A stretch of DNA of 48,000 nucleotides from Myxacorys chilensis ATA2-1-KO14 (GTDB lineage: Bacteria > Cyanobacteriota > Cyanobacteriia > Leptolyngbyales > Leptolyngbyaceae). Shown piece after piece: positions 1 to 48,000 of the stretch; positions within the stretch are counted from its first letter, which is position 1, and each line of letters starts with the position of its first letter. Location of the stretch: assembly GCA_019359275.1 (NCBI GenBank), contig JAHHHP010000034.1, forward strand, positions 1 to 48,000, given 5' to 3'. Below the pieces are notes generated by a model. It ran no database searches. It saw nothing but the letters and a program-made list of their open reading frames with translations, and was not told the origin of the DNA. The position numbers and the translations under genes were made by a program.

Positions 1-103
1 CATTTGAGGAAGTGCGACAGTATTTGCGGCTCCGTTCACAAATGGCAGAATTCGTGTCTCTATCTATGCGAAGAAGTGTGTTCGTTGAGCGAGTGCAAGC
101 GTT

Positions 104-1258
104 ATACCAATTTAAATTAAGTACAGGGCAAAGGGGTTAGAGTGAGCAAAGTCGTTTAGGCGTCCTACTCATGGCTGGTATCACCTCAATTGATGTCAAG
201 GAAAGTTTGAATGATCTAACAGAACAACTGCGTCAAGCCAAAACGTCGACCCCGAAAGAACGATTTCAAGTGCTCTACGGGTTGAAACAAGAGAATGCAC
301 CCAGCATCAGTGCCATTGCCAAAGCGGTTGGGAAACATCGAAACACCGTACAAACCTAGCTATCGAATGATCGAGAGGGTGGAGTAGAAGCGATGTTGGA
401 AGTCAAGAAATCGCCAGGGGGAATACGGGTGATTCTGCAATGAGCAGAGATGGCACTGGCAAAGCGGTTGCAAAAGCCAAATAAATCATGGATTCAGCAG
501 TTATGGAAAAGTGCAGCAGTGGTTGTCCGAGACGTTGGGGATAGAGGCGGAGTATCATGCGGTCTACCAGATGACGCGCTACCGACTCAAAGCCAAACTT
601 AAGTCTGCCCGTCCGCAAAATTGTCAGCAGGATAGTCAGGGACGAGAGGCGTTTAAGCAACCCTCGCAGACGACCTTAAGCTGCTGAGCCAGTATGACCG
701 CCAAGGACGGCAAGATGAACGTCCCGTTCGCTACTTTGCTCAGGATGAGAGTCGCTTTGGGCTACATACCCTCATCGGACGATTAATCACTGCTTGTGGG
801 GTCAAACCGATTGGTCAGTGGCAATGGTTGTTCAAAACATTCTGGCTCTATGGTGCGGTCGAACCTGCAACCGGAGAGTCCTTTCTTCTGCAATTTTCCC
901 ATGTCGATACGAAGGGCTATCAGCGTTTCCTAAATGAGTTTTCTAGGGCTTATCCCGATAGTCTCAACATTCTTCAAGTCGATAATGGACGGTTTCACAA
1001 GGGTAAAAAGCTGGTTGTGCCAGAGAACATCATCTTATTGTTCCAACCGCCTTACTGCCCAGAGCTAAATCCGATTGAGCGGTTGTGGGAACATCTCAAG
1101 GCCGATCTCAAGTGGGCTTCGTTCAAGACTCTAGCTCAACTGCAAACCAAAGTTGATCAACTGCTGGCTCAGTTAATGCCGGAAATAGTTGCTTCGCTCA
1201 CAGGCTATCCGTTCATTCTGCAGGCCCTATCTGCCTTGAATGCTATTTAAATTGGTAT
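104..1258 (+). mobile_element. IS630-family insertion sequence, decayed copy
   Basis: 14-bp terminal inverted repeats ATACCAATTTAAAT (104-117) and ATTTAAATTGGTAT (1245-1258) bracket ~1.15 kb. The interval carries an HTH segment (171-359) and a DDE segment (657-1250) with '...QDESRFGL...DNGRFH...NPIERLW'. Confidence 0.8.
171..1250 (+). pseudogene. IS630-family transposase, disrupted
   Basis: In-frame TAG at 357-359 and TGA at 441-443 fall where the surrounding reading (WLS..., ...PQWAE...) expects Trp. At least two frame changes (about 480-490 and about 655-660) are needed to join the HTH part to the DDE part. Confidence 0.8.
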
Positions 1259-1346
1259 TAGAAGTGGTGTTCCAATCGGCTTAATAAATGATTTAGGAAG
1301 CATTCCTTCTCTTGTCAATGCCTTGGTTTTAGAGCTTTTGAAGATT

Positions 1347-1562
1347 CAATTCTGACACTTTCGAGCAACGTACTCACCCACCTTCGGTGCCGTCCACGAC
1401 CCACCATCCTCGGGCGCAGACTGCAGACGCTCATATATATAACTGTCTGATCCTGTTACCACTAATCTGGGGCAGTGTTTCGGTGAACCCGAGATAAGCA
1501 GCAATATCAACAAACCGCTTTCCTTGTTTTCGCAGTCGAATAGCTTGATTATTGCAGATCAT
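1347..1562 (-). pseudogene. Transposase N-terminal HTH remnant (IS630-like), fragmentary
   Basis: Minus-strand reading gives 'MICNNQAIRLRKQGKRFVDIAAYLGFTETLPQI*' (1562->1461). A second frame gives '...ERLQSAPEDGGSWTAPKVGEYVARK...'. Both look like HTH/winged-helix pieces, and no DDE part is present. Confidence 0.35.
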
Positions 1563-1719
1563 TCCAAGTTGTTGAGTTTATAAACCAGACATCTGGTCTT
1601 TCCGTAGCTAGCGATTTTTCCTTGAACCCGCATCCTCTCACATTGCCGGGTTGATATGTAGCATGAGCTAGGTACTTTCAACTGTATTCATTCTGCCCCT
1701 TCTTATCTCAAACTCACGT

Positions 1720-3960
1720 TTACTTGATTCCAGTAGACGATCGTTCATTAGTTAACAGACTGATGAGTCCACTGTCTACAAGGAGCGCATTCGCACTTGC
1801 TGAAGATGCGGTATGGTGTGCCTGCACCAACCATCCGCCTGCTACAGGCTCCACAACTAATTGGAGTTCTGATCGGTCACTGAGCCAACGTCCACGTGGA
1901 TCTATCAGAATCGTCAAGCCATTCGAAGTGGGTAGGCATCCTTCACTCACACCAACCTTGCGCAGTCCAATACAAGGTAGCCTATCCAGGGTGGTGTCGG
2001 ATGCTACATAGTGTAGCGCTTGGTCGTCGCAGTCGAGCCATTCGACCACAAAGGGAGCACTGCCTGTTGCACCATCTAAGGTTATCAGGCGGGAATCAAG
2101 GGATTCAACTGGCATGTATAACGGCGAAGTGTGATCAAACCTGCTCGCTACCATTGGTACATTGGAGAATGTGGTAGGGGCTCGACGATGAGGTGTGGAC
2201 AGCGACGCAAGTCCAGCCGCAGCCGCAGCCGCATCGCCGATGTCCCCTACTAGTTGGCGCCAATCAGACCAACGTGTTAGGAGAGCAGACCCCGAAAGTA
2301 GCAGCCACGGGTCATCAGCCCCTCGATCCAATAGCACTGCACGCATTGCAGGGCCATTAGTTTGTAGCTTAACAGCAGTCTCGTCAGCCTGGATTAATCG
2401 CTGAACGATATCGCGATGACGGTGCGAGTCAGCTTCACTAAGGCTGACCTGCCGCAAGGCACCAGTTGCACCGGAGGCATAGGCACGCACGGTAACTCCA
2501 CCTGGCACATAGTCCAGTCCCAAACTTACTACACGATGACGGGCTAGTCCCGCCAGAACCACCCGGTTTGCAGACTCTATGCTCAACCCTAGCGGTAGTG
2601 CCAGCAGCACGTGCTCACGGACTTTCCAGGCGCGAGGCTGTGCCGCTAGTGCAAGCCAGCGAGGATTGTCCTCTAAAGCAGGTTTGCGTACTGGTGTATA
2701 GGTACCGGAATGCTGCAGTGCCGCAACTTTGTCTCGATAAATCAGCCTCACCGCCGTATCCCAATCGGGGACAACGGCATCTAGGTACGAACGAACTGCC
2801 GCATCGGTAACCCTAGGAGCGATGCGGCAAACAACGGACTTTCGCAAATCTGGCTCTGTTGGTAGGGTGGGAAGTCCAAGATCACTGAGCGTGGAGTTGG
2901 CAACCTCTGGATCAACACTCGCCAACTCCAGGACAGCGTCCTCACGGGGGTTATGACCCAGTCGAACCTCCCAGGCGTTGGAACCCTCGTAGCTGTGCCA
3001 TCCCTTCTGGTGCTTGTGAAGGGCAATGCCAGGATCGTTGATCAAGCAGTTGGTCGAACAGAATCCGCACTCGTCGGGTTTTCGCCATACATCATCCTTC
3101 TCCATAAGGAAGGCAAGGATCTCCTGCCGACGAACAGGAGTATATCGATAAAAGTCTACGACCTTGATGCGGTCGAGCACCTCATCATGCTTAACGTTCC
3201 ACTGGTTGAGGCCCGAGAATCCCGGCGACTGATGATAAACACGCCGTCCATCTTCTAGCCACGCTTCAATCTCAACTGGGTCATAGATGTTGCGCATATG
3301 GAACCATTCCAGACGCTCTTGCATGATCTGGCCTCGGGAAAGACCAGTAACGATAAACCGCACGCCTAGCTTGTCAGCTCTGGTCAGAGCGTGGTCGAGC
3401 AAGCTACGGAAACAGCCCATGCAAGGCGTGGAGAACCGCGAGAGGCTATTCCTAATTGTCTCTCCCACTCCAGCGGGTCTAAGGGTCAGATGCGTAACAC
3501 CAAGCTTTTTGGTCACGCGATTGATATTATCCAATGCGCGAGCGGAGATAAAGCCGTTGTCAAGCGTGAATGTCGTTACCGACAGTCCCATCTCTACTAA
3601 TTTGTACAAGGCGTAGGTGCTGTCCTTGCCACCACTGTAAAGCAGCATACAATCGAATTGAGCCTGTTCGTCTCTCTGTAGCTGCGTTAGCAACCGGACA
3701 AGAGCCGCTGCCTCGCTGAACCACGCCTCGCTTCGCTCCCGATCTTGCTGGTAGCGCCGGCAATGCGAGCAGACTTGCCACTCATCGAAGCTGACTCCTG
3801 GATAGCGGATGCTGATCCCACAGCAGTCACACCGAGCCTCATCAATGTTAAATCTACGAGAGTCCGTATCTACTTGGTCGGCTAGGTCGATACTCACCAG
3901 TGGGCTCTTGCGAAGAGCGGAGATCACCATCGCTCGTTGATGTAGACGGTCTGCTATCAT
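1720..3960 (-). CDS. PP-loop ATP pyrophosphatase (N-acetyl-sugar-amidotransferase/WbuX-PseA-like N-terminal half) fused to a C-terminal condensation-like domain lacking the catalytic His motif
   Basis: The N-terminus has a Cys-ribbon 'CDCCGISIRYPGVSFDEWQVCSHCRRY' followed by the PP-loop 'MLLYSGGKDSTYAL'. The C-terminal ~310 aa shows C-domain-like spacing: 'RWLALAAQPRAW', 'LARHRVVSL', and 'WLLLSGSALLTRWS' where HHxxxDG would sit. Confidence 0.75.
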   Translation of the reverse strand: MIADRLHQRAMVISALRKSPLVSIDLADQVDTDSRRFNIDEARCDCCGISIRYPGVSFDEWQVCSHCRRYQQDRERSEAWFSEAAALVRLLTQLQRDEQAQFDCMLLYSGGKDSTYALYKLVEMGLSVTTFTLDNGFISARALDNINRVTKKLGVTHLTLRPAGVGETIRNSLSRFSTPCMGCFRSLLDHALTRADKLGVRFIVTGLSRGQIMQERLEWFHMRNIYDPVEIEAWLEDGRRVYHQSPGFSGLNQWNVKHDEVLDRIKVVDFYRYTPVRRQEILAFLMEKDDVWRKPDECGFCSTNCLINDPGIALHKHQKGWHSYEGSNAWEVRLGHNPREDAVLELASVDPEVANSTLSDLGLPTLPTEPDLRKSVVCRIAPRVTDAAVRSYLDAVVPDWDTAVRLIYRDKVAALQHSGTYTPVRKPALEDNPRWLALAAQPRAWKVREHVLLALPLGLSIESANRVVLAGLARHRVVSLGLDYVPGGVTVRAYASGATGALRQVSLSEADSHRHRDIVQRLIQADETAVKLQTNGPAMRAVLLDRGADDPWLLLSGSALLTRWSDWRQLVGDIGDAAAAAAGLASLSTPHRRAPTTFSNVPMVASRFDHTSPLYMPVESLDSRLITLDGATGSAPFVVEWLDCDDQALHYVASDTTLDRLPCIGLRKVGVSEGCLPTSNGLTILIDPRGRWLSDRSELQLVVEPVAGGWLVQAHHTASSASANALLVDSGLISLLTNERSSTGIK
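1723..2673 (-). other. Degenerate condensation-like (docking/interface-type?) domain of the PP-loop protein (approximate bounds)
   Basis: Motif order and spacing resemble C1/C2/C3 of NRPS C domains. The C3 position reads 'LSGSALLTRWS' (nt ~2266-2304) with no His-His. Confidence 0.4.
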
Positions 3961-4107
3961 AGCATCATGCCAGTGATACTTTTCATAAAGACTCGGCTAT
4001 TAGTTAGTTAACGTGAGCCTAGTTCATAATACGATAGCAAAAAGAATTTTTTAGAACAATACTGATGACTGATGTTCGACCATAGCTTGAGCTAAGGAGG
4101 CTAGCTT

Positions 4108-4812
4108 TTGGCTAAGAAAGAGGGTGAACATGCTTGCAGAGTTGACATCTGGCGCTTAAGGTTCGACAGCGCGATGATAGAGCAGAACGGATGGTCACTG
4201 CTAGACTCATCTGAGAGAGTGCGCGCCAAGTCCTTTCGGTTCGAACATGATTGCCGTCGCTTTGTGCTGAGCCATGCCTTCCTTCGAACTGTACTTGCGG
4301 GCTATCGCGACGAACGTCCGGAAAAAGTTGCCTTTACTTTGGGACTTCATGGGAAGCCTAGACTGGCAAATCGTGAGGATCCTCTAAGATTCAACCTTAG
4401 CCATTGTGATAGCACCTGCTTAGTTGCTGTCACTGAAGGGACTGAGATCGGGGTAGATGTAGAGGATTTGCGTGTAGTAGCCGATCGAGACTTGATAGCA
4501 ACTAGCGTGCTTACCTCCGCGGAGCAGGAAGCCATGTGGACCGCTGCACCAGAATTGCACGACGAATTGTTCTTGCGTTTCTGGACCCGTAAGGAGGCAG
4601 TGCTGAAGGCGGATGGGTCTGCCTTGTTCGAAGCTCCCGGTTCTGTAGAGACACACATCAATGCACCAGATTGTGCTGTGTTACGCTGTGCAGCTAACGG
4701 TGGCAAGGCCTCCATCTACCGCCTGTTCGATCTTAGTTGCGAATCTGTGATTGCTGCCGTTGCGATTCTTGATTGGGCGGGATCCGTCGTTCTAGCGGAG
4801 CGGAGTACATGA
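4108..4812 (+). CDS. 4'-phosphopantetheinyl transferase, Sfp type
   Basis: Motifs 'GKPRL', 'FNLSHCDSTCLVAV', 'GVDVEDL' and 'FWTRKEAVLKADG'. TTG start at 4108 lies 7 nt after the AAGGAGG Shine-Dalgarno (4094-4100). Confidence 0.9.
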   Translation: MAKKEGEHACRVDIWRLRFDSAMIEQNGWSLLDSSERVRAKSFRFEHDCRRFVLSHAFLRTVLAGYRDERPEKVAFTLGLHGKPRLANREDPLRFNLSHCDSTCLVAVTEGTEIGVDVEDLRVVADRDLIATSVLTSAEQEAMWTAAPELHDELFLRFWTRKEAVLKADGSALFEAPGSVETHINAPDCAVLRCAANGGKASIYRLFDLSCESVIAAVAILDWAGSVVLAERST

Positions 4813-5438
4813 TGCCTGATCATCCCCTTCTGAAGCAATGGTTGCTTGATCCTGCAGTCGTTGGGATACCGTTTATCCAAGAGCTCGGCGGACTGCACGC
4901 TTTGGAACTGGTAGCTGATCTCATTGATGCTAAGGGCTGGTGGCAGCATGGCTTTCCGCCGTCTTCATTCCCAAAATACGTGGCGCATTTAGCAGCGCCG
5001 ATGGAACGCCCACAACCAGGTTTTGTCCGAATTCTTTACTTTCCCACGCGCCCGGCTGATATCCCGGCATTCTTGGCACTAATATCTTTTGTTATTTTAT
5101 TTGCGCGATTAAATTATTATCATGGGCCGGTCGCTTGGCTCAACTTTCCGCTAGGTCTACTGGATGAGGCACACATTGGAACCATGCGGTCCGTCATGGT
5201 GGAACTCGATAGACTTGTTTTGCGACCCCAGCAAATGGGTCCGAGTCTGGCTTTCGAGGGCGACGATGCCACCGATGCTGTTCTCTTTATTGGTGCGCGC
5301 CCACCGAAGGCATGGGAACTTATGTCTGGTTCCGTCTTTGCTACGGAGTGGGGGCTGCCGCTCATCTGCATTCCCAGTAGGACGCTCAGCGAGGTGACAC
5401 TTGACCGAGTCCCATGGTTGGAGCAAGGCAGCATATGA
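4809..5438 (+). CDS. Hypothetical protein (no family recognised), translationally coupled on both sides
   Basis: ATG at 4809 overlaps the PPTase stop (ATGA), and its own stop overlaps the NRPS ATG at 5435 (ATGA). It has one hydrophobic stretch, 'IPAFLALISFVILFARL'. The ORF-track start at 4773 is less likely. Confidence 0.6.
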   Translation: MMPDHPLLKQWLLDPAVVGIPFIQELGGLHALELVADLIDAKGWWQHGFPPSSFPKYVAHLAAPMERPQPGFVRILYFPTRPADIPAFLALISFVILFARLNYYHGPVAWLNFPLGLLDEAHIGTMRSVMVELDRLVLRPQQMGPSLAFEGDDATDAVLFIGARPPKAWELMSGSVFATEWGLPLICIPSRTLSEVTLDRVPWLEQGSI

Positions 5439-8400
5439 TTTCCGTCAGTTTCCTTACATCACTTCAGGAAGGAATTCTACTGCATCATCTACAGTCCCCT
5501 GAGCAGCCCGATTACGTTGTTCAGCTTAGCGCAGATGTCCGCGACCTTGATTTAGACCGGTGGCGCAGTGCTTGGAATTTTGTTGTCGCACGCCATCCGA
5601 TGTTGCGTACTGCGATTGCTTGGAAGACGCAGCTGCGACCGCTTCAGCTCACTGTGTCTGATGTAGAGATGCCCTGGAGCATTCTGGATTGGAGCAAACA
5701 CCCCCCAGACGTTCAAACAAAGGACTTTGAGGCACTCTTACGAGTCGACCGCGACACTCTCTTCAAGCTCACGCATCCACCTTTGATGCGTGGAATCTTA
5801 ATTATCCTAAGTCCAGGTCGGTGGCGATTCCTGTGGACCTACCACCACCTCATTCTCGATGCTTGGTCATCCTCACTGATTCTTAGTGAGGTGACCGCTG
5901 CCTATCTAAATGAGGTGGTGCCTGTAACTTCCGACGAAGGTATTCCGTTCAAACGTTACGTCGACTACCTTACTGGACTTGACCTGACGGAAGCCGAAGG
6001 TTATTGGAGAAGAACCTTGACTGGAGCGGTTGTCACGCCAATTTGGCATGGTCACGGGGAGGTAGGGAGCACAACCTCGATGCTAGACGAGGCATCATCA
6101 GGGAGACTGACCACCTTTTGTCGCAGTCAGGGTGTGACTTTGGCAACCTTGGTTCAAGCAGCTTGGGCTTTGGTGATTGCACGCTGGAACGGGACATTGG
6201 AGACTATTGTCGGCGTGACCGTCTCAGATCGTCCGTCCGAGATCGACGGGGTGGAACGCATGATTGGTCCATGTATCGCTACCCTGCCCGTTCGCTTGAA
6301 GATCCCACTACAGCAACGTGTGCGGGAGCATCTCGCGGCTGTCCAAGCGGCGGCGGTGGACATGCGAGAACATTCTCACGCCCCGCTCTCGCGTATCCTT
6401 GGCTGGGTAGGTGCGGATGCAGCAAGTGCCCTGTTCGATACCCTGATTGTCTTCGAGAATCTACCCAGTGAACTGAGCGCTCTCACTGGTGACTCGAACG
6501 CGCCTTTCAGCAATCTGCGAAGCGAGTGGTACACACATTATCCACTGACAGTCATGGTTGTTCCTGGTTCGAGGCTGACAGTTCAGATGCGAGCAGCTGG
6601 CGATCAAGCTCTGCTTGACAAATTGGCGGATGCCCTTCTCAAGGGAATCCAAGCCCTGGCACGCGATCCGGACCGTTTTGTGGAACAGGCTCTGGGAGAA
6701 GTCCCAGCCCCCGAGCTGTCGCCCATAGCTGTAGGTTCCTTAAAGCCTGACTATCTTACGACACCTGCACCAGTTTTAATAATGCAGGCTTGCACCGCGT
6801 TTGCAGCGAGTCCAGCCATTGTAACAGCAACGGAAACTGTTAGTTATGACGAACTTGGAGCACGAATCCACCGACTGTCCTTAGCCCTAGCGGCACATGG
6901 TGTGCAGCCAGGCATGCGTGTTGTGGTGCGGCTTGCTCGGACATCATGGCTGCCTGCCGCCCTAATCGGGATCCAAATGGTGGGTGCAGCCTATGTGGCT
7001 TTGGATCCGGGACTACCGCCTGAACGGTTCACTAAATTGATGGTGCGCGCTGGGAGCGATTGGCTTCTCGTCGACCGATCGGATGGCTTTCCTACACCAG
7101 TAGGAATGAAGGTACTGGTCCTCGACGAGTTGGCCGAGGCTGCTGCGGTACCCTTGCCAGCAGTTTCACCGACCGCAACAGCATATATCATCTTTACCTC
7201 AGGCTCTACAGGTCAACCCAATGCTGTAGTAATTAGACACGCAGCCCTATCGAATCTGCTTCGCGCCATAGCCGTGGTTCCGGGTCTCGCAGCAGGCGAC
7301 AGAGTGTTGGCTACTACCACCATAGGGTTTGACATTGCCGTCGTCGAGCTCCTGGCACCTCTGTGCGTGGGGGCGACAGTGCTGCTGTACGATCAGCCAG
7401 TCTCCACAAACCCGCAGGAGGTGATTCAGTTTATCACTGCCACTGCCCCGGACGTCATCCAAGCAACTCCCTCACTTTGGGAGCTCCTGTTTGCTCACGG
7501 CTGGACCGGTAGACCGAGCCTTCGCGCTTGGTCAGGCGGTGAGCGACTATCCCAGGACCTCGCATGGCGGTTGAAGGCACATGCCCGCGAGGTTTGGAAC
7601 CTTTATGGTCCAACCGAAACTACGATCTGGTCAACTGCAGCCCAGATCACTGAGGTGAAAAGTCCCGTAGTGATCGGCAGACCACTAGCAAATACCTCTA
7701 TCGTTCTGCTTGACGACACTGGGAGGCGAGTTAGTATCGGCGCAATCGGTGAAATATGCATCGGTGGTGCCGGTCTGGCTGACGGTTATGATGGAGATCC
7801 TTACCTGGCTTCCCAACGCTTTACTTTCTGGCACAGTGATAGCGGCGTACAGCGACTCTACCACACTGGTGACTTCGGACGTTTCCTTACCGACGGCTCA
7901 CTGCTATACCTTGGTCGCTGTGACCGTCAATTAAAAATTCGTGGTGTACGCGTCGAACCCGAAGAGATCGAGGCTATGCTGCGACAGCATCCCAGTGTAG
8001 CTGCCGCGGCGGTAATTCCCTTCCGGTCTCCACTAGACGGAGACCGAATGGAGTTGGCAGGGTTCGTCCAGATACAGCTAGGAATGCCCGCACCAGATTT
8101 TCGCGATATATGGAAAGCCCTAAGCCAACGGCTGCCGACATATATGGCATCGCTGCGGCTCAAGGTGCTGGACCGCTTGCCTTTATCACCTAACGGCAAG
8201 GTCGACCAGCGCCAGCTAGTGGTCATGGCTGAAGCAGAAGAGCTAGGTGCTGTCCCTACTACAGCCGGGGGCGTACCCATTCTCGAACTAGTGCTCCAGA
8301 TTCTTCGTCACGTGCTGAACCAACCGGACCTGGGCTCCGCAGATGATTTCTTGGCAGCTGGCGGCGATTCACTTTTGGCCATGCGGGTGGTGGCGCGAAT

Positions 8401-9910
8401 CAACCACGTTTGCGGTGTAGACTTGAGGCCTAGTATTGTTGTGGAACGCCGTTGCGCTGCGGCTCTAGCCGCTGTAGTAGCTGAATACCTCGCATCAGGC
8501 ATTATTGGACTGTCTCTTCGAAACGTGGCTAAACGGTGCAACGGTCCAGCACCTCTGACCGATAGCCAGCGTCAGCTATGGTTTCTAGGAGTCGATCAGG
8601 TGGGTCTTGCACCTTACCATCTTGTTGCTGCAATCGCTATCGATTGGCATGTTGACGCAGATGCTTTGCAACGTGCCATCAACGAACTCATCAATCGACA
8701 CGACATCCTGCGTACTGGCTTTCGCCAGGAGACTAGTGGCGTTATGCAAGAGGCTGTAAGCGTGTTCAACGCGCCGCTGTCCATTGCCAAGGTAGAGCCT
8801 GGGGAAACGCTTGAAAAGGCCGTGGAGCGGCTTGCCATCGAGAGTGCCGCCCAACCGTTTGACCGGACACACCCACCGCTATTACGATTCTCGCTAGTGC
8901 AGAGCGAATCCAGTCAGTTCGCCATTCTTCTAGCTATCGACCATATCATTGCAGACGCTTGGTCGATCCGGCTGATGTTCTCGGAATTAGTGGAAACCTA
9001 CGAGCGAGAGGGGAATCATAAGGTCGTTAAGGGCTTGACCCAACCACTACAATTTCAGGATTTTGCATGTTGGCGCGCTGAAACCGCTTCTCCGGAGCAG
9101 ATGGTTTCGGATCTCAACTATTGGCGCCGTAAGCTGGCTGATTTATCGCACAGTGGACTGCCTCTAGACAAGCCGCGGCCGGCCCAGCGCACCTTCATGT
9201 GCGACAATGTATTCCTGATCCTGGCTCTCGACGATACGCAACGCGTGCTAGACCTTGCCCGCCGCAATTCAACAAGCTTATTCTCACTATTGCTGTCCGC
9301 GTACCGTGTGGTTTTGCTGCGCACCATGGGCGAAGCACGAGCTGGTATTGGAACCATGCTAGCAGGTCGCGACCATCCTGATCTTGAGTCCATGCTAGGC
9401 TTCTTGGCTCGGACAGTGGTGTTACATAATCCGATCACTGCTGAAATGAACTTTGCTGAAATTTTGCTACGGGAACGTGAAACCCTCTTAGATGCATGGC
9501 GTCATCAATCTGTGGCATTCGACGAGATTGTCTCGGATCAGCGTAGGCGGAATTTATCGAATGGTGTCAATCCAATGTTTCAGACCATGTTCGTCACCTA
9601 CGCCAAAGGTATGCCGGACAGCCGTAGGACAATGGTAGGTGTTCAGCTTCTGAAAATTGCGCCGCGTTTTGTGGAGTTCGATTTAGTCGTCCGTTGCTAC
9701 GAGAACGAGGAATCGTTAGAGTTTTGCTTCAGCTACGACACTGCTATTTTCGAGAATGCGACGATTGTGCGTATGGTAAAGAACTACAAGCTGCTGCTGT
9801 CGCTAGTGACTCAATATCCCGACTTGCCTGTGGGACGTTTGCCACTTGGTGGCTCAGAGACAGACGAACTTGTTGACGCCTTCCTCAACACTGAGGGGAG
9901 GGGACAATGA
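5435..9910 (+). CDS. NRPS, C-A-T-C
   Basis: C1 'YHHLILDAWSS'. A domain 'IIFTSGSTGQPNAV' (A3, Lys replaced by Asn), 'NLYGPTETT', 'YHTGDFGR', 'LKIRGVRVEPEEIE', 'PNGKVD'. T 'AAGGDSLLA'. C2 'LTDSQRQLWFL' and 'DHIIADAWS'. An alternative start is ATG 5414. Confidence 0.95.
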   Translation: MISVSFLTSLQEGILLHHLQSPEQPDYVVQLSADVRDLDLDRWRSAWNFVVARHPMLRTAIAWKTQLRPLQLTVSDVEMPWSILDWSKHPPDVQTKDFEALLRVDRDTLFKLTHPPLMRGILIILSPGRWRFLWTYHHLILDAWSSSLILSEVTAAYLNEVVPVTSDEGIPFKRYVDYLTGLDLTEAEGYWRRTLTGAVVTPIWHGHGEVGSTTSMLDEASSGRLTTFCRSQGVTLATLVQAAWALVIARWNGTLETIVGVTVSDRPSEIDGVERMIGPCIATLPVRLKIPLQQRVREHLAAVQAAAVDMREHSHAPLSRILGWVGADAASALFDTLIVFENLPSELSALTGDSNAPFSNLRSEWYTHYPLTVMVVPGSRLTVQMRAAGDQALLDKLADALLKGIQALARDPDRFVEQALGEVPAPELSPIAVGSLKPDYLTTPAPVLIMQACTAFAASPAIVTATETVSYDELGARIHRLSLALAAHGVQPGMRVVVRLARTSWLPAALIGIQMVGAAYVALDPGLPPERFTKLMVRAGSDWLLVDRSDGFPTPVGMKVLVLDELAEAAAVPLPAVSPTATAYIIFTSGSTGQPNAVVIRHAALSNLLRAIAVVPGLAAGDRVLATTTIGFDIAVVELLAPLCVGATVLLYDQPVSTNPQEVIQFITATAPDVIQATPSLWELLFAHGWTGRPSLRAWSGGERLSQDLAWRLKAHAREVWNLYGPTETTIWSTAAQITEVKSPVVIGRPLANTSIVLLDDTGRRVSIGAIGEICIGGAGLADGYDGDPYLASQRFTFWHSDSGVQRLYHTGDFGRFLTDGSLLYLGRCDRQLKIRGVRVEPEEIEAMLRQHPSVAAAAVIPFRSPLDGDRMELAGFVQIQLGMPAPDFRDIWKALSQRLPTYMASLRLKVLDRLPLSPNGKVDQRQLVVMAEAEELGAVPTTAGGVPILELVLQILRHVLNQPDLGSADDFLAAGGDSLLAMRVVARINHVCGVDLRPSIVVERRCAAALAAVVAEYLASGIIGLSLRNVAKRCNGPAPLTDSQRQLWFLGVDQVGLAPYHLVAAIAIDWHVDADALQRAINELINRHDILRTGFRQETSGVMQEAVSVFNAPLSIAKVEPGETLEKAVERLAIESAAQPFDRTHPPLLRFSLVQSESSQFAILLAIDHIIADAWSIRLMFSELVETYEREGNHKVVKGLTQPLQFQDFACWRAETASPEQMVSDLNYWRRKLADLSHSGLPLDKPRPAQRTFMCDNVFLILALDDTQRVLDLARRNSTSLFSLLLSAYRVVLLRTMGEARAGIGTMLAGRDHPDLESMLGFLARTVVLHNPITAEMNFAEILLRERETLLDAWRHQSVAFDEIVSDQRRRNLSNGVNPMFQTMFVTYAKGMPDSRRTMVGVQLLKIAPRFVEFDLVVRCYENEESLEFCFSYDTAIFENATIVRMVKNYKLLLSLVTQYPDLPVGRLPLGGSETDELVDAFLNTEGRGQ

Positions 9911-11364
9911 GTTCCCCATCTCTGCCTGGAGACGCCCAAGCTCGCGCCCGCCTTAAGGCCTATCTTGATGAGAAAGGGCTGCGATTACCAGTGCGGACTC
10001 GGATCCTTCCAACTGCACGCACAGGTCCTTTCGTACAAAGTTTTGCCCAGCAGCGCATTTGGTTTATCGAGCAGGCTATGCCAGGTACCTCAATGTACAA
10101 TATGCCAGAGTGCGCACGAATCCGAGGACACCTGAATTTCGATGCGTTGTGTGAGTCCGTCTGTGCGATTGTAACTCGGCATGAAGCCTGGCGAACAACG
10201 TTTGCCACCCGAGGCGGTGAAGCAGTTCAGATTGTCCATAACCATCAACCGCCTGACATCAGACTGGAGAATACTTCAGAAGATGAGGCAGCAGCACGGG
10301 AACGATTAATCGAACTCTGTGGAATCCCGTTCGACCTAGTCAGTGGTCCGCTAGTTCGTGTCCATGTGCTCGTTCTCTCACCTGACGACTACATAATGCT
10401 GATCAACGTGCATCATCTCATTTCAGACGGTTGGTCAACCGGCATATTTGTGAGAGAGTTTATTGCCATCTATGGTGCCTTGATTGAGGGACGGACTCCT
10501 GTGCTTGATCCGCCAGCACTGCAGTACGGCGACTATGTCCTGTGGCAAAGACAGACGTTGTCGAACACTGGGTTCGACGCCATAGTCAAGCGCTGGGCGG
10601 AGATGGTCGGGCCCTACCAAGGTTACGCCGTCCTTCCGACTGATCGAGCACGCGTAGTGGGCCTGGACGATAGCGGTGAGTTTAGCATGTTGAACCTGAG
10701 CCGAGAGCGGACCAAAGCGCTCAATATTTTGGCACAGAAATTTGGCGTCACCCTGTTTGTCGTGTTGTCGATGGCCTTCAAGCTGGCGCTAATACGCATG
10801 ACTGGCAACTCCAGCGTCTCGCTTGGGGTGCCCGTGGCCGGTCGCAACCGGCGCGAGTTTGAAGGGGTTATAGGGCTGTTCGCTAACACTGTGGTTCTCC
10901 ATACTGACCTCTCGGGCGATCCAACCCTCGCCGATGCTATAGAACGGGAGCGTAAAGCCTGGATCATCACCCAGACTTATCAAGATGTTCCGTTTGAACG
11001 ACTGGTCGAGCAAATCAATCCGCAACGGTCGTCGGTGCACCACCCATTCTTCCAGATTATGTTTATTCTCCAGAACACGCCCATGCCTCCTGTGTTGCTT
11101 CCTAACGCCTCGATTGAGTTCATCGCTACCGGCACCCACTCCGTGAAGTTCGATCTGGTCTTCGAGCTCTATGAAACGGACGAGGGGTTGCAAGGTTGGT
11201 TAGGGTATTTGCGCAGCCTCTTCGACGAGCGGACCATTAGCCGGTTGATCTCCTTATTCAAATTCGTGCTAGAGGATCTCCCTGGTGGTGGTCATCGCCG
11301 CCTGTCGACTATCGGCATCCAGTCCCCTACTAAAGGAGTTCAGGACTTTTTGGAACCACTCTAA
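9907..11364 (+). CDS. Free-standing NRPS condensation-domain protein
   Basis: 'SFAQQRIWFIEQ', 'RHEAWRTTF', 'VHHLISDGWS'. The ATG overlaps the upstream stop (ATGA at 9907-9910). No A or T domain follows. Confidence 0.9.
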   Translation: MSSPSLPGDAQARARLKAYLDEKGLRLPVRTRILPTARTGPFVQSFAQQRIWFIEQAMPGTSMYNMPECARIRGHLNFDALCESVCAIVTRHEAWRTTFATRGGEAVQIVHNHQPPDIRLENTSEDEAAARERLIELCGIPFDLVSGPLVRVHVLVLSPDDYIMLINVHHLISDGWSTGIFVREFIAIYGALIEGRTPVLDPPALQYGDYVLWQRQTLSNTGFDAIVKRWAEMVGPYQGYAVLPTDRARVVGLDDSGEFSMLNLSRERTKALNILAQKFGVTLFVVLSMAFKLALIRMTGNSSVSLGVPVAGRNRREFEGVIGLFANTVVLHTDLSGDPTLADAIERERKAWIITQTYQDVPFERLVEQINPQRSSVHHPFFQIMFILQNTPMPPVLLPNASIEFIATGTHSVKFDLVFELYETDEGLQGWLGYLRSLFDERTISRLISLFKFVLEDLPGGGHRRLSTIGIQSPTKGVQDFLEPL

Positions 11365-12006
11365 TACAACTTGCTCAGCAAACAGACAGGAATTTTGGCT
11401 TGTCCCTTGATAAGTACCATCAATATTAAATGCCTAGAGATAATAGTTGCTGATGCAATCTACTAACCTACTGTTTGCAATTGGGGTAAAAACATACTCC
11501 AACAAATCTGCCTCAAATACTGTTTCATTAACCTTGACTACGTTCACCTGAGTCTGTAAGCAATTTGTATAACCCTGCCATCCTCCCGTACTCGCCGACT
11601 TACAAGACTTCACTTACGTAAATTGAGTGTAACTGAATTGCTCTGCTAGTCTGTGCTCAATTAATCTCTACCATAGGAATGTTGATTAATCCTGGTCGTC
11701 ATGTGCCTCAATTTGAAAGGTTAACTATGTCATTCTCTACTATCTATCTTTGCTAAGGAGCCTTACAAAAATAACTTGAGCAACTCCTGAAACACTTTGC
11801 TTGCCATACAAGGCTTTTAAGGTTTCGGCAGTGCAATTTAAATTTGTAAGGATCCTAAGCTGCTTTCATCGCCTCATCCCTTACTTCATAACTTGAACCT
11901 CATCGTGAATCTTGTAAAGACCAGAAGCAATTATCGTTTAGTAGAAATTTGTCTGACACTGGAATTACAAGAAGAAATAACTTTGAGATATGGAGGAAAC
12001 GAATCA

Positions 12007-12975
12007 GTGGATATTACAAGTTCAAGGCTTGTTTCTGGAGCTAAGTGTACTGTTGCTTATCCTGATATAGAAGCTGCAGCCTTGCGGTTATCTAATCAAG
12101 CTAGTCAGACACCTGTTTTCGTTTCTAGAACTGTTAACCAAATTACACATAGCCAAGTATTCTTCAAGTGTGAGAATTTTCAGCGTACAGGGTCTTTTAA
12201 GTTCCGAGGTGCGTACAATGCTCTAGCCCAGTTATCCGAGGCAGAGAAGCAGAGAGGTGTCTTGACGTATTCATCTGGAAATCACGCTCAAGCGATTGCT
12301 TTGGCCGGAAAATTATTGGGTATTCACACTACTGTTGTGATGCCTGAAGATGCTCCAGCAGTCAAGCAAGCTGCCACTCGCAGCTACGGAGCGGAGGTTA
12401 TTCTGTACAACCGTTTGAAAACTAATCGGGAGATTCTGGGTCAGACAATTGCTCAGGAGCACGGACTCATAGTTATTCCCCCTTATGATCATCCCCATGT
12501 TGTAGCAGGACAAGGTACAGCAGCCAAAGAACTTATCCAGGAGGTTGGCTCACTAGATTTAATGCTAGTTTGTTGTGGAGGTGGTGGACTCCTTTCAGGA
12601 GCTGCAATTGCTGCGAATAAGCTGTCACCGAGCTGTAAGATTATCGGGGTAGAACCGGAAGCTGCTAATGATGCTACCCGCTCATTTCATACCAAGATGC
12701 TGTATGAAATTCATAACCCTAACACCGTTGCTGATGGAGCCAGAGCGCCCTCCTTGGGTCAAGTAACTTTTCCTTTAGTATTACGCTATGTTCACGATAT
12801 GGTGACCGTTTCTGAGGAAGAAATTCAACGCACTGTAGTGTTCTTATGGGAGCGAATGAAGATTGTTGTAGAACCTACAGGAGCAGTAGCAGCGGCTGCA
12901 TTACTGGGAGGTGTAGTTGCTATGCCGAATAGTAGGATTGGTGTAATTGTTAGTGGAGGGAACGTAGATTTATAG
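12007..12975 (+). CDS. PLP-dependent serine/threonine dehydratase family protein (short form, serine-racemase/TdcB-like size)
   Basis: PLP-lysine motif 'GSFKFRGA', plus 'YSSGNHAQAIA' and 'CCGGGGLLSG'. The likely start is GTG 12007, 9 nt after GGAGGA. The ORF-track start 11893 adds an implausible leader. Confidence 0.8.
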   Translation: MDITSSRLVSGAKCTVAYPDIEAAALRLSNQASQTPVFVSRTVNQITHSQVFFKCENFQRTGSFKFRGAYNALAQLSEAEKQRGVLTYSSGNHAQAIALAGKLLGIHTTVVMPEDAPAVKQAATRSYGAEVILYNRLKTNREILGQTIAQEHGLIVIPPYDHPHVVAGQGTAAKELIQEVGSLDLMLVCCGGGGLLSGAAIAANKLSPSCKIIGVEPEAANDATRSFHTKMLYEIHNPNTVADGARAPSLGQVTFPLVLRYVHDMVTVSEEEIQRTVVFLWERMKIVVEPTGAVAAAALLGGVVAMPNSRIGVIVSGGNVDL

Positions 12976-13072
12976 CGATTTTGAAGCTCATTAGTTTAAT
13001 ACAGGTATGCTATTTCGCTCAATATTCAAGCTTTAATTCTGACACTTTCACCTAATCCCAATTTGGTATAAG

Positions 13073-13612
13073 TTGAGGATTGATAGTGTCTTGTGGGCTC
13101 GGCCAGCAGTAGGCAGTCTCATTGAGCAAGTTAGTGGCGTAGAGATGCCGCTGCTTAGGACAAGAGTACGATGGGTATGGACTCAAGCTCCACTTGCTCA
13201 CCAACGACAAAGGCAAGTTGCTGGCGTTTCAATTAACGAGTGTTACTGTTCGATAACCGAGTGCCCGTGCCGACCCTGACGTAGGAACTCATCGGTAAGC
13301 TCTTTGGCGAGCGGGACTGTATTTCGCAAGCCTTGTTTACGCAACTGTGGCTACGCGGTTTGCAGTTAGTCACTAAACTCAAAAAGAACATGAAAAATCG
13401 CTCGATGCCGCTGTTGGACAAGATTTGATTGCGTAAGCTGAGCGATTATCGAATCAGTCAGTAACCAGTTGAAGAACATTTCTCAAATTGAGCATTCTCG
13501 TCACCGTTCTCCAGTTAACTACTTGGTCAATCTAGTTTGTGGTTTGATTGCCTATTGTCATCAGTTGAAGAAGTCCTGCCTCATACTTGATACCTCTTTG
13601 CCTGCGTCTGTT
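13073..13612 (+). pseudogene. IS982-like transposase remnant, 5'-truncated and multiply frameshifted
   Basis: Pieces across three frames: 'YGLKLHLLTNDKGKLLAFQLT', 'LIGKLFGERDCISQALFTQLWLRGLQLVTKLKKNMKNR', '[43 protein letters not shown]'. Confidence 0.7.
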
Positions 13613-13654
13613 TGACCCGAATTCACATTAGGTTAAGTAAATTTAAAGAGATTG

Positions 13655-13809
13655 CTCAATTTTGCAAAGCCTGTGCTATTGTTCACCCATCACTAAAAGT
13701 TTTTCACATTAAGTTCCTTACAGTTGCTTATCCATCTCTAGAGCTATCACAACACAGTTTCCGGCAGTCTCTTCTCCCGACCCAACTGCATGCAATGGAG
13801 GCATTAATA
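13655..13809 (+). pseudogene. Relic of the 3' end of a second radical-SAM/SPASM gene copy
   Basis: Nucleotide similarity to 15515-15652, the 3' end of the intact rSAM gene. Examples: '...cacagtttcc..cagt..cttc..cccaact.c....aatggaggcattaataATG' versus '...cacagttccc..cagt..cttc..cccaaact.c..aatgggggtattgtaATG'. The read-through peptide '...KACAIVH...HSF...MEALI' parallels '...KPYCGVH...SSF...KMGVL*'. Confidence 0.6.
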
Positions 13810-14214
13810 ATGGCAACAAGAGATTTTGCACGAGCTCTACTTAGAGAAGTTCCATTGGCCCATATTGAGGTTTATATTCAGGTTCTCAACGATGGAATCT
13901 TAAGAGAACGTGATGAGAAAATGGCTGACAATGGCACAATTTGTGGTGGTGGCTGTGATGCGAAAGGTGGTGCCTGCGGCGCGTGGTGCGCGCAAGCTGA
14001 TAACTATTGGGGTTGCTTTGACATCCAAGGTCATTCAGGCGTAACTAGAGAAGATTTCCAAAATGCTGTAGACAATCCGAATGCGTTCCGTCAGGCGCTC
14101 AACGAAGAGCTGATGGGCGTTGTGCGGTCAGTAGATAACCTAGGAGAGAATAGCCAAAGTGCACCTCACCTCGGACCGAAGATTAACCCCAGACTTTGGG
14201 TCAATCGTGGCTAA
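13810..14214 (+). CDS. Five-cysteine ~134-aa protein, paralog A (candidate radical-SAM substrate)
   Basis: ATG lies 8 nt after GGAGG (13797-13801). It is roughly 80% identical by eye to the 15653-16045 product. Core 'CGGGCDAKGGACGAWCAQADNYWGC' spans 13942-14016. The 200-aa ORF-track version reads through the rSAM relic. Confidence 0.8.
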   Translation: MATRDFARALLREVPLAHIEVYIQVLNDGILRERDEKMADNGTICGGGCDAKGGACGAWCAQADNYWGCFDIQGHSGVTREDFQNAVDNPNAFRQALNEELMGVVRSVDNLGENSQSAPHLGPKINPRLWVNRG

Positions 14215-14240
14215 GGCTTGCGTAATGTAAACCTGCATGA

Positions 14241-14282
14241 CTTTGAAGTTCCCAGGGTACGTACTGCTCCCTCGCTTCAAAG
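14241..14282 (+). promoter_or_regulatory. Stem-loop just downstream of paralog A, conserved in position after paralog B
   Basis: Outer stem CTTTGAAG (14241-14248) / CTTCAAAG (14275-14282) and inner stem AGGG/CCCT. No U-tract follows. Confidence 0.4.
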
Positions 14283-14456
14283 AGGGTAAGCATGAGGAAA
14301 TCGCTAACCTAATTGTGTTTAGCTTGCTTTGATTGCGTGAATGTTAGATGTGCAAAAGGTTCTTCGGTACATAAGGTGTGCTTGATTCACTTAGTTTTGC
14401 AACTTTGGAACTCAAGACTATCAGCTCACAATATTAAGCAGAAGGAGTTGGTTATT

Positions 14457-15653
14457 GTGGACAAAAGTAGCTTGATGGCGAAAACAGTAGAGCCGAACCA
14501 TCCTTCCCTTCATCGCCTTGCCATAATGCTCACTGAGGTTTGTAATCTCGCTTGTCCCTACTGTTACGAACATCGCGACCCGGAGATTTTCTACAATCCA
14601 GATCCCCATAAGCGGACGATGACGGAGGCATCGGTCATCGATATGCTCGAGCGAGCTTACAAGATCTGGCCACGAATTAGCACTCTATTCTTTTTCGGTG
14701 GCGAACCCCTGCTCAAGCGTAAGCTCATCCGTCAAATCTGTGAGGTTGTTGAGGCCGGTAGTATTCCCGGTATGGGAATTAAGCCGAAATATGCCATGAT
14801 CACCAACGCAACCCTGCTTGACGAAGATGCCCGGGAGATGGTGCTCAAGTATGACTTCGGTTTGAATATTAGCTTAGACGGTCCGCCGGTAGTAAATGAC
14901 CTATCACGGATTGATAGGCATGGTCATGGCACATCCTCGCTCTCTATGCAGAACCTAGCCAAATTGCGCGATGCTGGCGGTACTTATCACATTGAGGCTA
15001 CATTCTCGCGCTTCCATCTGGAGGCTGGGGTCACCGTTATGGACTTAATGGACTATTTTAATTCTGAGCATGGGGTAAGGGTTCTGCATGCGCCTTGGGT
15101 ATCGGCTACTCCGGATAACCGTTACTATTTGACTGACGACGAGATCGTTGAGTCTTATATTCCAGCAATTCGTTATTCCTTAGACAATTTGCGTAAAGGA
15201 GTGCCAAAGGTTATCTTTTTGGTCGACCATTGGCTGCAAGTACTGAAATCTTATGACCCTATGGCACGCCGCGCTTACTGTCCAGCCTTTTTCTCAGATT
15301 TGTCGATGAATCCGGCAGGAGACATCTACCCTTGCTTCATGTTCAACGGATACCAGTACTTGAAAATGGGCAATGTTTATGACGATCAGTTTTTTAAGAC
15401 AATGAACTGGTCAGTTGGCAGAGCCTTTCAAGAAGCTATTTTTGGGCCTTGCGATTGCCCAACTGAGTATCAGGCATTCCATTCCGGCTGTGTTGGTGCC
15501 GACCGGATCGCCACCAATTCTATTTTAGCGAAGCCTTATTGTGGCGTTCATACTCGCCTCCTAGAGGCATTCCTCGAAATGCTTATGGAGGATAGCAGCA
15601 CAGTTCCCAACAGTTCCTTCCACGCCCAAACTACTAAAATGGGGGTATTGTAA
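14457..15653 (+). CDS. Radical SAM enzyme with C-terminal SPASM/twitch-like Cys-rich extension
   Basis: 'CNLACPYC' (CX3CX2C, 14541-14564), 'FFFGGEPLL', 'ITNATLL', 'ISLDGP'. C-terminal region: 'CPAFFSDLSMNPAGDIYPC' (GX4C), 'CDCPTEYQAFHSGC', 'YCGV'. The likely start is GTG 14457, 9 nt after AAGGAG (alternative ATG 14475). Sequence upstream of that is homologous to the non-coding tail of copy 2. Confidence 0.9.
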   Translation: MDKSSLMAKTVEPNHPSLHRLAIMLTEVCNLACPYCYEHRDPEIFYNPDPHKRTMTEASVIDMLERAYKIWPRISTLFFFGGEPLLKRKLIRQICEVVEAGSIPGMGIKPKYAMITNATLLDEDAREMVLKYDFGLNISLDGPPVVNDLSRIDRHGHGTSSLSMQNLAKLRDAGGTYHIEATFSRFHLEAGVTVMDLMDYFNSEHGVRVLHAPWVSATPDNRYYLTDDEIVESYIPAIRYSLDNLRKGVPKVIFLVDHWLQVLKSYDPMARRAYCPAFFSDLSMNPAGDIYPCFMFNGYQYLKMGNVYDDQFFKTMNWSVGRAFQEAIFGPCDCPTEYQAFHSGCVGADRIATNSILAKPYCGVHTRLLEAFLEMLMEDSSTVPNSSFHAQTTKMGVL

Positions 15654-16045
15654 TGGCAACAAGAGATTTCGTACGAGCTTTGCTCAAGGAAGTTCCGTTA
15701 GCCCATATTGAAGTTTATCTTCAGGTTCTTGATGATGGAATCCTAAGAGGACGTGATGAGAAAATGGCTGACAACGGCACCTTTTGCGGCGCTGGCTGCG
15801 ATGCAAAAGGTGGCGCTTGTGGTGTATATTGCGCGCAAGCTGATAACTATTGGGGCTGCTTTGATATCCAAGGTCAGTCTAGCGTGTCTAGAGAAGATTT
15901 CCAAAATGCTATAGAAGATCCGAATACGTTCCGTCAGGCGCTCAACGAAGAGCTGATGGGTGTTGTACGGTCAGTAAATAGCCAAGATGAACCCCACTTG
16001 GGGCAGAAAGTTGTCCCCCGACTCTGGGTCAATCGTGGCGAATGA
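15653..16045 (+). CDS. Five-cysteine ~130-aa protein, paralog B (candidate radical-SAM substrate)
   Basis: The ATG overlaps the rSAM stop (TAATG). All five Cys are conserved. In the core 'CDAKGGACG' the two paralogs differ at 6 silent codon positions and at no amino acid. Confidence 0.85.
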   Translation: MATRDFVRALLKEVPLAHIEVYLQVLDDGILRGRDEKMADNGTFCGAGCDAKGGACGVYCAQADNYWGCFDIQGQSSVSREDFQNAIEDPNTFRQALNEELMGVVRSVNSQDEPHLGQKVVPRLWVNRGE

Positions 16046-16069
16046 GTTCGTAATCTAAACCTATGCGCC

Positions 16070-16103
16070 TGAAGGGTTAGGGCGCGTACTACCTCCCCCT
16101 TCA
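16070..16103 (+). promoter_or_regulatory. Stem-loop downstream of paralog B (counterpart of 14241-14282)
   Basis: Stem TGAAGGG (16070-16076) / CCCTTCA (16097-16103). It shares the TGAAG/CTTCA core with copy A, but the stem is extended on the other side. Confidence 0.4.
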
Positions 16104-16290
16104 AAAAGGGTAAATTCTGGGAAATCGCAAGCCTAATTATGTTTAGCTTACTTTAACTGGGTAATGCTAGGTATGCCAAAGCCCTTTAGTACGTAAAGTA
16201 TGTTTGATTCACTTTTTTATTGAGTGAACTCTTCCCCCTAGCTCGAATTCGGGTGTTGCATACTAGGGAATGATGATGTGGGACTAAGCC

Positions 16291-16973
16291 ATGAACTGCC
16301 CCCGCTGCGCCAGTGACAAAATCGTGAAGAATGGACATCGCCACGGCAAACAAAGCTATCTCTGCCGAGACTGTCAGCGCCAATTTCGGGAGAATCCATC
16401 ACCGCAAGGCTATAGCTCTGATGTCAAAGACGTGTGTGTGAAGATGTCGCTCAATGGCATGGGGTTTCGGGGAATTGAGCGGGTCACTGGCATTAATCAC
16501 AACAGTGTCGTCAACTGGGTGCGCCAAGCAGAAGCGGCTATCCCAGACGAAGACTATGAGATTCCAGAAACCGCTCAAATCGACGAACTCCAAACCTTTG
16601 TCGGGGCTAAAAAAACAAAGTCTGGCTCTGGACAGTCGTGAATACAAAGTTGCCCGGCATTCTCAAGTTCATCGTGGGCAACCGCTCATTGGAGACGTTT
16701 CGGAGGCTCTGGCAGAGGATTCAAGGGTGGGCGTGTTTTTTGTATATCACCGATGGCTACAAGGTCTACCCCTGCTTAATTGATGATGCCGACCATCTGG
16801 TGAGCAAGACGGCGATGACTCGGGTGGAAGGAGAAAATTGTCGATTACGCCATTACCTAGCACGCTTGCACCGCCAAACGCTCTGCTACTCCAAATCGGC
16901 GGAGATGTTGAGGGTATCCGTGCGATTGTTGATCTACTATCTCCAGCATCACCAGATTCCTCGATTTGCCTAA
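16291..16973 (+). CDS. IS1-family transposase InsA / InsAB' (requires -1 programmed frameshift)
   Basis: The first frame has a zinc finger 'CPRCASDKIVKNGHRHGKQSYLCRDC' plus HTH. A -1 slip on the A-run gives '...GAKKNKVWLWTVVNTKLPGIL...ITDGYKVY...' (DDE part), continuing in the 16638-16973 frame. Confidence 0.85.
16609..16615 (+). promoter_or_regulatory. A7 slippery site for -1 ribosomal frameshifting in the IS1 transposase
   Basis: A run of seven A (gct AAA AAA Aca) sits exactly where the two transposase frames overlap. Confidence 0.7.
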
Positions 16974-17006
16974 GTCATTCTCTCTTTTGCAACACCCGAA
17001 TTCGAA

Positions 17007-18290
17007 TTGAAAAAAACATCTAGCCAAAATTATTTGCGCGTTTGGACGAGTAGGGTTTCACCTCAGTTCAATATCGGGATTCCTCGGCGGAAAGCTTTGC
17101 TAATGGGCGAAAGCCTTGCAGTGAAGATTACGTCGCAGCGATGGAAAGGCATGGATTGGGTTCATGAATTGCAACTTTTCAAGCCTTCGACTTATTCGTC
17201 TAGCCAGTCCCAAGGCTTGTTGTTCTTGAGCGGTGGTGCTCAAGGGGGAGATGCTACTCACCGCAATGAGGATGCACGATTTGAGGGTGAGTTGACCCTA
17301 TTTGCCATAATTGCTCAGGAGACCAGCAGTATTGTTGGAGTTGTCTCCCATACCCTATGTCAGCCTATGTTCGGTGGTCTTGGTGAGAACGAGTTAATCT
17401 CCCATAGTTTTAGTCAATTTTTGGCGTCGGGACGTCCCGACTGGCCGGTGCTATTACCGATGGTAGGTGCAGTACGTCGGGCTATGGATGTCACCCAAAG
17501 GCTAGCTACCGACACTTGGGCTGCTAAGGTCGAGCAGTTTACCTTAGCTGGATTCTCTAAACGTGGTTGGGCTGCTTGGCTAACGGCTGCTGTGGACGAA
17601 CGTGTAAATGCCATCGCCCCTATTATGATGGATTTCTTCGACCTACCACGACAGATTACCTGCCAACGCTCCGTCTGGGGTAGCTTATCTCCTGCCCTGC
17701 AACCGTTCGAGACTCTAGATATACCAAACCGTTTGCAAACATCGCGGGGTCAACAACTTCTCGATATGGTGGATGTTGTCCGCTGGACTACTTACTACAA
17801 CGTTGCACGAGCGATCATATCTGCTACAAACGATGAATATTGTCCGGTTCAAGCCTCAAATCTCTACATTGAGCAAATTCCTGGAAGAAGTTATCGCTCG
17901 ATGATTCCCAATACTAGCCACGGTTCATTGGCCTACGTAGAAATTCTTGGCATAGTCGGGGCGCTTCATCGACAAGTGGCCTTGGGAGAGGTGATGCCTA
18001 ATTTAACAGGCAAGGCCTGGATTGAGGACGGAGCACTCTGCATTATGATGACCTCCAATGCTGCCCCTATTTTTAAACTTTGGATTGCACATGCGCCTAG
18101 CCTCGATCTCCGAAACTCTCTATGGTCGCCGATCGAGCTGTTTGGTGAAAGCAAAATTCGGATTGCGCTACCGGTGCAAGGTATCATGGCGATTTTTGGG
18201 CAAGCGAAATATAACAAGACTTGGGGATGCTTTGCGTTAACTACCCAAGTTTGGACTGTTGGTCCTCAAGGGTTAATTGAGGTAGCATAG
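17007..18290 (+). CDS. PhoPQ-activated pathogenicity-related (PqaA-type) alpha/beta-hydrolase-like protein
   Basis: 'ITSQRWKGMDWVHELQLFKP', 'LLFLSGG', 'AGFSKRGWAAWLTAAVDERVNAIAPIMMD'. Assignment is from memory of the PF10142-type pattern. The start is uncertain (TTG 17007 or ATG at codon 33). An in-frame TAG lies upstream once the IS is excised. Confidence 0.55.
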   Translation: MKKTSSQNYLRVWTSRVSPQFNIGIPRRKALLMGESLAVKITSQRWKGMDWVHELQLFKPSTYSSSQSQGLLFLSGGAQGGDATHRNEDARFEGELTLFAIIAQETSSIVGVVSHTLCQPMFGGLGENELISHSFSQFLASGRPDWPVLLPMVGAVRRAMDVTQRLATDTWAAKVEQFTLAGFSKRGWAAWLTAAVDERVNAIAPIMMDFFDLPRQITCQRSVWGSLSPALQPFETLDIPNRLQTSRGQQLLDMVDVVRWTTYYNVARAIISATNDEYCPVQASNLYIEQIPGRSYRSMIPNTSHGSLAYVEILGIVGALHRQVALGEVMPNLTGKAWIEDGALCIMMTSNAAPIFKLWIAHAPSLDLRNSLWSPIELFGESKIRIALPVQGIMAIFGQAKYNKTWGCFALTTQVWTVGPQGLIEVA

Positions 18291-18533
18291 ACAGTCTGAT
18301 CGGTTAAGGTTCATATGGAAGTGAAAAAATCAGATTTTCACGTGGAAATAGAAGTAAAACTCTTTCAGATTTGAGCAGCAATCGATGGGTTCTATCGCTT
18401 AAGGGATAACTGAGTTGCTCACTGTCATCTAGCATCCGTTTCAGCAACTGACCATTGCGTTACTTAATTAAAAGTATTATGCGGTAGTTCATTGAGGTAT
18501 TTCTCATCTGGACAAGGTGAATTTATAATTAAT

Positions 18534-18564
18534 AACGAAGAGTTTGCTGAACAAACCCTTCGTT
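18534..18564 (-). terminator. Candidate intrinsic terminator after sbnB (minus strand)
   Basis: Hairpin AACGAAG-A-GTTTG [CTGAA] CAAAC-C-CTTCGTT, followed on the minus strand by the T/A-rich 'ATTAATTATAAATT'. It lies 36 nt downstream of the stop at 18600. Confidence 0.5.
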
Positions 18565-18599
18565 GTGTGATCGATAGACACTAGATTCCTAGGTTCTCG

Positions 18600-19643
18600 T
18601 TATCGCTCTAAATCGTAGAAGAATTCAGGAATCTCAAGATACTCGCCTGTAGCAATTGCACGGTCATATATCCATTTCCCCAAAGCAAGATCGAGAATTC
18701 CGAGTCCGAATGGTGAAAACACAACGGTACGATTCCGTTGTATTATGCACTTGCCCTCTAGGACGTCAGCAAGTGAGCCAGTAATAAAATCTCGTGATCC
18801 TGCCAGCTTTTCGGCCAAATGTAGGGATGTGTGGGCATTCATTACATGATGAACGTCATCAACAATGTTGCAGGTATTAAGAAGCAATTCGGGAGCAAGA
18901 TCACGAAGTGAGACATGTAGAATAACAGGATGATGCTCAAAAAGTGCATATTCATGTACGTGCGGTTCTGAAGCAACTGTCGCGAATAAAACTAAATCTG
19001 ATTCTCGTACAACCGAAGTAAGAGTAGGGAACACAGATATGGATGTGTGCTGCTTAAGCTCGCAAACGCACTCAGCAAAGCGTTGAGCTTCTCTAATATT
19101 GGTGTCGTATATACGAACATTGCTGATATTCCAGCCCGTTCCTATTAAGAAACGATAGATATAGCGTGATATAAAACCTGCACCAATGATCCCAAGCGTT
19201 TGCACTTTGCGTCCACCTGTCAGGTGTTCTGCTGCAAGTCCAGCGAATGCAGCAGTTCGAGCCGCTGAAATGATCGACGCCTCCAGGCATGCAAACGGAT
19301 AGCCAGTTTCGCCGTTATTAAGAATTAGCACAGCGGAGGCACGCGGAATACCGTTGACGATATTGTCGGGATAGCTAGCAATCCACTTTATACCAGAAGT
19401 ATGCCAAGGATATTCAAGATACGAAGGTAATGCAATGATACGCGCATTCGGTTTATCACGAAAATTCAGGAAAAGGCTGGATGGATTAACGCTGTGTTCT
19501 CTCGAGTGAGCAATGTAAGCATCACGTACAATCGTGATGCAGCCCTCAAGGTTTTCATTAACGAGGCGATGTACTGTACGCCCAGTGATAATCGAGAATG
19601 TGAATGAACTAGATGATTCAGAACAGGAATTGGGATTGGACAT
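18600..19643 (-). CDS. sbnB: SbnB-like NAD-dependent dehydrogenase (ornithine cyclodeaminase/mu-crystallin family) for L-2,3-diaminopropionate synthesis
   Basis: 'RIIALPSYL...SGIKWIASYPDN...RASAVLILNNGETGYPFACLEASIISAARTAA' parallels the remembered S. aureus SbnB 'RIIAMPSHI...SGIKWIGS...RASGVIILNDPETNYPIAVMEASLISSMRTAA'. It is adjacent to an SbnA homolog. Confidence 0.8.
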   Translation of the reverse strand: MSNPNSCSESSSSFTFSIITGRTVHRLVNENLEGCITIVRDAYIAHSREHSVNPSSLFLNFRDKPNARIIALPSYLEYPWHTSGIKWIASYPDNIVNGIPRASAVLILNNGETGYPFACLEASIISAARTAAFAGLAAEHLTGGRKVQTLGIIGAGFISRYIYRFLIGTGWNISNVRIYDTNIREAQRFAECVCELKQHTSISVFPTLTSVVRESDLVLFATVASEPHVHEYALFEHHPVILHVSLRDLAPELLLNTCNIVDDVHHVMNAHTSLHLAEKLAGSRDFITGSLADVLEGKCIIQRNRTVVFSPFGLGILDLALGKWIYDRAIATGEYLEIPEFFYDLER

Positions 19644-19656
19644 ACATTACACTAGC

Positions 19657-20637
19657 CTATGCATTGTCAGTAGCATTCACACGCCACTCAACCCAACGAC
19701 GGTTAAAGATGTTATTAAGGTAAGCGTTGCCACGGTCACAACATAGAAACAAGACACGGGGTCGAGTACGCTGGTTCAATTTGGCGAAATATTGCTTGAT
19801 AGCGCTGTAAGCGCTGCCACTGGAACCACCTACAAAGAGACCATATTTCTCAAGTAGTTCATGGCAACCTGCGATGGTTTCGACTTCGGATACTAACACA
19901 ACCTCGTCAATGAGGGCGTGTTTAAGTAAAGGGGGTATAATGCTTGATCCCAAACCAGAAATCCAACGTTTATACAGTGAATGTCTGAAGATTACTGACC
20001 CCTCTACGTCTACTGCAACAATTCTGATATTGGCATTATGTTCTTTGAGTCGTTGAGATACACCGGCTATGGTTCCAGCCGAGCTAACACCTAAAAATAC
20101 GTAATCGATAGAGGAAATACTCTGCCAAATTTCCTCGCCAGTGAGATGGTAATGAGCCTCCATGCAGTCAGGGTTACCATATTGATTAGGCCAGTATGAG
20201 TCAGAGATTTCGCTTTTGAGCTGCTGAACTTTGCATAAACGTGACTTCAAGAAGCCACCAGTATCATCGTGGTTTTCAACTTTAATCACGCGGTCACATT
20301 GCGAGCGTAGCCAAGATTCATACAGCGGCGATATATTCGGATCAATAACCGGAATAAAATTAATTTCTAGCATTTTTGCTAGTGTGGCTATTGCACAGGC
20401 AAAGTTACCTGAGGAAGACTCAATGATAGTAGTTTGCGATTCGATTTCACCACGTTCGATAGCACGCTTTAAAGTCCAAAGAGCTGGTCTATCCTTGATA
20501 CTGCCAATACCGTTAAGATATTCGAGCTTTGTAAACAAATCTATATGGTTGTTTGTCAGTTGAATAACAGGTGTAGGGCAAATGATTTTCTCCACAACTG
20601 CAAGTCGTTCAACAAGCCCTTGTGCTAATGCCGTCAT
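19657..20637 (-). CDS. sbnA: SbnA-like PLP enzyme (cysteine synthase fold) for L-2,3-diaminopropionate synthesis
   Basis: 'FTKLEYLNGIGSIKDRPA', 'IESSSGNF', 'VIDPNISP', 'TGGFLKSRLCKVQQL', 'YWPNQYGNP', 'IVAVDVEGSVIF', 'CDRGNAYL'. These are close to the remembered SbnA blocks, and the length is 326 aa. Confidence 0.85.
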   Translation of the reverse strand: MTALAQGLVERLAVVEKIICPTPVIQLTNNHIDLFTKLEYLNGIGSIKDRPALWTLKRAIERGEIESQTTIIESSSGNFACAIATLAKMLEINFIPVIDPNISPLYESWLRSQCDRVIKVENHDDTGGFLKSRLCKVQQLKSEISDSYWPNQYGNPDCMEAHYHLTGEEIWQSISSIDYVFLGVSSAGTIAGVSQRLKEHNANIRIVAVDVEGSVIFRHSLYKRWISGLGSSIIPPLLKHALIDEVVLVSEVETIAGCHELLEKYGLFVGGSSGSAYSAIKQYFAKLNQRTRPRVLFLCCDRGNAYLNNIFNRRWVEWRVNATDNA

Positions 20638-21265
20638 AGCAAGCCTTAAAGCCTTAACTTATCACAATCAAGGTCGCAGTAAAAATAATACAATAAGAAA
20701 TTTCTTGTAGAAGTCAGTTAAGTAGTTCTGTCCTTCTAGGTTTGTTAATTCTTGGTTGTCCTGCAAAACACTAATTGGATTATCACTATATAAATTATAG
20801 CCTCATCATTTTGAGATAATCGTTTTTAGTTAATGTGATTCCATTATTAACATAACAGTATGGTGAATCAACTGAGAATCTATTGAAACAAAACCTCATA
20901 GTTGAAAGCTGTTGTTGATAGATTTTCTCCAACAACACACCATAACAACTCAAGCTAGTGAATTTGCAAAATACTAAGAAAACTGTTGAAAATGGCACTA
21001 TTGTAAATTTTTTTTGAGGTTTACTAACTGCCGTATTTTGAATAATGAGGCTTGTAGAATGGCTATATTGCTACTTTTAGATTTTCTGTCAGCTCCTCTT
21101 CTAGAGAGGTGGCTTGTCTAAAAAACTGCTTCCTTTAAAGATTGTCCAAGCCCCATTGTTACTAAGAACTATCTAAACTATTGTTGAAAATTTTTACAGG
21201 TGGTTTCTTACACTTTGCGCACAGCCCCTACCACTGTAGTTGTTGAGAAGGAGTAGTCCTGGGCA

Positions 21266-24200
21266 ATGAGCATCAACCTTCATGAGAATGGGGTAATTGC
21301 TGCACTTCTGCGCCACGCTGCGCGCAATCAGGACGCAATCGCCTTTCGGGTCGTTGATGGACAAGGCGAGGTAACCGAATTGCTTACCTATGGACAGCTT
21401 ACCCGGCGGGCTGGAGGCACAGCGGAGTGGATTACCCAGCAAACCCCACCGATGAGTCGGATTGTGCTAGCCCTGCCAACTGGCACTCAATTCCTTGTCG
21501 GGCTGTTTGGTACCTTGATGTCCGGCCGGACGGTCGTACCAGTGCTTGCGCCACGGCACCGTAGTTCGACCCGTTTTCTCTCAGTTCTGAACGACTGCAC
21601 TCCCAGTTTAGTTCTTGTGCCACCCGATGCTGTCAACGCTACAAGAGCCATCACGACGGTGGGTGAAATCAGAACGTTGGATGATGACCTAGTTGCAGAG
21701 CCCTGTCCAGAATTCGTCGAACCATCTGCGACGGCGGTCATTCAATATAGCAGTGGTAGTACTGGCAATCCCCGTGGGGTCTTAGTTAGGCATGAAAGCA
21801 TAGTAGCCAACAGTAAAATGATATCCGCTGTTTTCGGACACGATGTGGACTCCGACTTCGTAAATTGGTTACCGCTGTTTCATGACATGGGCCTTATCGG
21901 TGGCGTCATTCAGCCTGTAATGCTTGGATCTACCTGTACATTAATCCGCCCGGGCGACTTCGCGGCGCGCCCGCGGTTGTGGCTCGAGGTAGTTTCACGC
22001 TTTGGTGCCCACACGAGCGGCGGACCAGACGCAGCTTACCGACTTTGCACCCAAGCGATCGAAGATGGTGCTGTGGAGGGGCTAGATTTATCTCGCTGGC
22101 ACGTTGCGTTCAATGGTTCCGAGCGTGTCTACGAGACGACCTTGCGGAACTTTGCTGCGCGCTTTGCCCCAGCCAACTTCTCCTCCCGAGCATTTCTACC
22201 CTGCTATGGACTCGCCGAGGCAACTCTGCTAGTTTCTGGCGCCGCCTGGAAACCCGACCAGCTAGCACATCGTTTCGACCGGGCAGCGTTAGAGAGAGGA
22301 GAAGCGGTACCTGCAGCCGTTGGAATTGAGTGTATGGCGCTCGGGGCTCCTGCCCCAGGACTTGAGTTGGCTATCGTCAAGCCGAATCAGGGAACATCCC
22401 TGCCTCCAGGGCAGATCGGAGAAATTCGGGTGCGTGGCCCTAGCATATCAAGCGGCTATCACGGTAGACCACCAGATTGCATTGATGCGTGGAAAAGTAC
22501 CGCCGACTTGGGCTTTCTATACAAAGGAATTCTGCACGTTTTAGGGCGCTTAGACGATGTCATCATTCAATTCGGGCGAAATCTTTTTCCTGACGATATT
22601 GAGGCTGCAGCAGGTGCCGGATCAGCCGATCGAGGTTGCCGGATGGCTGCGGTTGACGTAGAGGGACAACTGAATCTCGTCGTCGAAGTCAGCAAGCGGC
22701 GTGAGCTAAATACCCTACAAGCTATGGCATCGGAGATGTCCGTCACGGTCAACACTACCCTGGAAGCAGTGGTGGATCGAGTCGTCTTTCTGCGTCGCGG
22801 TACGCTGCCCAGAACCTCCAGTGGGAAGATCCGGCGTTCAGCGGCGGCTCAGATGCTGCAGAAAGGCGAGGTGGATGTTCTCGCAGCTTTCACCCTGCTA
22901 GGTCCAGCAGGTAAAACCATAGCGGAGCGGGTATCCACCTTTTTGAATTTCTCAAGCACCGAACTCGATCGCCACATCAGTCTGGCAGCGTTGGGCTGCC
23001 AGTCCATGCAAGCCTTGGTTCTACGTCACGTGCTCGAACAGGATTATGGCCTTGCACTGCCAGCGGATCAGTGGCTGACCGACCTTTCGATTAATGAGAT
23101 AGAAGCTCTAATCGCTAGACAGAGCCAATTTGTGGTAGCCACTGAAAGCTGTATACCTCAACCCGATCCTCGTCTGCTAGTCCTGGCTCAATATGCTGCT
23201 GCCCCCGATATCGGTGCGCTTAACATTTCCTTTCTAGTGCATGCTGAAGGTCCAGACGTGGGTCCCCGTCTAGCTCGGGCCACAACTTCTGTAATTGGGC
23301 TGTATCCGGCCTTGCGACGTGCTCCTATTGCAGATGACTCTATTGCCGGCGGTATGCGCACTGTGGCCCGTGCGCCGGTGCAAGTCAAAGTCGTAATGAA
23401 CCCACCAGAGGCACTAGATGCCGAGATTCGGCGACCTTTCCGGTTGGAGCGAGAGGCACCATGTCGAGCGACGGTTTATGATCAAGGTGATCGAGCCACA
23501 CTGTTGCTAGTAATACATCATGCTGCTAGTGACCTTGTGTCGGGGGCGATTTTAGCGCGGCAACTAGCTCAGTCCTGGTCCGGGGTCCTGGTGAGTCGGG
23601 GTCCTGAGAGCCCAGACCAAATTGCGTTCATACCAGCCGCTGCGGTTGGCTATTGGCAAGCCCGTCTCACTGATCCACCGCCGATATTTAATGACAGTCG
23701 TCGTCTCAGCGCCGGTAACATGATCTCGGTCGTAGTCCCAATCCCTTCATCGGCACTACACCGTCGAGCACGTGCATTGAGAGCTACCGAGTTCGAGGTT
23801 TGCCTCGCCGCCTTTGCCCAAGCAACGGCACGTGTGTTTAGTCGTAAGCGTCTGGCGATCCTGACACCAGTCTCACAGCGCAAGGCAGATATGGAGGTAG
23901 TTGGCAATCATGTTTTGCCGGTTCCGATCTTTGTAGACGATGCCATGAGCGGCGATTTTGCAACACTGATATCCAATATTCGGGCGAGTTTGAGGCAGGG
24001 AACTCGGTACGGCGGTCTGCCCGCTGCAGTAAGCTTAACTGAACGTACGGCAGGTTCACTGTTTTTCGATTTCGCATTTGTGTGGCAGCAGATCCCCTCT
24101 GATGCGACAAACTCGCTCGCTGCTTTAACTCTGCCAAGCTTCGGTGCTTGTGCTAAATTCGGTGACCTTACTTTTGAGCGGCCTAGTTTTGCGTTCACAC

Positions 24201-26104
24201 CGTTTCATCCAGTTGAATTTACCCTCATTGTGGAAGCGGAAGGATTGTCTGGACACCTTGTATGCAATGCTCACCTTGTTGACGAGTCGACCGCACAGCA
24301 ACTGGCAGAGTTCTGGATTGAGCAACTCCTCGATGCCGTCTCGCTAACAACCATTCCACACATTCCTCCTACTCTTGACGAGCCATTATGTTTACATCGC
24401 ATGTTTGAGCGATGGGTAAGGGAAACGCCGGATGCTAAGGCAATTGGCTTTGATGGTATGTCATACAGCTATAGCCAACTCGATTCTGCCGCAAAGCGTA
24501 TCGCCCATCTTTGCGGGACTCCGCGTCGAGTCGCTATCATATGCGGCGATGGTCCGGTAGGAGTGGCAGCCATTTTAGCAACTTTGAAGGTTGGTGGCGC
24601 ATTCCTAGGTCTGCAGCCTAGTGATCCGCCAGCTCGAGTGCAGTCGATCCTGAATGCGGCTTCGCCAGACTTAATCCTGACCGATGTCGATGCATTAACC
24701 GACGGTGGGCAAGCTGTCCTTGACGACTGGACGGCATCACCGGTCATTCAGGTGAGTTTTGATCCAATTCCAGTCGAGGCTGAGTCTGAAACACCAAGTA
24801 ATCCAGAAGCGCCAGCTTATCTAGTCTACACATCAGGGTCGAGCGGACAGCCGAAGGGTATGGTTCATACCCATGCGACTCTAGCTGCTTTCATTAACTG
24901 GCAGGCGGAACCGTTAAAGATTAGTCCCGATGCTCGGATGGCGGTGCTAGCTCCTATGGGATTTGACGTTCGCTACTGCGAACTGTTCGGCGCGCTCTGC
25001 CTTGGTGCTTGTGCTGTACTAGCGCGGCGTCAGGATCTGCTCCCTGAAACGTTACCGCTATTTCTCGCCGCAAATCGGGTAACTGCCCTGCAAGTACTGC
25101 CATCAGCGTTCGCTAGGACGCCGCCAGCGGCTCTGCCTGATGTGCGAGGAATTTTTTTCGTTGGGGAACCGCTGCCGATCCGAACTGCTGCTCGTGCTTT
25201 GGGGCAGTTTGGCGAAGATGTCAATATCAGTAATGTCTATGGACCTACTGAAACAGTCGCGGCGTCATGTCATCGGATCGTCCCTGCCGACCTCCGAGCA
25301 CTTCGCATTCCTGCTGGCATAGCGATCGATGGGCGTCAGCTATACATTGTTGGTGACGACTTGCGTATTTTAGAATGCGGCGACATCGGAGAAATCGTTG
25401 TTGAGACTGATGATGTCTGTGCGGCTTACCTTGCCATCGATCCGGCCAGCAGCGACCGTTTCCTCGCTCCTGGTACTATCTTGGGGATCAACGGTCGCGC
25501 ATTCCGCACTGGTGATCTTGGAACAATCGATTCTGCTGGACGTTTGGTCGTGCTTGGTCGGCTCGATAATCAGATAAAGCTCCATGGAGTGCGATTTGAG
25601 CTTGAGGAAATTGAAGCGGCGTTGATTGAGGCTTTGGGTGTCCCTGCAGCTGTCTTTGTAAAATCTGGATGTGATGGATTGCATATTGAGGCCCTCCTCG
25701 AAGCGCAATCCATTAATACTTTGAGCTTGCGCCGCCATCTGCTTGAACGCCTTCCAGCCGCAGCAATTCCTACAGCCTTTAGAGCGGTGAACAGCTTACC
25801 CAAGCTACCGAACGGCAAAATGGATCGCTCTAGACTCGAAGTGTGGATGCAAGCACAACCAGCCATTCCTACATCTAGTACCAGGGTGCACTCTACGCGA
25901 GTTAGCGATGCATGGTGCGCGGTGCTGGGCTTTCCCCCTAGAGGCCTGTACGATAACTTCTTCGCGGTTGGTGGTCATTCCCTACTAGCTATGAAGATGG
26001 TTAATCACCTCTCTATCGACGCGGCTAAACCCTTACAGCTGTCTGAGTTTTTGTGGGATCCGACTCCCGCTAGGCTAATCGAAATGGTTGAAGCCGCCGG
26101 TTAA
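21266..26104 (+). CDS. Lipoinitiation NRPS: FAAL-ACP-C-A-T
   Basis: FAAL: 'VIQYSSGSTGNPRGVLVRHESIVAN', 'NWLPLFHDMGLIGG', 'RPRLWLEVVSRFGAHTSGGPDAAYRLC', 'SSGKIRR'. ACP 'LGCQSMQAL' (unusual). C 'VIHHAASDLVSG'. A 'LVYTSGSSGQPKG', 'NVYGPTETV', 'FRTGDLG', 'IKLHGVRFELEEIE', 'PNGKMD'. T 'VGGHSLLA'. Shine-Dalgarno AAGGAG at 21249-21254. Confidence 0.93.
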   Translation: MSINLHENGVIAALLRHAARNQDAIAFRVVDGQGEVTELLTYGQLTRRAGGTAEWITQQTPPMSRIVLALPTGTQFLVGLFGTLMSGRTVVPVLAPRHRSSTRFLSVLNDCTPSLVLVPPDAVNATRAITTVGEIRTLDDDLVAEPCPEFVEPSATAVIQYSSGSTGNPRGVLVRHESIVANSKMISAVFGHDVDSDFVNWLPLFHDMGLIGGVIQPVMLGSTCTLIRPGDFAARPRLWLEVVSRFGAHTSGGPDAAYRLCTQAIEDGAVEGLDLSRWHVAFNGSERVYETTLRNFAARFAPANFSSRAFLPCYGLAEATLLVSGAAWKPDQLAHRFDRAALERGEAVPAAVGIECMALGAPAPGLELAIVKPNQGTSLPPGQIGEIRVRGPSISSGYHGRPPDCIDAWKSTADLGFLYKGILHVLGRLDDVIIQFGRNLFPDDIEAAAGAGSADRGCRMAAVDVEGQLNLVVEVSKRRELNTLQAMASEMSVTVNTTLEAVVDRVVFLRRGTLPRTSSGKIRRSAAAQMLQKGEVDVLAAFTLLGPAGKTIAERVSTFLNFSSTELDRHISLAALGCQSMQALVLRHVLEQDYGLALPADQWLTDLSINEIEALIARQSQFVVATESCIPQPDPRLLVLAQYAAAPDIGALNISFLVHAEGPDVGPRLARATTSVIGLYPALRRAPIADDSIAGGMRTVARAPVQVKVVMNPPEALDAEIRRPFRLEREAPCRATVYDQGDRATLLLVIHHAASDLVSGAILARQLAQSWSGVLVSRGPESPDQIAFIPAAAVGYWQARLTDPPPIFNDSRRLSAGNMISVVVPIPSSALHRRARALRATEFEVCLAAFAQATARVFSRKRLAILTPVSQRKADMEVVGNHVLPVPIFVDDAMSGDFATLISNIRASLRQGTRYGGLPAAVSLTERTAGSLFFDFAFVWQQIPSDATNSLAALTLPSFGACAKFGDLTFERPSFAFTPFHPVEFTLIVEAEGLSGHLVCNAHLVDESTAQQLAEFWIEQLLDAVSLTTIPHIPPTLDEPLCLHRMFERWVRETPDAKAIGFDGMSYSYSQLDSAAKRIAHLCGTPRRVAIICGDGPVGVAAILATLKVGGAFLGLQPSDPPARVQSILNAASPDLILTDVDALTDGGQAVLDDWTASPVIQVSFDPIPVEAESETPSNPEAPAYLVYTSGSSGQPKGMVHTHATLAAFINWQAEPLKISPDARMAVLAPMGFDVRYCELFGALCLGACAVLARRQDLLPETLPLFLAANRVTALQVLPSAFARTPPAALPDVRGIFFVGEPLPIRTAARALGQFGEDVNISNVYGPTETVAASCHRIVPADLRALRIPAGIAIDGRQLYIVGDDLRILECGDIGEIVVETDDVCAAYLAIDPASSDRFLAPGTILGINGRAFRTGDLGTIDSAGRLVVLGRLDNQIKLHGVRFELEEIEAALIEALGVPAAVFVKSGCDGLHIEALLEAQSINTLSLRRHLLERLPAAAIPTAFRAVNSLPKLPNGKMDRSRLEVWMQAQPAIPTSSTRVHSTRVSDAWCAVLGFPPRGLYDNFFAVGGHSLLAMKMVNHLSIDAAKPLQLSEFLWDPTPARLIEMVEAAG

Positions 26105-29100
26105 TCGCCACCCGTTTCAGCAATGGCTGCTGCCAAATCAGACAACGAAATATCGGGCATATCGTCGTAAACCATCTGCGTCTCGGCTCCAGGTAGAATT
26201 TCTGCAATAGCATTCAGAGCCTTCATCATCCAGTCGCCAAGACGTTTGATTGTTGAGCGGTGGTGTACGGTATCAGAAAACTCTAGTCGCAGGTGCAGCT
26301 GCCCATCTTCGAGATAACCATCAATCTGTAGAAGATTCGGACGGACGTTTTCGGCACCGCTGAGTGGTCCAAGGTCGCAGGGTCGGAGGTTAAATAACCG
26401 ATCCCGCTCGACTGATCGTTCGATGTCCCCAAAGAAATTATAGGCTACGGCCGTAGTGCCGATCTTTCTAAGGCGTGCGCGAATTTCGGGATCAGGATGA
26501 TGCTCTGTCAGTAGCCCAAAAGTAATTCCAGCAGGCCCAGTGCGTGCTTGCTGTGTCACTACCATTACATCGGCAACTGGGTCCGGCATTTGTGATAGTA
26601 CGAAAGCGGCAGGCCAAGCTGCTGCGAACCAGCCAACCGAGCGCGATAGGTTGGCGCCCTTGCCATCAATGCCGTCACGACCAGAATCTTCAAGTGTTAG
26701 CGTATGCGCTGTTTGGCCAGTCCAATTCACGAGGGCGCGAAGCAAGGCAGCAAGAACGATTTGATCGAGTCCGGCCTTAAGACCGCGGCTAACTGGTCCG
26801 CGTAGGTGCTGAGTGGTCTTGGCGTTGAGCGTAAGCGGCAAGATAGCCGAGGATGCGCTCAGCCCATTGGTTACTCCAGGCAGGTCACGTGGCAGTTCCA
26901 CGACCGCCGGGTAGCCGAGCCAAGCATCTACCTGAGCTAACACACTCAGCTCAGCGGCCTTAGCCGCTAAGTCCTGGGCTGCACGAGTGAAGGGCATAAC
27001 TGGTAGCAGTCTTGGAGTTATCCCAGACTCAAGCGCTCGATAAGTGGTTTCGATATCCTGAACGATAATTTCCCAGGATACCTGATCCACCGCTAAATGA
27101 TGAGCAATCAGCGCAAGCGCTGGAGGTCTCCCGCTACTCCAATCAATGAGAGCTGCCCGCCACAGCTGCCCAGTGCTAATGTCCAAGGCTGCCTGCAGGG
27201 GTGCCAAACAGCTAGCAAGGCAGGCAGCTGTATGCGTGATCCGGTCAAGTGGGAGCATCGCAATGTTAGTTGACCGAGCCCTGCTACCATCAGGCGTGAA
27301 CATTAACCTGAGACCTTCGTGGCGGGCATGCACCAGTTCTAAGGACTGCTCTAACACCTCGGGGTTCAAAACTCGGTTTGTTTCCAACAGCAAAGCTTGG
27401 TTGAAATGATTCAGCATTGCCCCACCAGAGCGCAGTAGGTTTGCCTGTGCTGGCGTAGTCGGGGCATCGCCACAGCTTTTGATATCTAAATCAGAGGCTA
27501 CTGCGTCAGCACAAGCTTTTGCCAGCTCCGCAATAGTGCGACGCCGGAAAGCGTCCCCGGGCTTTAAAGTCAGACCTTCTGCTCGGGCACGTGCCACAAA
27601 CTGAATGACGATGATGGAGTCACCTCCAAGTTCGAAAAAATCATCATGCCGTCCGATCTTATCGATATGTAGCAGCTCTGACCAGAGTCTCGATATGGTG
27701 GTCTCAATCGTCCCTATAGGAGGCTCGAACGACTTCACGAGGTTGGGTCGCAGGTTACTAGGGTGAGGGAGAGCACGACGATCCAGCTTGCCGTGATGTG
27801 TATAGGGGATGGCCTTCATTCGCGTGAAACTGGTAGGGATCATGGCCTCGGGCAAGACACGTGATAGGTATTGCCGCAGATCCTGTTCCACGCTGCGGCT
27901 AAGTGCTGCGGCAAGAGGTGCATTGGTTAGTGGACTGTTTTGATTCGCTGGTGATGCTGGCACTTGATCCGCTGATGACACCGAGGACCGATTCGCTAGA
28001 GGCGCCGCCAGGGGATAAAGCTGTAGATCGAAGCGATCCGGACCACGATTACTCCAGTTCAATTCACACGCAAGGCCAAGGCTCTCCGCCCAGGAATGGA
28101 GAGCAGCTGGATCGTACCCTCCGGGATCGGTAGCAATTTGCAGATCCTGAAGAGTCTGGTTGGCGTCCGCAGCTTCCAGCCTAGCGACTGCAGCAACATC
28201 CCGGGCAACGCGACTATTAAGCAGACCGACTACACGAACCGGTGCATGAGCGGCGGCGGCGGCCAAGTCGGTGGAGGTGGGGTTTGAACCAATGTCGAGC
28301 TCAGCAACTGCTGTCGCTGTCGCTGTATCGAATGCAAGGACCACATCGTAGCGAAAACGTGTAAGCTCGTTGGCGTCCTGCGTCTTCTTGAGCTGCATTT
28401 CGACCCGACATAGCCGCGGCCAACGACTGCGTAACGACTCAAAGAATGCAGGGGCAATGAGCAACTCGCTTTCATAGTCACAGGCTATATCAAGCCGGGC
28501 TCGGAGATCTGTAGCTAGTGTGTTACCGCGGCTGACCTTCTCTAGGACTGATAAATGGAAACTACGCAGCAGCGACAGATTGCGGACATCCCCGAGAAAT
28601 ATTCGTCCACCTGTCTTCAGGACGGCGACTGCTTGATCAAGTACGGTGAGCAGATAATCGGCACTGGGAAAATATTGAACGGTCGAATTGAGTACGACTA
28701 AGTCGAACTGTCTCTCTGCAAGTCCCATGAAATCATGGGCTGGTTGACGTCGCAATTCAATCCTTGTACTACTGCCCATGGATGCAATCACCCTTCGGGA
28801 CAATTCTAAAGCGCGAGTCGAGACGTCGGTCGCTATGTAATTGAAAGTTTCTGGATCTCGAGCCAGTCCACCCAAAATCATTCCGGATCCGACGCCGATC
28901 TCGAGTACGTCCGCATGGGGCAAAGCGATCAGTCGTTTTAGCGTCGCATCCAACCAAGCTTGCATTTCCACTCGGGGTATGGGCTGACCATCATAGCTGT
29001 TGATCCAGGTAGCTATTTGAAGTCCGAACAGATCATGGTCGGTGAACGCTGGTACCGCCTCGTTATAGACATCCTGCCAATTGGCCAATCGGAGCGAGGA

Positions 29101-32100
29101 TTCCGCTTCAACACGCGCTTCTTGGGCAACCGCCTTATCGTCAATTACAAAGTAAGCTGCCAGTTTTCTGTTGCCAATTTCTTCACTAATGCTTACCGTG
29201 GCGTCTTTGACCAGGGGATGACGCTTGATAACAACCGCAACCTCCTCTAACTCGATGCGATGGCCGCGCAGCTTCACTTGGTTATCGATGCGCCCCAGAA
29301 ATTCCAGGGTGCCGCTAGGCGTAAGTCTCACTCGGTCGCCGGTTCGGTAGAGTCGTGCAGCGAGGTTTGCCGGATCTGGAATGAATGCTGCGGTGGTGCG
29401 CTCGGGGTCATTAATATAGCCTAAACCAACGCAATCGCCACTGATTAGTAGTTCACCTACTGCTCCCACGGGCGCCACTGTCCCATCGACTGTCCAGATA
29501 TGTAAGCGCGTGTTGGCGATAGGAGAGCCGATGGGTATGCGTGCCTGCTCCTCACCAGGCGGTGCGTTGATGACATAGTGCGCAACGTCATCGGAGCACT
29601 CCACCGGACCATACGCGTTGATCATTGGTATGTCCGGATATCGCGCAAGCCAACGACGGCATAGGTCGGGCTCTAACGCCTCGCCAGTGACTATCAGCCA
29701 GCGTAGCCTGGGTAGCGGAATCTCTGCTGAGGCTAAGTCTAACAGCGATCGCAAGAATGAAGGCACGACCTCCCAAACAGTCACGCCTGCAGCTGAGATC
29801 TGACGAATCAGTTCAGACGGGTTGCGTATTAGTTCGTCATCATAAATCTTGACCACTGCCCCTGCAACTAGGGGGGCGAGCACTTGCCACACGTAAATGT
29901 CGAAGGTTTCAGGGGACGTCTGGGCGACTACATCGACAGCTGTCAGTTTGAGAAGATCAATCTTCGCGGTCAAATGGTTGCGCATACCCCGATGACTAAC
30001 CATTGCGCCTTTGGGTGTTCCGGTGCTGCCTGAGGTGAAGCAAATATAGGCAGGTTCCGACACGGGAACCCCATTGAGTGGCCGTAATACAGGTTCGGCA
30101 AGCAGATGCTCGACAATCAGTACTGTGCCACAAGCTTCTGCAGAGATCGCTGCGGCAATCATGGCGCGAACAGAGTCGGCAAGGATGAAATCGCATTGCG
30201 CCTTAGTTACCATGGCAGCTGAACGAGCTACAGGAGCCGTGCCACCTAGCAGGATAAAAGTCGCGCCAGTGCGTAGGATAGCCAGTAGAGACAGTGGCAC
30301 AGCATAGGTTCGGTCCGCAAGTACCGCTACTGTCCGTCCGGGACCGACGCCCTGCTGTGTCAGGGATGCGGCAAGGTGGTCAATATCGAAGGCTAGATCC
30401 CTGTAGGTGCGTGTCGAACCTTCGCCGCTTATCGCAACAGCGTAAGGCGACTGTGCGACCTGCCCTTGAATTTGATCAATGATCGACCCTTGGTCTATCT
30501 TGCGGTCAGTCCCGATCAATGCCGGACTCCCGTCGCGAGAGCCTAGTTCCGACAACCGGGCCTGAGGCCTTGCTGAGACTTCATCCAGAAGCGCAACGAA
30601 TCTATCGCAGACGCCTGCAATGGTAGCAGGCTCAAACAGATCGGACCGGAACAGGGCTATACCCTCGATGGTACCTTGGCAACGTTGTAGATTAATTTCT
30701 AAATCGAGTCTAGCGATGCCATAATCAAGCGAGCACTGGGTCAGGCTAACCTCGTCTATCGTTCGTCGAAGCGGTTCACCCTCCTGTAAGGTAAGGGCTA
30801 TTTGAAATAGTGGGTGCAGTCCATATGGCCGACTGGGCTGCAGGAGTTTTGCCAGATAGTTCAGGGGCATTTCCTGATGATCGTAGGCGTCCGGAAGGTT
30901 ACGGCGGGCCTGCATTAGCAGATCGGCGAAGGATGGGTTCCCCGATAGGTCAAAACGCAGAGGAATTCGGTTTGCCGCAGACGCCACCAAGCGCCGGAAT
31001 GCTAAAGGTCGCGCTGCTGCGTCGCTCCCAAAAATCACGTCCTCGGCTCCGGTGTACATCCTTAATAGGACAGCAAAGGCGGTGGATAAAACCATGAATT
31101 CTGTGACCTTGGCAGCCTTTGAAAGGGTAACCAGGCGACTCGTTAATGTCGAGGATATGATGAAGCGATGAACTGCGCCATCACTTGTGCCAGCGGTCAA
31201 GCGAGAGTGGTCCGTTGTCAACGTGAACTCGAGGTTCGCGTCCTTCAGGGCTTTGGACCAAAAAAGTTCCATTTGGCTAAGTTTAGCAGTGGAAAGACGT
31301 TCAGCTTGATCCTGGATAAAGCTTCTGAGTGACGGCGCTGGCTCAAGGGTGGGCAATCGTCCGACCGCAAAAGCCTGGTAGGCAAGGATGAATTCCTCAA
31401 CCAGTATGGCCATCCCCCAGCCGTCACAAGCTACATGGTGTATGACCACCAGCAGTTGAAAGCGATCTGGTGCGCATGTGGCGAGAGTGAATCGTGCCGA
31501 TGGGGGGCAGGTCAAATCGAAAGGCTCGCGAGCGCGGGCCTTAAAAACCTCGAGCAATCTCTCGTTAGAGAACTCAGATGCATCTAAGTGATTGAGCACC
31601 ACATCCAAGGTGGACGCGATCCTTTGCCTAATTTCGCCATCCTTAGCAATGAAGCTGCAGCGCAAGGACTCGTGGCGGTTCACGATATAAGAGAGAGCTG
31701 AGGCAAGGGCAGCCGTGTTAAGCTGTCCGTTGAGTAACAACAACGCTGCATCGTTGAAGGTTGGGCTATTTGGAGAGATAGCGTGGCTAAGCCAAACCTG
31801 TTCTTGGGTTGGTGCCAGAGGCAATAGGGATTCGTTGTCCAAATTGTCCAACCTGCTGACTCTACTGTTCTGGGTCCTCTGATTCTCGCCCAGCCGAGCC
31901 AGCAAACTGGCAGGCGTAGGATTCTCAAACAAAGAACGCAGGGGCAAAGTCTCGTTGAACGCCTCCCCAACCCGAGCAATTAGTGTCACTGCGGAGATCG
32001 ATGTCCCACCTAGGGTGAAGAAGTCGTCATCTGGTTGAACCTCATTTAACTTCAGACACTCCCGCCACAGAGCCAGCATCTGATTGCATCTATTCGTAGA

Positions 32101-35100
32101 TAGTGCTGGCTTGAACTTCCCGGCAACCGACATTGCTGCTGTGTTCGTAATAGTGATCTGTGAGGGAATCAGACTAAAGGGGAGATGGCTAGCGAGGTGG
32201 GCGGCCACGTCCGTCGACGTGAGTTCGAAACCCGGAGTTGCCGTCACAATCAACGTCAGTTCCTCATTGTCGAACGCAGCCACAGCCCCCGCTACACCTG
32301 GCACGGATAGGGCGAGCGATTCGATCTCGCCCAGTTCTAGCCGACGTCCGGCAACCTTTACCTGTCGGTCAATACGTCCCAACCATTCCAGTTCCCCACT
32401 CGGTAGGCGCCGAACGCGGTCCCCCGTACGGTAGAGCCGTGACTCGCCAGCTCGGCTCACAAACCGCTCTGCCGTGCGCACTAGATCACCGACATAGCCG
32501 AGCGCTAGGCCCTTGCCAGCGAGACATAGTTCACCTATGTCTGCCAGTGATCCAGTGTTGTCCAGGATATGTACCCTCGTGTTACACAATGCCTGTCCGA
32601 GAGTCACACGCTCATCGCCTCGGCTTTGGTCAAATCCCGTAAAATCGGACGCCATGGACCAGATAGTCGCCTCGGTAGGACCGTACATGTTAAGAAGGCG
32701 TGCATCCGTCACGCCACTAAGGGCAGTCGCGAGGCTAGCCGATAGAGCCTCACCACCGACCATAATTGTGTCCAGCCTCGTAAGGGCAGCCTTCGTTGCA
32801 GAATCGCGTAGCAACATGGCTGCTATTGTTGGTGTGCATTGTAGGTGGCTGACACCGAAAGTCGCAATGTTCTCGGCAATCGAGAGGGCGATTCGCCTTG
32901 GTGCGATTTCTACTGGTGATGCAGCGGCACAGGCAGCGCGTACCCAGTCGAGGCGTTGGATACTTGTGATTACTCGGTCGAGATCAGTGTCAAAATCAAC
33001 AAGGCAAGCGATCTCGCCAACCCCAGCGTTCCAAAATGACCGAGCTCGGTCAATGCACACCGCTGCCTCTCCTACTAGTCCGCACGCACCGGAGAACCGC
33101 TGAAGTGAACGTTCGATTAACAGTTCGCGCCGATCTGTGATTTTGGGATTCAAGTCAGGCAAGTCATTTTCCGCCTCAGCGGTTGACAGGTCGAGATAGC
33201 GGCGAAGGGCAAGGCGAACTGCTGTTGCCTCGTCTTCACCTTCAGTCACGGCAGCGTGCAGCATCAGCACTACCCTGTCTGTGCGTCCACCATAAGCCCG
33301 GTAGCGAGCGATATGTTCACCCAAACTTTCTGGGGTCTGGGCAAGGAGGTGGGTTAGAACTCCAAGGTCCTCCCGTGCAGCTCTGTCCCAACGCGCAGCA
33401 TCACTGGCTATTGCCACCCACGTCTTGAGTTCGGGTGAAATCGGGCGGGGACGCAAGCTGAGATGTTCACCACTGCAACCAACCACCGTTCCGCCCCGCC
33501 AGAGGCGCCTGACTGTTTCAATGTCATCGAAGAACGCCTTCACGCGAGTATTAGGTTCACCATGTCCGAGAATCATAGCCCGAGCATCCCACCCTCGTGC
33601 GAAGGCTATTCCAGCCCGGCCATGGGACAGAACATCAATCTGAGCCCAGTCCTCCGCCACCCGAACCGGGTGATGAAGAGGCAGCGTAAGGCTGCCTGCG
33701 CGGATCTCGAGCCGAGTTGTGGATACTGCTAGAGCCGCGGCAGTCACGGATGGGTTGGGAAAGTCACCGCCGATTGCGCTGAAATGGCGTTCGGGAACCC
33801 AGACCGCCTTGAAGCCCAGATCATCAACAAGCTTTGCCAGATGAACCACCTGCTCCACACCGCCAGCTCCCGTTGGCGGAAAGCAGAACAGACTAAAGTC
33901 CGGCCCTTTGCCTCGCAGCGTTGCAGGTGTGCACGACGGCATCCACGTTTCCGGACCCTCCTGAAGCACGACGGTGCCACCATGCGTAAGTGGCCATAAA
34001 AGTTCCAGTAGTGAAATGTCAAAGCTGAGGCTAGAGAGGGCAAGGTAAATCGCTGGCTTATCAGGGGGACAAAGGACGTCGATTGCTGCCAGTAGGCTGG
34101 CCAAGTTGGACTGGCTAACCAGCACACCCTTAGGAGTGCCTGTACTTCCTGACGTGAACATTAAATAGGCAGGAGATTCCGGTTCTATAACCACAGGCGG
34201 AGACGGTTGAGCTGGATATGCCTGTGAAGCGAGCCTCACAGGGATGTCGGTTGATGGCAGCACTGGACCGTCAGTCTCAGTTAGAATCAGACCCGGTGCG
34301 GACTCGCGTAAAATTACAGCTAATCGGTCCCTCGGTGTAATCGGATCGACCGGAACAAAACAGTACCCTCGTCCTAGACAAGCCAGCACTGCCGCTACCA
34401 TTACTGGCTTGCGTGGCAGGGCTAAAACGACTCGGTCCCCTAGCTGTAGTCCAGCATCGTCCATTAAGCGGGATAAACCTTCAACCTCTTGCGCCAGGGT
34501 ATTATAAGTTGTTCGAGTGTCACGCCAACCTAGTGCTAGTGCTTGAGGATAAGACTCTGCTGCTGCAGCAAATCGTACGGCGACTAATGACGAGCGTACA
34601 GATGGGGAACCGCTATTTAGAGCCGGACCGTCAAACACCTCATTTGGAGTCTCAGATAACGACCTCAATGCCTGCTGATAGATCTGAGCGAGTTGAGCAG
34701 CGCCGGGGATCGTCTCAGACACCCGAAGGTTGAGTACTACCTGTTCGCTGAACGGGTCGATGGCGAAGTTTGCCGCAATCGGGAAACTCGAGACCTCATG
34801 GGTTCGAATCAACTCCAAGCGTATTTTAGCCTTATGCAAGAGACCTCGGACATTATGATAGTCAGTGAAATAAAAGAGAGCTTCGGGTCTTGATCCGCCT
34901 GCCTCAAGCATGGCAGCGAACGGAAAGCGGCGGTGGGGATAGTCAGCCAATTCTTCGGACATCAGAGCTTCAGCTAGCACTGCCCAGCTTACTCCAGCAG
35001 CAGCCTGCTGCATCGGCACAGTGTTAATGAAGAGACCTAGCATACGATGAGCGTTGGGTAGTTCAGGACGAACTCCGGTCACCACTGCTGTCACCGGCTC

Positions 35101-38100
35101 AGTTTCGCCAGTAACCTGTGCCAGCACTTTCATATGTGCTGCTAGTAGTAGGGTTTTGACAGGCAGCCGCCACGTTTTGGCTAAGTTGACGAGCGCACGT
35201 GACACATTAGCTGGAATCTCTACGGGTATGGTGAGCGTTGCGCTTCGCGCTGATGCGACAGGCCTTTGCTTACGATTGGCGAGCTTGCCAAGCCAGTAGT
35301 TGCAGCTCGACTTAGAAGCAAGGGCCAATTGTTCCATTTGGACAAATAGGGCCCCTCCGCGTAACAACGGTGTACATTCAGGTAACTTCTCATCGCGAAC
35401 CAGTGCGCAGTAATCCTCGAGCAATTCGCGCAGCATAGTAACATCGCTCCAGCCATCAATGACAGCATGATGGAACGACACGCCCAATAAGAAGCTATGC
35501 TCCCCTGTGATAATGACGTGGAGACGAACAAGGGGTGGGACAGTTAAGTTGAAGCCACGGTGGCGTTCGGCGGCAACCCAGGCATCCATTGCCGCTTCCT
35601 GCACTGCGGGTTCAGCAGCGCTAAGGTCGGACAGCGTCAATAGCGGTACTGGTTTCGCCCAAACTACTGCTAGAGGTGGATTCGCCCCCAAATCAAAGCA
35701 AGTGCGCAAAGCTGGATGCCGTATTGCCAAATGTTCTGCTGCTGCTGCTAGATTTTTGGCATTCGCAGGTGCCACGATGCGGTAGACGAACACGTCATGA
35801 TAGATGCCGATGTCCTTCGCCATTGCGTGCTCAAATATCATACCGATTTGCATGCTGGAGGCAGGAAAGGCATCTTCTGCCTCAGGAGCCACACGTCCTC
35901 GTTCTATTGAAGGAACTAGCGCGAAGGGTAGTGGCACCTGCAAAGGTTCGGTATTCATAGACCGTAACCTAGCCGCGTTCGCGATCCTTCTAATAGTGCG
36001 ATAGGCGAACAGATCGCGGACATCGAGGTTAAAGCCCATGTCCATGGCTCGAACAACAGTTTGAAGCGCTCGCATAGAATTGCCGCCGATTTCAATGAAA
36101 TCGTCGTCAATACCGACGCACTCTAGCTCCACCACTTCGGCTAACAATCTGCAGAGTGCTGCCTCGACAGCAGTACGCGGTAGAATAGAATCTTTCCGAG
36201 CATCGGGAAGATCGACCAGATCTCTAAGCGCATCGCGATCGATCTTTCCGGACATAGTTGTCGGTAGCTTAGCGAGAACAGAGAGGAATCCAGGCCTCAT
36301 CGGTATAGGTAGACGCTCGGATAATCTTTGACGCAGCACTTCAGTATCGAGTATTGCGCCGAGTATGGGCTCGACGAAGGCCACTAGCACGTTTCGGTGT
36401 GAAAGTATTATGGCAGCGTCGGCGACCCCAGCAATTTCGCGCAGCACACACTCAACCTCAGCAGGCTCAATGCGGCGACCATGTAGCTTGATCTGTCGAT
36501 CTACACGGCCCTCGAGAACTAGCACACCATCTGGTCGCAGTCTGGCAAGGTCACCGGATCGATAGAGCCGATGGGGCATGTGACCCTGCTGAAGATTCTC
36601 GATAAACCGTTCAGCGGTTATCTCAAGTGCATTCTGATAGTTCGCTACACCAGGTCCACCGATTAAGATCTCACCTCTCATGCCGATGGGGACAAAGCGT
36701 CTGCACTCGTCGACAAGGTGTAGGCTAGCACCAGCGCAGGGACGTCCGATGGGAATTACTGTTTCGTCACCTGTAGCGGCGAAGACGGTGCAACCTACTG
36801 TTGTCTCTGTAGGGCCGTATTCGTTCCATATTAGTGTTTTAGGAGCATGCTTTCGCCACGGCAAAATTAGGTCACCGCCCAAAACCTCCCCTCCCAGTAC
36901 AATAGTTCTTACTGCACCCGCAGGAGGAGTACCGTGCAGGCGGGCGTTAATGAGAGCAAACTGGCTTGGCGTTAGTTTCACCAGGCTTAGATCAGTGCGT
37001 TCTGTGAGTCGAGCAGCCAAATCCGCCAGTGGATCATCGAGGGCTGCCATAATCACACGTTGACCGACAACAAGCGGTGCGAGCAGAGTAGTGAGCGTCA
37101 GATCTACGGTAAGGCTCGACGATACAACGGCACCGTTGCCGCGCGCAATATGGTAGAAGTGCGCAGCCCAGACGCAGTAGTTCGCCAGCGCTGATTCCGG
37201 AACGATTACACCCTTCGGCCTTCCGGTCGTGCCGGAGGTGTAAAGAACATAAGCTGTATTCGCGGGAACCGAAGGCGACAGAGCCAATACTGGGGCAAAG
37301 CTGAGGGGCAGTCCCGTCTCCTGGTCCAGCAGAAGGCACGGCCTTCCCGCTAGATAGTCGGGAACAGCTAGTCCCCGATCTATGGCAATGACGAGCCCAG
37401 CTCTGACGTCGTCTAGCTGCCAAGCGATGCGGGCAGGTGGATCTTCTTCAGAAAGTGGTAGGAAGGCTGCGCCGGCCTTCAAGATACCTAGAATAGCAAT
37501 CAGAGCACAGACACTACGACCCATATACAAGGCGACAACTACACCCGGTCCGCCTCCCATCATTTTCAAGTTTGCGGCAATTGCAGTGGCTCTGGCGTCA
37601 AGCTGAGCGTAAGTAAGTTTGTATTGGGAATCCTCCACCGCAGATCGGTTGGGGTATTGTATGGCGGTCGTGGCGATGATTTGATGCAGAGGTTCAACTG
37701 AAGCAGCTATCACAGACTCCTGATTGAGCCGGTCTTGGTCCGCCTTCGCATGTTCAGGATTCCAGAAGGTGATGTTGAACAAGGGAGCGCCCGGGCTCGA
37801 CTTCATAGCGATGGCAAGGGTCTCGAGTTCCAGCACGAGCCTCTTGGCCATGGTGTGACTTATGCGTGTGCTATCGAATAAGATTCGAGCTTCGCATCGA
37901 TTCATATTCGGCGTAAGGCAGAGCTGGAGGAACCAGCGCTCGCTGCAATCCCACAAGGCGATCCGCTCCGCCTCACCGCCTGCTAGAGGCTGCAGTCCGG
38001 CAGGCGAGTGGCGCCGCAATCCGTAAGCAAGACCGTTGGTGCCGGCAGGCGGGGCTGCCAGACGTGGGAGAGCCCTATATGCCTCCGAGCAGGCAGCAAT

Positions 38101-38916
38101 CCAATCCCTACTAGTGACGCCATCACCGATGTCATACTTAGTTGCGGGAAGTGGACTGGCAAATGGACCCAGTACATCTGCAAACTCCGGTTCACCCCGC
38201 CCATCCCCCATCTCATGAATTGGTGCCTGACCATCACAAGTGTATCTTGATATAAGAAATGCCCAAGCTGCAGCGAGTGTGTCAGCGGTAATCTCGACAT
38301 TGATAGCTACGGTTTGTGGAGCATAGCGTCCGTGCCTTTGAGGTAAGCATAAGGAGAAATTTTCCGGCTCCGGTGTCTCATGAGCTGGACCAGTTGCGTC
38401 GTTGAGCCAAGGTACCACGTCGACGAACGCGGGACTTTGAGCTGGTCGGCCCTCGAGCCGCTCTAGGATTAGCTCCATGCTCTCTATATCAAGAAAGAGG
38501 GCTGAGCTGGCGATGACTAACCACCGCTTGGACTTGTTCTCAGCCAACCCAAAACCAATGCTCATGCCCCGATGACCTGCTGCAACTAAGAGAGCATTTG
38601 CCTGTCTCCTTAGCCACTTCTCGACGTTGTTCCTTGGCGATTGTATTCGTGTAAGCGAAAAGGCAACGTGCGGATTGATCACTTGGCGAGCTGGTTCACC
38701 AACAGGAGCTTCTATCCTTGAACGGAGCACTTCTTCTTCAGCAACAACACGGTTGAGGGCAGCTTCGAGAGTCGCTGCATGCACACCTTTCGAAAGCCTC
38801 CAAGCACCAGCTACCGCATATGGCGAGTCCCCAGATTCAGCACCTAGCTGCAGCAGACGGGCTTGGCGGTATGAGATCTCGAATCCGTCGGTCGGCTCAT
38901 ACAAGTTAGTTTCCAT
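26101..38916 (-). CDS. Tri-modular NRPS: C*(degenerate)-A-T-C-A(LLM insert)-T-C-A(N-MT insert)-T-E
   Basis: Three A domains ('VLYTSGTTGRPKG', 'LMFTSGSTGTPKG', 'ICFTSGSTGTPKG'). Three T sites ('GGNSM', 'GGTSI', 'GGDSI'). C motifs 'FHHAVIDGWS' and 'IHHVACDGWG'. Terminal E domain 'AHHLAVDQVSW'. The likely start is ATG 38916 ('METNLYEP'), overlapping the upstream gene by 11 nt. The ORF-track start is 38985. Confidence 0.95.
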   Translation of the reverse strand: METNLYEPTDGFEISYRQARLLQLGAESGDSPYAVAGAWRLSKGVHAATLEAALNRVVAEEEVLRSRIEAPVGEPARQVINPHVAFSLTRIQSPRNNVEKWLRRQANALLVAAGHRGMSIGFGLAENKSKRWLVIASSALFLDIESMELILERLEGRPAQSPAFVDVVPWLNDATGPAHETPEPENFSLCLPQRHGRYAPQTVAINVEITADTLAAAWAFLISRYTCDGQAPIHEMGDGRGEPEFADVLGPFASPLPATKYDIGDGVTSRDWIAACSEAYRALPRLAAPPAGTNGLAYGLRRHSPAGLQPLAGGEAERIALWDCSERWFLQLCLTPNMNRCEARILFDSTRISHTMAKRLVLELETLAIAMKSSPGAPLFNITFWNPEHAKADQDRLNQESVIAASVEPLHQIIATTAIQYPNRSAVEDSQYKLTYAQLDARATAIAANLKMMGGGPGVVVALYMGRSVCALIAILGILKAGAAFLPLSEEDPPARIAWQLDDVRAGLVIAIDRGLAVPDYLAGRPCLLLDQETGLPLSFAPVLALSPSVPANTAYVLYTSGTTGRPKGVIVPESALANYCVWAAHFYHIARGNGAVVSSSLTVDLTLTTLLAPLVVGQRVIMAALDDPLADLAARLTERTDLSLVKLTPSQFALINARLHGTPPAGAVRTIVLGGEVLGGDLILPWRKHAPKTLIWNEYGPTETTVGCTVFAATGDETVIPIGRPCAGASLHLVDECRRFVPIGMRGEILIGGPGVANYQNALEITAERFIENLQQGHMPHRLYRSGDLARLRPDGVLVLEGRVDRQIKLHGRRIEPAEVECVLREIAGVADAAIILSHRNVLVAFVEPILGAILDTEVLRQRLSERLPIPMRPGFLSVLAKLPTTMSGKIDRDALRDLVDLPDARKDSILPRTAVEAALCRLLAEVVELECVGIDDDFIEIGGNSMRALQTVVRAMDMGFNLDVRDLFAYRTIRRIANAARLRSMNTEPLQVPLPFALVPSIERGRVAPEAEDAFPASSMQIGMIFEHAMAKDIGIYHDVFVYRIVAPANAKNLAAAAEHLAIRHPALRTCFDLGANPPLAVVWAKPVPLLTLSDLSAAEPAVQEAAMDAWVAAERHRGFNLTVPPLVRLHVIITGEHSFLLGVSFHHAVIDGWSDVTMLRELLEDYCALVRDEKLPECTPLLRGGALFVQMEQLALASKSSCNYWLGKLANRKQRPVASARSATLTIPVEIPANVSRALVNLAKTWRLPVKTLLLAAHMKVLAQVTGETEPVTAVVTGVRPELPNAHRMLGLFINTVPMQQAAAGVSWAVLAEALMSEELADYPHRRFPFAAMLEAGGSRPEALFYFTDYHNVRGLLHKAKIRLELIRTHEVSSFPIAANFAIDPFSEQVVLNLRVSETIPGAAQLAQIYQQALRSLSETPNEVFDGPALNSGSPSVRSSLVAVRFAAAAESYPQALALGWRDTRTTYNTLAQEVEGLSRLMDDAGLQLGDRVVLALPRKPVMVAAVLACLGRGYCFVPVDPITPRDRLAVILRESAPGLILTETDGPVLPSTDIPVRLASQAYPAQPSPPVVIEPESPAYLMFTSGSTGTPKGVLVSQSNLASLLAAIDVLCPPDKPAIYLALSSLSFDISLLELLWPLTHGGTVVLQEGPETWMPSCTPATLRGKGPDFSLFCFPPTGAGGVEQVVHLAKLVDDLGFKAVWVPERHFSAIGGDFPNPSVTAAALAVSTTRLEIRAGSLTLPLHHPVRVAEDWAQIDVLSHGRAGIAFARGWDARAMILGHGEPNTRVKAFFDDIETVRRLWRGGTVVGCSGEHLSLRPRPISPELKTWVAIASDAARWDRAAREDLGVLTHLLAQTPESLGEHIARYRAYGGRTDRVVLMLHAAVTEGEDEATAVRLALRRYLDLSTAEAENDLPDLNPKITDRRELLIERSLQRFSGACGLVGEAAVCIDRARSFWNAGVGEIACLVDFDTDLDRVITSIQRLDWVRAACAAASPVEIAPRRIALSIAENIATFGVSHLQCTPTIAAMLLRDSATKAALTRLDTIMVGGEALSASLATALSGVTDARLLNMYGPTEATIWSMASDFTGFDQSRGDERVTLGQALCNTRVHILDNTGSLADIGELCLAGKGLALGYVGDLVRTAERFVSRAGESRLYRTGDRVRRLPSGELEWLGRIDRQVKVAGRRLELGEIESLALSVPGVAGAVAAFDNEELTLIVTATPGFELTSTDVAAHLASHLPFSLIPSQITITNTAAMSVAGKFKPALSTNRCNQMLALWRECLKLNEVQPDDDFFTLGGTSISAVTLIARVGEAFNETLPLRSLFENPTPASLLARLGENQRTQNSRVSRLDNLDNESLLPLAPTQEQVWLSHAISPNSPTFNDAALLLLNGQLNTAALASALSYIVNRHESLRCSFIAKDGEIRQRIASTLDVVLNHLDASEFSNERLLEVFKARAREPFDLTCPPSARFTLATCAPDRFQLLVVIHHVACDGWGMAILVEEFILAYQAFAVGRLPTLEPAPSLRSFIQDQAERLSTAKLSQMELFWSKALKDANLEFTLTTDHSRLTAGTSDGAVHRFIISSTLTSRLVTLSKAAKVTEFMVLSTAFAVLLRMYTGAEDVIFGSDAAARPLAFRRLVASAANRIPLRFDLSGNPSFADLLMQARRNLPDAYDHQEMPLNYLAKLLQPSRPYGLHPLFQIALTLQEGEPLRRTIDEVSLTQCSLDYGIARLDLEINLQRCQGTIEGIALFRSDLFEPATIAGVCDRFVALLDEVSARPQARLSELGSRDGSPALIGTDRKIDQGSIIDQIQGQVAQSPYAVAISGEGSTRTYRDLAFDIDHLAASLTQQGVGPGRTVAVLADRTYAVPLSLLAILRTGATFILLGGTAPVARSAAMVTKAQCDFILADSVRAMIAAAISAEACGTVLIVEHLLAEPVLRPLNGVPVSEPAYICFTSGSTGTPKGAMVSHRGMRNHLTAKIDLLKLTAVDVVAQTSPETFDIYVWQVLAPLVAGAVVKIYDDELIRNPSELIRQISAAGVTVWEVVPSFLRSLLDLASAEIPLPRLRWLIVTGEALEPDLCRRWLARYPDIPMINAYGPVECSDDVAHYVINAPPGEEQARIPIGSPIANTRLHIWTVDGTVAPVGAVGELLISGDCVGLGYINDPERTTAAFIPDPANLAARLYRTGDRVRLTPSGTLEFLGRIDNQVKLRGHRIELEEVAVVIKRHPLVKDATVSISEEIGNRKLAAYFVIDDKAVAQEARVEAESSLRLANWQDVYNEAVPAFTDHDLFGLQIATWINSYDGQPIPRVEMQAWLDATLKRLIALPHADVLEIGVGSGMILGGLARDPETFNYIATDVSTRALELSRRVIASMGSSTRIELRRQPAHDFMGLAERQFDLVVLNSTVQYFPSADYLLTVLDQAVAVLKTGGRIFLGDVRNLSLLRSFHLSVLEKVSRGNTLATDLRARLDIACDYESELLIAPAFFESLRSRWPRLCRVEMQLKKTQDANELTRFRYDVVLAFDTATATAVAELDIGSNPTSTDLAAAAAHAPVRVVGLLNSRVARDVAAVARLEAADANQTLQDLQIATDPGGYDPAALHSWAESLGLACELNWSNRGPDRFDLQLYPLAAPLANRSSVSSADQVPASPANQNSPLTNAPLAAALSRSVEQDLRQYLSRVLPEAMIPTSFTRMKAIPYTHHGKLDRRALPHPSNLRPNLVKSFEPPIGTIETTISRLWSELLHIDKIGRHDDFFELGGDSIIVIQFVARARAEGLTLKPGDAFRRRTIAELAKACADAVASDLDIKSCGDAPTTPAQANLLRSGGAMLNHFNQALLLETNRVLNPEVLEQSLELVHARHEGLRLMFTPDGSRARSTNIAMLPLDRITHTAACLASCLAPLQAALDISTGQLWRAALIDWSSGRPPALALIAHHLAVDQVSWEIIVQDIETTYRALESGITPRLLPVMPFTRAAQDLAAKAAELSVLAQVDAWLGYPAVVELPRDLPGVTNGLSASSAILPLTLNAKTTQHLRGPVSRGLKAGLDQIVLAALLRALVNWTGQTAHTLTLEDSGRDGIDGKGANLSRSVGWFAAAWPAAFVLSQMPDPVADVMVVTQQARTGPAGITFGLLTEHHPDPEIRARLRKIGTTAVAYNFFGDIERSVERDRLFNLRPCDLGPLSGAENVRPNLLQIDGYLEDGQLHLRLEFSDTVHHRSTIKRLGDWMMKALNAIAEILPGAETQMVYDDMPDISLSDLAAAIAETGGD
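26104..27483 (-). other. C-terminal epimerization domain (approximate bounds)
   Basis: The preceding T site is 'GGDSI'. E-type motifs: 'TTPAQANLL', 'HHLAVDQVSW', 'LEDSGRDG...LSRSVGWFAA', 'AYNFFGD'. Confidence 0.8.
27916..29118 (-). other. SAM-dependent N-methyltransferase domain inserted in A domain 3 between A8 and A9/A10 (approximate bounds)
   Basis: 'VLEIGVGSGMILGGLA' (28882-28908 region), 'DLVVLNSTVQYFPSADYLL', 'GGRIFLGDVRN'. Flanked by 'VKLRGHRIELEEV' and 'HGKLDRRAL'. Confidence 0.85.
32911..33918 (-). other. Luciferase-like (flavin-dependent) monooxygenase domain inserted in A domain 2 between cores A4 and A5 (approximate bounds)
   Basis: After 'SFDISLLELLWPL' (A4) come ~335 aa: 'GPDFSLFCFPP...LAKLVDDLGFKAVWVPERHFSAIGGDFPNPSVTAAALA...LRRYLD...'. 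The A domain then resumes with 'LQCTPT...MVGGEAL...NMYGPTEAT' (A5). Confidence 0.8.
37756..38916 (-). other. N-terminal condensation-like domain lacking the HHxxxDG motif (approximate bounds)
   Basis: C-like order: 'ISYRQARLLQL', 'LNRVVAEEEVLRSRI', then 'WLVIASSALFLDIESM' at the position of the catalytic motif. Confidence 0.55.
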
Positions 38917-41155
38917 CAGATAATTCCTGGCCCATAGCCACCCAGATTTGTCGGCTGCCCGTGAATGGCTCACGACCATGGGCAAACATCATGTTATCGA
39001 GCATTAGTAAGTCACCAGATTGCCACGAGAAAGCGATTCTGGTTTGCCAGTAGGCTGCTTCTACCGCGCGGATAGCAGCTATGTCAATCACTTCGCCATT
39101 TCCATAGAAAACGTCGAAGGGAAGAGTCTGTGCGATCGCTGGAGATAACCATTCTGATGCCACAACCGTCGGATGGAAGAAATGAGCATGGTTAAACCAC
39201 ACTAATTCGTTTGTCTCTGGGTGGGAACGAAGGGCAGGCCCATTACGCATAGTGATTAGGTGTCCATCTGCATCTCGCTCGACCCGGTAACCAGACTCTA
39301 CCAACAATGCTTCTAACGCCGCACCCTCGAAGCCGAAAACCTCTCGGGCAGTTTGACCCATGGGTCCGCTAAAGCGTCTGATATATTGCAGTCCGCGTCG
39401 CTCAAACGCCTCCCGAACTGTCGTTGGCAGGACAGCTAGAACGGCGCGGCTATCCGAGATCGGAGTGCGTCCGCCAGTAGAAGGCGGCTCCACACATAGA
39501 AAAGCTATCCATCGAGGCCAGCGAGATGCATAGGCATTCTCGTTATGTAGCGGGATTGGACGTGAGGACGGATAATCTGTGGACGTGTAGATTTGGTTTC
39601 CCAGCGACGTACGTGGAGATGATCGTTCTACGTATGGAACGAGCGGTCCGATCACTGTTTCAACTTCCGCGGCGAACGCCTGTGGATTCATGGGCGGCAG
39701 ACCCCGCACTAAAACTGCGCCAGTACGTCTAAGCATCTCTTGCAACTGAGTTGCGTGGTTGCTCAAGTTTGTGGAACCTACCACGCGCAGCGTGGCAATA
39801 GGTGAAGGAATTTTTGGCTCTGAGTCTTCTATCAGGCGGTCTACCATTACTAGCCGCCTGATAAAACGGGGACCGGGAGGTAGAGCCGAGCCCGTAACAC
39901 ACTCGGCAACATTCCTATACCTGTCCAACAACCGTTCGACTCGTTCGCGAGGTGCGCGCTTTGGATCGAATTCTGCCCGGCAGGTCAGCAGTCCACTTGA
40001 TAGACTAATATTAAGCAGAAGCGGGAACTTCGCCCCCGCGATCGATGTTTCTAAAGGCTCGACAGTCAGTCCAGCTAATCGAACAGCGGGAGTCATATTC
40101 TGCTCGAGTGAGAGTTTAACAGCGAAGAGCTCCTCAACGGGCGAGATGGCGGCTATCTCGTTGAACGAGAGATTTGCGTGGGATAGCGCACTGTTGACTG
40201 TAGTACGAAGGTTCTTAAGGCTCTGCTCGAATGGGCAGTGTGCCTTCTTCAAACGGATCGGAATCTGGCGAGCAAAGAAACCAATCAGACCTTCCATCCA
40301 AGGTTCAGTGCGCCCTGCAAAATCAATGCCGATTGTTGTCTCGACGGCACCGGTCTCCTCAAACAGCGCATCTTGCAGCACTGCGAGAAAAGCAATAAAA
40401 GGCGAACAATACTGGCTAGCAGCAAGACGTGTAAGGCTAGGGGCAAGTCTCGACCAATCCACGGTGATGCAGTCAAATGCCGGGTTTCCCGGTAACAGCG
40501 TACCGCCAAGGGGGCGCTGAGGCGCCTCCTTAACATCCTGTAGCTCCGACTGCCAAAACTTCAGGGTTGCGATGCGGCGAGGATCCTCTGTGTTGAACGA
40601 TGACCGGGCAAAGTCGGCAAATCCGCGTTCTGGGAGTGACAGTCCCGTTCCGCGTCCGTTGAGCAGGCTTTCATAAGCTAGACCAAGCTCGCGGAGGAAT
40701 ATACCGCGGGACCACCCATCGCAAACGATATGATGTGCAGCCGCACAGAAGACATGATCATCAGTTCCGAGCCGGTACAGCCCCGTGCGTGCGACAGGAC
40801 CTCTTTCCAAATCAAAGGGGTCCCCCGCGATATGTGTTAACCATGAGGATAGCGGCCCATTAAACTCATCCGCTATAGTGAACGGTAACACGCTACGATG
40901 AACCCGTTGCTCAAGACGCCCGGCAGCAAGATGGAAAGTCGAGCGTAGTGGTCCATGTCGATCAGCTACGGCACACACAGCCCTCTCCAGAGCATCAGTG
41001 TCGAGTGCTCCAACCAGACGCAGTGCGAGGCTCTCCACATAACTACCGGCAACTGGGTTACGTGCATAACCCAAGAACAAGCTCTGCTGGTCCGGAGTCG
41101 GCTCAAACCGATCCTCCAGCGTATCGTCGGTCCATGACGTGCTGGCATCCACCAT
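38906..41155 (-). CDS. Didomain protein: condensation domain + TauD/TfdA-family Fe(II)/2-oxoglutarate dioxygenase
   Basis: N-terminal part: 'PTPDQQSLFL', 'RHGPLRSTF', 'AAHHIVCDGWS'. C-terminal part: 'PLHNENAY' (HxE), 'GGRTPISDSRAVL', 'MLDNMMFAHGR'. It starts 3 nt after the MIO gene stop. Confidence 0.88.
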   Translation of the reverse strand: MVDASTSWTDDTLEDRFEPTPDQQSLFLGYARNPVAGSYVESLALRLVGALDTDALERAVCAVADRHGPLRSTFHLAAGRLEQRVHRSVLPFTIADEFNGPLSSWLTHIAGDPFDLERGPVARTGLYRLGTDDHVFCAAAHHIVCDGWSRGIFLRELGLAYESLLNGRGTGLSLPERGFADFARSSFNTEDPRRIATLKFWQSELQDVKEAPQRPLGGTLLPGNPAFDCITVDWSRLAPSLTRLAASQYCSPFIAFLAVLQDALFEETGAVETTIGIDFAGRTEPWMEGLIGFFARQIPIRLKKAHCPFEQSLKNLRTTVNSALSHANLSFNEIAAISPVEELFAVKLSLEQNMTPAVRLAGLTVEPLETSIAGAKFPLLLNISLSSGLLTCRAEFDPKRAPRERVERLLDRYRNVAECVTGSALPPGPRFIRRLVMVDRLIEDSEPKIPSPIATLRVVGSTNLSNHATQLQEMLRRTGAVLVRGLPPMNPQAFAAEVETVIGPLVPYVERSSPRTSLGNQIYTSTDYPSSRPIPLHNENAYASRWPRWIAFLCVEPPSTGGRTPISDSRAVLAVLPTTVREAFERRGLQYIRRFSGPMGQTAREVFGFEGAALEALLVESGYRVERDADGHLITMRNGPALRSHPETNELVWFNHAHFFHPTVVASEWLSPAIAQTLPFDVFYGNGEVIDIAAIRAVEAAYWQTRIAFSWQSGDLLMLDNMMFAHGREPFTGSRQIWVAMGQELSDGN
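38909..39793 (-). other. TauD-like hydroxylase domain (approximate bounds)
   Basis: Facial-triad candidates are H-N-E in 'PLHNENAY' and the distal His in 'FAHGREPF'. Confidence 0.75.
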
Positions 41156-41158
41156 GTA

Positions 41159-42721
41159 TCAGGTTCTCCTTGAAGACGGTGAAATACGAGTACTTGGTGC
41201 TGCCAGTTGTGAAAGGGTAGCCGTAATAATCTCACCATTGATCAGTAGATTGTTAGCGGCTGCCATATCCTCGTTCATAGACCTATCACCGTTCAAAGGC
41301 GAGATTCGGTCTCGAACGGACTGGTAGACTGGGGCGGTAGCGGGAGAGAGGCGGAGGGAGGGATCGACGTCTATAGCAGCACAAGCTGTTACTAGTTCGA
41401 TAGCCAGCACCATCTCTAGGTTGCTGATGATCCTCAGCGCCTTTAGTGCCCCTGTACTGCCCATGCTGACGTGGTCCTCCTGTAAGTGACATGTCATAAT
41501 GGTGTCGACTGATGACGGAGTCGCCAGAACTTTACTCTCATTAACAAGTGCCGCTGCGGTATATTGCCAGACCATTAGACCCGAATCCACACCTGGGCAA
41601 GTAGCCAGGAAGCTAGGCAGTCCGTGCTGCCCGGACAGTAACTGATAAATCCGCCGTTCCGAAATGCTCATTAGGTCAGCGAGTCCGATAGCCAGGACAT
41701 CGAGCGCCATGGCGGTTGTCTGTCCGTGCATACTCCCATTGGTGAGGAATAGATTTTCGTCCGGGAACAACAACGGGTTGTCCGAGACGCTGTTGCAGTC
41801 TCGTTCTACTATCTGGGCTACAAAGGCAAAAGCTTGGCGTGCCGCTGCATGAACCTGTGGAGCACAACGAAAGGAATAGGGGTCCTCCTTCAATGGATCA
41901 CAACGATCAAGTCCTGCATGGTTACCCCCAGCAAGCAGTTTGGTCAGGTTGTCCATCACATCCCATCGTTCCGGGTGGGTAGTGATTGCCTTCAGGCGGT
42001 GGTTAAAGAATGTGTCTGCAGCGGCAAATCCCTGAATGCTGAGCGCACAAATAAGATCTGCGCAGGACAGCATTCGCTCGGCTCTTTCCAGAATGTGTAG
42101 GGCGCAGGCGTTAAGAAACTGAACACCGTTTGTCAGAGCTAGACCTTCCTTAGCCCGGAGTATTAACGGATACCAACCGTGCTCGGTCAACATCTTGGAA
42201 GTGCTGCACCGAATACCGCCATGTCTAAACAAGCCTTCTCCAATGAGCGGCAGCGCGAGGTGTGCTAGCGGGGCAAGGTCACCACTAGCACCGACGCTGC
42301 CGCGCATCGGAACAACAGGTAGCAAGTCCGCTGCTAGAAAATCCAGCAATCGTTTGACTACCTCTACACCAACTCCTGAATGCCCGGTGCGAAACGACAT
42401 CAATTTAAGGACAATCATCGCCCGAACAATAGGCGCAGGGGCATCTTCGCCGACTCCACAGGCATGGGAACGCAGGTGATTATGCTGCAACCGCGATATG
42501 TCGTCGGTGCCCACCTGTTGATGACACAGCGCGCCAAAACCTGTGTTCACGCCGTATACTGACGCATTGCCCAGTGAGAGTAAATCGGCATACGCGGCAC
42601 CCGCTTTAATGGCGCTCCAAGTTGCCGGAGAAAGCGTCAGGGTGCTCCCGGCGCGACACGCCTTTCTGATCGCAGTAAGGGGCATATAGTCCGAGGAAAT
42701 TTCGAAGGATTTGCTATCCAT
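41159..42721 (-). CDS. MIO-dependent aromatic amino acid ammonia-lyase/aminomutase (HAL/PAL/TAL family)
   Basis: 'GSVGASGDLAPLAHLA' (Ala-Ser-Gly MIO triad), 'YGVNTGFG', 'LQHNHLRSHACGVG', 'SDNPLLF', 'QEDHVSMG'. Overall it closely parallels the remembered HutH. Confidence 0.88.
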   Translation of the reverse strand: MDSKSFEISSDYMPLTAIRKACRAGSTLTLSPATWSAIKAGAAYADLLSLGNASVYGVNTGFGALCHQQVGTDDISRLQHNHLRSHACGVGEDAPAPIVRAMIVLKLMSFRTGHSGVGVEVVKRLLDFLAADLLPVVPMRGSVGASGDLAPLAHLALPLIGEGLFRHGGIRCSTSKMLTEHGWYPLILRAKEGLALTNGVQFLNACALHILERAERMLSCADLICALSIQGFAAADTFFNHRLKAITTHPERWDVMDNLTKLLAGGNHAGLDRCDPLKEDPYSFRCAPQVHAAARQAFAFVAQIVERDCNSVSDNPLLFPDENLFLTNGSMHGQTTAMALDVLAIGLADLMSISERRIYQLLSGQHGLPSFLATCPGVDSGLMVWQYTAAALVNESKVLATPSSVDTIMTCHLQEDHVSMGSTGALKALRIISNLEMVLAIELVTACAAIDVDPSLRLSPATAPVYQSVRDRISPLNGDRSMNEDMAAANNLLINGEIITATLSQLAAPSTRISPSSRRT

Positions 42722-42741
42722 CTTCTGATTACACCATCTGT

Positions 42742-42764
42742 CATAGCCTTTGTAGAAGGCTATG
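42742..42764. promoter_or_regulatory. Perfect 9-5-9 palindrome in the leader of the MIO-C/TauD-NRPS operon
   Basis: CATAGCCTT tgtag AAGGCTATG, located ~20 nt upstream of the minus-strand ATG at 42721. It is a candidate operator or 5'-UTR hairpin. Confidence 0.3.
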
Positions 42765-43459
42765 GATATTTGTTTGTAGGAACCTTTATGGAACCATCAG
42801 CGCAGCCAATAAGATCTAATATTATTTAGAAATCCTCGTATACATCAGAGATATTGAAAGCTGTAACACAACTTCTTTAAAGATTTGCACTAAACGTTCC
42901 CATGATGTTAGTTAAAAATGACAAAGGAAACAAGTAGAATGCGGTTAGCTCAATCTTTACTTCATCAATCCCTGACATATCGATGCCTTCTGAAGAAGTT
43001 TGATTAATGCTAATTTACCCTTAAGAAATATGTAGCTACAGCAAACATATCTTAATTCAGGTGCTTGAAAAATCTATTTTTCGAGGCTTTCGTCCAACGC
43101 AGAATTCTACTGATTATGAACGAACACTTAAGACGCTACAGTCCTTTCGAAAACTTCATTAGAAGTTCTCTGACTACTCAGTCTCATAAACTCAGAGTAT
43201 TCTACTTGAATAGTTTTTAATTTAATCTAGGTAACCAAGCGTTGCTTGTAAAGCTTTTATACTTTTAGGATACATTTCTAAGCTCTGTTTTATTAAATCT
43301 CAACACTTCTGCATGCAAATCATTTATTACGATATATTGTTCTGCTAAATCAAAGAAATAACACTCTGCTATGGTTTTCTTTGCATATTATTTTTTACGA
43401 TCAGTTCGTTTCCCAAAAATGTTTGTGAGTCGCTAATTCAAATCAGGAGGTAGAGATCG

Positions 43460-44311
43460 ATGCCAATAAAAAGCGTTGTAGCACTCGATGAGTTGGCAGA
43501 GGGGAGTATCTTAAGCGTTTCGGCAGACCGTCTGATTGAAAAGATTAGGGAAGCGAACGGGAAAGGTCGGATGAACCTAAACCTCGAAGGTGCTAATTTT
43601 GCAGAAGCGCACTTCGGTGGGCTTAAGCTTCGTTATGCCAGTTTGACAACGGCAAGTCTTGTAAGGGCAAATTTTCAGGGCAGTGATATGGAAGGGGCCT
43701 GGATGGACGATACCGATCTAACAGAAGCAACATTCGGTAATGGCTTTTTCCGGGGCGTAAGCTTCGAGAGATCGAGGCTGGGAAACGCTACATTAATGGA
43801 GGCGACCTTCGAGGGAGTCAATATGGTTGATGCCTTCCTAGGTGGTGCTAACGCACGTGGCGCTATGTTTGGAGTCTCAAACTTTCAAGGGGCCGACCTT
43901 AGAGGAGCAGATTTCCGCAATTGCGACCTGATGAATTGCAATCTTGCCAAAGCAAATCTTGAAGGTGTCAACTTTTCGAGCGCAAAGATTTCAAGGACCA
44001 ATCTGCCAGTGGAGTCTCTCTCCGAAGCTAATTTCCAGCGGGCGTATATGGCTGAATGTTTTTTGCGCGGTGCGGACCTTCGCAGCACGAAGCTCCGGGG
44101 CGCAGACCTGCGCTTTGCGAATCTCGAAGGTGCCAATCTCTCGGAAATGGATTTGAGAGGCGTTAACTTCACTGAGACTAATCTTAAGGGTGCTGACTTG
44201 CGCGGTGCAAACCTCGAAAACGCAGTATTTCATAATGCGAACCTGAGTGCCACTTTGGTGGACGCCCGTGTTGTCGAGACCGTGGGAGTTGCCATAAAGG
44301 CAGTGGGCTGA
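43460..44311 (+). CDS. Pentapeptide-repeat protein
   Basis: Long run of A(D/N)LxG-type pentads, e.g. 'ANLEGANLSEMDLRGVNFTETNLKGADLRGANLENAVF'. Shine-Dalgarno AGGAGG at 43445-43450. Confidence 0.9.
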   Translation: MPIKSVVALDELAEGSILSVSADRLIEKIREANGKGRMNLNLEGANFAEAHFGGLKLRYASLTTASLVRANFQGSDMEGAWMDDTDLTEATFGNGFFRGVSFERSRLGNATLMEATFEGVNMVDAFLGGANARGAMFGVSNFQGADLRGADFRNCDLMNCNLAKANLEGVNFSSAKISRTNLPVESLSEANFQRAYMAECFLRGADLRSTKLRGADLRFANLEGANLSEMDLRGVNFTETNLKGADLRGANLENAVFHNANLSATLVDARVVETVGVAIKAVG

Positions 44312-44335
44312 TGAAATTCAGAACTGAGGTAGATC

Positions 44336-44683
44336 ATGGGTATGATCCTTGCACGCGTTATTTTGTTCGCTGAGGACGTTGTTTCGACGGCAGCTTTCTA
44401 TAATCGTGTATTTCATCTGCCCATAATTGGTGATCCGAATGATCGGGATTTCATCCAGCTCGATGCTGGGTCCTGTACTATCGCCATACATCGCGGATCT
44501 GCTTCTTCGGGTCCAGGACGGGCACCGAAACTGGTATTTCGGGTAGAGGATGTAGAAGGTGAACGAAATCGTCTGATCGCAAATGGTGTCAAGCTCGGCA
44601 AAATCATGGAGTCACCAGAATTCGCTTTTTGCGATGGTCGCGACCCAGCCGGTAACACCTTCCAGATATCGAGCCGACCCTAA
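44336..44683 (+). CDS. VOC-superfamily (glyoxalase/bleomycin-resistance fold) protein
   Basis: 115 aa with '...FYNRVFHLPIIGD...FIQLDAG...IAIH...FRVEDVEGERNRLIANGVKL...FCDGRDPAGNTFQIS'. This is the typical beta-alpha-beta-beta-beta module pattern. Confidence 0.7.
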   Translation: MGMILARVILFAEDVVSTAAFYNRVFHLPIIGDPNDRDFIQLDAGSCTIAIHRGSASSGPGRAPKLVFRVEDVEGERNRLIANGVKLGKIMESPEFAFCDGRDPAGNTFQISSRP

Positions 44684-44709
44684 TACCTCTGTACTTCGCA
44701 AGGTAAGCT

Positions 44710-46563
44710 ATGTGTGGAATTGCCGGCATTATTACTCTGGGCAATGGTCCACCGCCTGACTTAAACGTGGCACTGCGCATGGCTGAGGCAATACGCCATC
44801 GTGGACCTGACGGTCATGGCTACTATTCGGACAATTATGCAGCCATGGCCGTTCGCCGCTTAGCTATTGTTGCGCGTCGGGGTGGAGACCAACCGATTCG
44901 CTCCGGCAGTCAGACACTAATTGCCAATGGTGAGGTATATGATTATGTTGCTCAACGCGAAAGACTTCGCGCTGCTGGAGCAGTTTTTACTGGCGAGTCT
45001 GATGTTGAGGTTCTCCTACACCTCCTCGCCGATGGCGATCCTAGTCGATTAATCGATGTTAACGGTCAATTCGCCTTAGCCCTATGGGATCGCGAGGCAC
45101 GACGGCTACTTTTAGCGCGCGATCACTTCGGTATTGCCCCGCTGTTCTACGCAGAATGCAATGGTGCCCTGATCTTTGGCTCAGAGATCAAAGCTCTTCT
45201 TCAATATCCCGACCTCGATCGAACGCTGGACCCTGCTGGGCTGGATCAGGTTGCCACCTTTCCTGGTTTAGTGAGTCCAACGACAATGTTCCGGCATGTT
45301 CGCAGTCTGCCCCCAGGCAGTTACCTCGTAGCTGATCGTCAAGGTGTTCGGGTACAGTGTTACTGGGATCTTGACTATCCATTGGCTGAGGCTACCGACC
45401 GATCGGATGAGTGCCTGGAAAACGCATACGTGGCTGAACTGGCGCGATTACTGGATGCTGCGACAGAGCGGCGGTTGCAAGGCGAAGCTGAGGTGGGACT
45501 ATTGCTGAGCGGTGGCCTCGACTCATCAATGATCGGCGGCATTCTGCGCCGTCTTCACCCAGAGCACCCGATCCGGGCCTATTCAGCGGTTTTCCCTGGC
45601 CGAACTTTTGATGAGAGTCGCTTCCAACGCGCTGCTGCTGCCGCATCTGGACTGACATTGACTCAAGTATCATTTGACACCAATCGCATTGTCGATGCTC
45701 TGTCAGATATGATTGCGCACGCAGAGTGTCCTGTGCGGGAGTCTTACAACGTTTGTAGCCTTGTCCTGGCTCGAGCGGCGCGCAACGACAGTGTTACTGT
45801 GTTGCTGGGAGGCGAGGGTGCGGATGAGTTGTTCGCCGGTTATCCTGGGTATTACGTCGATGTAGCACTCCATAACAATCGTCCTCTTTTCACCGAAAGC
45901 GGTAGTGTGCAAGGGAACTGGGGCAACGCTGGGCTTCGCTATGAACGGGAATACGACGATCTCGCACGAAAGTTGCGCGGACTTTATAGCGGTGACATTC
46001 GTCGCGAACTCGCGCAGGAAAACGCCCTAGATGTCACACAACCCTGCCTTCAAGCACTCCGCGGTCGGCATGTCCAACACCAGCGATCCTATCTCGATGT
46101 CAAGCTTCGCTTGGCCGACCATCTTCTCGGTGATCACGGTGATCGCATGATGTATGCAAGTGGTGTTGAGGCGAGATTTCCGTTTTTAGACAAGGACTTA
46201 GTCACCTTCGTGCGCACTATCCCGCCGCAGATAAATTTGAAGAATGGTGTTGAGAAGTATCTGCTGCGACGGGTGGCTGAACGAGACTTGCCCCGTCCCT
46301 TGAGGGAGCGGCGAAAGTACGGATTTCGTGCTCCTGGTACCAACGATCTACTATTGGACGAAAGGGTCCGTGCCTGGCTTTCTCCTCACCGTATTCGGCA
46401 CGATGGCTGGTTCGATCCGGCAGCCGTGGCATCCCTAGTGTCCAAAGCTGAGGGTCGCCAGAATGACCTCAATCCGCATGTGGAGGATGATCTACTGATG
46501 ATTGTATTGTCTTTCAACATCTTCCTTGATGCATTTCACACTGCCAACAATGTAGCACTCTGA
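44710..46563 (+). CDS. Asparagine synthetase (glutamine-hydrolysing) family amidotransferase
   Basis: N-terminal nucleophile 'MCGIAG', 'RHRGPDG', PP-loop 'LLSGGLDSS', 'GEGADELFAGY'. Confidence 0.88.
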   Translation: MCGIAGIITLGNGPPPDLNVALRMAEAIRHRGPDGHGYYSDNYAAMAVRRLAIVARRGGDQPIRSGSQTLIANGEVYDYVAQRERLRAAGAVFTGESDVEVLLHLLADGDPSRLIDVNGQFALALWDREARRLLLARDHFGIAPLFYAECNGALIFGSEIKALLQYPDLDRTLDPAGLDQVATFPGLVSPTTMFRHVRSLPPGSYLVADRQGVRVQCYWDLDYPLAEATDRSDECLENAYVAELARLLDAATERRLQGEAEVGLLLSGGLDSSMIGGILRRLHPEHPIRAYSAVFPGRTFDESRFQRAAAAASGLTLTQVSFDTNRIVDALSDMIAHAECPVRESYNVCSLVLARAARNDSVTVLLGGEGADELFAGYPGYYVDVALHNNRPLFTESGSVQGNWGNAGLRYEREYDDLARKLRGLYSGDIRRELAQENALDVTQPCLQALRGRHVQHQRSYLDVKLRLADHLLGDHGDRMMYASGVEARFPFLDKDLVTFVRTIPPQINLKNGVEKYLLRRVAERDLPRPLRERRKYGFRAPGTNDLLLDERVRAWLSPHRIRHDGWFDPAAVASLVSKAEGRQNDLNPHVEDDLLMIVLSFNIFLDAFHTANNVAL

Positions 46564-46570
46564 GGTTCCT

Positions 46571-48000
46571 ATGACGCCGTTTCCAGACTCTGTACAGGCT
46601 TGGTTCTTCGCTGTCGCCGACAAACAGCCCGATGCCGTGGCCGTCGTCACTGATGATCAAACTCTTACTTATAGTGAATTAAGCTGTAGATCCCGTGGAG
46701 TGGTATCCGCCCTAAAGTCTAAAGGAGTTCAACCTGGAACAATTGTTGCCATTTTCTGCCCCGAGCCAGCTGACTTCATTGTAGCGTTGATCGGTGTTCT
46801 AGCGGCTGGCGGTGTCCCGTGTCCACTGGACACGACTTGGCCAATGCGTCGACTAATCCAGTTGCTGGAGATTACTACACCGGCCTTTGGGATAGTTGGA
46901 CTTGGGCATGGTAACGCTCTGAAGACTATGGCCCCTACATGGCAGCCGATGGAAATAGTGGAATTGAATCCCAACTTTCCAAAAGATGGCGATGCGCCGA
47001 GCTGGACGCCCCACCCTGACAGTCCATGCTACGTCTTTTTCACCTCGGGCTCGTCCGGCCGACCGAAGGGAATTGTCGGGCGAACTATCGCAGTAACACA
47101 CTTCATCGATTGGGAGATCCGGACATTTGGCGTAACGACCACCGATGTGATACCAATGCTAACGAGTCCTGGGTTCGATGCCGTGCTACGTGACATCTTC
47201 ACGCCGCTATGTGCGGGCGGGCGCATTATAGCACCCGTCAATCGCGAGCTGCTTATCGACGCTGAAGCTCTTGCTGTATGGTTAGGCCACAAGGGAGCTA
47301 CACTTTGGCATACGACACCATCACTGCTCCGTAGCGTGTTGCGTTGCAACAAGGCATCAAGCCTGCCGAACCTGCGCCTTGGGCTGACCGCAGGCGAACC
47401 TCTCCTCCCATCGGATATCGAGGCGTGGTTTGCTGTGTTCGGAGATCGGGCTGAACTGGTGAACTTTTATGGCCCATCTGAAACCACTATGATCAAGATG
47501 TTTCACCGCATTACCTACCAAGACATGCAACGCGCACGTGTTCCTATCGGCCGCCCCATCGATGGCTGTCGCGCAATCATCTTGGACAGCGCAGGGGCTC
47601 CTGCGGGTGTGGGCATAGTCGACGAAATTTATCTGCGAACGCCCTATCGGTCGTTAGGCTATCTAGGACAACCGGACCAGACAGTAAAGGTATTTGTGCC
47701 CAACCCTCTAACCAATTCGGCTGATGACATCGTATACCGGACTGGAGACTTGGGACGGATGGATGAAGATGGGGTCTTTGAGTTCTTTGGACGGGTAGAC
47801 TGGCAGCTTAAGATTCGGGGCGTCAGGGTTGAACCCAGTGAAGTCGAGGATGTTCTACGTCGACATGCTGACGTACTTGACATAACTGTAGTGGGATACG
47901 CGTTTGAGGATTCCGAACTTCAGCTTTGTGCTTATGTAGTGCTGCGGGAGAATGCTAGCATCGATGCAATTCGGGCATTCGGTGCTGAGCGGCTCTTGGA
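46571..48000 (+). CDS. NRPS, 5' part (starts directly with an A domain; continues beyond window)
   Basis: Not in the ORF track because no stop occurs before the window end. My translation from ATG 46571 is open to 48000 and shows 'VFFTSGSSGRPKG', 'SPGFDAVLRDIF', 'NFYGPSETT', 'YRTGDLGR', 'LKIRGVRVEPSEVE'. Confidence 0.9.
   Translation, partial: MTPFPDSVQAWFFAVADKQPDAVAVVTDDQTLTYSELSCRSRGVVSALKSKGVQPGTIVAIFCPEPADFIVALIGVLAAGGVPCPLDTTWPMRRLIQLLEITTPAFGIVGLGHGNALKTMAPTWQPMEIVELNPNFPKDGDAPSWTPHPDSPCYVFFTSGSSGRPKGIVGRTIAVTHFIDWEIRTFGVTTTDVIPMLTSPGFDAVLRDIFTPLCAGGRIIAPVNRELLIDAEALAVWLGHKGATLWHTTPSLLRSVLRCNKASSLPNLRLGLTAGEPLLPSDIEAWFAVFGDRAELVNFYGPSETTMIKMFHRITYQDMQRARVPIGRPIDGCRAIILDSAGAPAGVGIVDEIYLRTPYRSLGYLGQPDQTVKVFVPNPLTNSADDIVYRTGDLGRMDEDGVFEFFGRVDWQLKIRGVRVEPSEVEDVLRRHADVLDITVVGYAFEDSELQLCAYVVLRENASIDAIRAFGAERLL

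Follow-up and report, generated by a model that had tools for sequence, protein, structure and literature searches.

The closest described relatives of the enzyme reported here are the AMDH (PP-loop amide dehydratase/aminomutase) domains of two nonribosomal peptide synthetases (NRPSs), CysH from the cystobactamid pathway and AlbIV from the albicidin pathway. The AMDH domain of CysH converts L-Asn bound to a carrier (T) domain into β-cyanoalanine or, after hydroxylation by CysJ, into isoasparagine (PMC7966384). SGGKD has been named as the ATP-binding motif of AMDH, an ATP-dependent adenylation mechanism has been proposed only, and CysH, which is dark brown when purified, resisted crystallization (PMC7966384). 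In the 2021 survey, every AMDH homologue found was inserted in an adenylation (A) domain (PMC7966384). A further PP-loop enzyme, CtaC, is the [4Fe-4S] thioamide synthetase of closthioamide (PMC6772006). Here we describe a cyanobacterial gene in which an AMDH-type PP-loop domain appears to have left its A domain and is joined to a degenerate epimerization (E)-type domain, referred to as E*.

Domain architecture of the fused protein

The gene lies in a 48,000-nucleotide stretch of Myxacorys chilensis ATA2-1-KO14 (hereafter the window, meaning the whole stretch analysed), from which it was called and translated as a single open reading frame (Table 1). As a preliminary description of the sequence had proposed, the protein is bipartite, with a Zn-ribbon/PP-loop N-terminal half and a C-terminal half of the condensation superfamily that lacks HHxxxDG. 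A contig from an independent assembly (L007) encodes an identical protein, and at L088 an orthologue with 97% identity likewise neighbours a PPTase gene.

The PP-loop domain is flanked only by remnants of the C-terminal subdomain of an A domain (Asub), as against about 70 of 80 genomic relatives that are embedded in A domains. The C-terminal remnant corresponds to a region where homologues give partial PF13193 (AMP-binding_C) matches and where the family profile aligns with Asub in BmdB and in 4GR5; it is followed by a low-confidence linker of ~30 residues (416–444). Pfam matches to an AMP-binding (A-domain) core or a PP-binding (T) domain were absent from the 746-residue protein, so no T domain precedes E* in cis. 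Because it also carries the Asub remnants, the protein looks, from its sequence, like an A(AMDH)–T–E module from which the adenylation core and the carrier domain have been lost. Unlike in CysH and AlbIV, the AMDH domain is thus not part of a working A domain, and a dead E-like domain is joined to it. We give somewhat better than even odds that the gene encodes a stand-alone, trans-acting member of the AMDH family carrying such a domain. The fusion itself was absent from the literature searched (open papers, as distinct from subscription-only ones), in which the matches were the 2021 cystobactamid paper, a correction and a review. The earlier remark that no described example was known therefore holds for the stand-alone fusion, but PP-loop domains of exactly this family have been described in NRPSs (PMC7966384): the kind of enzyme is already known, and it is the combination of AMDH with a dead E domain that has no paper among those searched.

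Table 1 Features of the fused gene and of its neighbourhood in the window.
Feature	Residues	Coordinates	Strand	Basis or remarks
Whole gene, AMDH–E* protein	746 aa	1720..3960	(-)	Asub remnant, Zn ribbon, PP-loop AMDH domain, Asub remnant, dead E-like domain
N-terminal Asub remnant (segment after core motif A8)	1-37	3850..3960	(-)	Aligns with residues 441-470 of AlbIV-type NRPS, directly before the PP-loop insertion; also in fused homologues
AMDH-type PP-loop domain, about 330 aa	38-368	2857..3849	(-)	TIGR03573, X. albilineans protein, Foldseek 8WEX
Tetracysteine Zn ribbon C44xxC47...C64xxC67	44-67	3760..3831	(-)	Invariant in family; aligns to 8WEX
PP-loop SGGKDS (ATP pyrophosphatase signature), S109-S114	109-114	3619..3636	(-)	Sequence; invariant in three alignments
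CxxC (C180 and C183)	180-183	3412..3423	(-)	Invariant across fused and A-embedded AMDH domains
FCSTNC motif	300-305	3046..3063	(-)	Alignment: S302, N304 and C305 invariant, C301 variable
C-terminal Asub remnant (A9/A10 region, A10 lysine absent)	372-415	2716..2847	(-)	Aligns to AlbIV-type residues about 800-828
N-lobe of dead epimerization-type domain	445-585	2206..2628	(-)	HMM, AlphaFold model, Foldseek
Degenerate active-site motif LSGSALLTRWS	555-565	2266..2298	(-)	Occupies the HHxxxDG position
Remainder of E-like domain, shortened, poorly modelled	586-746	1723..2205	(-)	pLDDT <50; tail stretch conserved in clade
DDE transposase fragment		828-1250
Sfp-type PPTase, divergently transcribed neighbour		4108..4812	(+)	Pfam; same divergent arrangement in L007 and L088
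4294-aa NRPS		26101-38985
C–TauD fusion, HHIVCDG intact		38906..41155	(-)	Pfam and motif
AsnB-type glutamine-dependent amidotransferase		44710..46563	(+)	PF00733 and GATase; TIGR01536 404 bits vs 267 cutoff
A–(T) didomain gene, cut by window end, likely carrier partner		46556..48000	(+)	Pfam; specificity code DARHLAFMI

Assignment of the PP-loop half

Residues 14–400 of the window protein align with residues 441–828 of a 941-residue A(PP-loop)–T NRPS of X. albilineans (35% identity, E=9e-74), which adjoins an O-methyltransferase and fits AlbIV by organism, size and architecture. An HMM gave full-length matches to the AMDH domain in more than 90 A-embedded homologues, and the best genome match to the domain was 46% identical. 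All family-invariant AMDH residues (alignment of fused and A-embedded domains) are present, and the AlphaFold model of the domain has pLDDT values mostly above 90. The likeness to CysH and AlbIV extends from the ~330-residue Zn-ribbon and SGGKDS PP-loop domain with Asub segments on both sides to the NRPS context and to the expected substrate, a carrier-bound side-chain amide.

The preliminary description had placed this half with WbuX, PseA and WbpG, an assignment that stands at the level of the PP-loop/WbuX-like superfamily. The WbuX profile TIGR03573 matches residues 44–355 (E=1.1e-26), the structure ranked first by Foldseek is 8WEX, an N-acetyl sugar amidotransferase (NASAT) from Legionella (E=1.2e-11, 370 columns), and SGGKDS, the tetracysteine Zn ribbon and the fold are all shared, with ATP-dependent activation of an amide carbonyl presumed in both. 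The Zn-binding motif of NASAT is CxxCxn[GN]xCxxC (PMC10607449); the window protein has the spacing C44xxC47-x16-C64xxC67, with Q at the [GN] position, which is G in most relatives. Proper membership of WbuX was nevertheless rejected, because the score (94.1 bits) is less than half the curated cutoff of 203.2 bits and because the surrounding genes do not fit: the window and each of the 13 related loci are NRPS clusters rather than loci for LPS O-antigen or flagellin glycosylation, and the fusion was not seen outside NRPS contexts among the 13 loci examined. Moreover, identity to 8WEX in the structural alignment is only about 16–18%, and the characterized AMDH relatives give a nitrile or an iso-amide, not acetamidino sugars. 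On these alignments, we assign the N-terminal half as a homologue of AMDH domains and not as a generic WbuX-type amidotransferase.

Genomic context and distribution

The window contains a single AMDH domain. Its gene is transcribed divergently from that of the PPTase across a gap described earlier as 147 bp, a value that applies if the PPTase starts at the TTG at position 4108 but grows to about 213 bp with the gene-caller start on the identical contig. A DDE transposase fragment lies beside the gene, and HTH_33 is found downstream in L088. The presumed partners, the AsnB-type amidotransferase (N terminus MCGIAG, with Cys2 present) and the A–T didomain, are 42 kb away on the opposite strand. 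In full, on contig L006, the A–T gene encodes 616 residues; this contig ends 94 bp past the gene, and neither a protein-based metagenome scan nor a codon-degenerate DNA-pattern scan yielded sequence beyond it. A second, more canonical AMDH gene may lie past the window end, 3′ of A–T.

Immediately downstream of the C–TauD gene is the gene for a 4294-residue NRPS, the first-module A domain of which has the Asn code DLTKVGEVG and no embedded AMDH. By analogy with CysJ, C–TauD is a candidate β-hydroxylase acting before AMDH, a functional link to the fused gene that we infer. With this TauD hydroxylase and a pentapeptide-repeat gene, the latter also present in a Pseudomonas counterpart, the cluster further resembles those of CysH and AlbIV.

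The fused proteins form a monophyletic AMDH clade (support 47/50), separate from CysH and AlbIV, and are again monophyletic (48/50) together with Firmicutes A(AMDH)–T–C forms, in which an entirely canonical C domain comes after the unsplit A(AMDH)–T. Retention of the fusion extends to Actinomycetota, Pseudomonadota and Acidobacteriota, and the open reading frame is intact in relatives down to 43% overall identity. In these relatives the AsnB, A–T and AMDH–E* genes are contiguous, with the last two abutting. An AsnB-type gene is adjacent in 13/13 loci of this AMDH subfamily, compared with 1/70 other AMDH loci. The specificity code distinguishes the clade as well: at all fused loci the partner A domains carry DARHxxxMx, whereas AlbIV and other AMDH-bearing A domains carry the Asn code DLTK[VI]GEVG (DLTKxGEVG). 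An Asp-racemase-type gene is adjacent in five actinomycete loci.

We considered whether the DARH-code A domain might load Dap, as SbnA/B are encoded in the window and in L017. Dap was rejected as a general rule because SbnA/B occur in only 3/13 subfamily loci.

Proposed pathway

We propose, with a probability of roughly 0.55, that the three genes form a subsystem in which A–T loads an acidic residue, AsnB amidates it and AMDH–E*, acting in trans, yields a nitrile or an iso-amide while E* docks the carrier. In the first step, the DARHLAFMI A–T didomain would load an acidic amino acid onto its own carrier domain. Our guess is that the substrate of this A domain is acidic, probably Asp; it may be D-Asp in the five actinomycete loci, because of the adjacent Asp-racemase-type gene. 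The AsnB-type amidotransferase would then turn the side-chain carboxylate into a carboxamide, although its substrate might instead be the free amino acid, or its role no more than to raise the supply of Asn. In the third step, the AMDH domain, with its SGGKDS PP-loop, would spend ATP on activating the side-chain amide, which would collapse to a nitrile of the β-cyanoalanine type or rearrange to an iso-amide, the rearrangement being especially likely if the residue had first been β-hydroxylated by the C–TauD enzyme of the cluster. This chemistry is that shown for the homologous CysH domain. Finally, the dead E-like domain would carry out no epimerization and would instead offer the E-domain surface that receives an upstream carrier domain, so that the loaded pantetheine arm reaches an enzyme without a carrier domain of its own. 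That AsnB, the DARH-code A–T and AMDH–E* together make up an undescribed on-carrier route from Asp through an amide to a nitrile (or iso-amide), with two ATP-dependent steps and a dead E domain as carrier adaptor, is a bolder proposal that we hold only tentatively. QueC follows the same carboxylate-to-amide-to-nitrile logic, which in the proposed pathway is split over two enzymes.

The separation of the fused gene from A–T in the window invites a different pairing, in which AMDH–E* targets Asn on module 1 of the 4294-residue NRPS after β-hydroxylation by C–TauD, and the distant A–T is not its partner. The Asn code of an A domain that lacks an AMDH insertion, the presence of one AMDH domain in the whole window and the position of C–TauD would all suit this pairing, and the order CysJ then AMDH has been shown in cystobactamid synthesis (PMC7966384). 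However, at every other fused locus the gene comes directly after a DARH-code A–T, no TauD gene was found within 10 kb in the 12 other fused loci (0/12), and such a target would leave the association with AsnB and the DARH code unexplained. We consider it unlikely, and retain the three-gene subsystem.

Origin and possible role of the C-terminal half

Direct searches with the C-terminal half were empty (no Pfam match for this half alone and no PDB sequence match), and homology therefore needed family profiles and a structure model. BLASTP against the PF00668-positive part of a relative (P0005) gave E=7e-8 over a region spanning the active-site motif, and an HMM built only from the C-terminal halves of other family members gave E=7e-10 on that of the window. 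Residues 445–585 of the AlphaFold model (pLDDT about 75–89) can be superimposed on the C/E-domain N-lobe over about 150 columns with an r.m.s.d. of about 4 Å, the Foldseek matches being PvdL-E2, SrfA-C, TycA and SgcC5. The C/E likeness is confident only for about the first 140 residues of this half; the C-lobe is short and poorly modelled. The condensation superfamily named in the preliminary description is thereby borne out, but the narrower label of a C domain gives way to an E-type origin: the E-type HMM scores 13.5 bits on the window domain, compared with 0.0 bits for the C-type HMM, and outscores it for every fused C-terminal half. The best profile matches of the fused family are PvdL-E2, TycA-E and GrsA-E, with which the N-lobe fold is shared, and relatives still show traces of motifs E1 and E7.

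The same description had read LSGSALLTRWS as a replacement of HHxxxDG in a catalytically dead domain, and the alignments agree. The motif is column-aligned with H[E/D/G]xxxD of fused relatives and with HHLxVDxVSW (HHxxxD) of in-cis E domains; SGSALLTR stands where the catalytic second His is missing, and the motif of the window clade has neither H nor D. The second signature, EGHGRE/SRTVGWFT with the catalytic Glu, is also gone, with LDGATGSA in its place and no following motif. By contrast, E domains that follow A(AMDH)–T in cis retain both HHxxxD and EGHGRE, whereas catalytic positions vary among the fused proteins (E, G, D, R or A at the catalytic position). Judged on these motifs, the C-terminal half is E-domain-derived, with both E catalytic signatures lost and a degenerate C-lobe, and differs from NRPS E domains in lacking the second His, the EGHGRE glutamate and an upstream T domain in cis; E* of the window clade, in which the C-lobe is shortened, is the most degenerate of all fused members.

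Such decay raises the question of whether this half is evolutionary debris, a crumbling A(AMDH)–T–E fragment moved beside a transposase, with the whole protein dead or only the AMDH half at work. Loss of all E motifs, a shortened C-lobe with pLDDT <50, the neighbouring transposase fragment with HTH_33 downstream in L088, and the rarity of window-type C-terminal halves (7 matches in 1.84 billion representatives) would fit this. Substitution rates point both ways, the tail towards debris and the N-lobe away from it: relative to the 97% identical orthologue, dN/dS is about 0.36–0.38 in the AMDH domain and the E* N-lobe (0.38 in the N-lobe) and 0.92 in the tail (residues 586–746), the latter from only 11 substitutions, and because the comparison rests on one orthologue with 40 substitutions in total the per-region values, notably that of the tail, are weak. 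Against debris stand the intact reading frame in relatives, the retention of the fusion across three phyla and the presence of all AMDH invariants. The C-terminal half is conserved down to 29% identity (P0002, E=2e-32), and the tail keeps a motif, LIDPxGRWxSxRxxxQLVVE (residues 685–704), in the window clade, with conservation extending to P0002, P0121 and P0123. We therefore regard a debris origin as quite unlikely, more so than the alternative pairing above.

Within the three-gene subsystem, the docking role of E* is the weakest link, because its motif has no H or D, its C-lobe has pLDDT <50 and its tail has dN/dS of about 0.9. The X domain of glycopeptide NRPSs and the interface domain for Asp β-hydroxylases are non-catalytic condensation folds within the NRPS that recruit a free tailoring enzyme. 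E* resembles them as a C/E-like fold without catalytic residues and with a presumed role in protein contacts, and by this analogy it is plausible that the dead domain serves as a recruitment platform or carrier-protein docking module. The topology would be reversed, however: E* is itself part of the tailoring enzyme and would recognize the carrier or NRPS.

Invariant cysteines and alternative chemistries

Outside the Zn ribbon, Cys104, Cys180, Cys183 and Cys305 are invariant in the alignment of fused and A-embedded AMDH domains. C180xxC183 aligns with the CxxC of [4Fe-4S] LarE (8CNZ), and in the FCSTNC region many A-embedded homologues carry GRSTNC. Cys180, Cys183 and Cys305 (and Cys104) are thus a candidate second metal or Fe–S site, and the four invariant residues, with the fold likeness to Fe–S sulfur transferases, may leave room for other chemistry.

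The preliminary description had envisaged one such chemistry, an ATP-dependent activation of a carbonyl on a carrier-bound intermediate that would give an amidine, amide or thio modification. In the form considered here, the amide carbonyl, of the backbone or of a side chain, would be adenylated by the PP-loop domain and would then receive ammonia or sulfide, giving an amidine or thioamide as with WbuX-type enzymes or CtaC. The general idea of ATP-dependent carbonyl activation on a carrier survives; the amidine or thio product is disfavoured, since the chemistry shown for AMDH gives a nitrile or isoasparagine (PMC7966384). The nearest solved structure is, it is true, a NASAT, the always-adjacent AsnB could supply ammonia, fold and profile likeness reaches [4Fe-4S] TtuA as well as LarE with the CxxC aligned, and the brown colour of CysH (PMC7966384) and the ability of the Fe–S PP-loop enzyme CtaC to thioamidate PCP-bound peptides (PMC6772006) would accord with sulfur insertion. 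CtaC, too, is a stand-alone adenine-nucleotide α-hydrolase acting on PCP-bound substrates, and the window domain may likewise hold a Cys-ligated cluster; CtaC, however, belongs to the TtcA/TtuA branch, inserts sulfur, and has no Zn-ribbon/AMDH signature or E-like fusion. AMDH is by far the closest characterized relative (35% over 390 residues, against 16–18% to 8WEX), the TIGR03573 score falls below half its cutoff, and the Pfam/profile annotation of the window showed no gene for a sulfur carrier or a cysteine desulfurase. Amidine or thioamide formation thus seems to us more doubtful still than debris.

Least probable of all is catalysis by E* through non-canonical residues, as a CysB-like shuttle to another carrier or in condensation with an acceptor: with H[E/D/G]xxxD, most fused relatives retain the Asp and the first of the two His residues, a fully canonical C domain is present in the unsplit Firmicutes form, and cystobactamid synthesis includes a shuttle step (PMC7966384), but the catalytic position is variable, H and D are both gone in the window clade, the alignments contain no alternative conserved polar residue, and the window holds separate intact C domains.

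Implications

Albicidin and cystobactamid clusters carry a pentapeptide-repeat gene, and the one in the window cluster hints, as a lead only, at a topoisomerase-targeting product. A naturally excised AMDH of about 370 residues with an adaptor domain may ease structural study of the AMDH mechanism, and the strict association with AsnB and the DARH code offers genome mining a testable rule for finding residues of the nitrile or isoasparagine type whose precursor is acidic and not Asn itself. Should the dead E domain indeed be a carrier-docking module, an adaptor on the tailoring enzyme would join the adaptors on the assembly line (X and interface domains) as a principle for NRPS engineering.

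An AMDH domain outside an NRPS module

The AMDH-E* protein couples an N-terminal PP-loop half to a C-terminal half related to condensation (C) and epimerization (E) domains. The preliminary description, which placed a PP-loop enzyme and a dead condensation-family domain in this ORF, was correct in that observation (SGGKDS, C/E homology, active-site motif lost). L007, an independent assembly contig, encodes an identical protein with the same neighbours, and L088, from a JGI metagenome, encodes a 97% identical orthologue alongside the same divergent PPTase. In the N-terminal half, four cysteines form a ribbon (C44xxC47...C64xxC67), the PP-loop reads SGGKDS (aa 109–114), and the Pfam matches are weak PP-loop matches alone (ThiI and QueC). 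The AlphaFold model draws on 29 homologues; its confidence is high over aa 40–410, acceptable over 445–585 and below pLDDT 50 over 586–746. In Foldseek against the PDB, the first match is the Legionella N-acetyl sugar amidotransferase 8WEX (E = 1.2e-11, 370 columns), followed by the PP-loop sulfur enzymes TtuA, LarE and YcfA. The NCBIfam model TIGR03573 (WbuX, N-acetyl sugar amidotransferase) covers aa 44–355 (E = 1e-26). This match and the best fold agree with the WbuX/PseA/WbpG type to which the half had been assigned, but the score is 94 bits against a 203-bit cutoff and the closest characterised relative is the AMDH (amide dehydratase/aminomutase) domain of AlbIV.

A protein search returned two types of relative: ~25 proteins of 600–900 aa in which the same PP-loop domain precedes a PF00668-positive region, and ~90 NRPS proteins in which it lies between AMP-binding and AMP-binding_C, interrupting the A domain (for example, P0029). 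The latter are the AMDH type that Gross et al. described in 2021 for CysH and AlbIV, where ~330 aa bearing an SGGKD motif are inserted into the A domain (PMC7966384). On CysH-bound L-Asn, AMDH removes water from the side-chain amide, giving beta-cyanoalanine, or, once the residue has been hydroxylated by CysJ, isomerises it to isoasparagine (PMC7966384). A genome scan with the PP-loop-domain alignment recovered at least 408 genomes, including Xanthomonas albilineans, where the match is a 941-aa A(PP-loop)-AMP-binding_C-T protein adjoining an O-methyltransferase. Its source organism, its length and its architecture lead us to regard this protein as AlbIV. Residues 14–400 of the window protein align with its residues 441–828 (35% identity, E = 9e-74).

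That alignment overshoots the PP-loop domain at both ends, into the A-domain C-terminal subdomain (Asub); partial AMP-binding_C matches directly follow the PP-loop domain in relatives, and the family profile also matches the Asub of BmdB and 4GR5. On these alignments, AMDH-E* keeps Asub remnants on both flanks and has neither an adenylation core nor a T domain, and homology establishes the window domain as an AMDH-type PP-loop enzyme. Outside the Zn ribbon, four Cys are invariant (C104, C180, C183 and C305), and the CxxC formed by C180 and C183 aligns with that of [4Fe-4S] LarE. As purified CysH is also brown (PMC7966384), a metal or Fe-S site in the AMDH domain is possible.

The C-terminal half is a dead E-type domain

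Alone, the C-terminal half has no match in Pfam, the check that had been proposed for both halves, or among PDB sequences. It is homologous to C/E domains, yet this emerges by other routes: it aligns, across the active-site motif, with the PF00668-positive region of the homologous protein P0005 (E = 7e-8), it matches an HMM built only from the C-halves of other members (E = 7e-10), and its modelled N-lobe has the C/E fold, with ~150 columns matching PvdL-E2, SrfA-C, TycA and SgcC5 in Foldseek against the PDB. The best PDB matches of the family profile are epimerization domains (PvdL-E2, 5e-44; TycA-E; GrsA-E). Every fused C-half scores higher with an E-type than with a canonical-C HMM (277 versus 64 bits for P0004; 13.5 versus 0.0 bits for the window), the E-type set being drawn mostly from domains that follow A(AMDH)-T in related modules. 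P0004 and P0005 are fused members whose E* is better preserved.

The in-cis domains after A(AMDH)-T retain HHLxVDxVSW and EGHGRE...SRTVGWFT. In fused proteins, the former is reduced to H[E/G/D]xxxD or is still more degenerate, and xDHTxx stands in place of EGHGRE; in the window clade (window, P0001, P0121, P0002 and P0123) the first His and the Asp are also gone (SGSALLTR, SASALLTG, RGTPLLLT and RTADDATW). Judged by its motifs and homology, the C-half is a dead E-type domain. Window-type C-halves are rare, with 7 matches at E ≤ 1e-3 among 1.84 billion representatives; sequence comparison indicates that the domain is maintained in the clade despite this rarity. The window C-half is 29% identical to that of P0002 (E = 2e-32), and the tail motif LIDPxGRWxSxRxxxQLVVE is conserved within the clade. 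Compared with the 97% orthologue, the AMDH domain and the E* N-lobe have dN/dS values of 0.36 and 0.38, and the tail has 0.92 (only 40 substitutions in all).

A subfamily with its own A-domain code and AsnB neighbour

In a neighbour-joining tree of 94 AMDH domains, the fused proteins are monophyletic (47/50 bootstraps), and their sister group (48/50) comprises four Firmicutes one-piece A(AMDH)-T-C proteins with an intact HHxxxDG. Two linked traits set this subfamily apart from ordinary AMDH modules. Specificity codes were mapped through a GrsA fragment, and the mapping was validated by the codes it gave for GrsA (DAWTIAAIC) and AlbIV (the Asn code). The Asn code DLTK[VI]GEVG occurs in about 60 embedded AMDH-bearing A domains; the partner A-domain code is DARH or DPRH in all 13 subfamily loci (DARHLAFMI in the window). 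All 13 subfamily loci also have an adjacent AsnB-type gene, compared with 1/70 other AMDH loci. The gene order in relatives is AsnB, A-T, AMDH-E*, the last two abutting, as in Pseudomonas sp. S3E12 (L001), Streptomyces goshikiensis (L002), Amycolatopsis magusensis (L003) and a Blastocatellia locus (L004); five actinomycete loci also have an Asp-racemase-type gene. In the window, AsnB and A-T lie at the opposite end from AMDH-E*, which lies at a cluster edge marked by a mobile element: a DDE_3 fragment sits just downstream, two assembly contigs break near it, and L088 has an HTH_33 transposase-related ORF (3506–3739) at the equivalent position.

Elsewhere in the tree, a separate branch unites the Asn-code locus L070 with loci whose AMDH lies inside A domains with Gln-like codes (L013, DAQDLGVVD; L077, DAQDIGVVD) or other non-Asn codes (L011, DAWQCGLID; L043, DPQDLGLID); given these codes, AMDH chemistry may extend to glutamine or other amides. 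Many loci (L014–L087) encode an NRPS type that seems to be uncharacterised and is widespread, with members in Acidimicrobiia, Acidobacteriota, cyanobacteria, Bacteroidota and other groups. Its FAAL-like A domain is followed by C-A(AMDH, Asn code)-T(-E) and a DS[AV]L[IV]AEVW-code module. This NRPS type is likely to make a lipopeptide family with a cyanoalanine or isoasparagine residue.

The surrounding cluster

Features of the AMDH-E* cluster in the window
Feature	Position	Strand	Description
DDE_3 transposase fragment	828-1250	+	
AMDH-E* gene	1720-3960	-	ORF, 746 aa
221-aa ORF	4773-5438	+	between PPTase and C-A-T-C NRPS
PLP enzyme	11893-12975	+	threo-3-hydroxy-L-aspartate ammonia-lyase, 510 vs curated cutoff 452 bits
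ORF	13612-14214		unassigned; accompanies radical SAM/SPASM gene
Radical SAM/SPASM enzyme	14313-15653	+	RiPP-maturase-like, PapB-like, below cutoff; mid NRPS cluster
SbnB/SbnA pair	18600-20637	-	both above equivalog cutoffs
C-TauD fusion, 749 aa	38906-41155	-	condensation domain with intact HHIVCDG, TauD-type dioxygenase
MIO-type aromatic amino-acid lyase	41159-42721	-	histidine ammonia-lyase, 525 bits vs 524 cutoff
Pentapeptide-repeat protein	43460-44311	+	Qnr/MfpA-like, below family cutoffs; adjoins AsnB/A-T genes
AsnB	44710-46563	+	TIGR01536, 404 bits vs 267 cutoff; N-terminus MCGIAG
A-T gene	from 46556, cut at window end	+	616 aa on assembly contig L006 (11862-13712)

C-TauD, the second tailoring enzyme of the cluster fused to a C-family domain, lies directly upstream of the 4294-aa NRPS and overlaps its start; this C-family domain looks catalytically competent. 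The PLP enzyme, odd for an NRPS cluster and with a weaker homologue in L001, suggests beta-hydroxy-Asp metabolism, and SbnB/SbnA point to a supply of L-2,3-diaminopropionate. DIWEITADD is the code of one A domain in the giant NRPS. SbnA/B accompany AsnB-A(AMDH) genes in L017 and L037 too and are absent from most subfamily loci. The lyase scores well above its Tyr/Phe aminomutase-model scores as a histidine ammonia-lyase, and L003 also has a Lyase_aromatic gene. The radical SAM stretch may be a mosaic insertion or part of a hybrid pathway; GC is 0.44–0.49 across 10–22 kb versus ~0.54 elsewhere in the window. The 221-aa ORF, with no match in Pfam or NCBIfam, has a homologue in L001, which also shares the C-A-T-C (31% identity, collinear) and stand-alone C arrangement and has a pentapeptide-repeat homologue (20064–20969). 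Both known AMDH users, the clusters for albicidin and cystobactamid, encode pentapeptide-repeat proteins for self-protection, which by analogy hints at a topoisomerase-directed product.

Proposed chemistry

We propose that an acidic residue, probably Asp, is loaded by the DARH-code A-T and would be amidated by AsnB, after which AMDH-E* would act in trans to give a nitrile or an iso-amide. The dead E domain would be a carrier-docking surface, replacing what was lost with the enzyme's own T domain, and C-TauD could hydroxylate beforehand, as CysJ does. The characterised relative works on carrier-bound Asn (PMC7966384); in a variant of this model, the target would be the 4294-aa NRPS at its first module, where the A-domain code is the one for Asn (DLTKVGEVG). 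Thioamide or amidine chemistry, proposed in the preliminary description, is a minor rival: the possible metal or Fe-S site favours it, as does the precedent of CtaC, which shows that a PP-loop enzyme can work on PCP-bound substrates (PMC6772006), but the known family products are a nitrile and an iso-amide. What survives of the preliminary description is its general idea: an enzyme that acts in trans, uses ATP to activate a carbonyl and has a dead condensation-family domain as adaptor.

The preliminary description knew of no described example. Members of this enzyme family have already been described in NRPS biosynthesis, with nitrile and iso-amide products, and the 2021 survey reports A-embedded AMDH homologues only (PMC7966384); the literature searched holds no description of an excised AMDH, a dead E-type fusion or a partnership of AsnB with a non-Asn A-T. 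Three features look new: an AMDH excised to stand alone, its fusion to a dead E-type domain, and its conserved partnership with AsnB and a non-Asn A-T.

Follow-up and report, generated by a model that had tools for sequence, protein, structure and literature searches.

Newly discovered peptide crosslinks come mainly from enzymes of the radical SAM (rSAM)/SPASM type. To our knowledge, almost all of the crosslinking cases described for them concern short leader-core peptides, with QhpD/QhpC as the standard exception. QhpD installs three Cys-to-Asp/Glu thioethers in the QhpC protein (PMC10114670, PMC11951088), and PapB joins Cys to Asp or Glu (PMC9413430). Here, we analysed a locus in the cyanobacterium Myxacorys chilensis ATA2-1-KO14, located in a 48,000-nt stretch of DNA (hereafter, the window), in which an rSAM gene lies between two small paralogous genes. 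Together with its relatives, it would represent a second, far more widespread set of such systems, whose target looks like a small folded protein that is sometimes exported by Tat.

The locus and its paralogous small proteins

Read from its first ATG, the rSAM gene (14475–15653, forward strand) encodes a 392-aa enzyme that has no N-terminal RRE domain and whose C-terminal domain is SPASM-like but atypical. Paralog B (15653–16045, forward; 130 aa), whose sequence is that of the NCBI hypothetical protein KME43_13900 of the same strain, starts on the rSAM stop codon, as the first-pass annotation had read it: its ATG overlaps the TAA (TAATG), which couples the two genes translationally. Paralog A (13810–14214, forward; 134 aa from MATRDF) lies upstream of the enzyme and has a GGAGG 9 nt ahead of its start. 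The start at 13655 given earlier had to be abandoned, as it falls inside a longer, mechanically called ORF (TTG at 13612), and homologs support 13810 as the true start. Both products contain a Cys/Gly-rich loop, and the C-x3-C-x6-C-x3-C-x8-C block and PRLWVNRG ending previously ascribed to them were found in both copies.

The paralogs share 80.6% identity (E 7e-74, tblastn of B against the window). Of the 129 codon pairs in the alignment, 78 match exactly, a further 30 show synonymous changes only and 21 show non-synonymous ones, which corresponds to a dS of 0.56, a dN of 0.088 and a dN/dS of 0.16. Both copies are under purifying selection, and the CDAKGGACG stretch, from which strong selection on a real coding sequence was argued earlier, indeed has exactly six silent differences and zero residue changes. 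The similarity extends beyond the coding regions, with 13750–14392 matching 15596–16214 at 77.7% over 645 nt (blastn, within the window). At the 5′ side, the A copy and the final ~57 nt of the rSAM ORF are 70% identical; this relic of the rSAM 3′ end (13750–13809, forward) now forms the 5′ leader of paralog A, GGAGG ribosome-binding site included. At the 3′ side, the flank of A (14215–14392, forward) is homologous to that of B (16046–16214, forward), with 73.6% identity over 182 alignment columns, and past 14392/16214 the similarity ends, dropping to 29%. Judging from these alignments, paralog A is a segmental duplicate that took along the 3′ end of the rSAM gene.

Past the flank of paralog B lies a 763-bp IS1-like insertion sequence (16243–17005, forward) with terminal inverted repeats (16243–16273 and 17005–16975, 87% identity) and two ORFs, InsA-like and DDE_Tnp_IS1, that match Pfam Zn_ribbon_InsA and DDE_Tnp_IS1. 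It stands between paralog B and a PhoPQ_related gene (PF10142, Pfam 237.9 bits; 17007–18290, forward), a candidate hydrolase, the 5′ end of which abuts the element. The earlier remark that no protease or exporter is adjacent is literally true, but it overlooks this gene past the IS1 element, a homolog of which (49% identity) directly follows the small-protein gene in locus L014. PhoPQ_related also occurs on the P0007 contig and is absent within 10 kb of the pair in L001, L006 and L007. Further downstream, on the reverse strand (18600–20637), lie the 2,3-diaminopropionate synthesis genes sbnB (18600–19643; TIGR03944, 391 bits) and sbnA (19657–20637; TIGR03945, 374 bits), each scoring above its cutoff; these genes adjoin the pair on the P0007 contig, too. 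A 746-aa protein (1720–3960, reverse) with an N-terminal WbuX-like PP-loop amidotransferase domain (TIGR03573, 94 bits, below the cutoff of 203) is 45% identical to positions 1–1233 of L014 (tblastn), where its homolog lies directly upstream of the rSAM gene, making it a possible further member of the cassette. In the window, the cassette is embedded in an NRPS (siderophore-like lipopeptide) gene cluster, and the NRPS gene at 21266–26104 has a FAAL-T-C-A-T architecture that recurs in the NRPS beside the pair in L001–L006; close-clade pairs often lie within NRPS clusters. The NRPS cluster, the hydrolase-family gene past the IS1 element, the segmental duplication of paralog A and the wider uncatalogued family described below are all absent from the first-pass annotation.

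Small-protein family and its rSAM partners

For paralogs A and B, we found no Pfam or NCBIfam family at E up to 1, no match in a PADLOC search, nothing significant in PDB profile searches and no fold match by Foldseek against the PDB, consistent with the suggestion that they stand outside known families. A profile search at E up to 1e-3 nevertheless revealed a wider family of 42 cluster representatives (clustered at 50% identity), none of which is in Pfam or NCBIfam and whose named members come from a cyanobacterium, Bradyrhizobium and an Anaerolineae MAG. The family, whose small single-domain members measure 87–193 aa, shares a CGxGC...CGxxC pattern, an invariant Asp and 2–6 Cys in CxxxC units; many members read CGxGCGxGCGxxC, which amounts to a C-x3 repeat. 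The segment past the Cys block is conserved at least as strongly as the block itself, and neither a CX3D-type motif nor Trp is conserved across the family. We propose to define the family by an N-terminal LAxAxLREIPL helix, a CGxGC(...)CGxxC loop, an Asp in [IF]DxxG, the helix that follows and an adjacent rSAM/SPASM gene; paralogs A and B display every one of these features. When 37 members were compared with Pfam and NCBIfam at E up to 0.1, no family emerged beyond scattered single chance matches. Both catalogues presumably contain models for SCIFF, Nif11/NHLP and QhpC, and SCIFF, sactipeptide and Nif11-NHLP precursors were rejected as assignments, as there was no curated match for A and B (E up to 1) or for the 37 members. 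The family is thus in none of the catalogues searched and looks like part of an undescribed protein-modification system, for which we propose a chemistry below.

The co-occurrence with an rSAM gene raised in the first-pass annotation is confirmed by the genomic neighbourhoods, as a homologous rSAM gene adjoins the small gene at every locus with visible flanking DNA (about 12 close and 6 distant loci). Close small-protein homologs (48–81% identity) adjoin rSAMs of 59–77% identity, the loci counted being the window, L001–L003, L004–L006, L007, the P0007 contig, L014, L015, L016, L018, L019, L020 and L021; the distant members (17–35% identity; L008, L009, L010–L013 and L024) are likewise paired. 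In the reverse direction, the coupling held as well: after each of two independently chosen rSAMs of 28–31% identity (P0033 and P0040) comes a family member (2/2). The small gene is present in tandem copies in L017 and in two copies per enzyme in the window; on the P0121 contig, which also carries an integrase, the contig end truncates the gene that precedes the small-protein gene. The two genes are tightly coupled across deep divergence in many unrelated bacteria.

An AlphaFold2 (AF2) model of paralog B built from 51 sequences (pLDDT 79.3, pTM 0.72) predicts a helical bundle with high confidence and leaves the Cys loop unstructured: the helices at residues 2–28 and 80–109 score 86–95, the loop ~50. 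On the strength of this model, we take the product to be a small protein and not a leader-core peptide; together with the lack of precursor-family matches, this agrees with the initial view that it is no short leader-core RiPP precursor. Only four members (P0079, P0083, P0119 and the L028 protein) carry Tat signals, defined as a twin-arginine motif, a hydrophobic region and an AxA site ahead of the domain, and their motifs (SRRQFLK, TRRTFLG, DRRKVIK and DRREIIK) stand ahead of the whole conserved domain. The Tat-bearing P0079 partners an rSAM of the window clade (64% identity). Since neither A nor B has an N-terminal extension or a Tat signal, the exported subset does not include them.

The window enzyme belongs to the radical SAM superfamily. 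The canonical core noted at first pass is present, with CNLACPYC as the CX3CX2C cluster motif (residues 23–30) and GGEPLL; Radical_SAM (PF04055) scores 57.5 bits against a Pfam cutoff of 29.5, and the three cluster-motif Cys are invariant across the rSAM alignment. The canonical SPASM seven-Cys motif reads CX9-15GX4C ... CX2CX5CX3C ... C, and SPASM (PF13186) scores 20.8 bits on the window rSAM, slightly below the Pfam cutoff of 21.5. In the alignment, the SPASM region follows a CxxCx5CxxC pattern in the distant rSAMs and reads F..PCDCPxEYQxFHSGC in the window clade, which, compared with canonical SPASM, has lost the first Cys, carries His in place of the third and has an extra Cys two residues past the second.

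Of the likely relatives, PapB, QhpD and the SCIFF maturase form thioethers, whereas Nif11-type maturases and DynA do not. In NCBIfam, the PapB model (NF047865) is the top match of all six family rSAMs compared (the window enzyme and five distant ones), with 123.8 bits for the window enzyme and 120–201 bits for its five relatives against a cutoff of 340. QhpD (TIGR03906) ranks second for the window enzyme (94.8 bits vs 453), aligning only from profile position 91. After PapB, the order among the six varies between QhpD, the SCIFF maturase (77–167 bits vs 425) and the Nif11-type rSAM maturase, and includes DynA for the window enzyme. The HMM search proposed at first pass thus returned PapB, QhpD and SCIFF/CteB as the best matches, all far below curated cutoffs, which rules out that the window enzyme is a PapB-family ranthipeptide maturase or a QhpD. 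Among the matches listed, the rSAM relatives are nearly all peptide or protein modifiers, the exceptions being heme b synthase AhbD and viperin. Because all scores lie far below family cutoffs, kinship does not fix the reaction.

The top PDB match of the window rSAM is CteB (5wgg), with an alignment that begins only at CteB residue 98. By comparison, distant relatives bear a 95–110-aa N-terminal domain that aligns to CteB from residue 29, the RRE region; in L010, the rSAM aligns to residues 29–446 of CteB (5wgg), N-terminal part included (E 1e-37). No RRE (PqqD-like) domain was found on the window enzyme, which begins ~10 residues ahead of the rSAM core and is preceded by DNA of the duplicated 3′ flank; on these grounds, an RRE-dependent RiPP maturase was set aside. 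With the RRE absent and two canonical SPASM cysteines lost, the window clade may carry out chemistry other than that of PapB or CteB. A natural comparison presents itself between enzymes with and without an RRE that would act on one and the same fold.

Proposed maturation and competing explanations

By analogy with QhpD/QhpC, we put at about 0.5 the probability that the rSAM crosslinks the Cys loop of the small protein in a two-component protein-maturation module. In the cytoplasm, the rSAM/SPASM-type enzyme would have the product of the neighbouring small gene as its target, the Myxacorys enzyme having two paralogous substrates, A and B. It would most likely place intramolecular Cys-derived thioether crosslinks in the Gly/Cys-rich loop (CGxGC...CGxxC) held between the N- and C-terminal helices of the small helical bundle, with the invariant Asp (D71 of B) as a candidate for the acceptor or for a recognition residue. 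What results would be a crosslinked small protein of about 90–135 aa and not an excised peptide; in some lineages this protein would be exported folded by Tat, and in Myxacorys, where it has no signal, it would remain in the cell. Among characterised enzymes, the nearest form thioethers, and the small protein has substrate-like traits: two copies per enzyme in the window, a varying number of Cys and purifying selection. The small protein as substrate, thioether formation as the chemistry and a part for D71 are our inferences.

Alternatively, the four nearly invariant Cys, which lie in Gly-rich turns within two GxxCGxxC units, could hold a metal or Fe-S cluster. The small protein would then be a binding partner, for instance a dedicated reductant or a donor of clusters or sulfur, and the rSAM substrate would be something else, for example an NRPS-bound intermediate. 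This would fit the apo prediction, in which the Cys loop has no structure, the window-clade rSAM, which lacks an RRE and lies inside an NRPS cluster, and Tat export, which is common for metalloproteins and typical of cofactor-bearing proteins in general. Members with only 2 or 3 Cys, however, cannot complete a standard cluster site, Tat-exported members could not remain with a cytoplasmic enzyme, the pairs in L007, L008, L009, L026 and L028 have neither NRPS nor another obvious substrate pathway nearby, and the closest enzyme relatives are nearly all modifiers, as noted above, so that we consider a metal-binding partner very unlikely. The protein could also be a classical RiPP precursor, with its N-terminal helices as leader and its C-terminal helices as follower, from which PhoPQ_related would excise a crosslinked short Cys-rich peptide to be released or passed to the NRPS pathway. 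The placement of PhoPQ_related (directly after the small gene in L014, near it on the P0007 contig and past IS1 here), the frequent NRPS surroundings of the close clade, the CteB RRE-like domain of the distant rSAMs and the conserved LAxAxLREIPL motif speak in its favour. Yet in the AF2 model the N- and C-terminal helices form a single confident bundle, the region after the Cys block is no less conserved than the block, an exported product would retain a 'leader' preceded by a Tat signal, most loci lack a protease or transporter, and PhoPQ_related is missing within 10 kb in L001, L006 and L007; a RiPP precursor thus seems unlikely.

The role of the NRPS surroundings can be read in two ways. 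The pair may be a self-contained mobile cassette whose location is incidental and which has no part in making or handling the nonribosomal peptide. It occurs without NRPS genes in L007 (in a Tc-toxin and transposase context), L008 and L009 (both with transposase/HTH_Tnp genes near) and L026; an integrase lies on the P0121 contig and IS1 abuts the cassette in the window. Moreover, GC content is 44–49% at 10–22 kb compared to 51–57% in the NRPS genes, and the rSAM is 73–76% identical between hosts that share only 38–41% in their NRPS genes. Pointing the other way, at least two, possibly three, separate close-clade contexts contain NRPS-cluster genes (the window, the mutually similar L001–L003 and L004–L006, and the P0007 contig, which shows only SbnA/B and PhoPQ_related), the FAAL-T-C-A-T architecture beside the L001–L006 pair is that of the 21266–26104 gene, and the window and the P0007 contig have SbnA/B and PhoPQ_related neighbours in common. 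An incidental location is, on balance, a tenable but doubtful explanation. It is quite unlikely, in our estimate, that the RRE-less clade puts its crosslinked small protein to work in a nonribosomal siderophore-like pathway, be it as a scaffold or carrier on which a building block is made or as a metal-handling or immunity protein for the product. In the scaffold or carrier version, the PP-loop amidotransferase-like protein, the PhoPQ_related hydrolase and the Dap-synthesis genes would act around the small protein. In either version, the rSAM, through its rewired auxiliary-cluster ligands (Cys to His and a new CDC), would carry out chemistry not yet seen in SPASM enzymes; if true, ribosomal and nonribosomal peptide biosynthesis would be connected at the level of a protein. 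The pair hints at a connection to NRPS clusters, and, with regard to the proposed crosslinking of the Cys loop, it is a clear two-gene experimental target.

Comparison with known systems

As in PapB/PapA (freyrasin) and other ranthipeptides, the partner is Cys-rich, and PapB is the top NCBIfam match for six rSAMs; however, the scores of 120–201 bits stay below 340, the repeated CX3D motif is not conserved in the family, and the partner is a 90–135-aa helical protein with a central loop and not a leader-core peptide. SCIFF/CteB shares Cys-rich targets and provides the closest solved structure (CteB, 5wgg), but the maturase model falls short of its cutoff (77–167 bits vs 425), and the small proteins match no NCBIfam model, including what we take to be the SCIFF peptide model (TIGR03973); they are also 2–3 times longer, with conserved helices on either side of the Cys block. 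Like anSME, which is among the PDB and NCBIfam matches, the window enzyme is RRE-less and would modify a protein instead of a leader-bearing peptide, yet the match is weak (70 bits vs 349), there is no sulfatase gene or CxPxR motif here, and anSME oxidises a single Cys or Ser to formylglycine without crosslinking.

The rSAM maturases with CXXX-repeat targets (TIGR04115), for which we know of no experimental characterisation, recall the C-x3 repeats of many family members, but score just 44–81 bits against 350, and for distant rSAMs only. Bufferins are Cys-containing small proteins with signal peptides that are modified by MNIO enzymes. The resemblance lies in a signal-bearing small protein whose Cys are modified before export and which is not trimmed to a short peptide; the enzyme, in contrast, is of the MNIO/DUF692 type and not an rSAM, the signals are Sec and not Tat, and there is no sequence relationship, the small proteins having no match in Pfam, which presumably includes the bufferin domain DUF2282.

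QhpD/QhpC differs in that the window enzyme reaches only 95 bits against a cutoff of 453. A QhpC-type substrate is ruled out, as the small proteins have no NCBIfam, PDB-profile or Foldseek PDB match, the PDB presumably including QHNDH structures, and the scan of window ORFs brought up no QhpA-, QhpB-, QhpE-, QhpF- or QhpG-type genes. Nothing implies a CTQ-type cofactor, as the family has no conserved Trp. The QhpC/QhpD analogy made in the first-pass annotation therefore fails as a statement of membership in either family. As a description of how the pair may work it is reasonable, because the nearest HMMs describe enzymes that form thioethers and the presumed substrate resembles a small folded protein: in both systems, as we propose, an rSAM/SPASM enzyme crosslinks Cys in a small protein that remains a protein.

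Gene layout and duplication in the window

The first-pass annotation described a radical-SAM (rSAM) gene flanked by two paralogous genes for small Cys proteins, and ORF listing, translation and tblastn confirm this arrangement. In the window, which derives from the cyanobacterial MAG Myxacorys chilensis ATA2-1-KO14, paralog A (13810-14214, + strand, 134 aa, with GGAGG 9 nt upstream) is followed by the rSAM gene (14475-15653, +, 392 aa counted from the first ATG), both placed by ORF listing and direct translation, and by paralog B (15653-16045, +, 130 aa), the ATG of which overlaps the rSAM stop codon (TAATG) and the product of which is identical to NCBI protein KME43_13900. The two paralogs share 80.6% identity (E 7e-74, tblastn of B against the window). 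Across the 129 aligned codons, 78 are identical, 30 show synonymous-only changes and 21 non-synonymous ones (dS 0.56, dN/dS 0.16), and the six silent differences previously counted within CDAKGGACG are exact. This codon-level comparison identifies A and B as old, real coding genes, both under purifying selection.

The segment 13750-14392 repeats 15596-16214 at 77.7% identity over 645 nt (blastn), a match that defines a duplicated unit in which the small gene lies between the terminal ~57 nt of the rSAM ORF and a 3′ flank of ~170 nt. The ~57-nt rSAM end persists 5′ of A as a non-coding relic (70% identical). Because the repeat carries both this relic and the 3′ flank, paralog A is a segmental duplicate of the gene normally downstream of the rSAM; just one small gene, 3′ of the rSAM, is present at almost all of the related loci. 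At one of them (L017), two small genes lie in tandem (67-447 and 491-670), the second 47% identical to B over residues 40-98, a further instance of duplicated substrate-like genes. The possibility that the remains of another rSAM precede A was considered and rejected, as tblastn finds no rSAM relic elsewhere in the window.

The 3′ flanks of A (14215-14392) and B (16046-16214) are 73.6% identical, more than the synonymous sites of the coding part (~60%), and the likeness ends abruptly past them. Both contain a CCCTC...GAGGG-type hairpin, with no Rfam match and no canonical terminator. A ~775-nt gap (12976-13749) between the upstream gene for a PLP enzyme and the duplicated unit lacks a convincing ORF, matches nothing in Rfam and shows no promoter-like site beyond shuffle expectation; likewise, an Rfam search of 12900-17100 gave no match, and promoter and terminator counts were no higher than in shuffled sequence.

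The enzyme, its small partner and their co-occurrence

In Pfam, the window rSAM matches Radical_SAM (57.5 bits), Fer4_12 and SPASM (20.8 bits, cutoff 21.5), and its top NCBIfam models are PapB (124 bits, cutoff 340) and QhpD (95, cutoff 453), followed by DynA, a ScfB-related orphan-maturase model (78) and the SCIFF maturase (77.5, cutoff 425), every family score falling well short of its cutoff. The nearest solved structure is CteB (5wgg), with an alignment that starts only at CteB residue 98. We aligned the window enzyme with five family rSAMs, two of them close (the close clade being 59-77% identical to it) and three distant. The window clade is without the 95-110-aa N-terminal domain, a RiPP recognition element (RRE), that is present on the distant enzymes; in the distant L010 rSAM, the alignment of this domain to CteB begins at CteB residue 29 (overall E 1e-37). 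The SPASM cysteines are altered as well: the distant enzymes have CxxCx5CxxC and the window clade F..PCDCPxEYQxFHSGC, in which the first Cys is gone, the third is His and an additional Cys lies two residues past the second. Among 5.8 billion proteins, the window rSAM has 14 close relatives at 59-100% identity, beyond which identity drops sharply to 31%. The idea of a defence system was dropped, the rSAM having matched in PADLOC merely through generic similarity to the viperin model.

With E values up to 1 admitted, neither A nor B has a match in Pfam or NCBIfam, and PADLOC likewise gives no match to the small proteins; 37 family members run against Pfam and NCBIfam returned nothing except single chance matches, PDB sequence profiles gave chance-level matches only, and Foldseek searches of the PDB with both AF2 models gave none. 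The check for a known family, proposed with the original observation, thus found none in Pfam, NCBIfam, PADLOC or the PDB, and the small proteins are a new family. No membership test placed either the rSAM or its partner within a known family. Searches of the literature turned up no description of the small proteins and otherwise yielded background reviews only; a scan of the GTDB genome collection gave no confirmed relative. Nor did Pfam (2025), NCBIfam 20.0 (2026), the PDB or the literature open to searching yield a description of the rSAM and small-protein system as a whole.

The small protein has only 12 close homologs, among which C45, C49, C56 and C60 (B numbering) are invariant, whereas His or Ser replaces the fifth Cys in two. 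When 1.84 billion cluster representatives were searched with a profile, 42 matched at E up to 1e-3; nearly all of these are single-domain proteins of 87-193 aa, and three are much larger proteins matched only over a short stretch. Common to the small members are an N-terminal helix (LAxAxLREIPLxQL), a Gly/Cys loop (CGxGC...GxxCGxxC) and an invariant Asp within [IF]DxxGxxG[LI]T, followed by a helix; the number of cysteines ranges from 2 to 6 (mode 4). The AF2 model (51 sequences; pLDDT 79.3, pTM 0.72) has confident helices (86-95) at 2-13, 16-28, 80-88, 90-109 and 122-127 and a low-confidence loop at ~40-70 (~50). Three motif-based ideas were rejected. Kinship of FDxxGxxG[LI]TxxDL (B residues 70-83, 15860-15901) with calmodulin EF-hand loops reached E ~0.1 with no single stretch significant, and the resemblance may be merely a helix-loop-helix likeness; a PapB-type CX3D motif, C60-AQA-D63 in A and B, is not kept among close homologs; and W59, the residue for a CTQ-like Cys-Trp cofactor, is conserved in the close clade only and is Tyr in paralog B.

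In the close clade, the rSAM is followed by the small protein at L001-3, L004-6 (a set that includes Bradyrhizobium sp. GM5.1), L007, the contig of protein P0007, L014, L015, L016, L018, L019, L020 and L021. Distant members with an rSAM occur at L008 (an Anaerolineae MAG), L009, L010-13, where the small gene comes first, and L024, where a SPASM C-terminal fragment lies upstream of it. In the reverse direction, two rSAMs at 28-31% identity (P0033 and P0040) each have a family member within 15 nt downstream, of 90 aa at L026 and 171 aa at L028. The homologs do co-occur with the rSAM, as the first-pass annotation had proposed to check: at loci with readable flanks no small gene was found without one, several contigs (e.g. 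L017, P0121) ending too near the gene to show its flanks. The L026 organism is widely sampled, with one contig of 3.6 Mb; there (5001-8691), cobS and cobT flank the genes for the rSAM and the 90-aa protein, and these are followed by genes for an Asp/Glu racemase and a PLP dehydratase-family protein, the latter 31% identical to the window product of 11893-12975.

Genomic surroundings

The window pair is embedded in an NRPS cluster (4108-46563) in which domain and family scans identify a PPTase, a C-A-T-C module and a free C domain, together with a PLP enzyme of the threo-3-hydroxy-Asp ammonia-lyase type (11893-12975) and SbnB and SbnA (Dap synthesis), these three scoring above cutoff. The NRPS at 21266-26104, with two AMP-binding domains, two PP-binding domains, one C domain and a DIP2-like AMP domain, is read as a FAAL-T-C-A-T starter NRPS. 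A 4294-aa ORF was assigned by its segments, which match L001/L006 NRPS genes at 39-41%, and further members are a C-TauD fusion, a HAL/aminomutase-type enzyme, a pentapeptide-repeat protein and an AsnB-type enzyme. The gene set presumably resembles beta-hydroxy-Asp lipopeptide siderophore clusters. GC content at 10001-22000 is 44-49% versus 51-57% in the flanking NRPS genes, the low-GC block spanning the free C-domain gene, the PLP enzyme, A, the rSAM, B, an IS1 element, PhoPQ_related, SbnB, SbnA and the first ~750 nt of the NRPS at 21266-26104. A 221-aa ORF (4773-5438, +) without Pfam or NCBIfam match overlaps the end of the PPTase gene and extends into the first NRPS gene.

Whether this location is incidental is a question separate from the chemistry. 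At L001/L006, the neighbouring NRPS genes are 38-41% identical to those of the window and the rSAM 73-75%; no NRPS lies nearby at L007 (a Tc-toxin and transposase context), L008, L009, L026 or L028. These latter loci make the pair a self-sufficient module, and its association with the window's type of NRPS cluster is recurrent, not universal; we regard a purely incidental location as doubtful.

An IS1-like element (16243-17005), with InsA-like and DDE_Tnp_IS1 ORFs, TCGAATTCGGGTGTTGCA inverted repeats and no clear target-site duplication, separates B from the PhoPQ_related gene, which begins 1 nt past the right repeat and is ~10 N-terminal residues shorter than its L014 homolog. At L014, the order is WbuX-like PP-loop protein, rSAM, small protein, PhoPQ_related, the first being 45% identical to the product of window ORF 1720-3960 and the last 49% identical to its window counterpart. 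ORF 1720-3960 (- strand, 746 aa) encodes a WbuX-like PP-loop amidotransferase protein whose N-terminal domain scores 94 bits, below cutoff, and whose C-terminal 390 aa match no family; since its homolog (L014, 1-1323) stands directly 5′ of the rSAM, this protein may be a cassette member. The P0007 contig (JGI 3300047160) has the order rSAM, small protein, SbnB/SbnA, PhoPQ_related, with a gene for a second radical-SAM protein (6140-8116, 658 aa) just 3′ of the last.

Predicted modification and comparison with known systems

In four members, a Tat (twin-arginine) signal precedes the entire conserved domain: SRRQFLK, a perfect motif (L028, 6423-6938), TRRTFLG (P0119), DRRKVIK (P0079) and DRREIIK (P0083). 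The partner rSAM of P0079 (L021) belongs to the window clade (64% identity) and likewise has the PCDCP...FHSGC motif. Predicted export of the whole domain by a folded-protein pathway argues that the product would be the small protein itself, its N-terminal helices not being a disposable leader. The RRE-less rSAMs (window, L001, L006, L007, L021) pair with small proteins bearing a 25-aa C-terminal tail (LGPKIDPxLWVxRG-like), and the RRE-bearing ones (L008, L009, L010, L026, L028) with tail-less small proteins, a pattern suggesting to us that the way substrates are recognised may have shifted in parallel.

In our best reading, to which we give about even odds, the enzyme forms crosslinks, most likely thioethers, within the Cys loop of its small partner. 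This reading draws on the nearest characterised enzymes (PapB, QhpD, CteB/SCIFF and GggB), the varying number of CxxxC units, the duplicated substrate-like gene copies and a small protein predicted to fold and sometimes to be exported. D71 of B would be the candidate acceptor. The PhoPQ_related hydrolase encoded nearby could instead cleave a leader from the core of a RiPP precursor, and the Tat signals, which argue for a product that keeps its N-terminal helices, leave us considering this unlikely. The small protein could also be a metal or Fe-S partner protein, which seems to us quite improbable. The crosslinking reading supports and extends the initial interpretation, a candidate undescribed rSAM-modified peptide/protein system, for which we infer the chemistry, acceptor residues and biological role.

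The closest functional analogy is QhpD/QhpC (PMC10114670, PMC11951088), and rSAM/SPASM maturases that act on Cys-rich targets are already known as a kind. What sets the present system apart is a protein-sized, helical predicted substrate, members with Tat signals, a clade that has no RRE and whose SPASM ligands are rewired, and a place within NRPS clusters.

Follow-up and report, generated by a model that had tools for sequence, protein, structure and literature searches.

An internal glycine module with an embedded luciferase-like monooxygenase domain in an orphan lipopeptide assembly line of Myxacorys chilensis

The window analyzed here is a stretch of 48,000 nucleotides from Myxacorys chilensis ATA2-1-KO14 (contig JAHHHP010000034.1). 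ORF and domain analysis of the window places the feature under study in a single NRPS, ORF 26101..38985 on the minus strand, for which gene callers choose M24 as the start, giving a protein of 4271 aa. In the numbering used below, the codon of aa i begins at 38985-3(i-1), and positions 32911-33918 correspond exactly to aa 1690-2025. The domain order of the NRPS is C*-A(Asn)-T-C-A(Gly,MOx)-T-C-A(Dab/Dap,NMT)-T-E, with the following parts:

34546..38913, minus strand: upstream part of the NRPS, with a degenerate C-like domain, A1 (DLTKVGEVGK, Asn-like), T1 and C2 (HHAVIDG) (code extraction, domain/motif analysis)
33919..34515, minus strand: A domain 2, N-terminal part, cores A1-A4 (A3 at aa 1612; A4, FDISLLE, at aa 1655) (motif scan, phmmer domain map)
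32911..33918, minus strand: MOx, a luciferase-like FMN monooxygenase domain within A domain 2, aa 1690-2025 (TIGR04020, PF00296, 6KET, AF2, Foldseek)
32101..32910, minus strand: A domain 2, C-terminal part, cores A5-A10 (A5, NMYGPTE, at aa 2099; A7 at aa 2185), Gly code DILQMGMIWK (motif scan, MAFFT alignment)
31861..32100, minus strand: T2 carrier domain (LGGTSISA), presumed bearer of the hydroxylated glycyl thioester (PP-binding match, sequence)
30496..31845, minus strand: C3 condensation domain, HHVACDG intact, which would pass the module-2 product on (Pfam Condensation, 237 bits; motif)
27481..30471, minus strand: module 3, comprising A3 (code DIWEITADDK, Dab/Dap-like), a methyltransferase (28306-28995) inserted after core A8, and T3 (Pfam, code extraction, sequence)
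26104..27480, minus strand: C-terminal epimerization domain (HHLAVDQVSW) (domain match, motif)

The first, C-like domain reads SALFLDI where HHxxxDG is expected, and the methyltransferase placed after A8 of A3 carries the motif VLEIGVGSG. Domain and motif scans found the core motifs of T2 (GGTS), C3, A3, the methyltransferase, T3 and E intact, and they agree with the initial annotation that the monooxygenase-bearing module is internal and is followed by T-C-A(NMT)-T-E. Domain scans found no TE anywhere in the 4271-aa NRPS; T2-C3-A3(MT)-T3-E follows the MOx module.

The assignment of the insert to the luciferase-like monooxygenase (LLM) family was assessed by profile searches. Pfam matched PF00296 (Bac_luciferase) over aa 1706-1989 (E=1.5e-37), and NCBIfam matched TIGR04020, the MupA/Atu3671 family of FMN-dependent LLMs, at 277.1 bits (curated cutoff 244.45 bits), with the alignment spanning positions 21-340 of the 341-position profile. 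The domain is 336 aa long, with an intact frame across all 336 codons. In A domain 2, SGSTGTPKG (A3) lies at aa 1612, FDISLLE (A4) at aa 1655, NMYGPTE (A5) at aa 2099 and YRTGD (A7) at aa 2185; since A4 and A5 flank MOx at aa 1690-2025, the insert lies between these two cores, as had been proposed. The closest PDB sequence match is the Ox domain of PuwE, 6KET (E=2.6e-58). An AF2 model of MOx, with mean pLDDT 87.4, pTM 0.88 and alternating strands and helices, predicts a luciferase-like (beta/alpha)8 TIM barrel, and Foldseek with this model returned 6KET first (TM 0.84), followed by RslO1 and luciferases. The model scores and the structural match to 6KET indicate that MOx is a real domain and no chance match. 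These results confirm that an LLM-type flavin monooxygenase domain is spliced into the Gly-loading A domain of a middle module.

A glycine preference had been suspected from the first specificity positions, and it holds for the full code. Alignment to GrsA-PheA with MAFFT gave the Stachelhaus code DILQMGMIWK, which agrees at 8 of 10 positions with DILQLGLIWK, which we take to be the Gly code, and at 9 of 10 with DILQLGMIWK, the most frequent code among A(MOx) relatives. The exact string DILQMGMIWK is present in 14 independent A(MOx) relatives, and the pattern DILQxGMxWK in essentially all of about 125 relatives with an A4-A5 MOx. By its sequence, the code of A domain 2 is a glycine code, and its near-universal pairing with MOx at A4-A5 indicates that the two form a fixed functional unit.

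To place the module among its relatives, the best 149 non-self representatives from an exhaustive representative search were compared. In 59 of the ~145-149 closest relatives (~40%), a Gly-A(MOx) of the A4-A5 type and the T-C after it share one polypeptide, as in the window; a TE-sized tail as in MtaG/MelG was seen in only about four of the best 149. Relatives P0148, P0167, P0176 and P0234 carry an insertion of the same LLM family at a8-a9. Of 20 representatives looked up, the few with a named source include Pseudomonas, Myxococcus, Sorangium and several MAGs, and none is Dickeya. P0121, listed at "78%", was rejected as an orthologue; its domains are all 100% identical to those of the window protein, of which it is a shorter gene call. 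Searches with the 805-aa A(MOx) query returned a single, spurious 33% match from genome contigs (a Bifidobacteriaceae MAG) and no match from metagenome contigs, and word-index homologue searches gave little beyond free-standing LLMs and short fragments, at no more than 42% identity, with no named MtaG, MelG or SolF; the multidomain relatives came to light in the exhaustive representative search.

Two of the relatives, P0127 and P0130 from Pseudomonas orientalis/rhodesiae, show the window's order, x-A(DLTKVGEVG)-T-C-A(Gly,MOx)-T-C-A(DIWxxTADD,MT)-T-E, at an NRPS identity of only 30-47% to the window protein. Their partner genes are also those of the window (FAAL-NRPS, MIO lyase, C-TauD, SbnA and SbnB); one further assembly, besides Pseudomonas orientalis/rhodesiae, has this five-gene core, with identities of 30-47%. 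In Pseudomonas orientalis/rhodesiae the cluster is represented by WP_052448381.1 and WP_339434574.1. That order and partners are kept at such identity indicates that the internal position of the module is conserved by selection. In the window, the partner genes are as follows:

18600..20637, minus strand: SbnB (18600-19643) and SbnA (19657-20637), L-2,3-diaminopropionate synthesis, conserved partner (TIGR03944, TIGR03945)
21266..26104, plus strand: FAAL-T-C-A-T lipo-initiation NRPS, A code DVCQFVVAAK, conserved partner (domain and code analysis)
38906..41155, minus strand: C-like plus TauD (Fe/2OG hydroxylase) didomain protein, neighbor of the NRPS in relatives too (domain match; synteny in L004, L005)
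41159..42721, minus strand: MIO-type aromatic amino acid ammonia-lyase/aminomutase (HAL-like), conserved partner (family match; synteny in relatives)

The SbnB/SbnA pair scores 391 bits (TIGR03944) and 374 bits (TIGR03945), both above cutoff, and is conserved in all three clusters. The C-TauD protein is probably a beta-hydroxylase acting on the module-1 residue. From codes and domains, the cluster is predicted to belong to an orphan lipopeptide family with the order FAAL-X, (OH)Asn, (OH)Gly, N-Me-D-Dab/Dap. The literature searched describes no product of this cluster or of its relatives, and megablast of window positions 11400-21200 against plasmids gave no match. Cyanochelins (FAAL-NRPS with beta-OH-Asp) were rejected as a product family, since the reported compositions and clusters disagree. 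An edeine-, paenilamicin- or bleomycin-type cluster, which the Dap, MIO and AsnS genes called to mind, gained no supporting match.

Embedded monooxygenases of this kind are best known from chain termini. In MtaG/MelG (myxothiazol, melithiazol) and FshJ (fischerazole), a terminal C-A(MOx)-T-TE module is proposed to alpha-hydroxylate the glycyl residue, and collapse of the carbinolamide to a terminal amide is the accepted model (PMC10204066, PMC11342130, PMC13548996); in MtaG/MelG the monooxygenase lies between a4 and a5 of a Gly-specific A domain (PMC10204066). Compared by published description, the window module shares the A4-A5 monooxygenase insert and the Gly-specific A domain with these systems, but theirs is terminal with a TE, whereas that of the window is internal, lacks a TE and is followed by T-C-A(MT)-T-E.

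An internal counterpart is module 4 of SolF from Dickeya solani, which activates glycine and has a flavin monooxygenase domain embedded in it, and solanimycin B is reported to retain the alpha-hydroxyglycine; solanimycin A is the product when this hydroxylation is skipped, so the step is optional (PMC10204066). Going by its description, SolF shares with the window module the internal Gly module, the embedded monooxygenase and continued elongation, and its alpha-hydroxyglycine passes through many later elongation steps into solanimycin B. SolF differs in belonging to a trans-AT PKS/NRPS hybrid with other neighbors, and its insert is reported to lie between a8 and a9 (A-ox-P; PMC10204066), in contrast to a4-a5 in the window. 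The a8-a9 insertions of the same LLM family among the window's relatives make homology of the two inserts likely. In addition, Gly A2 domains containing MOx have been reported in 38 corallorazine-like clusters from Serratia and Pseudomonas (PMC11342130).

The initial annotation had treated the internal module as exceptional against a terminal-only precedent. SolF, the corallorazine-like clusters and the ~40% of relatives with an internal module speak against this. Given solanimycin B and the corallorazine-like clusters, an equivalent internal module with a characterized product is thus largely available already, with the reservations that the SolF insert sits elsewhere in the A domain and that the solanimycin product evidence is MS/MS and isotope labeling only (PMC10204066).

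Other members of the subfamily act at different places in the assembly line. The Ox domain of PuwE (puwainaphycin), the closest solved structure, is credited with hydroxylating the alpha-carbon of a carrier-bound beta-amino acyl chain (PMC4219810), with the hydroxyl staying in the product, and alpha-hydroxylation is also the role ascribed to further in-line TIGR04020 domains (PMC8739492). The PuwE, microginin, palmerolide and onnamide domains lie between PKS/aminotransferase and NRPS parts, and such in-line domains take beta-amino or polyketide acyl substrates, not glycine; the window MOx lies inside an A domain. The free-standing actinomycete glycine alpha-hydroxylases Sky39/EpcG (skyllamycin, epoxinnamide, nyuzenamide) carry out the chemistry proposed for the window MOx, which itself is fused into an A domain: an (S)-alpha-hydroxyglycine is retained within a nonribosomal peptide. 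Retained alpha-hydroxyglycine is documented in the literature for solanimycin B, skyllamycin, the nyuzenamide/epoxinnamide group and spergualin. The earlier argument, in which release chemistry aborts the line, presupposes spontaneous collapse of N-acyl-alpha-hydroxyglycine, and these retained residues speak against it. In peptide amidation, peptidyl-alpha-hydroxyglycine requires a dedicated lyase (PAL).

By analogy with these systems, A domain 2 would activate glycine and load it onto T2, and C2 would transfer the lipo-aminoacyl-(hydroxy)Asn chain from upstream to the amine of T2-glycine. With reduced FMN and O2, the LLM domain in the A4-A5 loop would then introduce a hydroxyl at the alpha-carbon of N-acyl-glycyl-S-T2. 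The resulting carbinolamide (alpha-hydroxyglycine) would not be released; C3 would join it to N-methyl-Dab/Dap on T3, and the alpha-hydroxyglycine would remain in the growing chain. We infer the substrate, post-condensation timing, regiochemistry and hydroxyl retention from the chemistry of the same LLM subfamily and from solanimycin B. The precedent of an internal Gly module in solanimycin B makes alpha-hydroxylation of the T2-bound thioester, with the residue carried forward, the most likely function, which we hold with about even confidence. A stable hydroxylated residue is therefore favored over a split assembly line, the two readings offered at the outset.

At family-conserved positions, the window copy stands out. 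MOx keeps 69-70 of the 91-92 positions that are conserved at 90% or more, the lowest score among 136-196 members, against a median of 90 among 136 relatives and 87 in the clade-mates P0127 and P0130 (Fisher p=3e-4 for the deficit relative to P0130). The A-domain halves flanking it keep 30 of 35 and 41 of 44 conserved positions, equal to P0127 and P0130. All residues that are 100% invariant in the family are kept, including W1729, P1731, E1732, R1733, H1734, G1764, S1765, E1778, W1780, D1784, G1789, R1790, G1798 and W1799; the ERH triad (E1732-R1733-H1734) and G1764-S1765 align with the LuxA FMN contacts E43 and A74-A75. At aa 1767, aligned with the LuxA FMN contact V77, V is replaced by T. At aa 1803, within the family motif GW(N/D)PxDF, D is replaced by A, and the neighboring F1804M is also changed; aa 1803 is the equivalent of LuxA D113, near the isoalloxazine, via the family consensus, with the HMMER pairwise alignment one residue off. 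This stretch is the sole region of the AF2 model with pLDDT <50. Absence of the family signature or of its flavin-binding residues had been named as grounds for doubting the assignment: family membership and the invariant residues are present, but two flavin-pocket positions, V1767T and D1803A, are changed. No flavin reductase gene was recognized among the scanned ORFs of at least 150 aa. The unusual divergence makes the activity of this copy uncertain, and the copy may be weakened or inactive.

If MOx were weakened or dead in this lineage, the module would insert glycine or give a mostly non-hydroxylated product, comparable to solanimycin A. This is unlikely overall, and it has some points in its favor: this copy is the most divergent at family-conserved sites within a host A domain as conserved as those of its clade-mates, the substitutions V1767T and D1803A fall at two flavin-pocket-equivalent positions, joined by F1804M, and AF2 confidence is low exactly at the changed motif. 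Moreover, the monooxygenase domain of the sol system is absent from some Dickeya strains and hence dispensable there (PMC9765074), and its hydroxylation is skipped for solanimycin A. The uninterrupted 336-codon frame, the presence of every strictly invariant residue, a TIGR04020 score above the curated cutoff and the confident overall model argue for a working enzyme.

The hydroxylated residue might instead be short-lived. In a functional split as in MtaG/MelG, carbinolamide collapse would release lipo-X-(OH)Asn-NH2, and the glyoxylyl-S-T2 left behind would prime modules 3 onward or be hydrolyzed. In domain type, insertion site (A4-A5) and Gly code, the window module does match what is reported for the amide-forming MtaG, MelG and FshJ, and truncated linear products have been proposed for crz-like clusters with MOx (PMC11342130). 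However, T2 is followed by no TE or hydrolase but by an intact C3 and a full module, the order is conserved in very distant relatives, internal placement is common, and retained alpha-hydroxyglycine is documented elsewhere, which together leave a split quite improbable. Collapse of N-acyl-alpha-hydroxyglycine is also slow at neutral pH without a lyase, as is familiar from PHM/PAL. A transient alpha-hydroxyglycine could alternatively dehydrate to an N-acyl-imine, and capture of this imine by a nucleophile would leave the final product with a ring or an ether and no free OH. The following module loads a diamino acid (DIWEITADDK) and SbnA/SbnB are conserved in all three clusters; the candidate nucleophile would be the side-chain amine of N-Me-Dap, giving a 3-acylamino-2-oxopiperazine aminal of plausible ring size and chemistry. 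No dedicated cyclase was recognized, however, and no known product with such a motif is tied to such a cluster, and we regard this trapping as very improbable. That the internal alpha-hydroxyglycine serves as a programmed reactive site, either by dividing the assembly line's output into two products (the primary amide of a lipo-dipeptide, and a peptide capped with glyoxylyl) or by being trapped as the 2-oxopiperazine aminal, is decidedly unlikely; either form, if true, would put A(MOx) modules to a new use.

Read literally, the initial annotation suggested that a domain known only for ending chains as amides had taken on a new role. Instead, Gly-A(MOx) modules in internal positions form a widespread, mostly unstudied class; among the nearest relatives about 40% are internal and TE-terminated modules like those of MtaG/MelG are a small minority, and the module described here is an orphan member of an already known kind. 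In practical terms the gain is modest: the analysis delimits a family of orphan lipopeptide clusters common to a cyanobacterium and the culturable Pseudomonas orientalis/rhodesiae, and it adds the possible decay of this MOx copy as a new caveat to be weighed in product prediction.

The MOx domain is contained in a single very long minus-strand ORF (26101..38985) whose NRPS product, starting at Met24 according to gene callers, has 4271 aa. Residue i of this ORF begins at 38985-3(i-1), and 32911-33918 is exactly aa 1690-2025. The insert, a luciferase-like monooxygenase (LLM), matches Pfam Bac_luciferase at aa 1706-1989 (E=1.5e-37) and, over nearly the full profile, NCBIfam TIGR04020 (MupA/Atu3671, the natural-product LLM subfamily) with 277.1 bits against a curated cutoff of 244.45. 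Among solved structures, its best sequence match is the Ox domain of PuwE, the puwainaphycin PKS/NRPS (6KET, E=2.6e-58). An AlphaFold2 model built with 43 homologues as input is confident (pLDDT 87.4, pTM 0.88), and in Foldseek 6KET (TM 0.84) comes out ahead of other luciferase-like barrels. The insert is bracketed by core motifs A3 (aa 1612), A4 (FDISLLE, aa 1655), A5 (NMYGPTE, aa 2099) and A7 (aa 2185) of adenylation domain 2. The LLM insertion between A4 and A5 described in the initial annotation is therefore confirmed in every particular.

The NRPS domain order is a degenerate C-like domain, A1, T1, C2, A2(MOx), T2, C3, A3 with a methyltransferase after core A8, T3 and E. Two features bear on its N-terminus and on its predicted substrates:

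37696-38913, minus strand: degenerate C-like domain at the NRPS N-terminus (aa 25-430), with a Pfam Condensation score of only 37 bits; SALFLDI occupies the HHxxxDG position
18600-20637: SbnA and SbnB, an L-2,3-diaminopropionate pair, both above equivalog cutoffs

The His-His motif is likewise missing from the N-terminal C-like domain of the homologues P0127 and P0130, suggesting a conserved non-catalytic or docking role. For substrate codes, all A domains of the window were aligned to a GrsA-PheA reference segment, which reproduces the canonical numbering (D235...C331). The codes obtained are DLTKVGEVGK (A1), DILQMGMIWK (A2) and DIWEITADDK (A3), presumably Asn-like, glycine and Dab/Dap-like, respectively. 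The full ten-residue code thus bears out the glycine specificity suspected for A2, and this assignment is independently supported because nearly every relative with the A4-A5 MOx insertion carries DILQxGMxWK.

To place the internal module among its relatives, aa 1600-2110 (core A3 through MOx to A5) were searched exhaustively with HMMER against 1.84 billion representatives, which yielded 3669 proteins at E<1e-30. The window's own domains served as phmmer queries to map the domains of the best 150 of these, and the window's own protein was left out of the A4-A5 context counts. Among these best 150, A(MOx) of the A4-A5 type is followed by T-C on one polypeptide in 58 cases, plus one N-truncated case; the protein ends right after T in 69, a tail extends beyond T in 6 (only ~4 of TE size), and 10 are truncated. 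Four further domains, in P0148, P0167, P0176 and P0234, carry the same LLM family after core A8, followed by ~60 aa and T, and two of these are internal (A-MOx-T-C). Although the best 150 are biased toward likeness with the internal query, so that the counts are not population frequencies, they show predicted internal Gly-A(MOx)-T-C modules to be common and the TE-terminated MtaG/MelG layout to be a minority among close relatives.

After the window's own protein (P0121 and P0338), the nearest relatives are P0127 and P0130; the 90% cluster of P0130 takes in proteins of Pseudomonas orientalis, P. rhodesiae and Pseudomonas sp. 34 E 7. Identity to the window protein is only 30-47% per domain, and domain order and the A1 and A3 codes are the same. 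The Pseudomonas locus L004 and the P0127 locus L005 also share the window's partners, namely an initiation NRPS of FAAL-T-C-A-T order (its A code is DVCQFVVAA in the window and DVCQAVIAA in L004), SbnA, SbnB and the following pair:

38906-42721, minus strand: C-like/TauD didomain protein and HAL-like, MIO-dependent enzyme (lyase or aminomutase; its score against the PRK09367 histidine ammonia-lyase model, 525 bits, lies at the cutoff), directly upstream of the NRPS and syntenic in both relatives

The Gly-MOx module between the Asn and N-Me-diamino-acid modules is therefore kept over a large evolutionary distance, which argues that it would be functional in its internal position. L005 additionally encodes a Lys/Orn N-monooxygenase, MbtH, an IucB-like acetyltransferase, a PvdQ-like penicillin amidase and an ABC exporter (L005 87-4988 and 22576-26724), which gives at least the P0127 member the look of a siderophore cluster whose fatty acyl group would be removable. 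The window has instead an asparagine-synthase homologue, a PPTase and the first and last entries of the following list of features:

5414-11364 and 46571-48000, plus strand: further assembly-line parts, comprising a C-A-T-C protein (Gly-like A code DIVQWGLIWK), a C protein on its own, and a free A-T (DARHLAFMIK) cut off by the end of the window
11893-12975, plus strand: PLP enzyme scoring above cutoff for threo-3-hydroxy-L-aspartate ammonia-lyase (510 bits versus 452)
13813-14214, 14313-15653 and 15653-16045, plus strand: RiPP-like locus amid the NRPS region, with a radical SAM/SPASM peptide maturase and flanking ORFs
16291-16973, plus strand: IS1-family transposase, an InsA-like then an overlapping InsB-like frame
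43460-44683, plus strand: pentapeptide-repeat protein (283 aa) and glyoxalase/bleomycin-resistance-family protein (115 aa), adjoining the cluster

The last two genes, which are missing from the Pseudomonas and L005 relatives as far as these are sequenced, could provide self-resistance. The PLP enzyme may be linked to a TauD-made beta-hydroxy residue; a similar-sized PALP gene follows SbnB in L004 (24910-25959). The maturase best matches a PapB-type NCBIfam model, below cutoff, and its two flanking ORFs are paralogues of ~130 aa that share about 80% identity and a core rich in Cys and Gly (CGGGCDAKGGACGAWC). Cyanobacterial plasmids give the best tblastn matches to the transposase (60% for Leptolyngbya boryana, followed by Gloeocapsa, Calothrix and Nostoc), and GC content drops from ~54% in the NRPS genes to 44-49% in non-NRPS stretches, spanning about 11.4-21 kb. 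Together these suggest that the cluster was interrupted or rearranged in a cyanobacterial genome. The window contains no recognised thioesterase, and the literature searched describes no product of the cluster family.

Conservation of the MOx domain was assessed by aligning the window's MOx with 135 embedded relatives, and in a second alignment of 196 members that adds 60 stand-alone family members. Every strictly invariant residue is kept, including E1732-R1733-H1734 (aligned with LuxA E43-H44-H45) and G1764-S1765 (aligned with LuxA A74-A75); of these LuxA residues, E43, A74 and A75 are FMN contacts in 3FGC (PMC12648314). However, of the 92 positions conserved at >=90%, the window's MOx matches only 69, the lowest of all (median 90; P0127 and P0130, 87; Fisher p=3e-4 against P0130), whereas its A-domain halves (30/35 and 41/44) equal those of P0127 and P0130. 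Median identity to relatives is similarly 0.38 for MOx versus 0.45-0.46 for clade-mates, with equal A halves. The changes include V1767T, at the equivalent of the FMN contact LuxA V77, and D1803A and F1804M, which remove D-F from the family motif GW(N/D)PxDF. The family consensus pairs this D with LuxA D113, by the isoalloxazine; in HMMER's pairwise alignment the register is shifted by one position, since the motif is lost in the window's MOx. This stretch (domain residues 111-118) is also the only part of the model with pLDDT <50. The pattern points to relaxed or altered constraint, apparently specific to MOx in the window lineage, which does not in itself prove inactivity.

The initial annotation held that hydroxylation with release, as in MtaG/MelG, would abort an internal line. 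Precedents with a retained hydroxyl, above all solanimycin, make this premise not compelling. [quoted passage not shown] Its authors place the SolF insert at a8-a9, the position of the after-A8 insertions found here, and those of MtaG and MelG at a4-a5 (PMC10204066). In-line TIGR04020 domains of PKS lines are generally assigned alpha-hydroxylation of a carrier-bound thioester, with the hydroxyl retained (PMC4219810, PMC8739492). Alpha-hydroxyglycine is also retained in spergualin and, made by stand-alone hydroxylases, in skyllamycin and the nyuzenamide/epoxinnamide group. Peptidyl-alpha-hydroxyglycine is stable enough that peptide amidation needs a separate lyase, which likewise weakens the premise.

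Most likely, then, T2-bound N-acyl-Gly is alpha-hydroxylated and the carbinolamide carried forward. C2 would acylate the glycine loaded on T2, the LLM domain would then hydroxylate C-alpha of the N-acyl-glycyl thioester with FMNH2 and O2, and C3 would hand the carbinolamide to N-Me-Dab/Dap. The LLM domain is unlikely to act on free glycyl-S-T2, since the free hemiaminal would be expected to lose ammonia and no longer serve as acceptor for C2.

Thus, the window domain belongs to a known Gly-A(MOx) kind; for its internal context SolF is a published functional analogue, alongside many unstudied sequence relatives. MOx-bearing Gly A2 domains have been noticed, without products, in 38 corallorazine-like clusters of Serratia and Pseudomonas (PMC11342130). 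Since the Pseudomonas homologue comes from culturable strains, it makes an experimental answer practicable.
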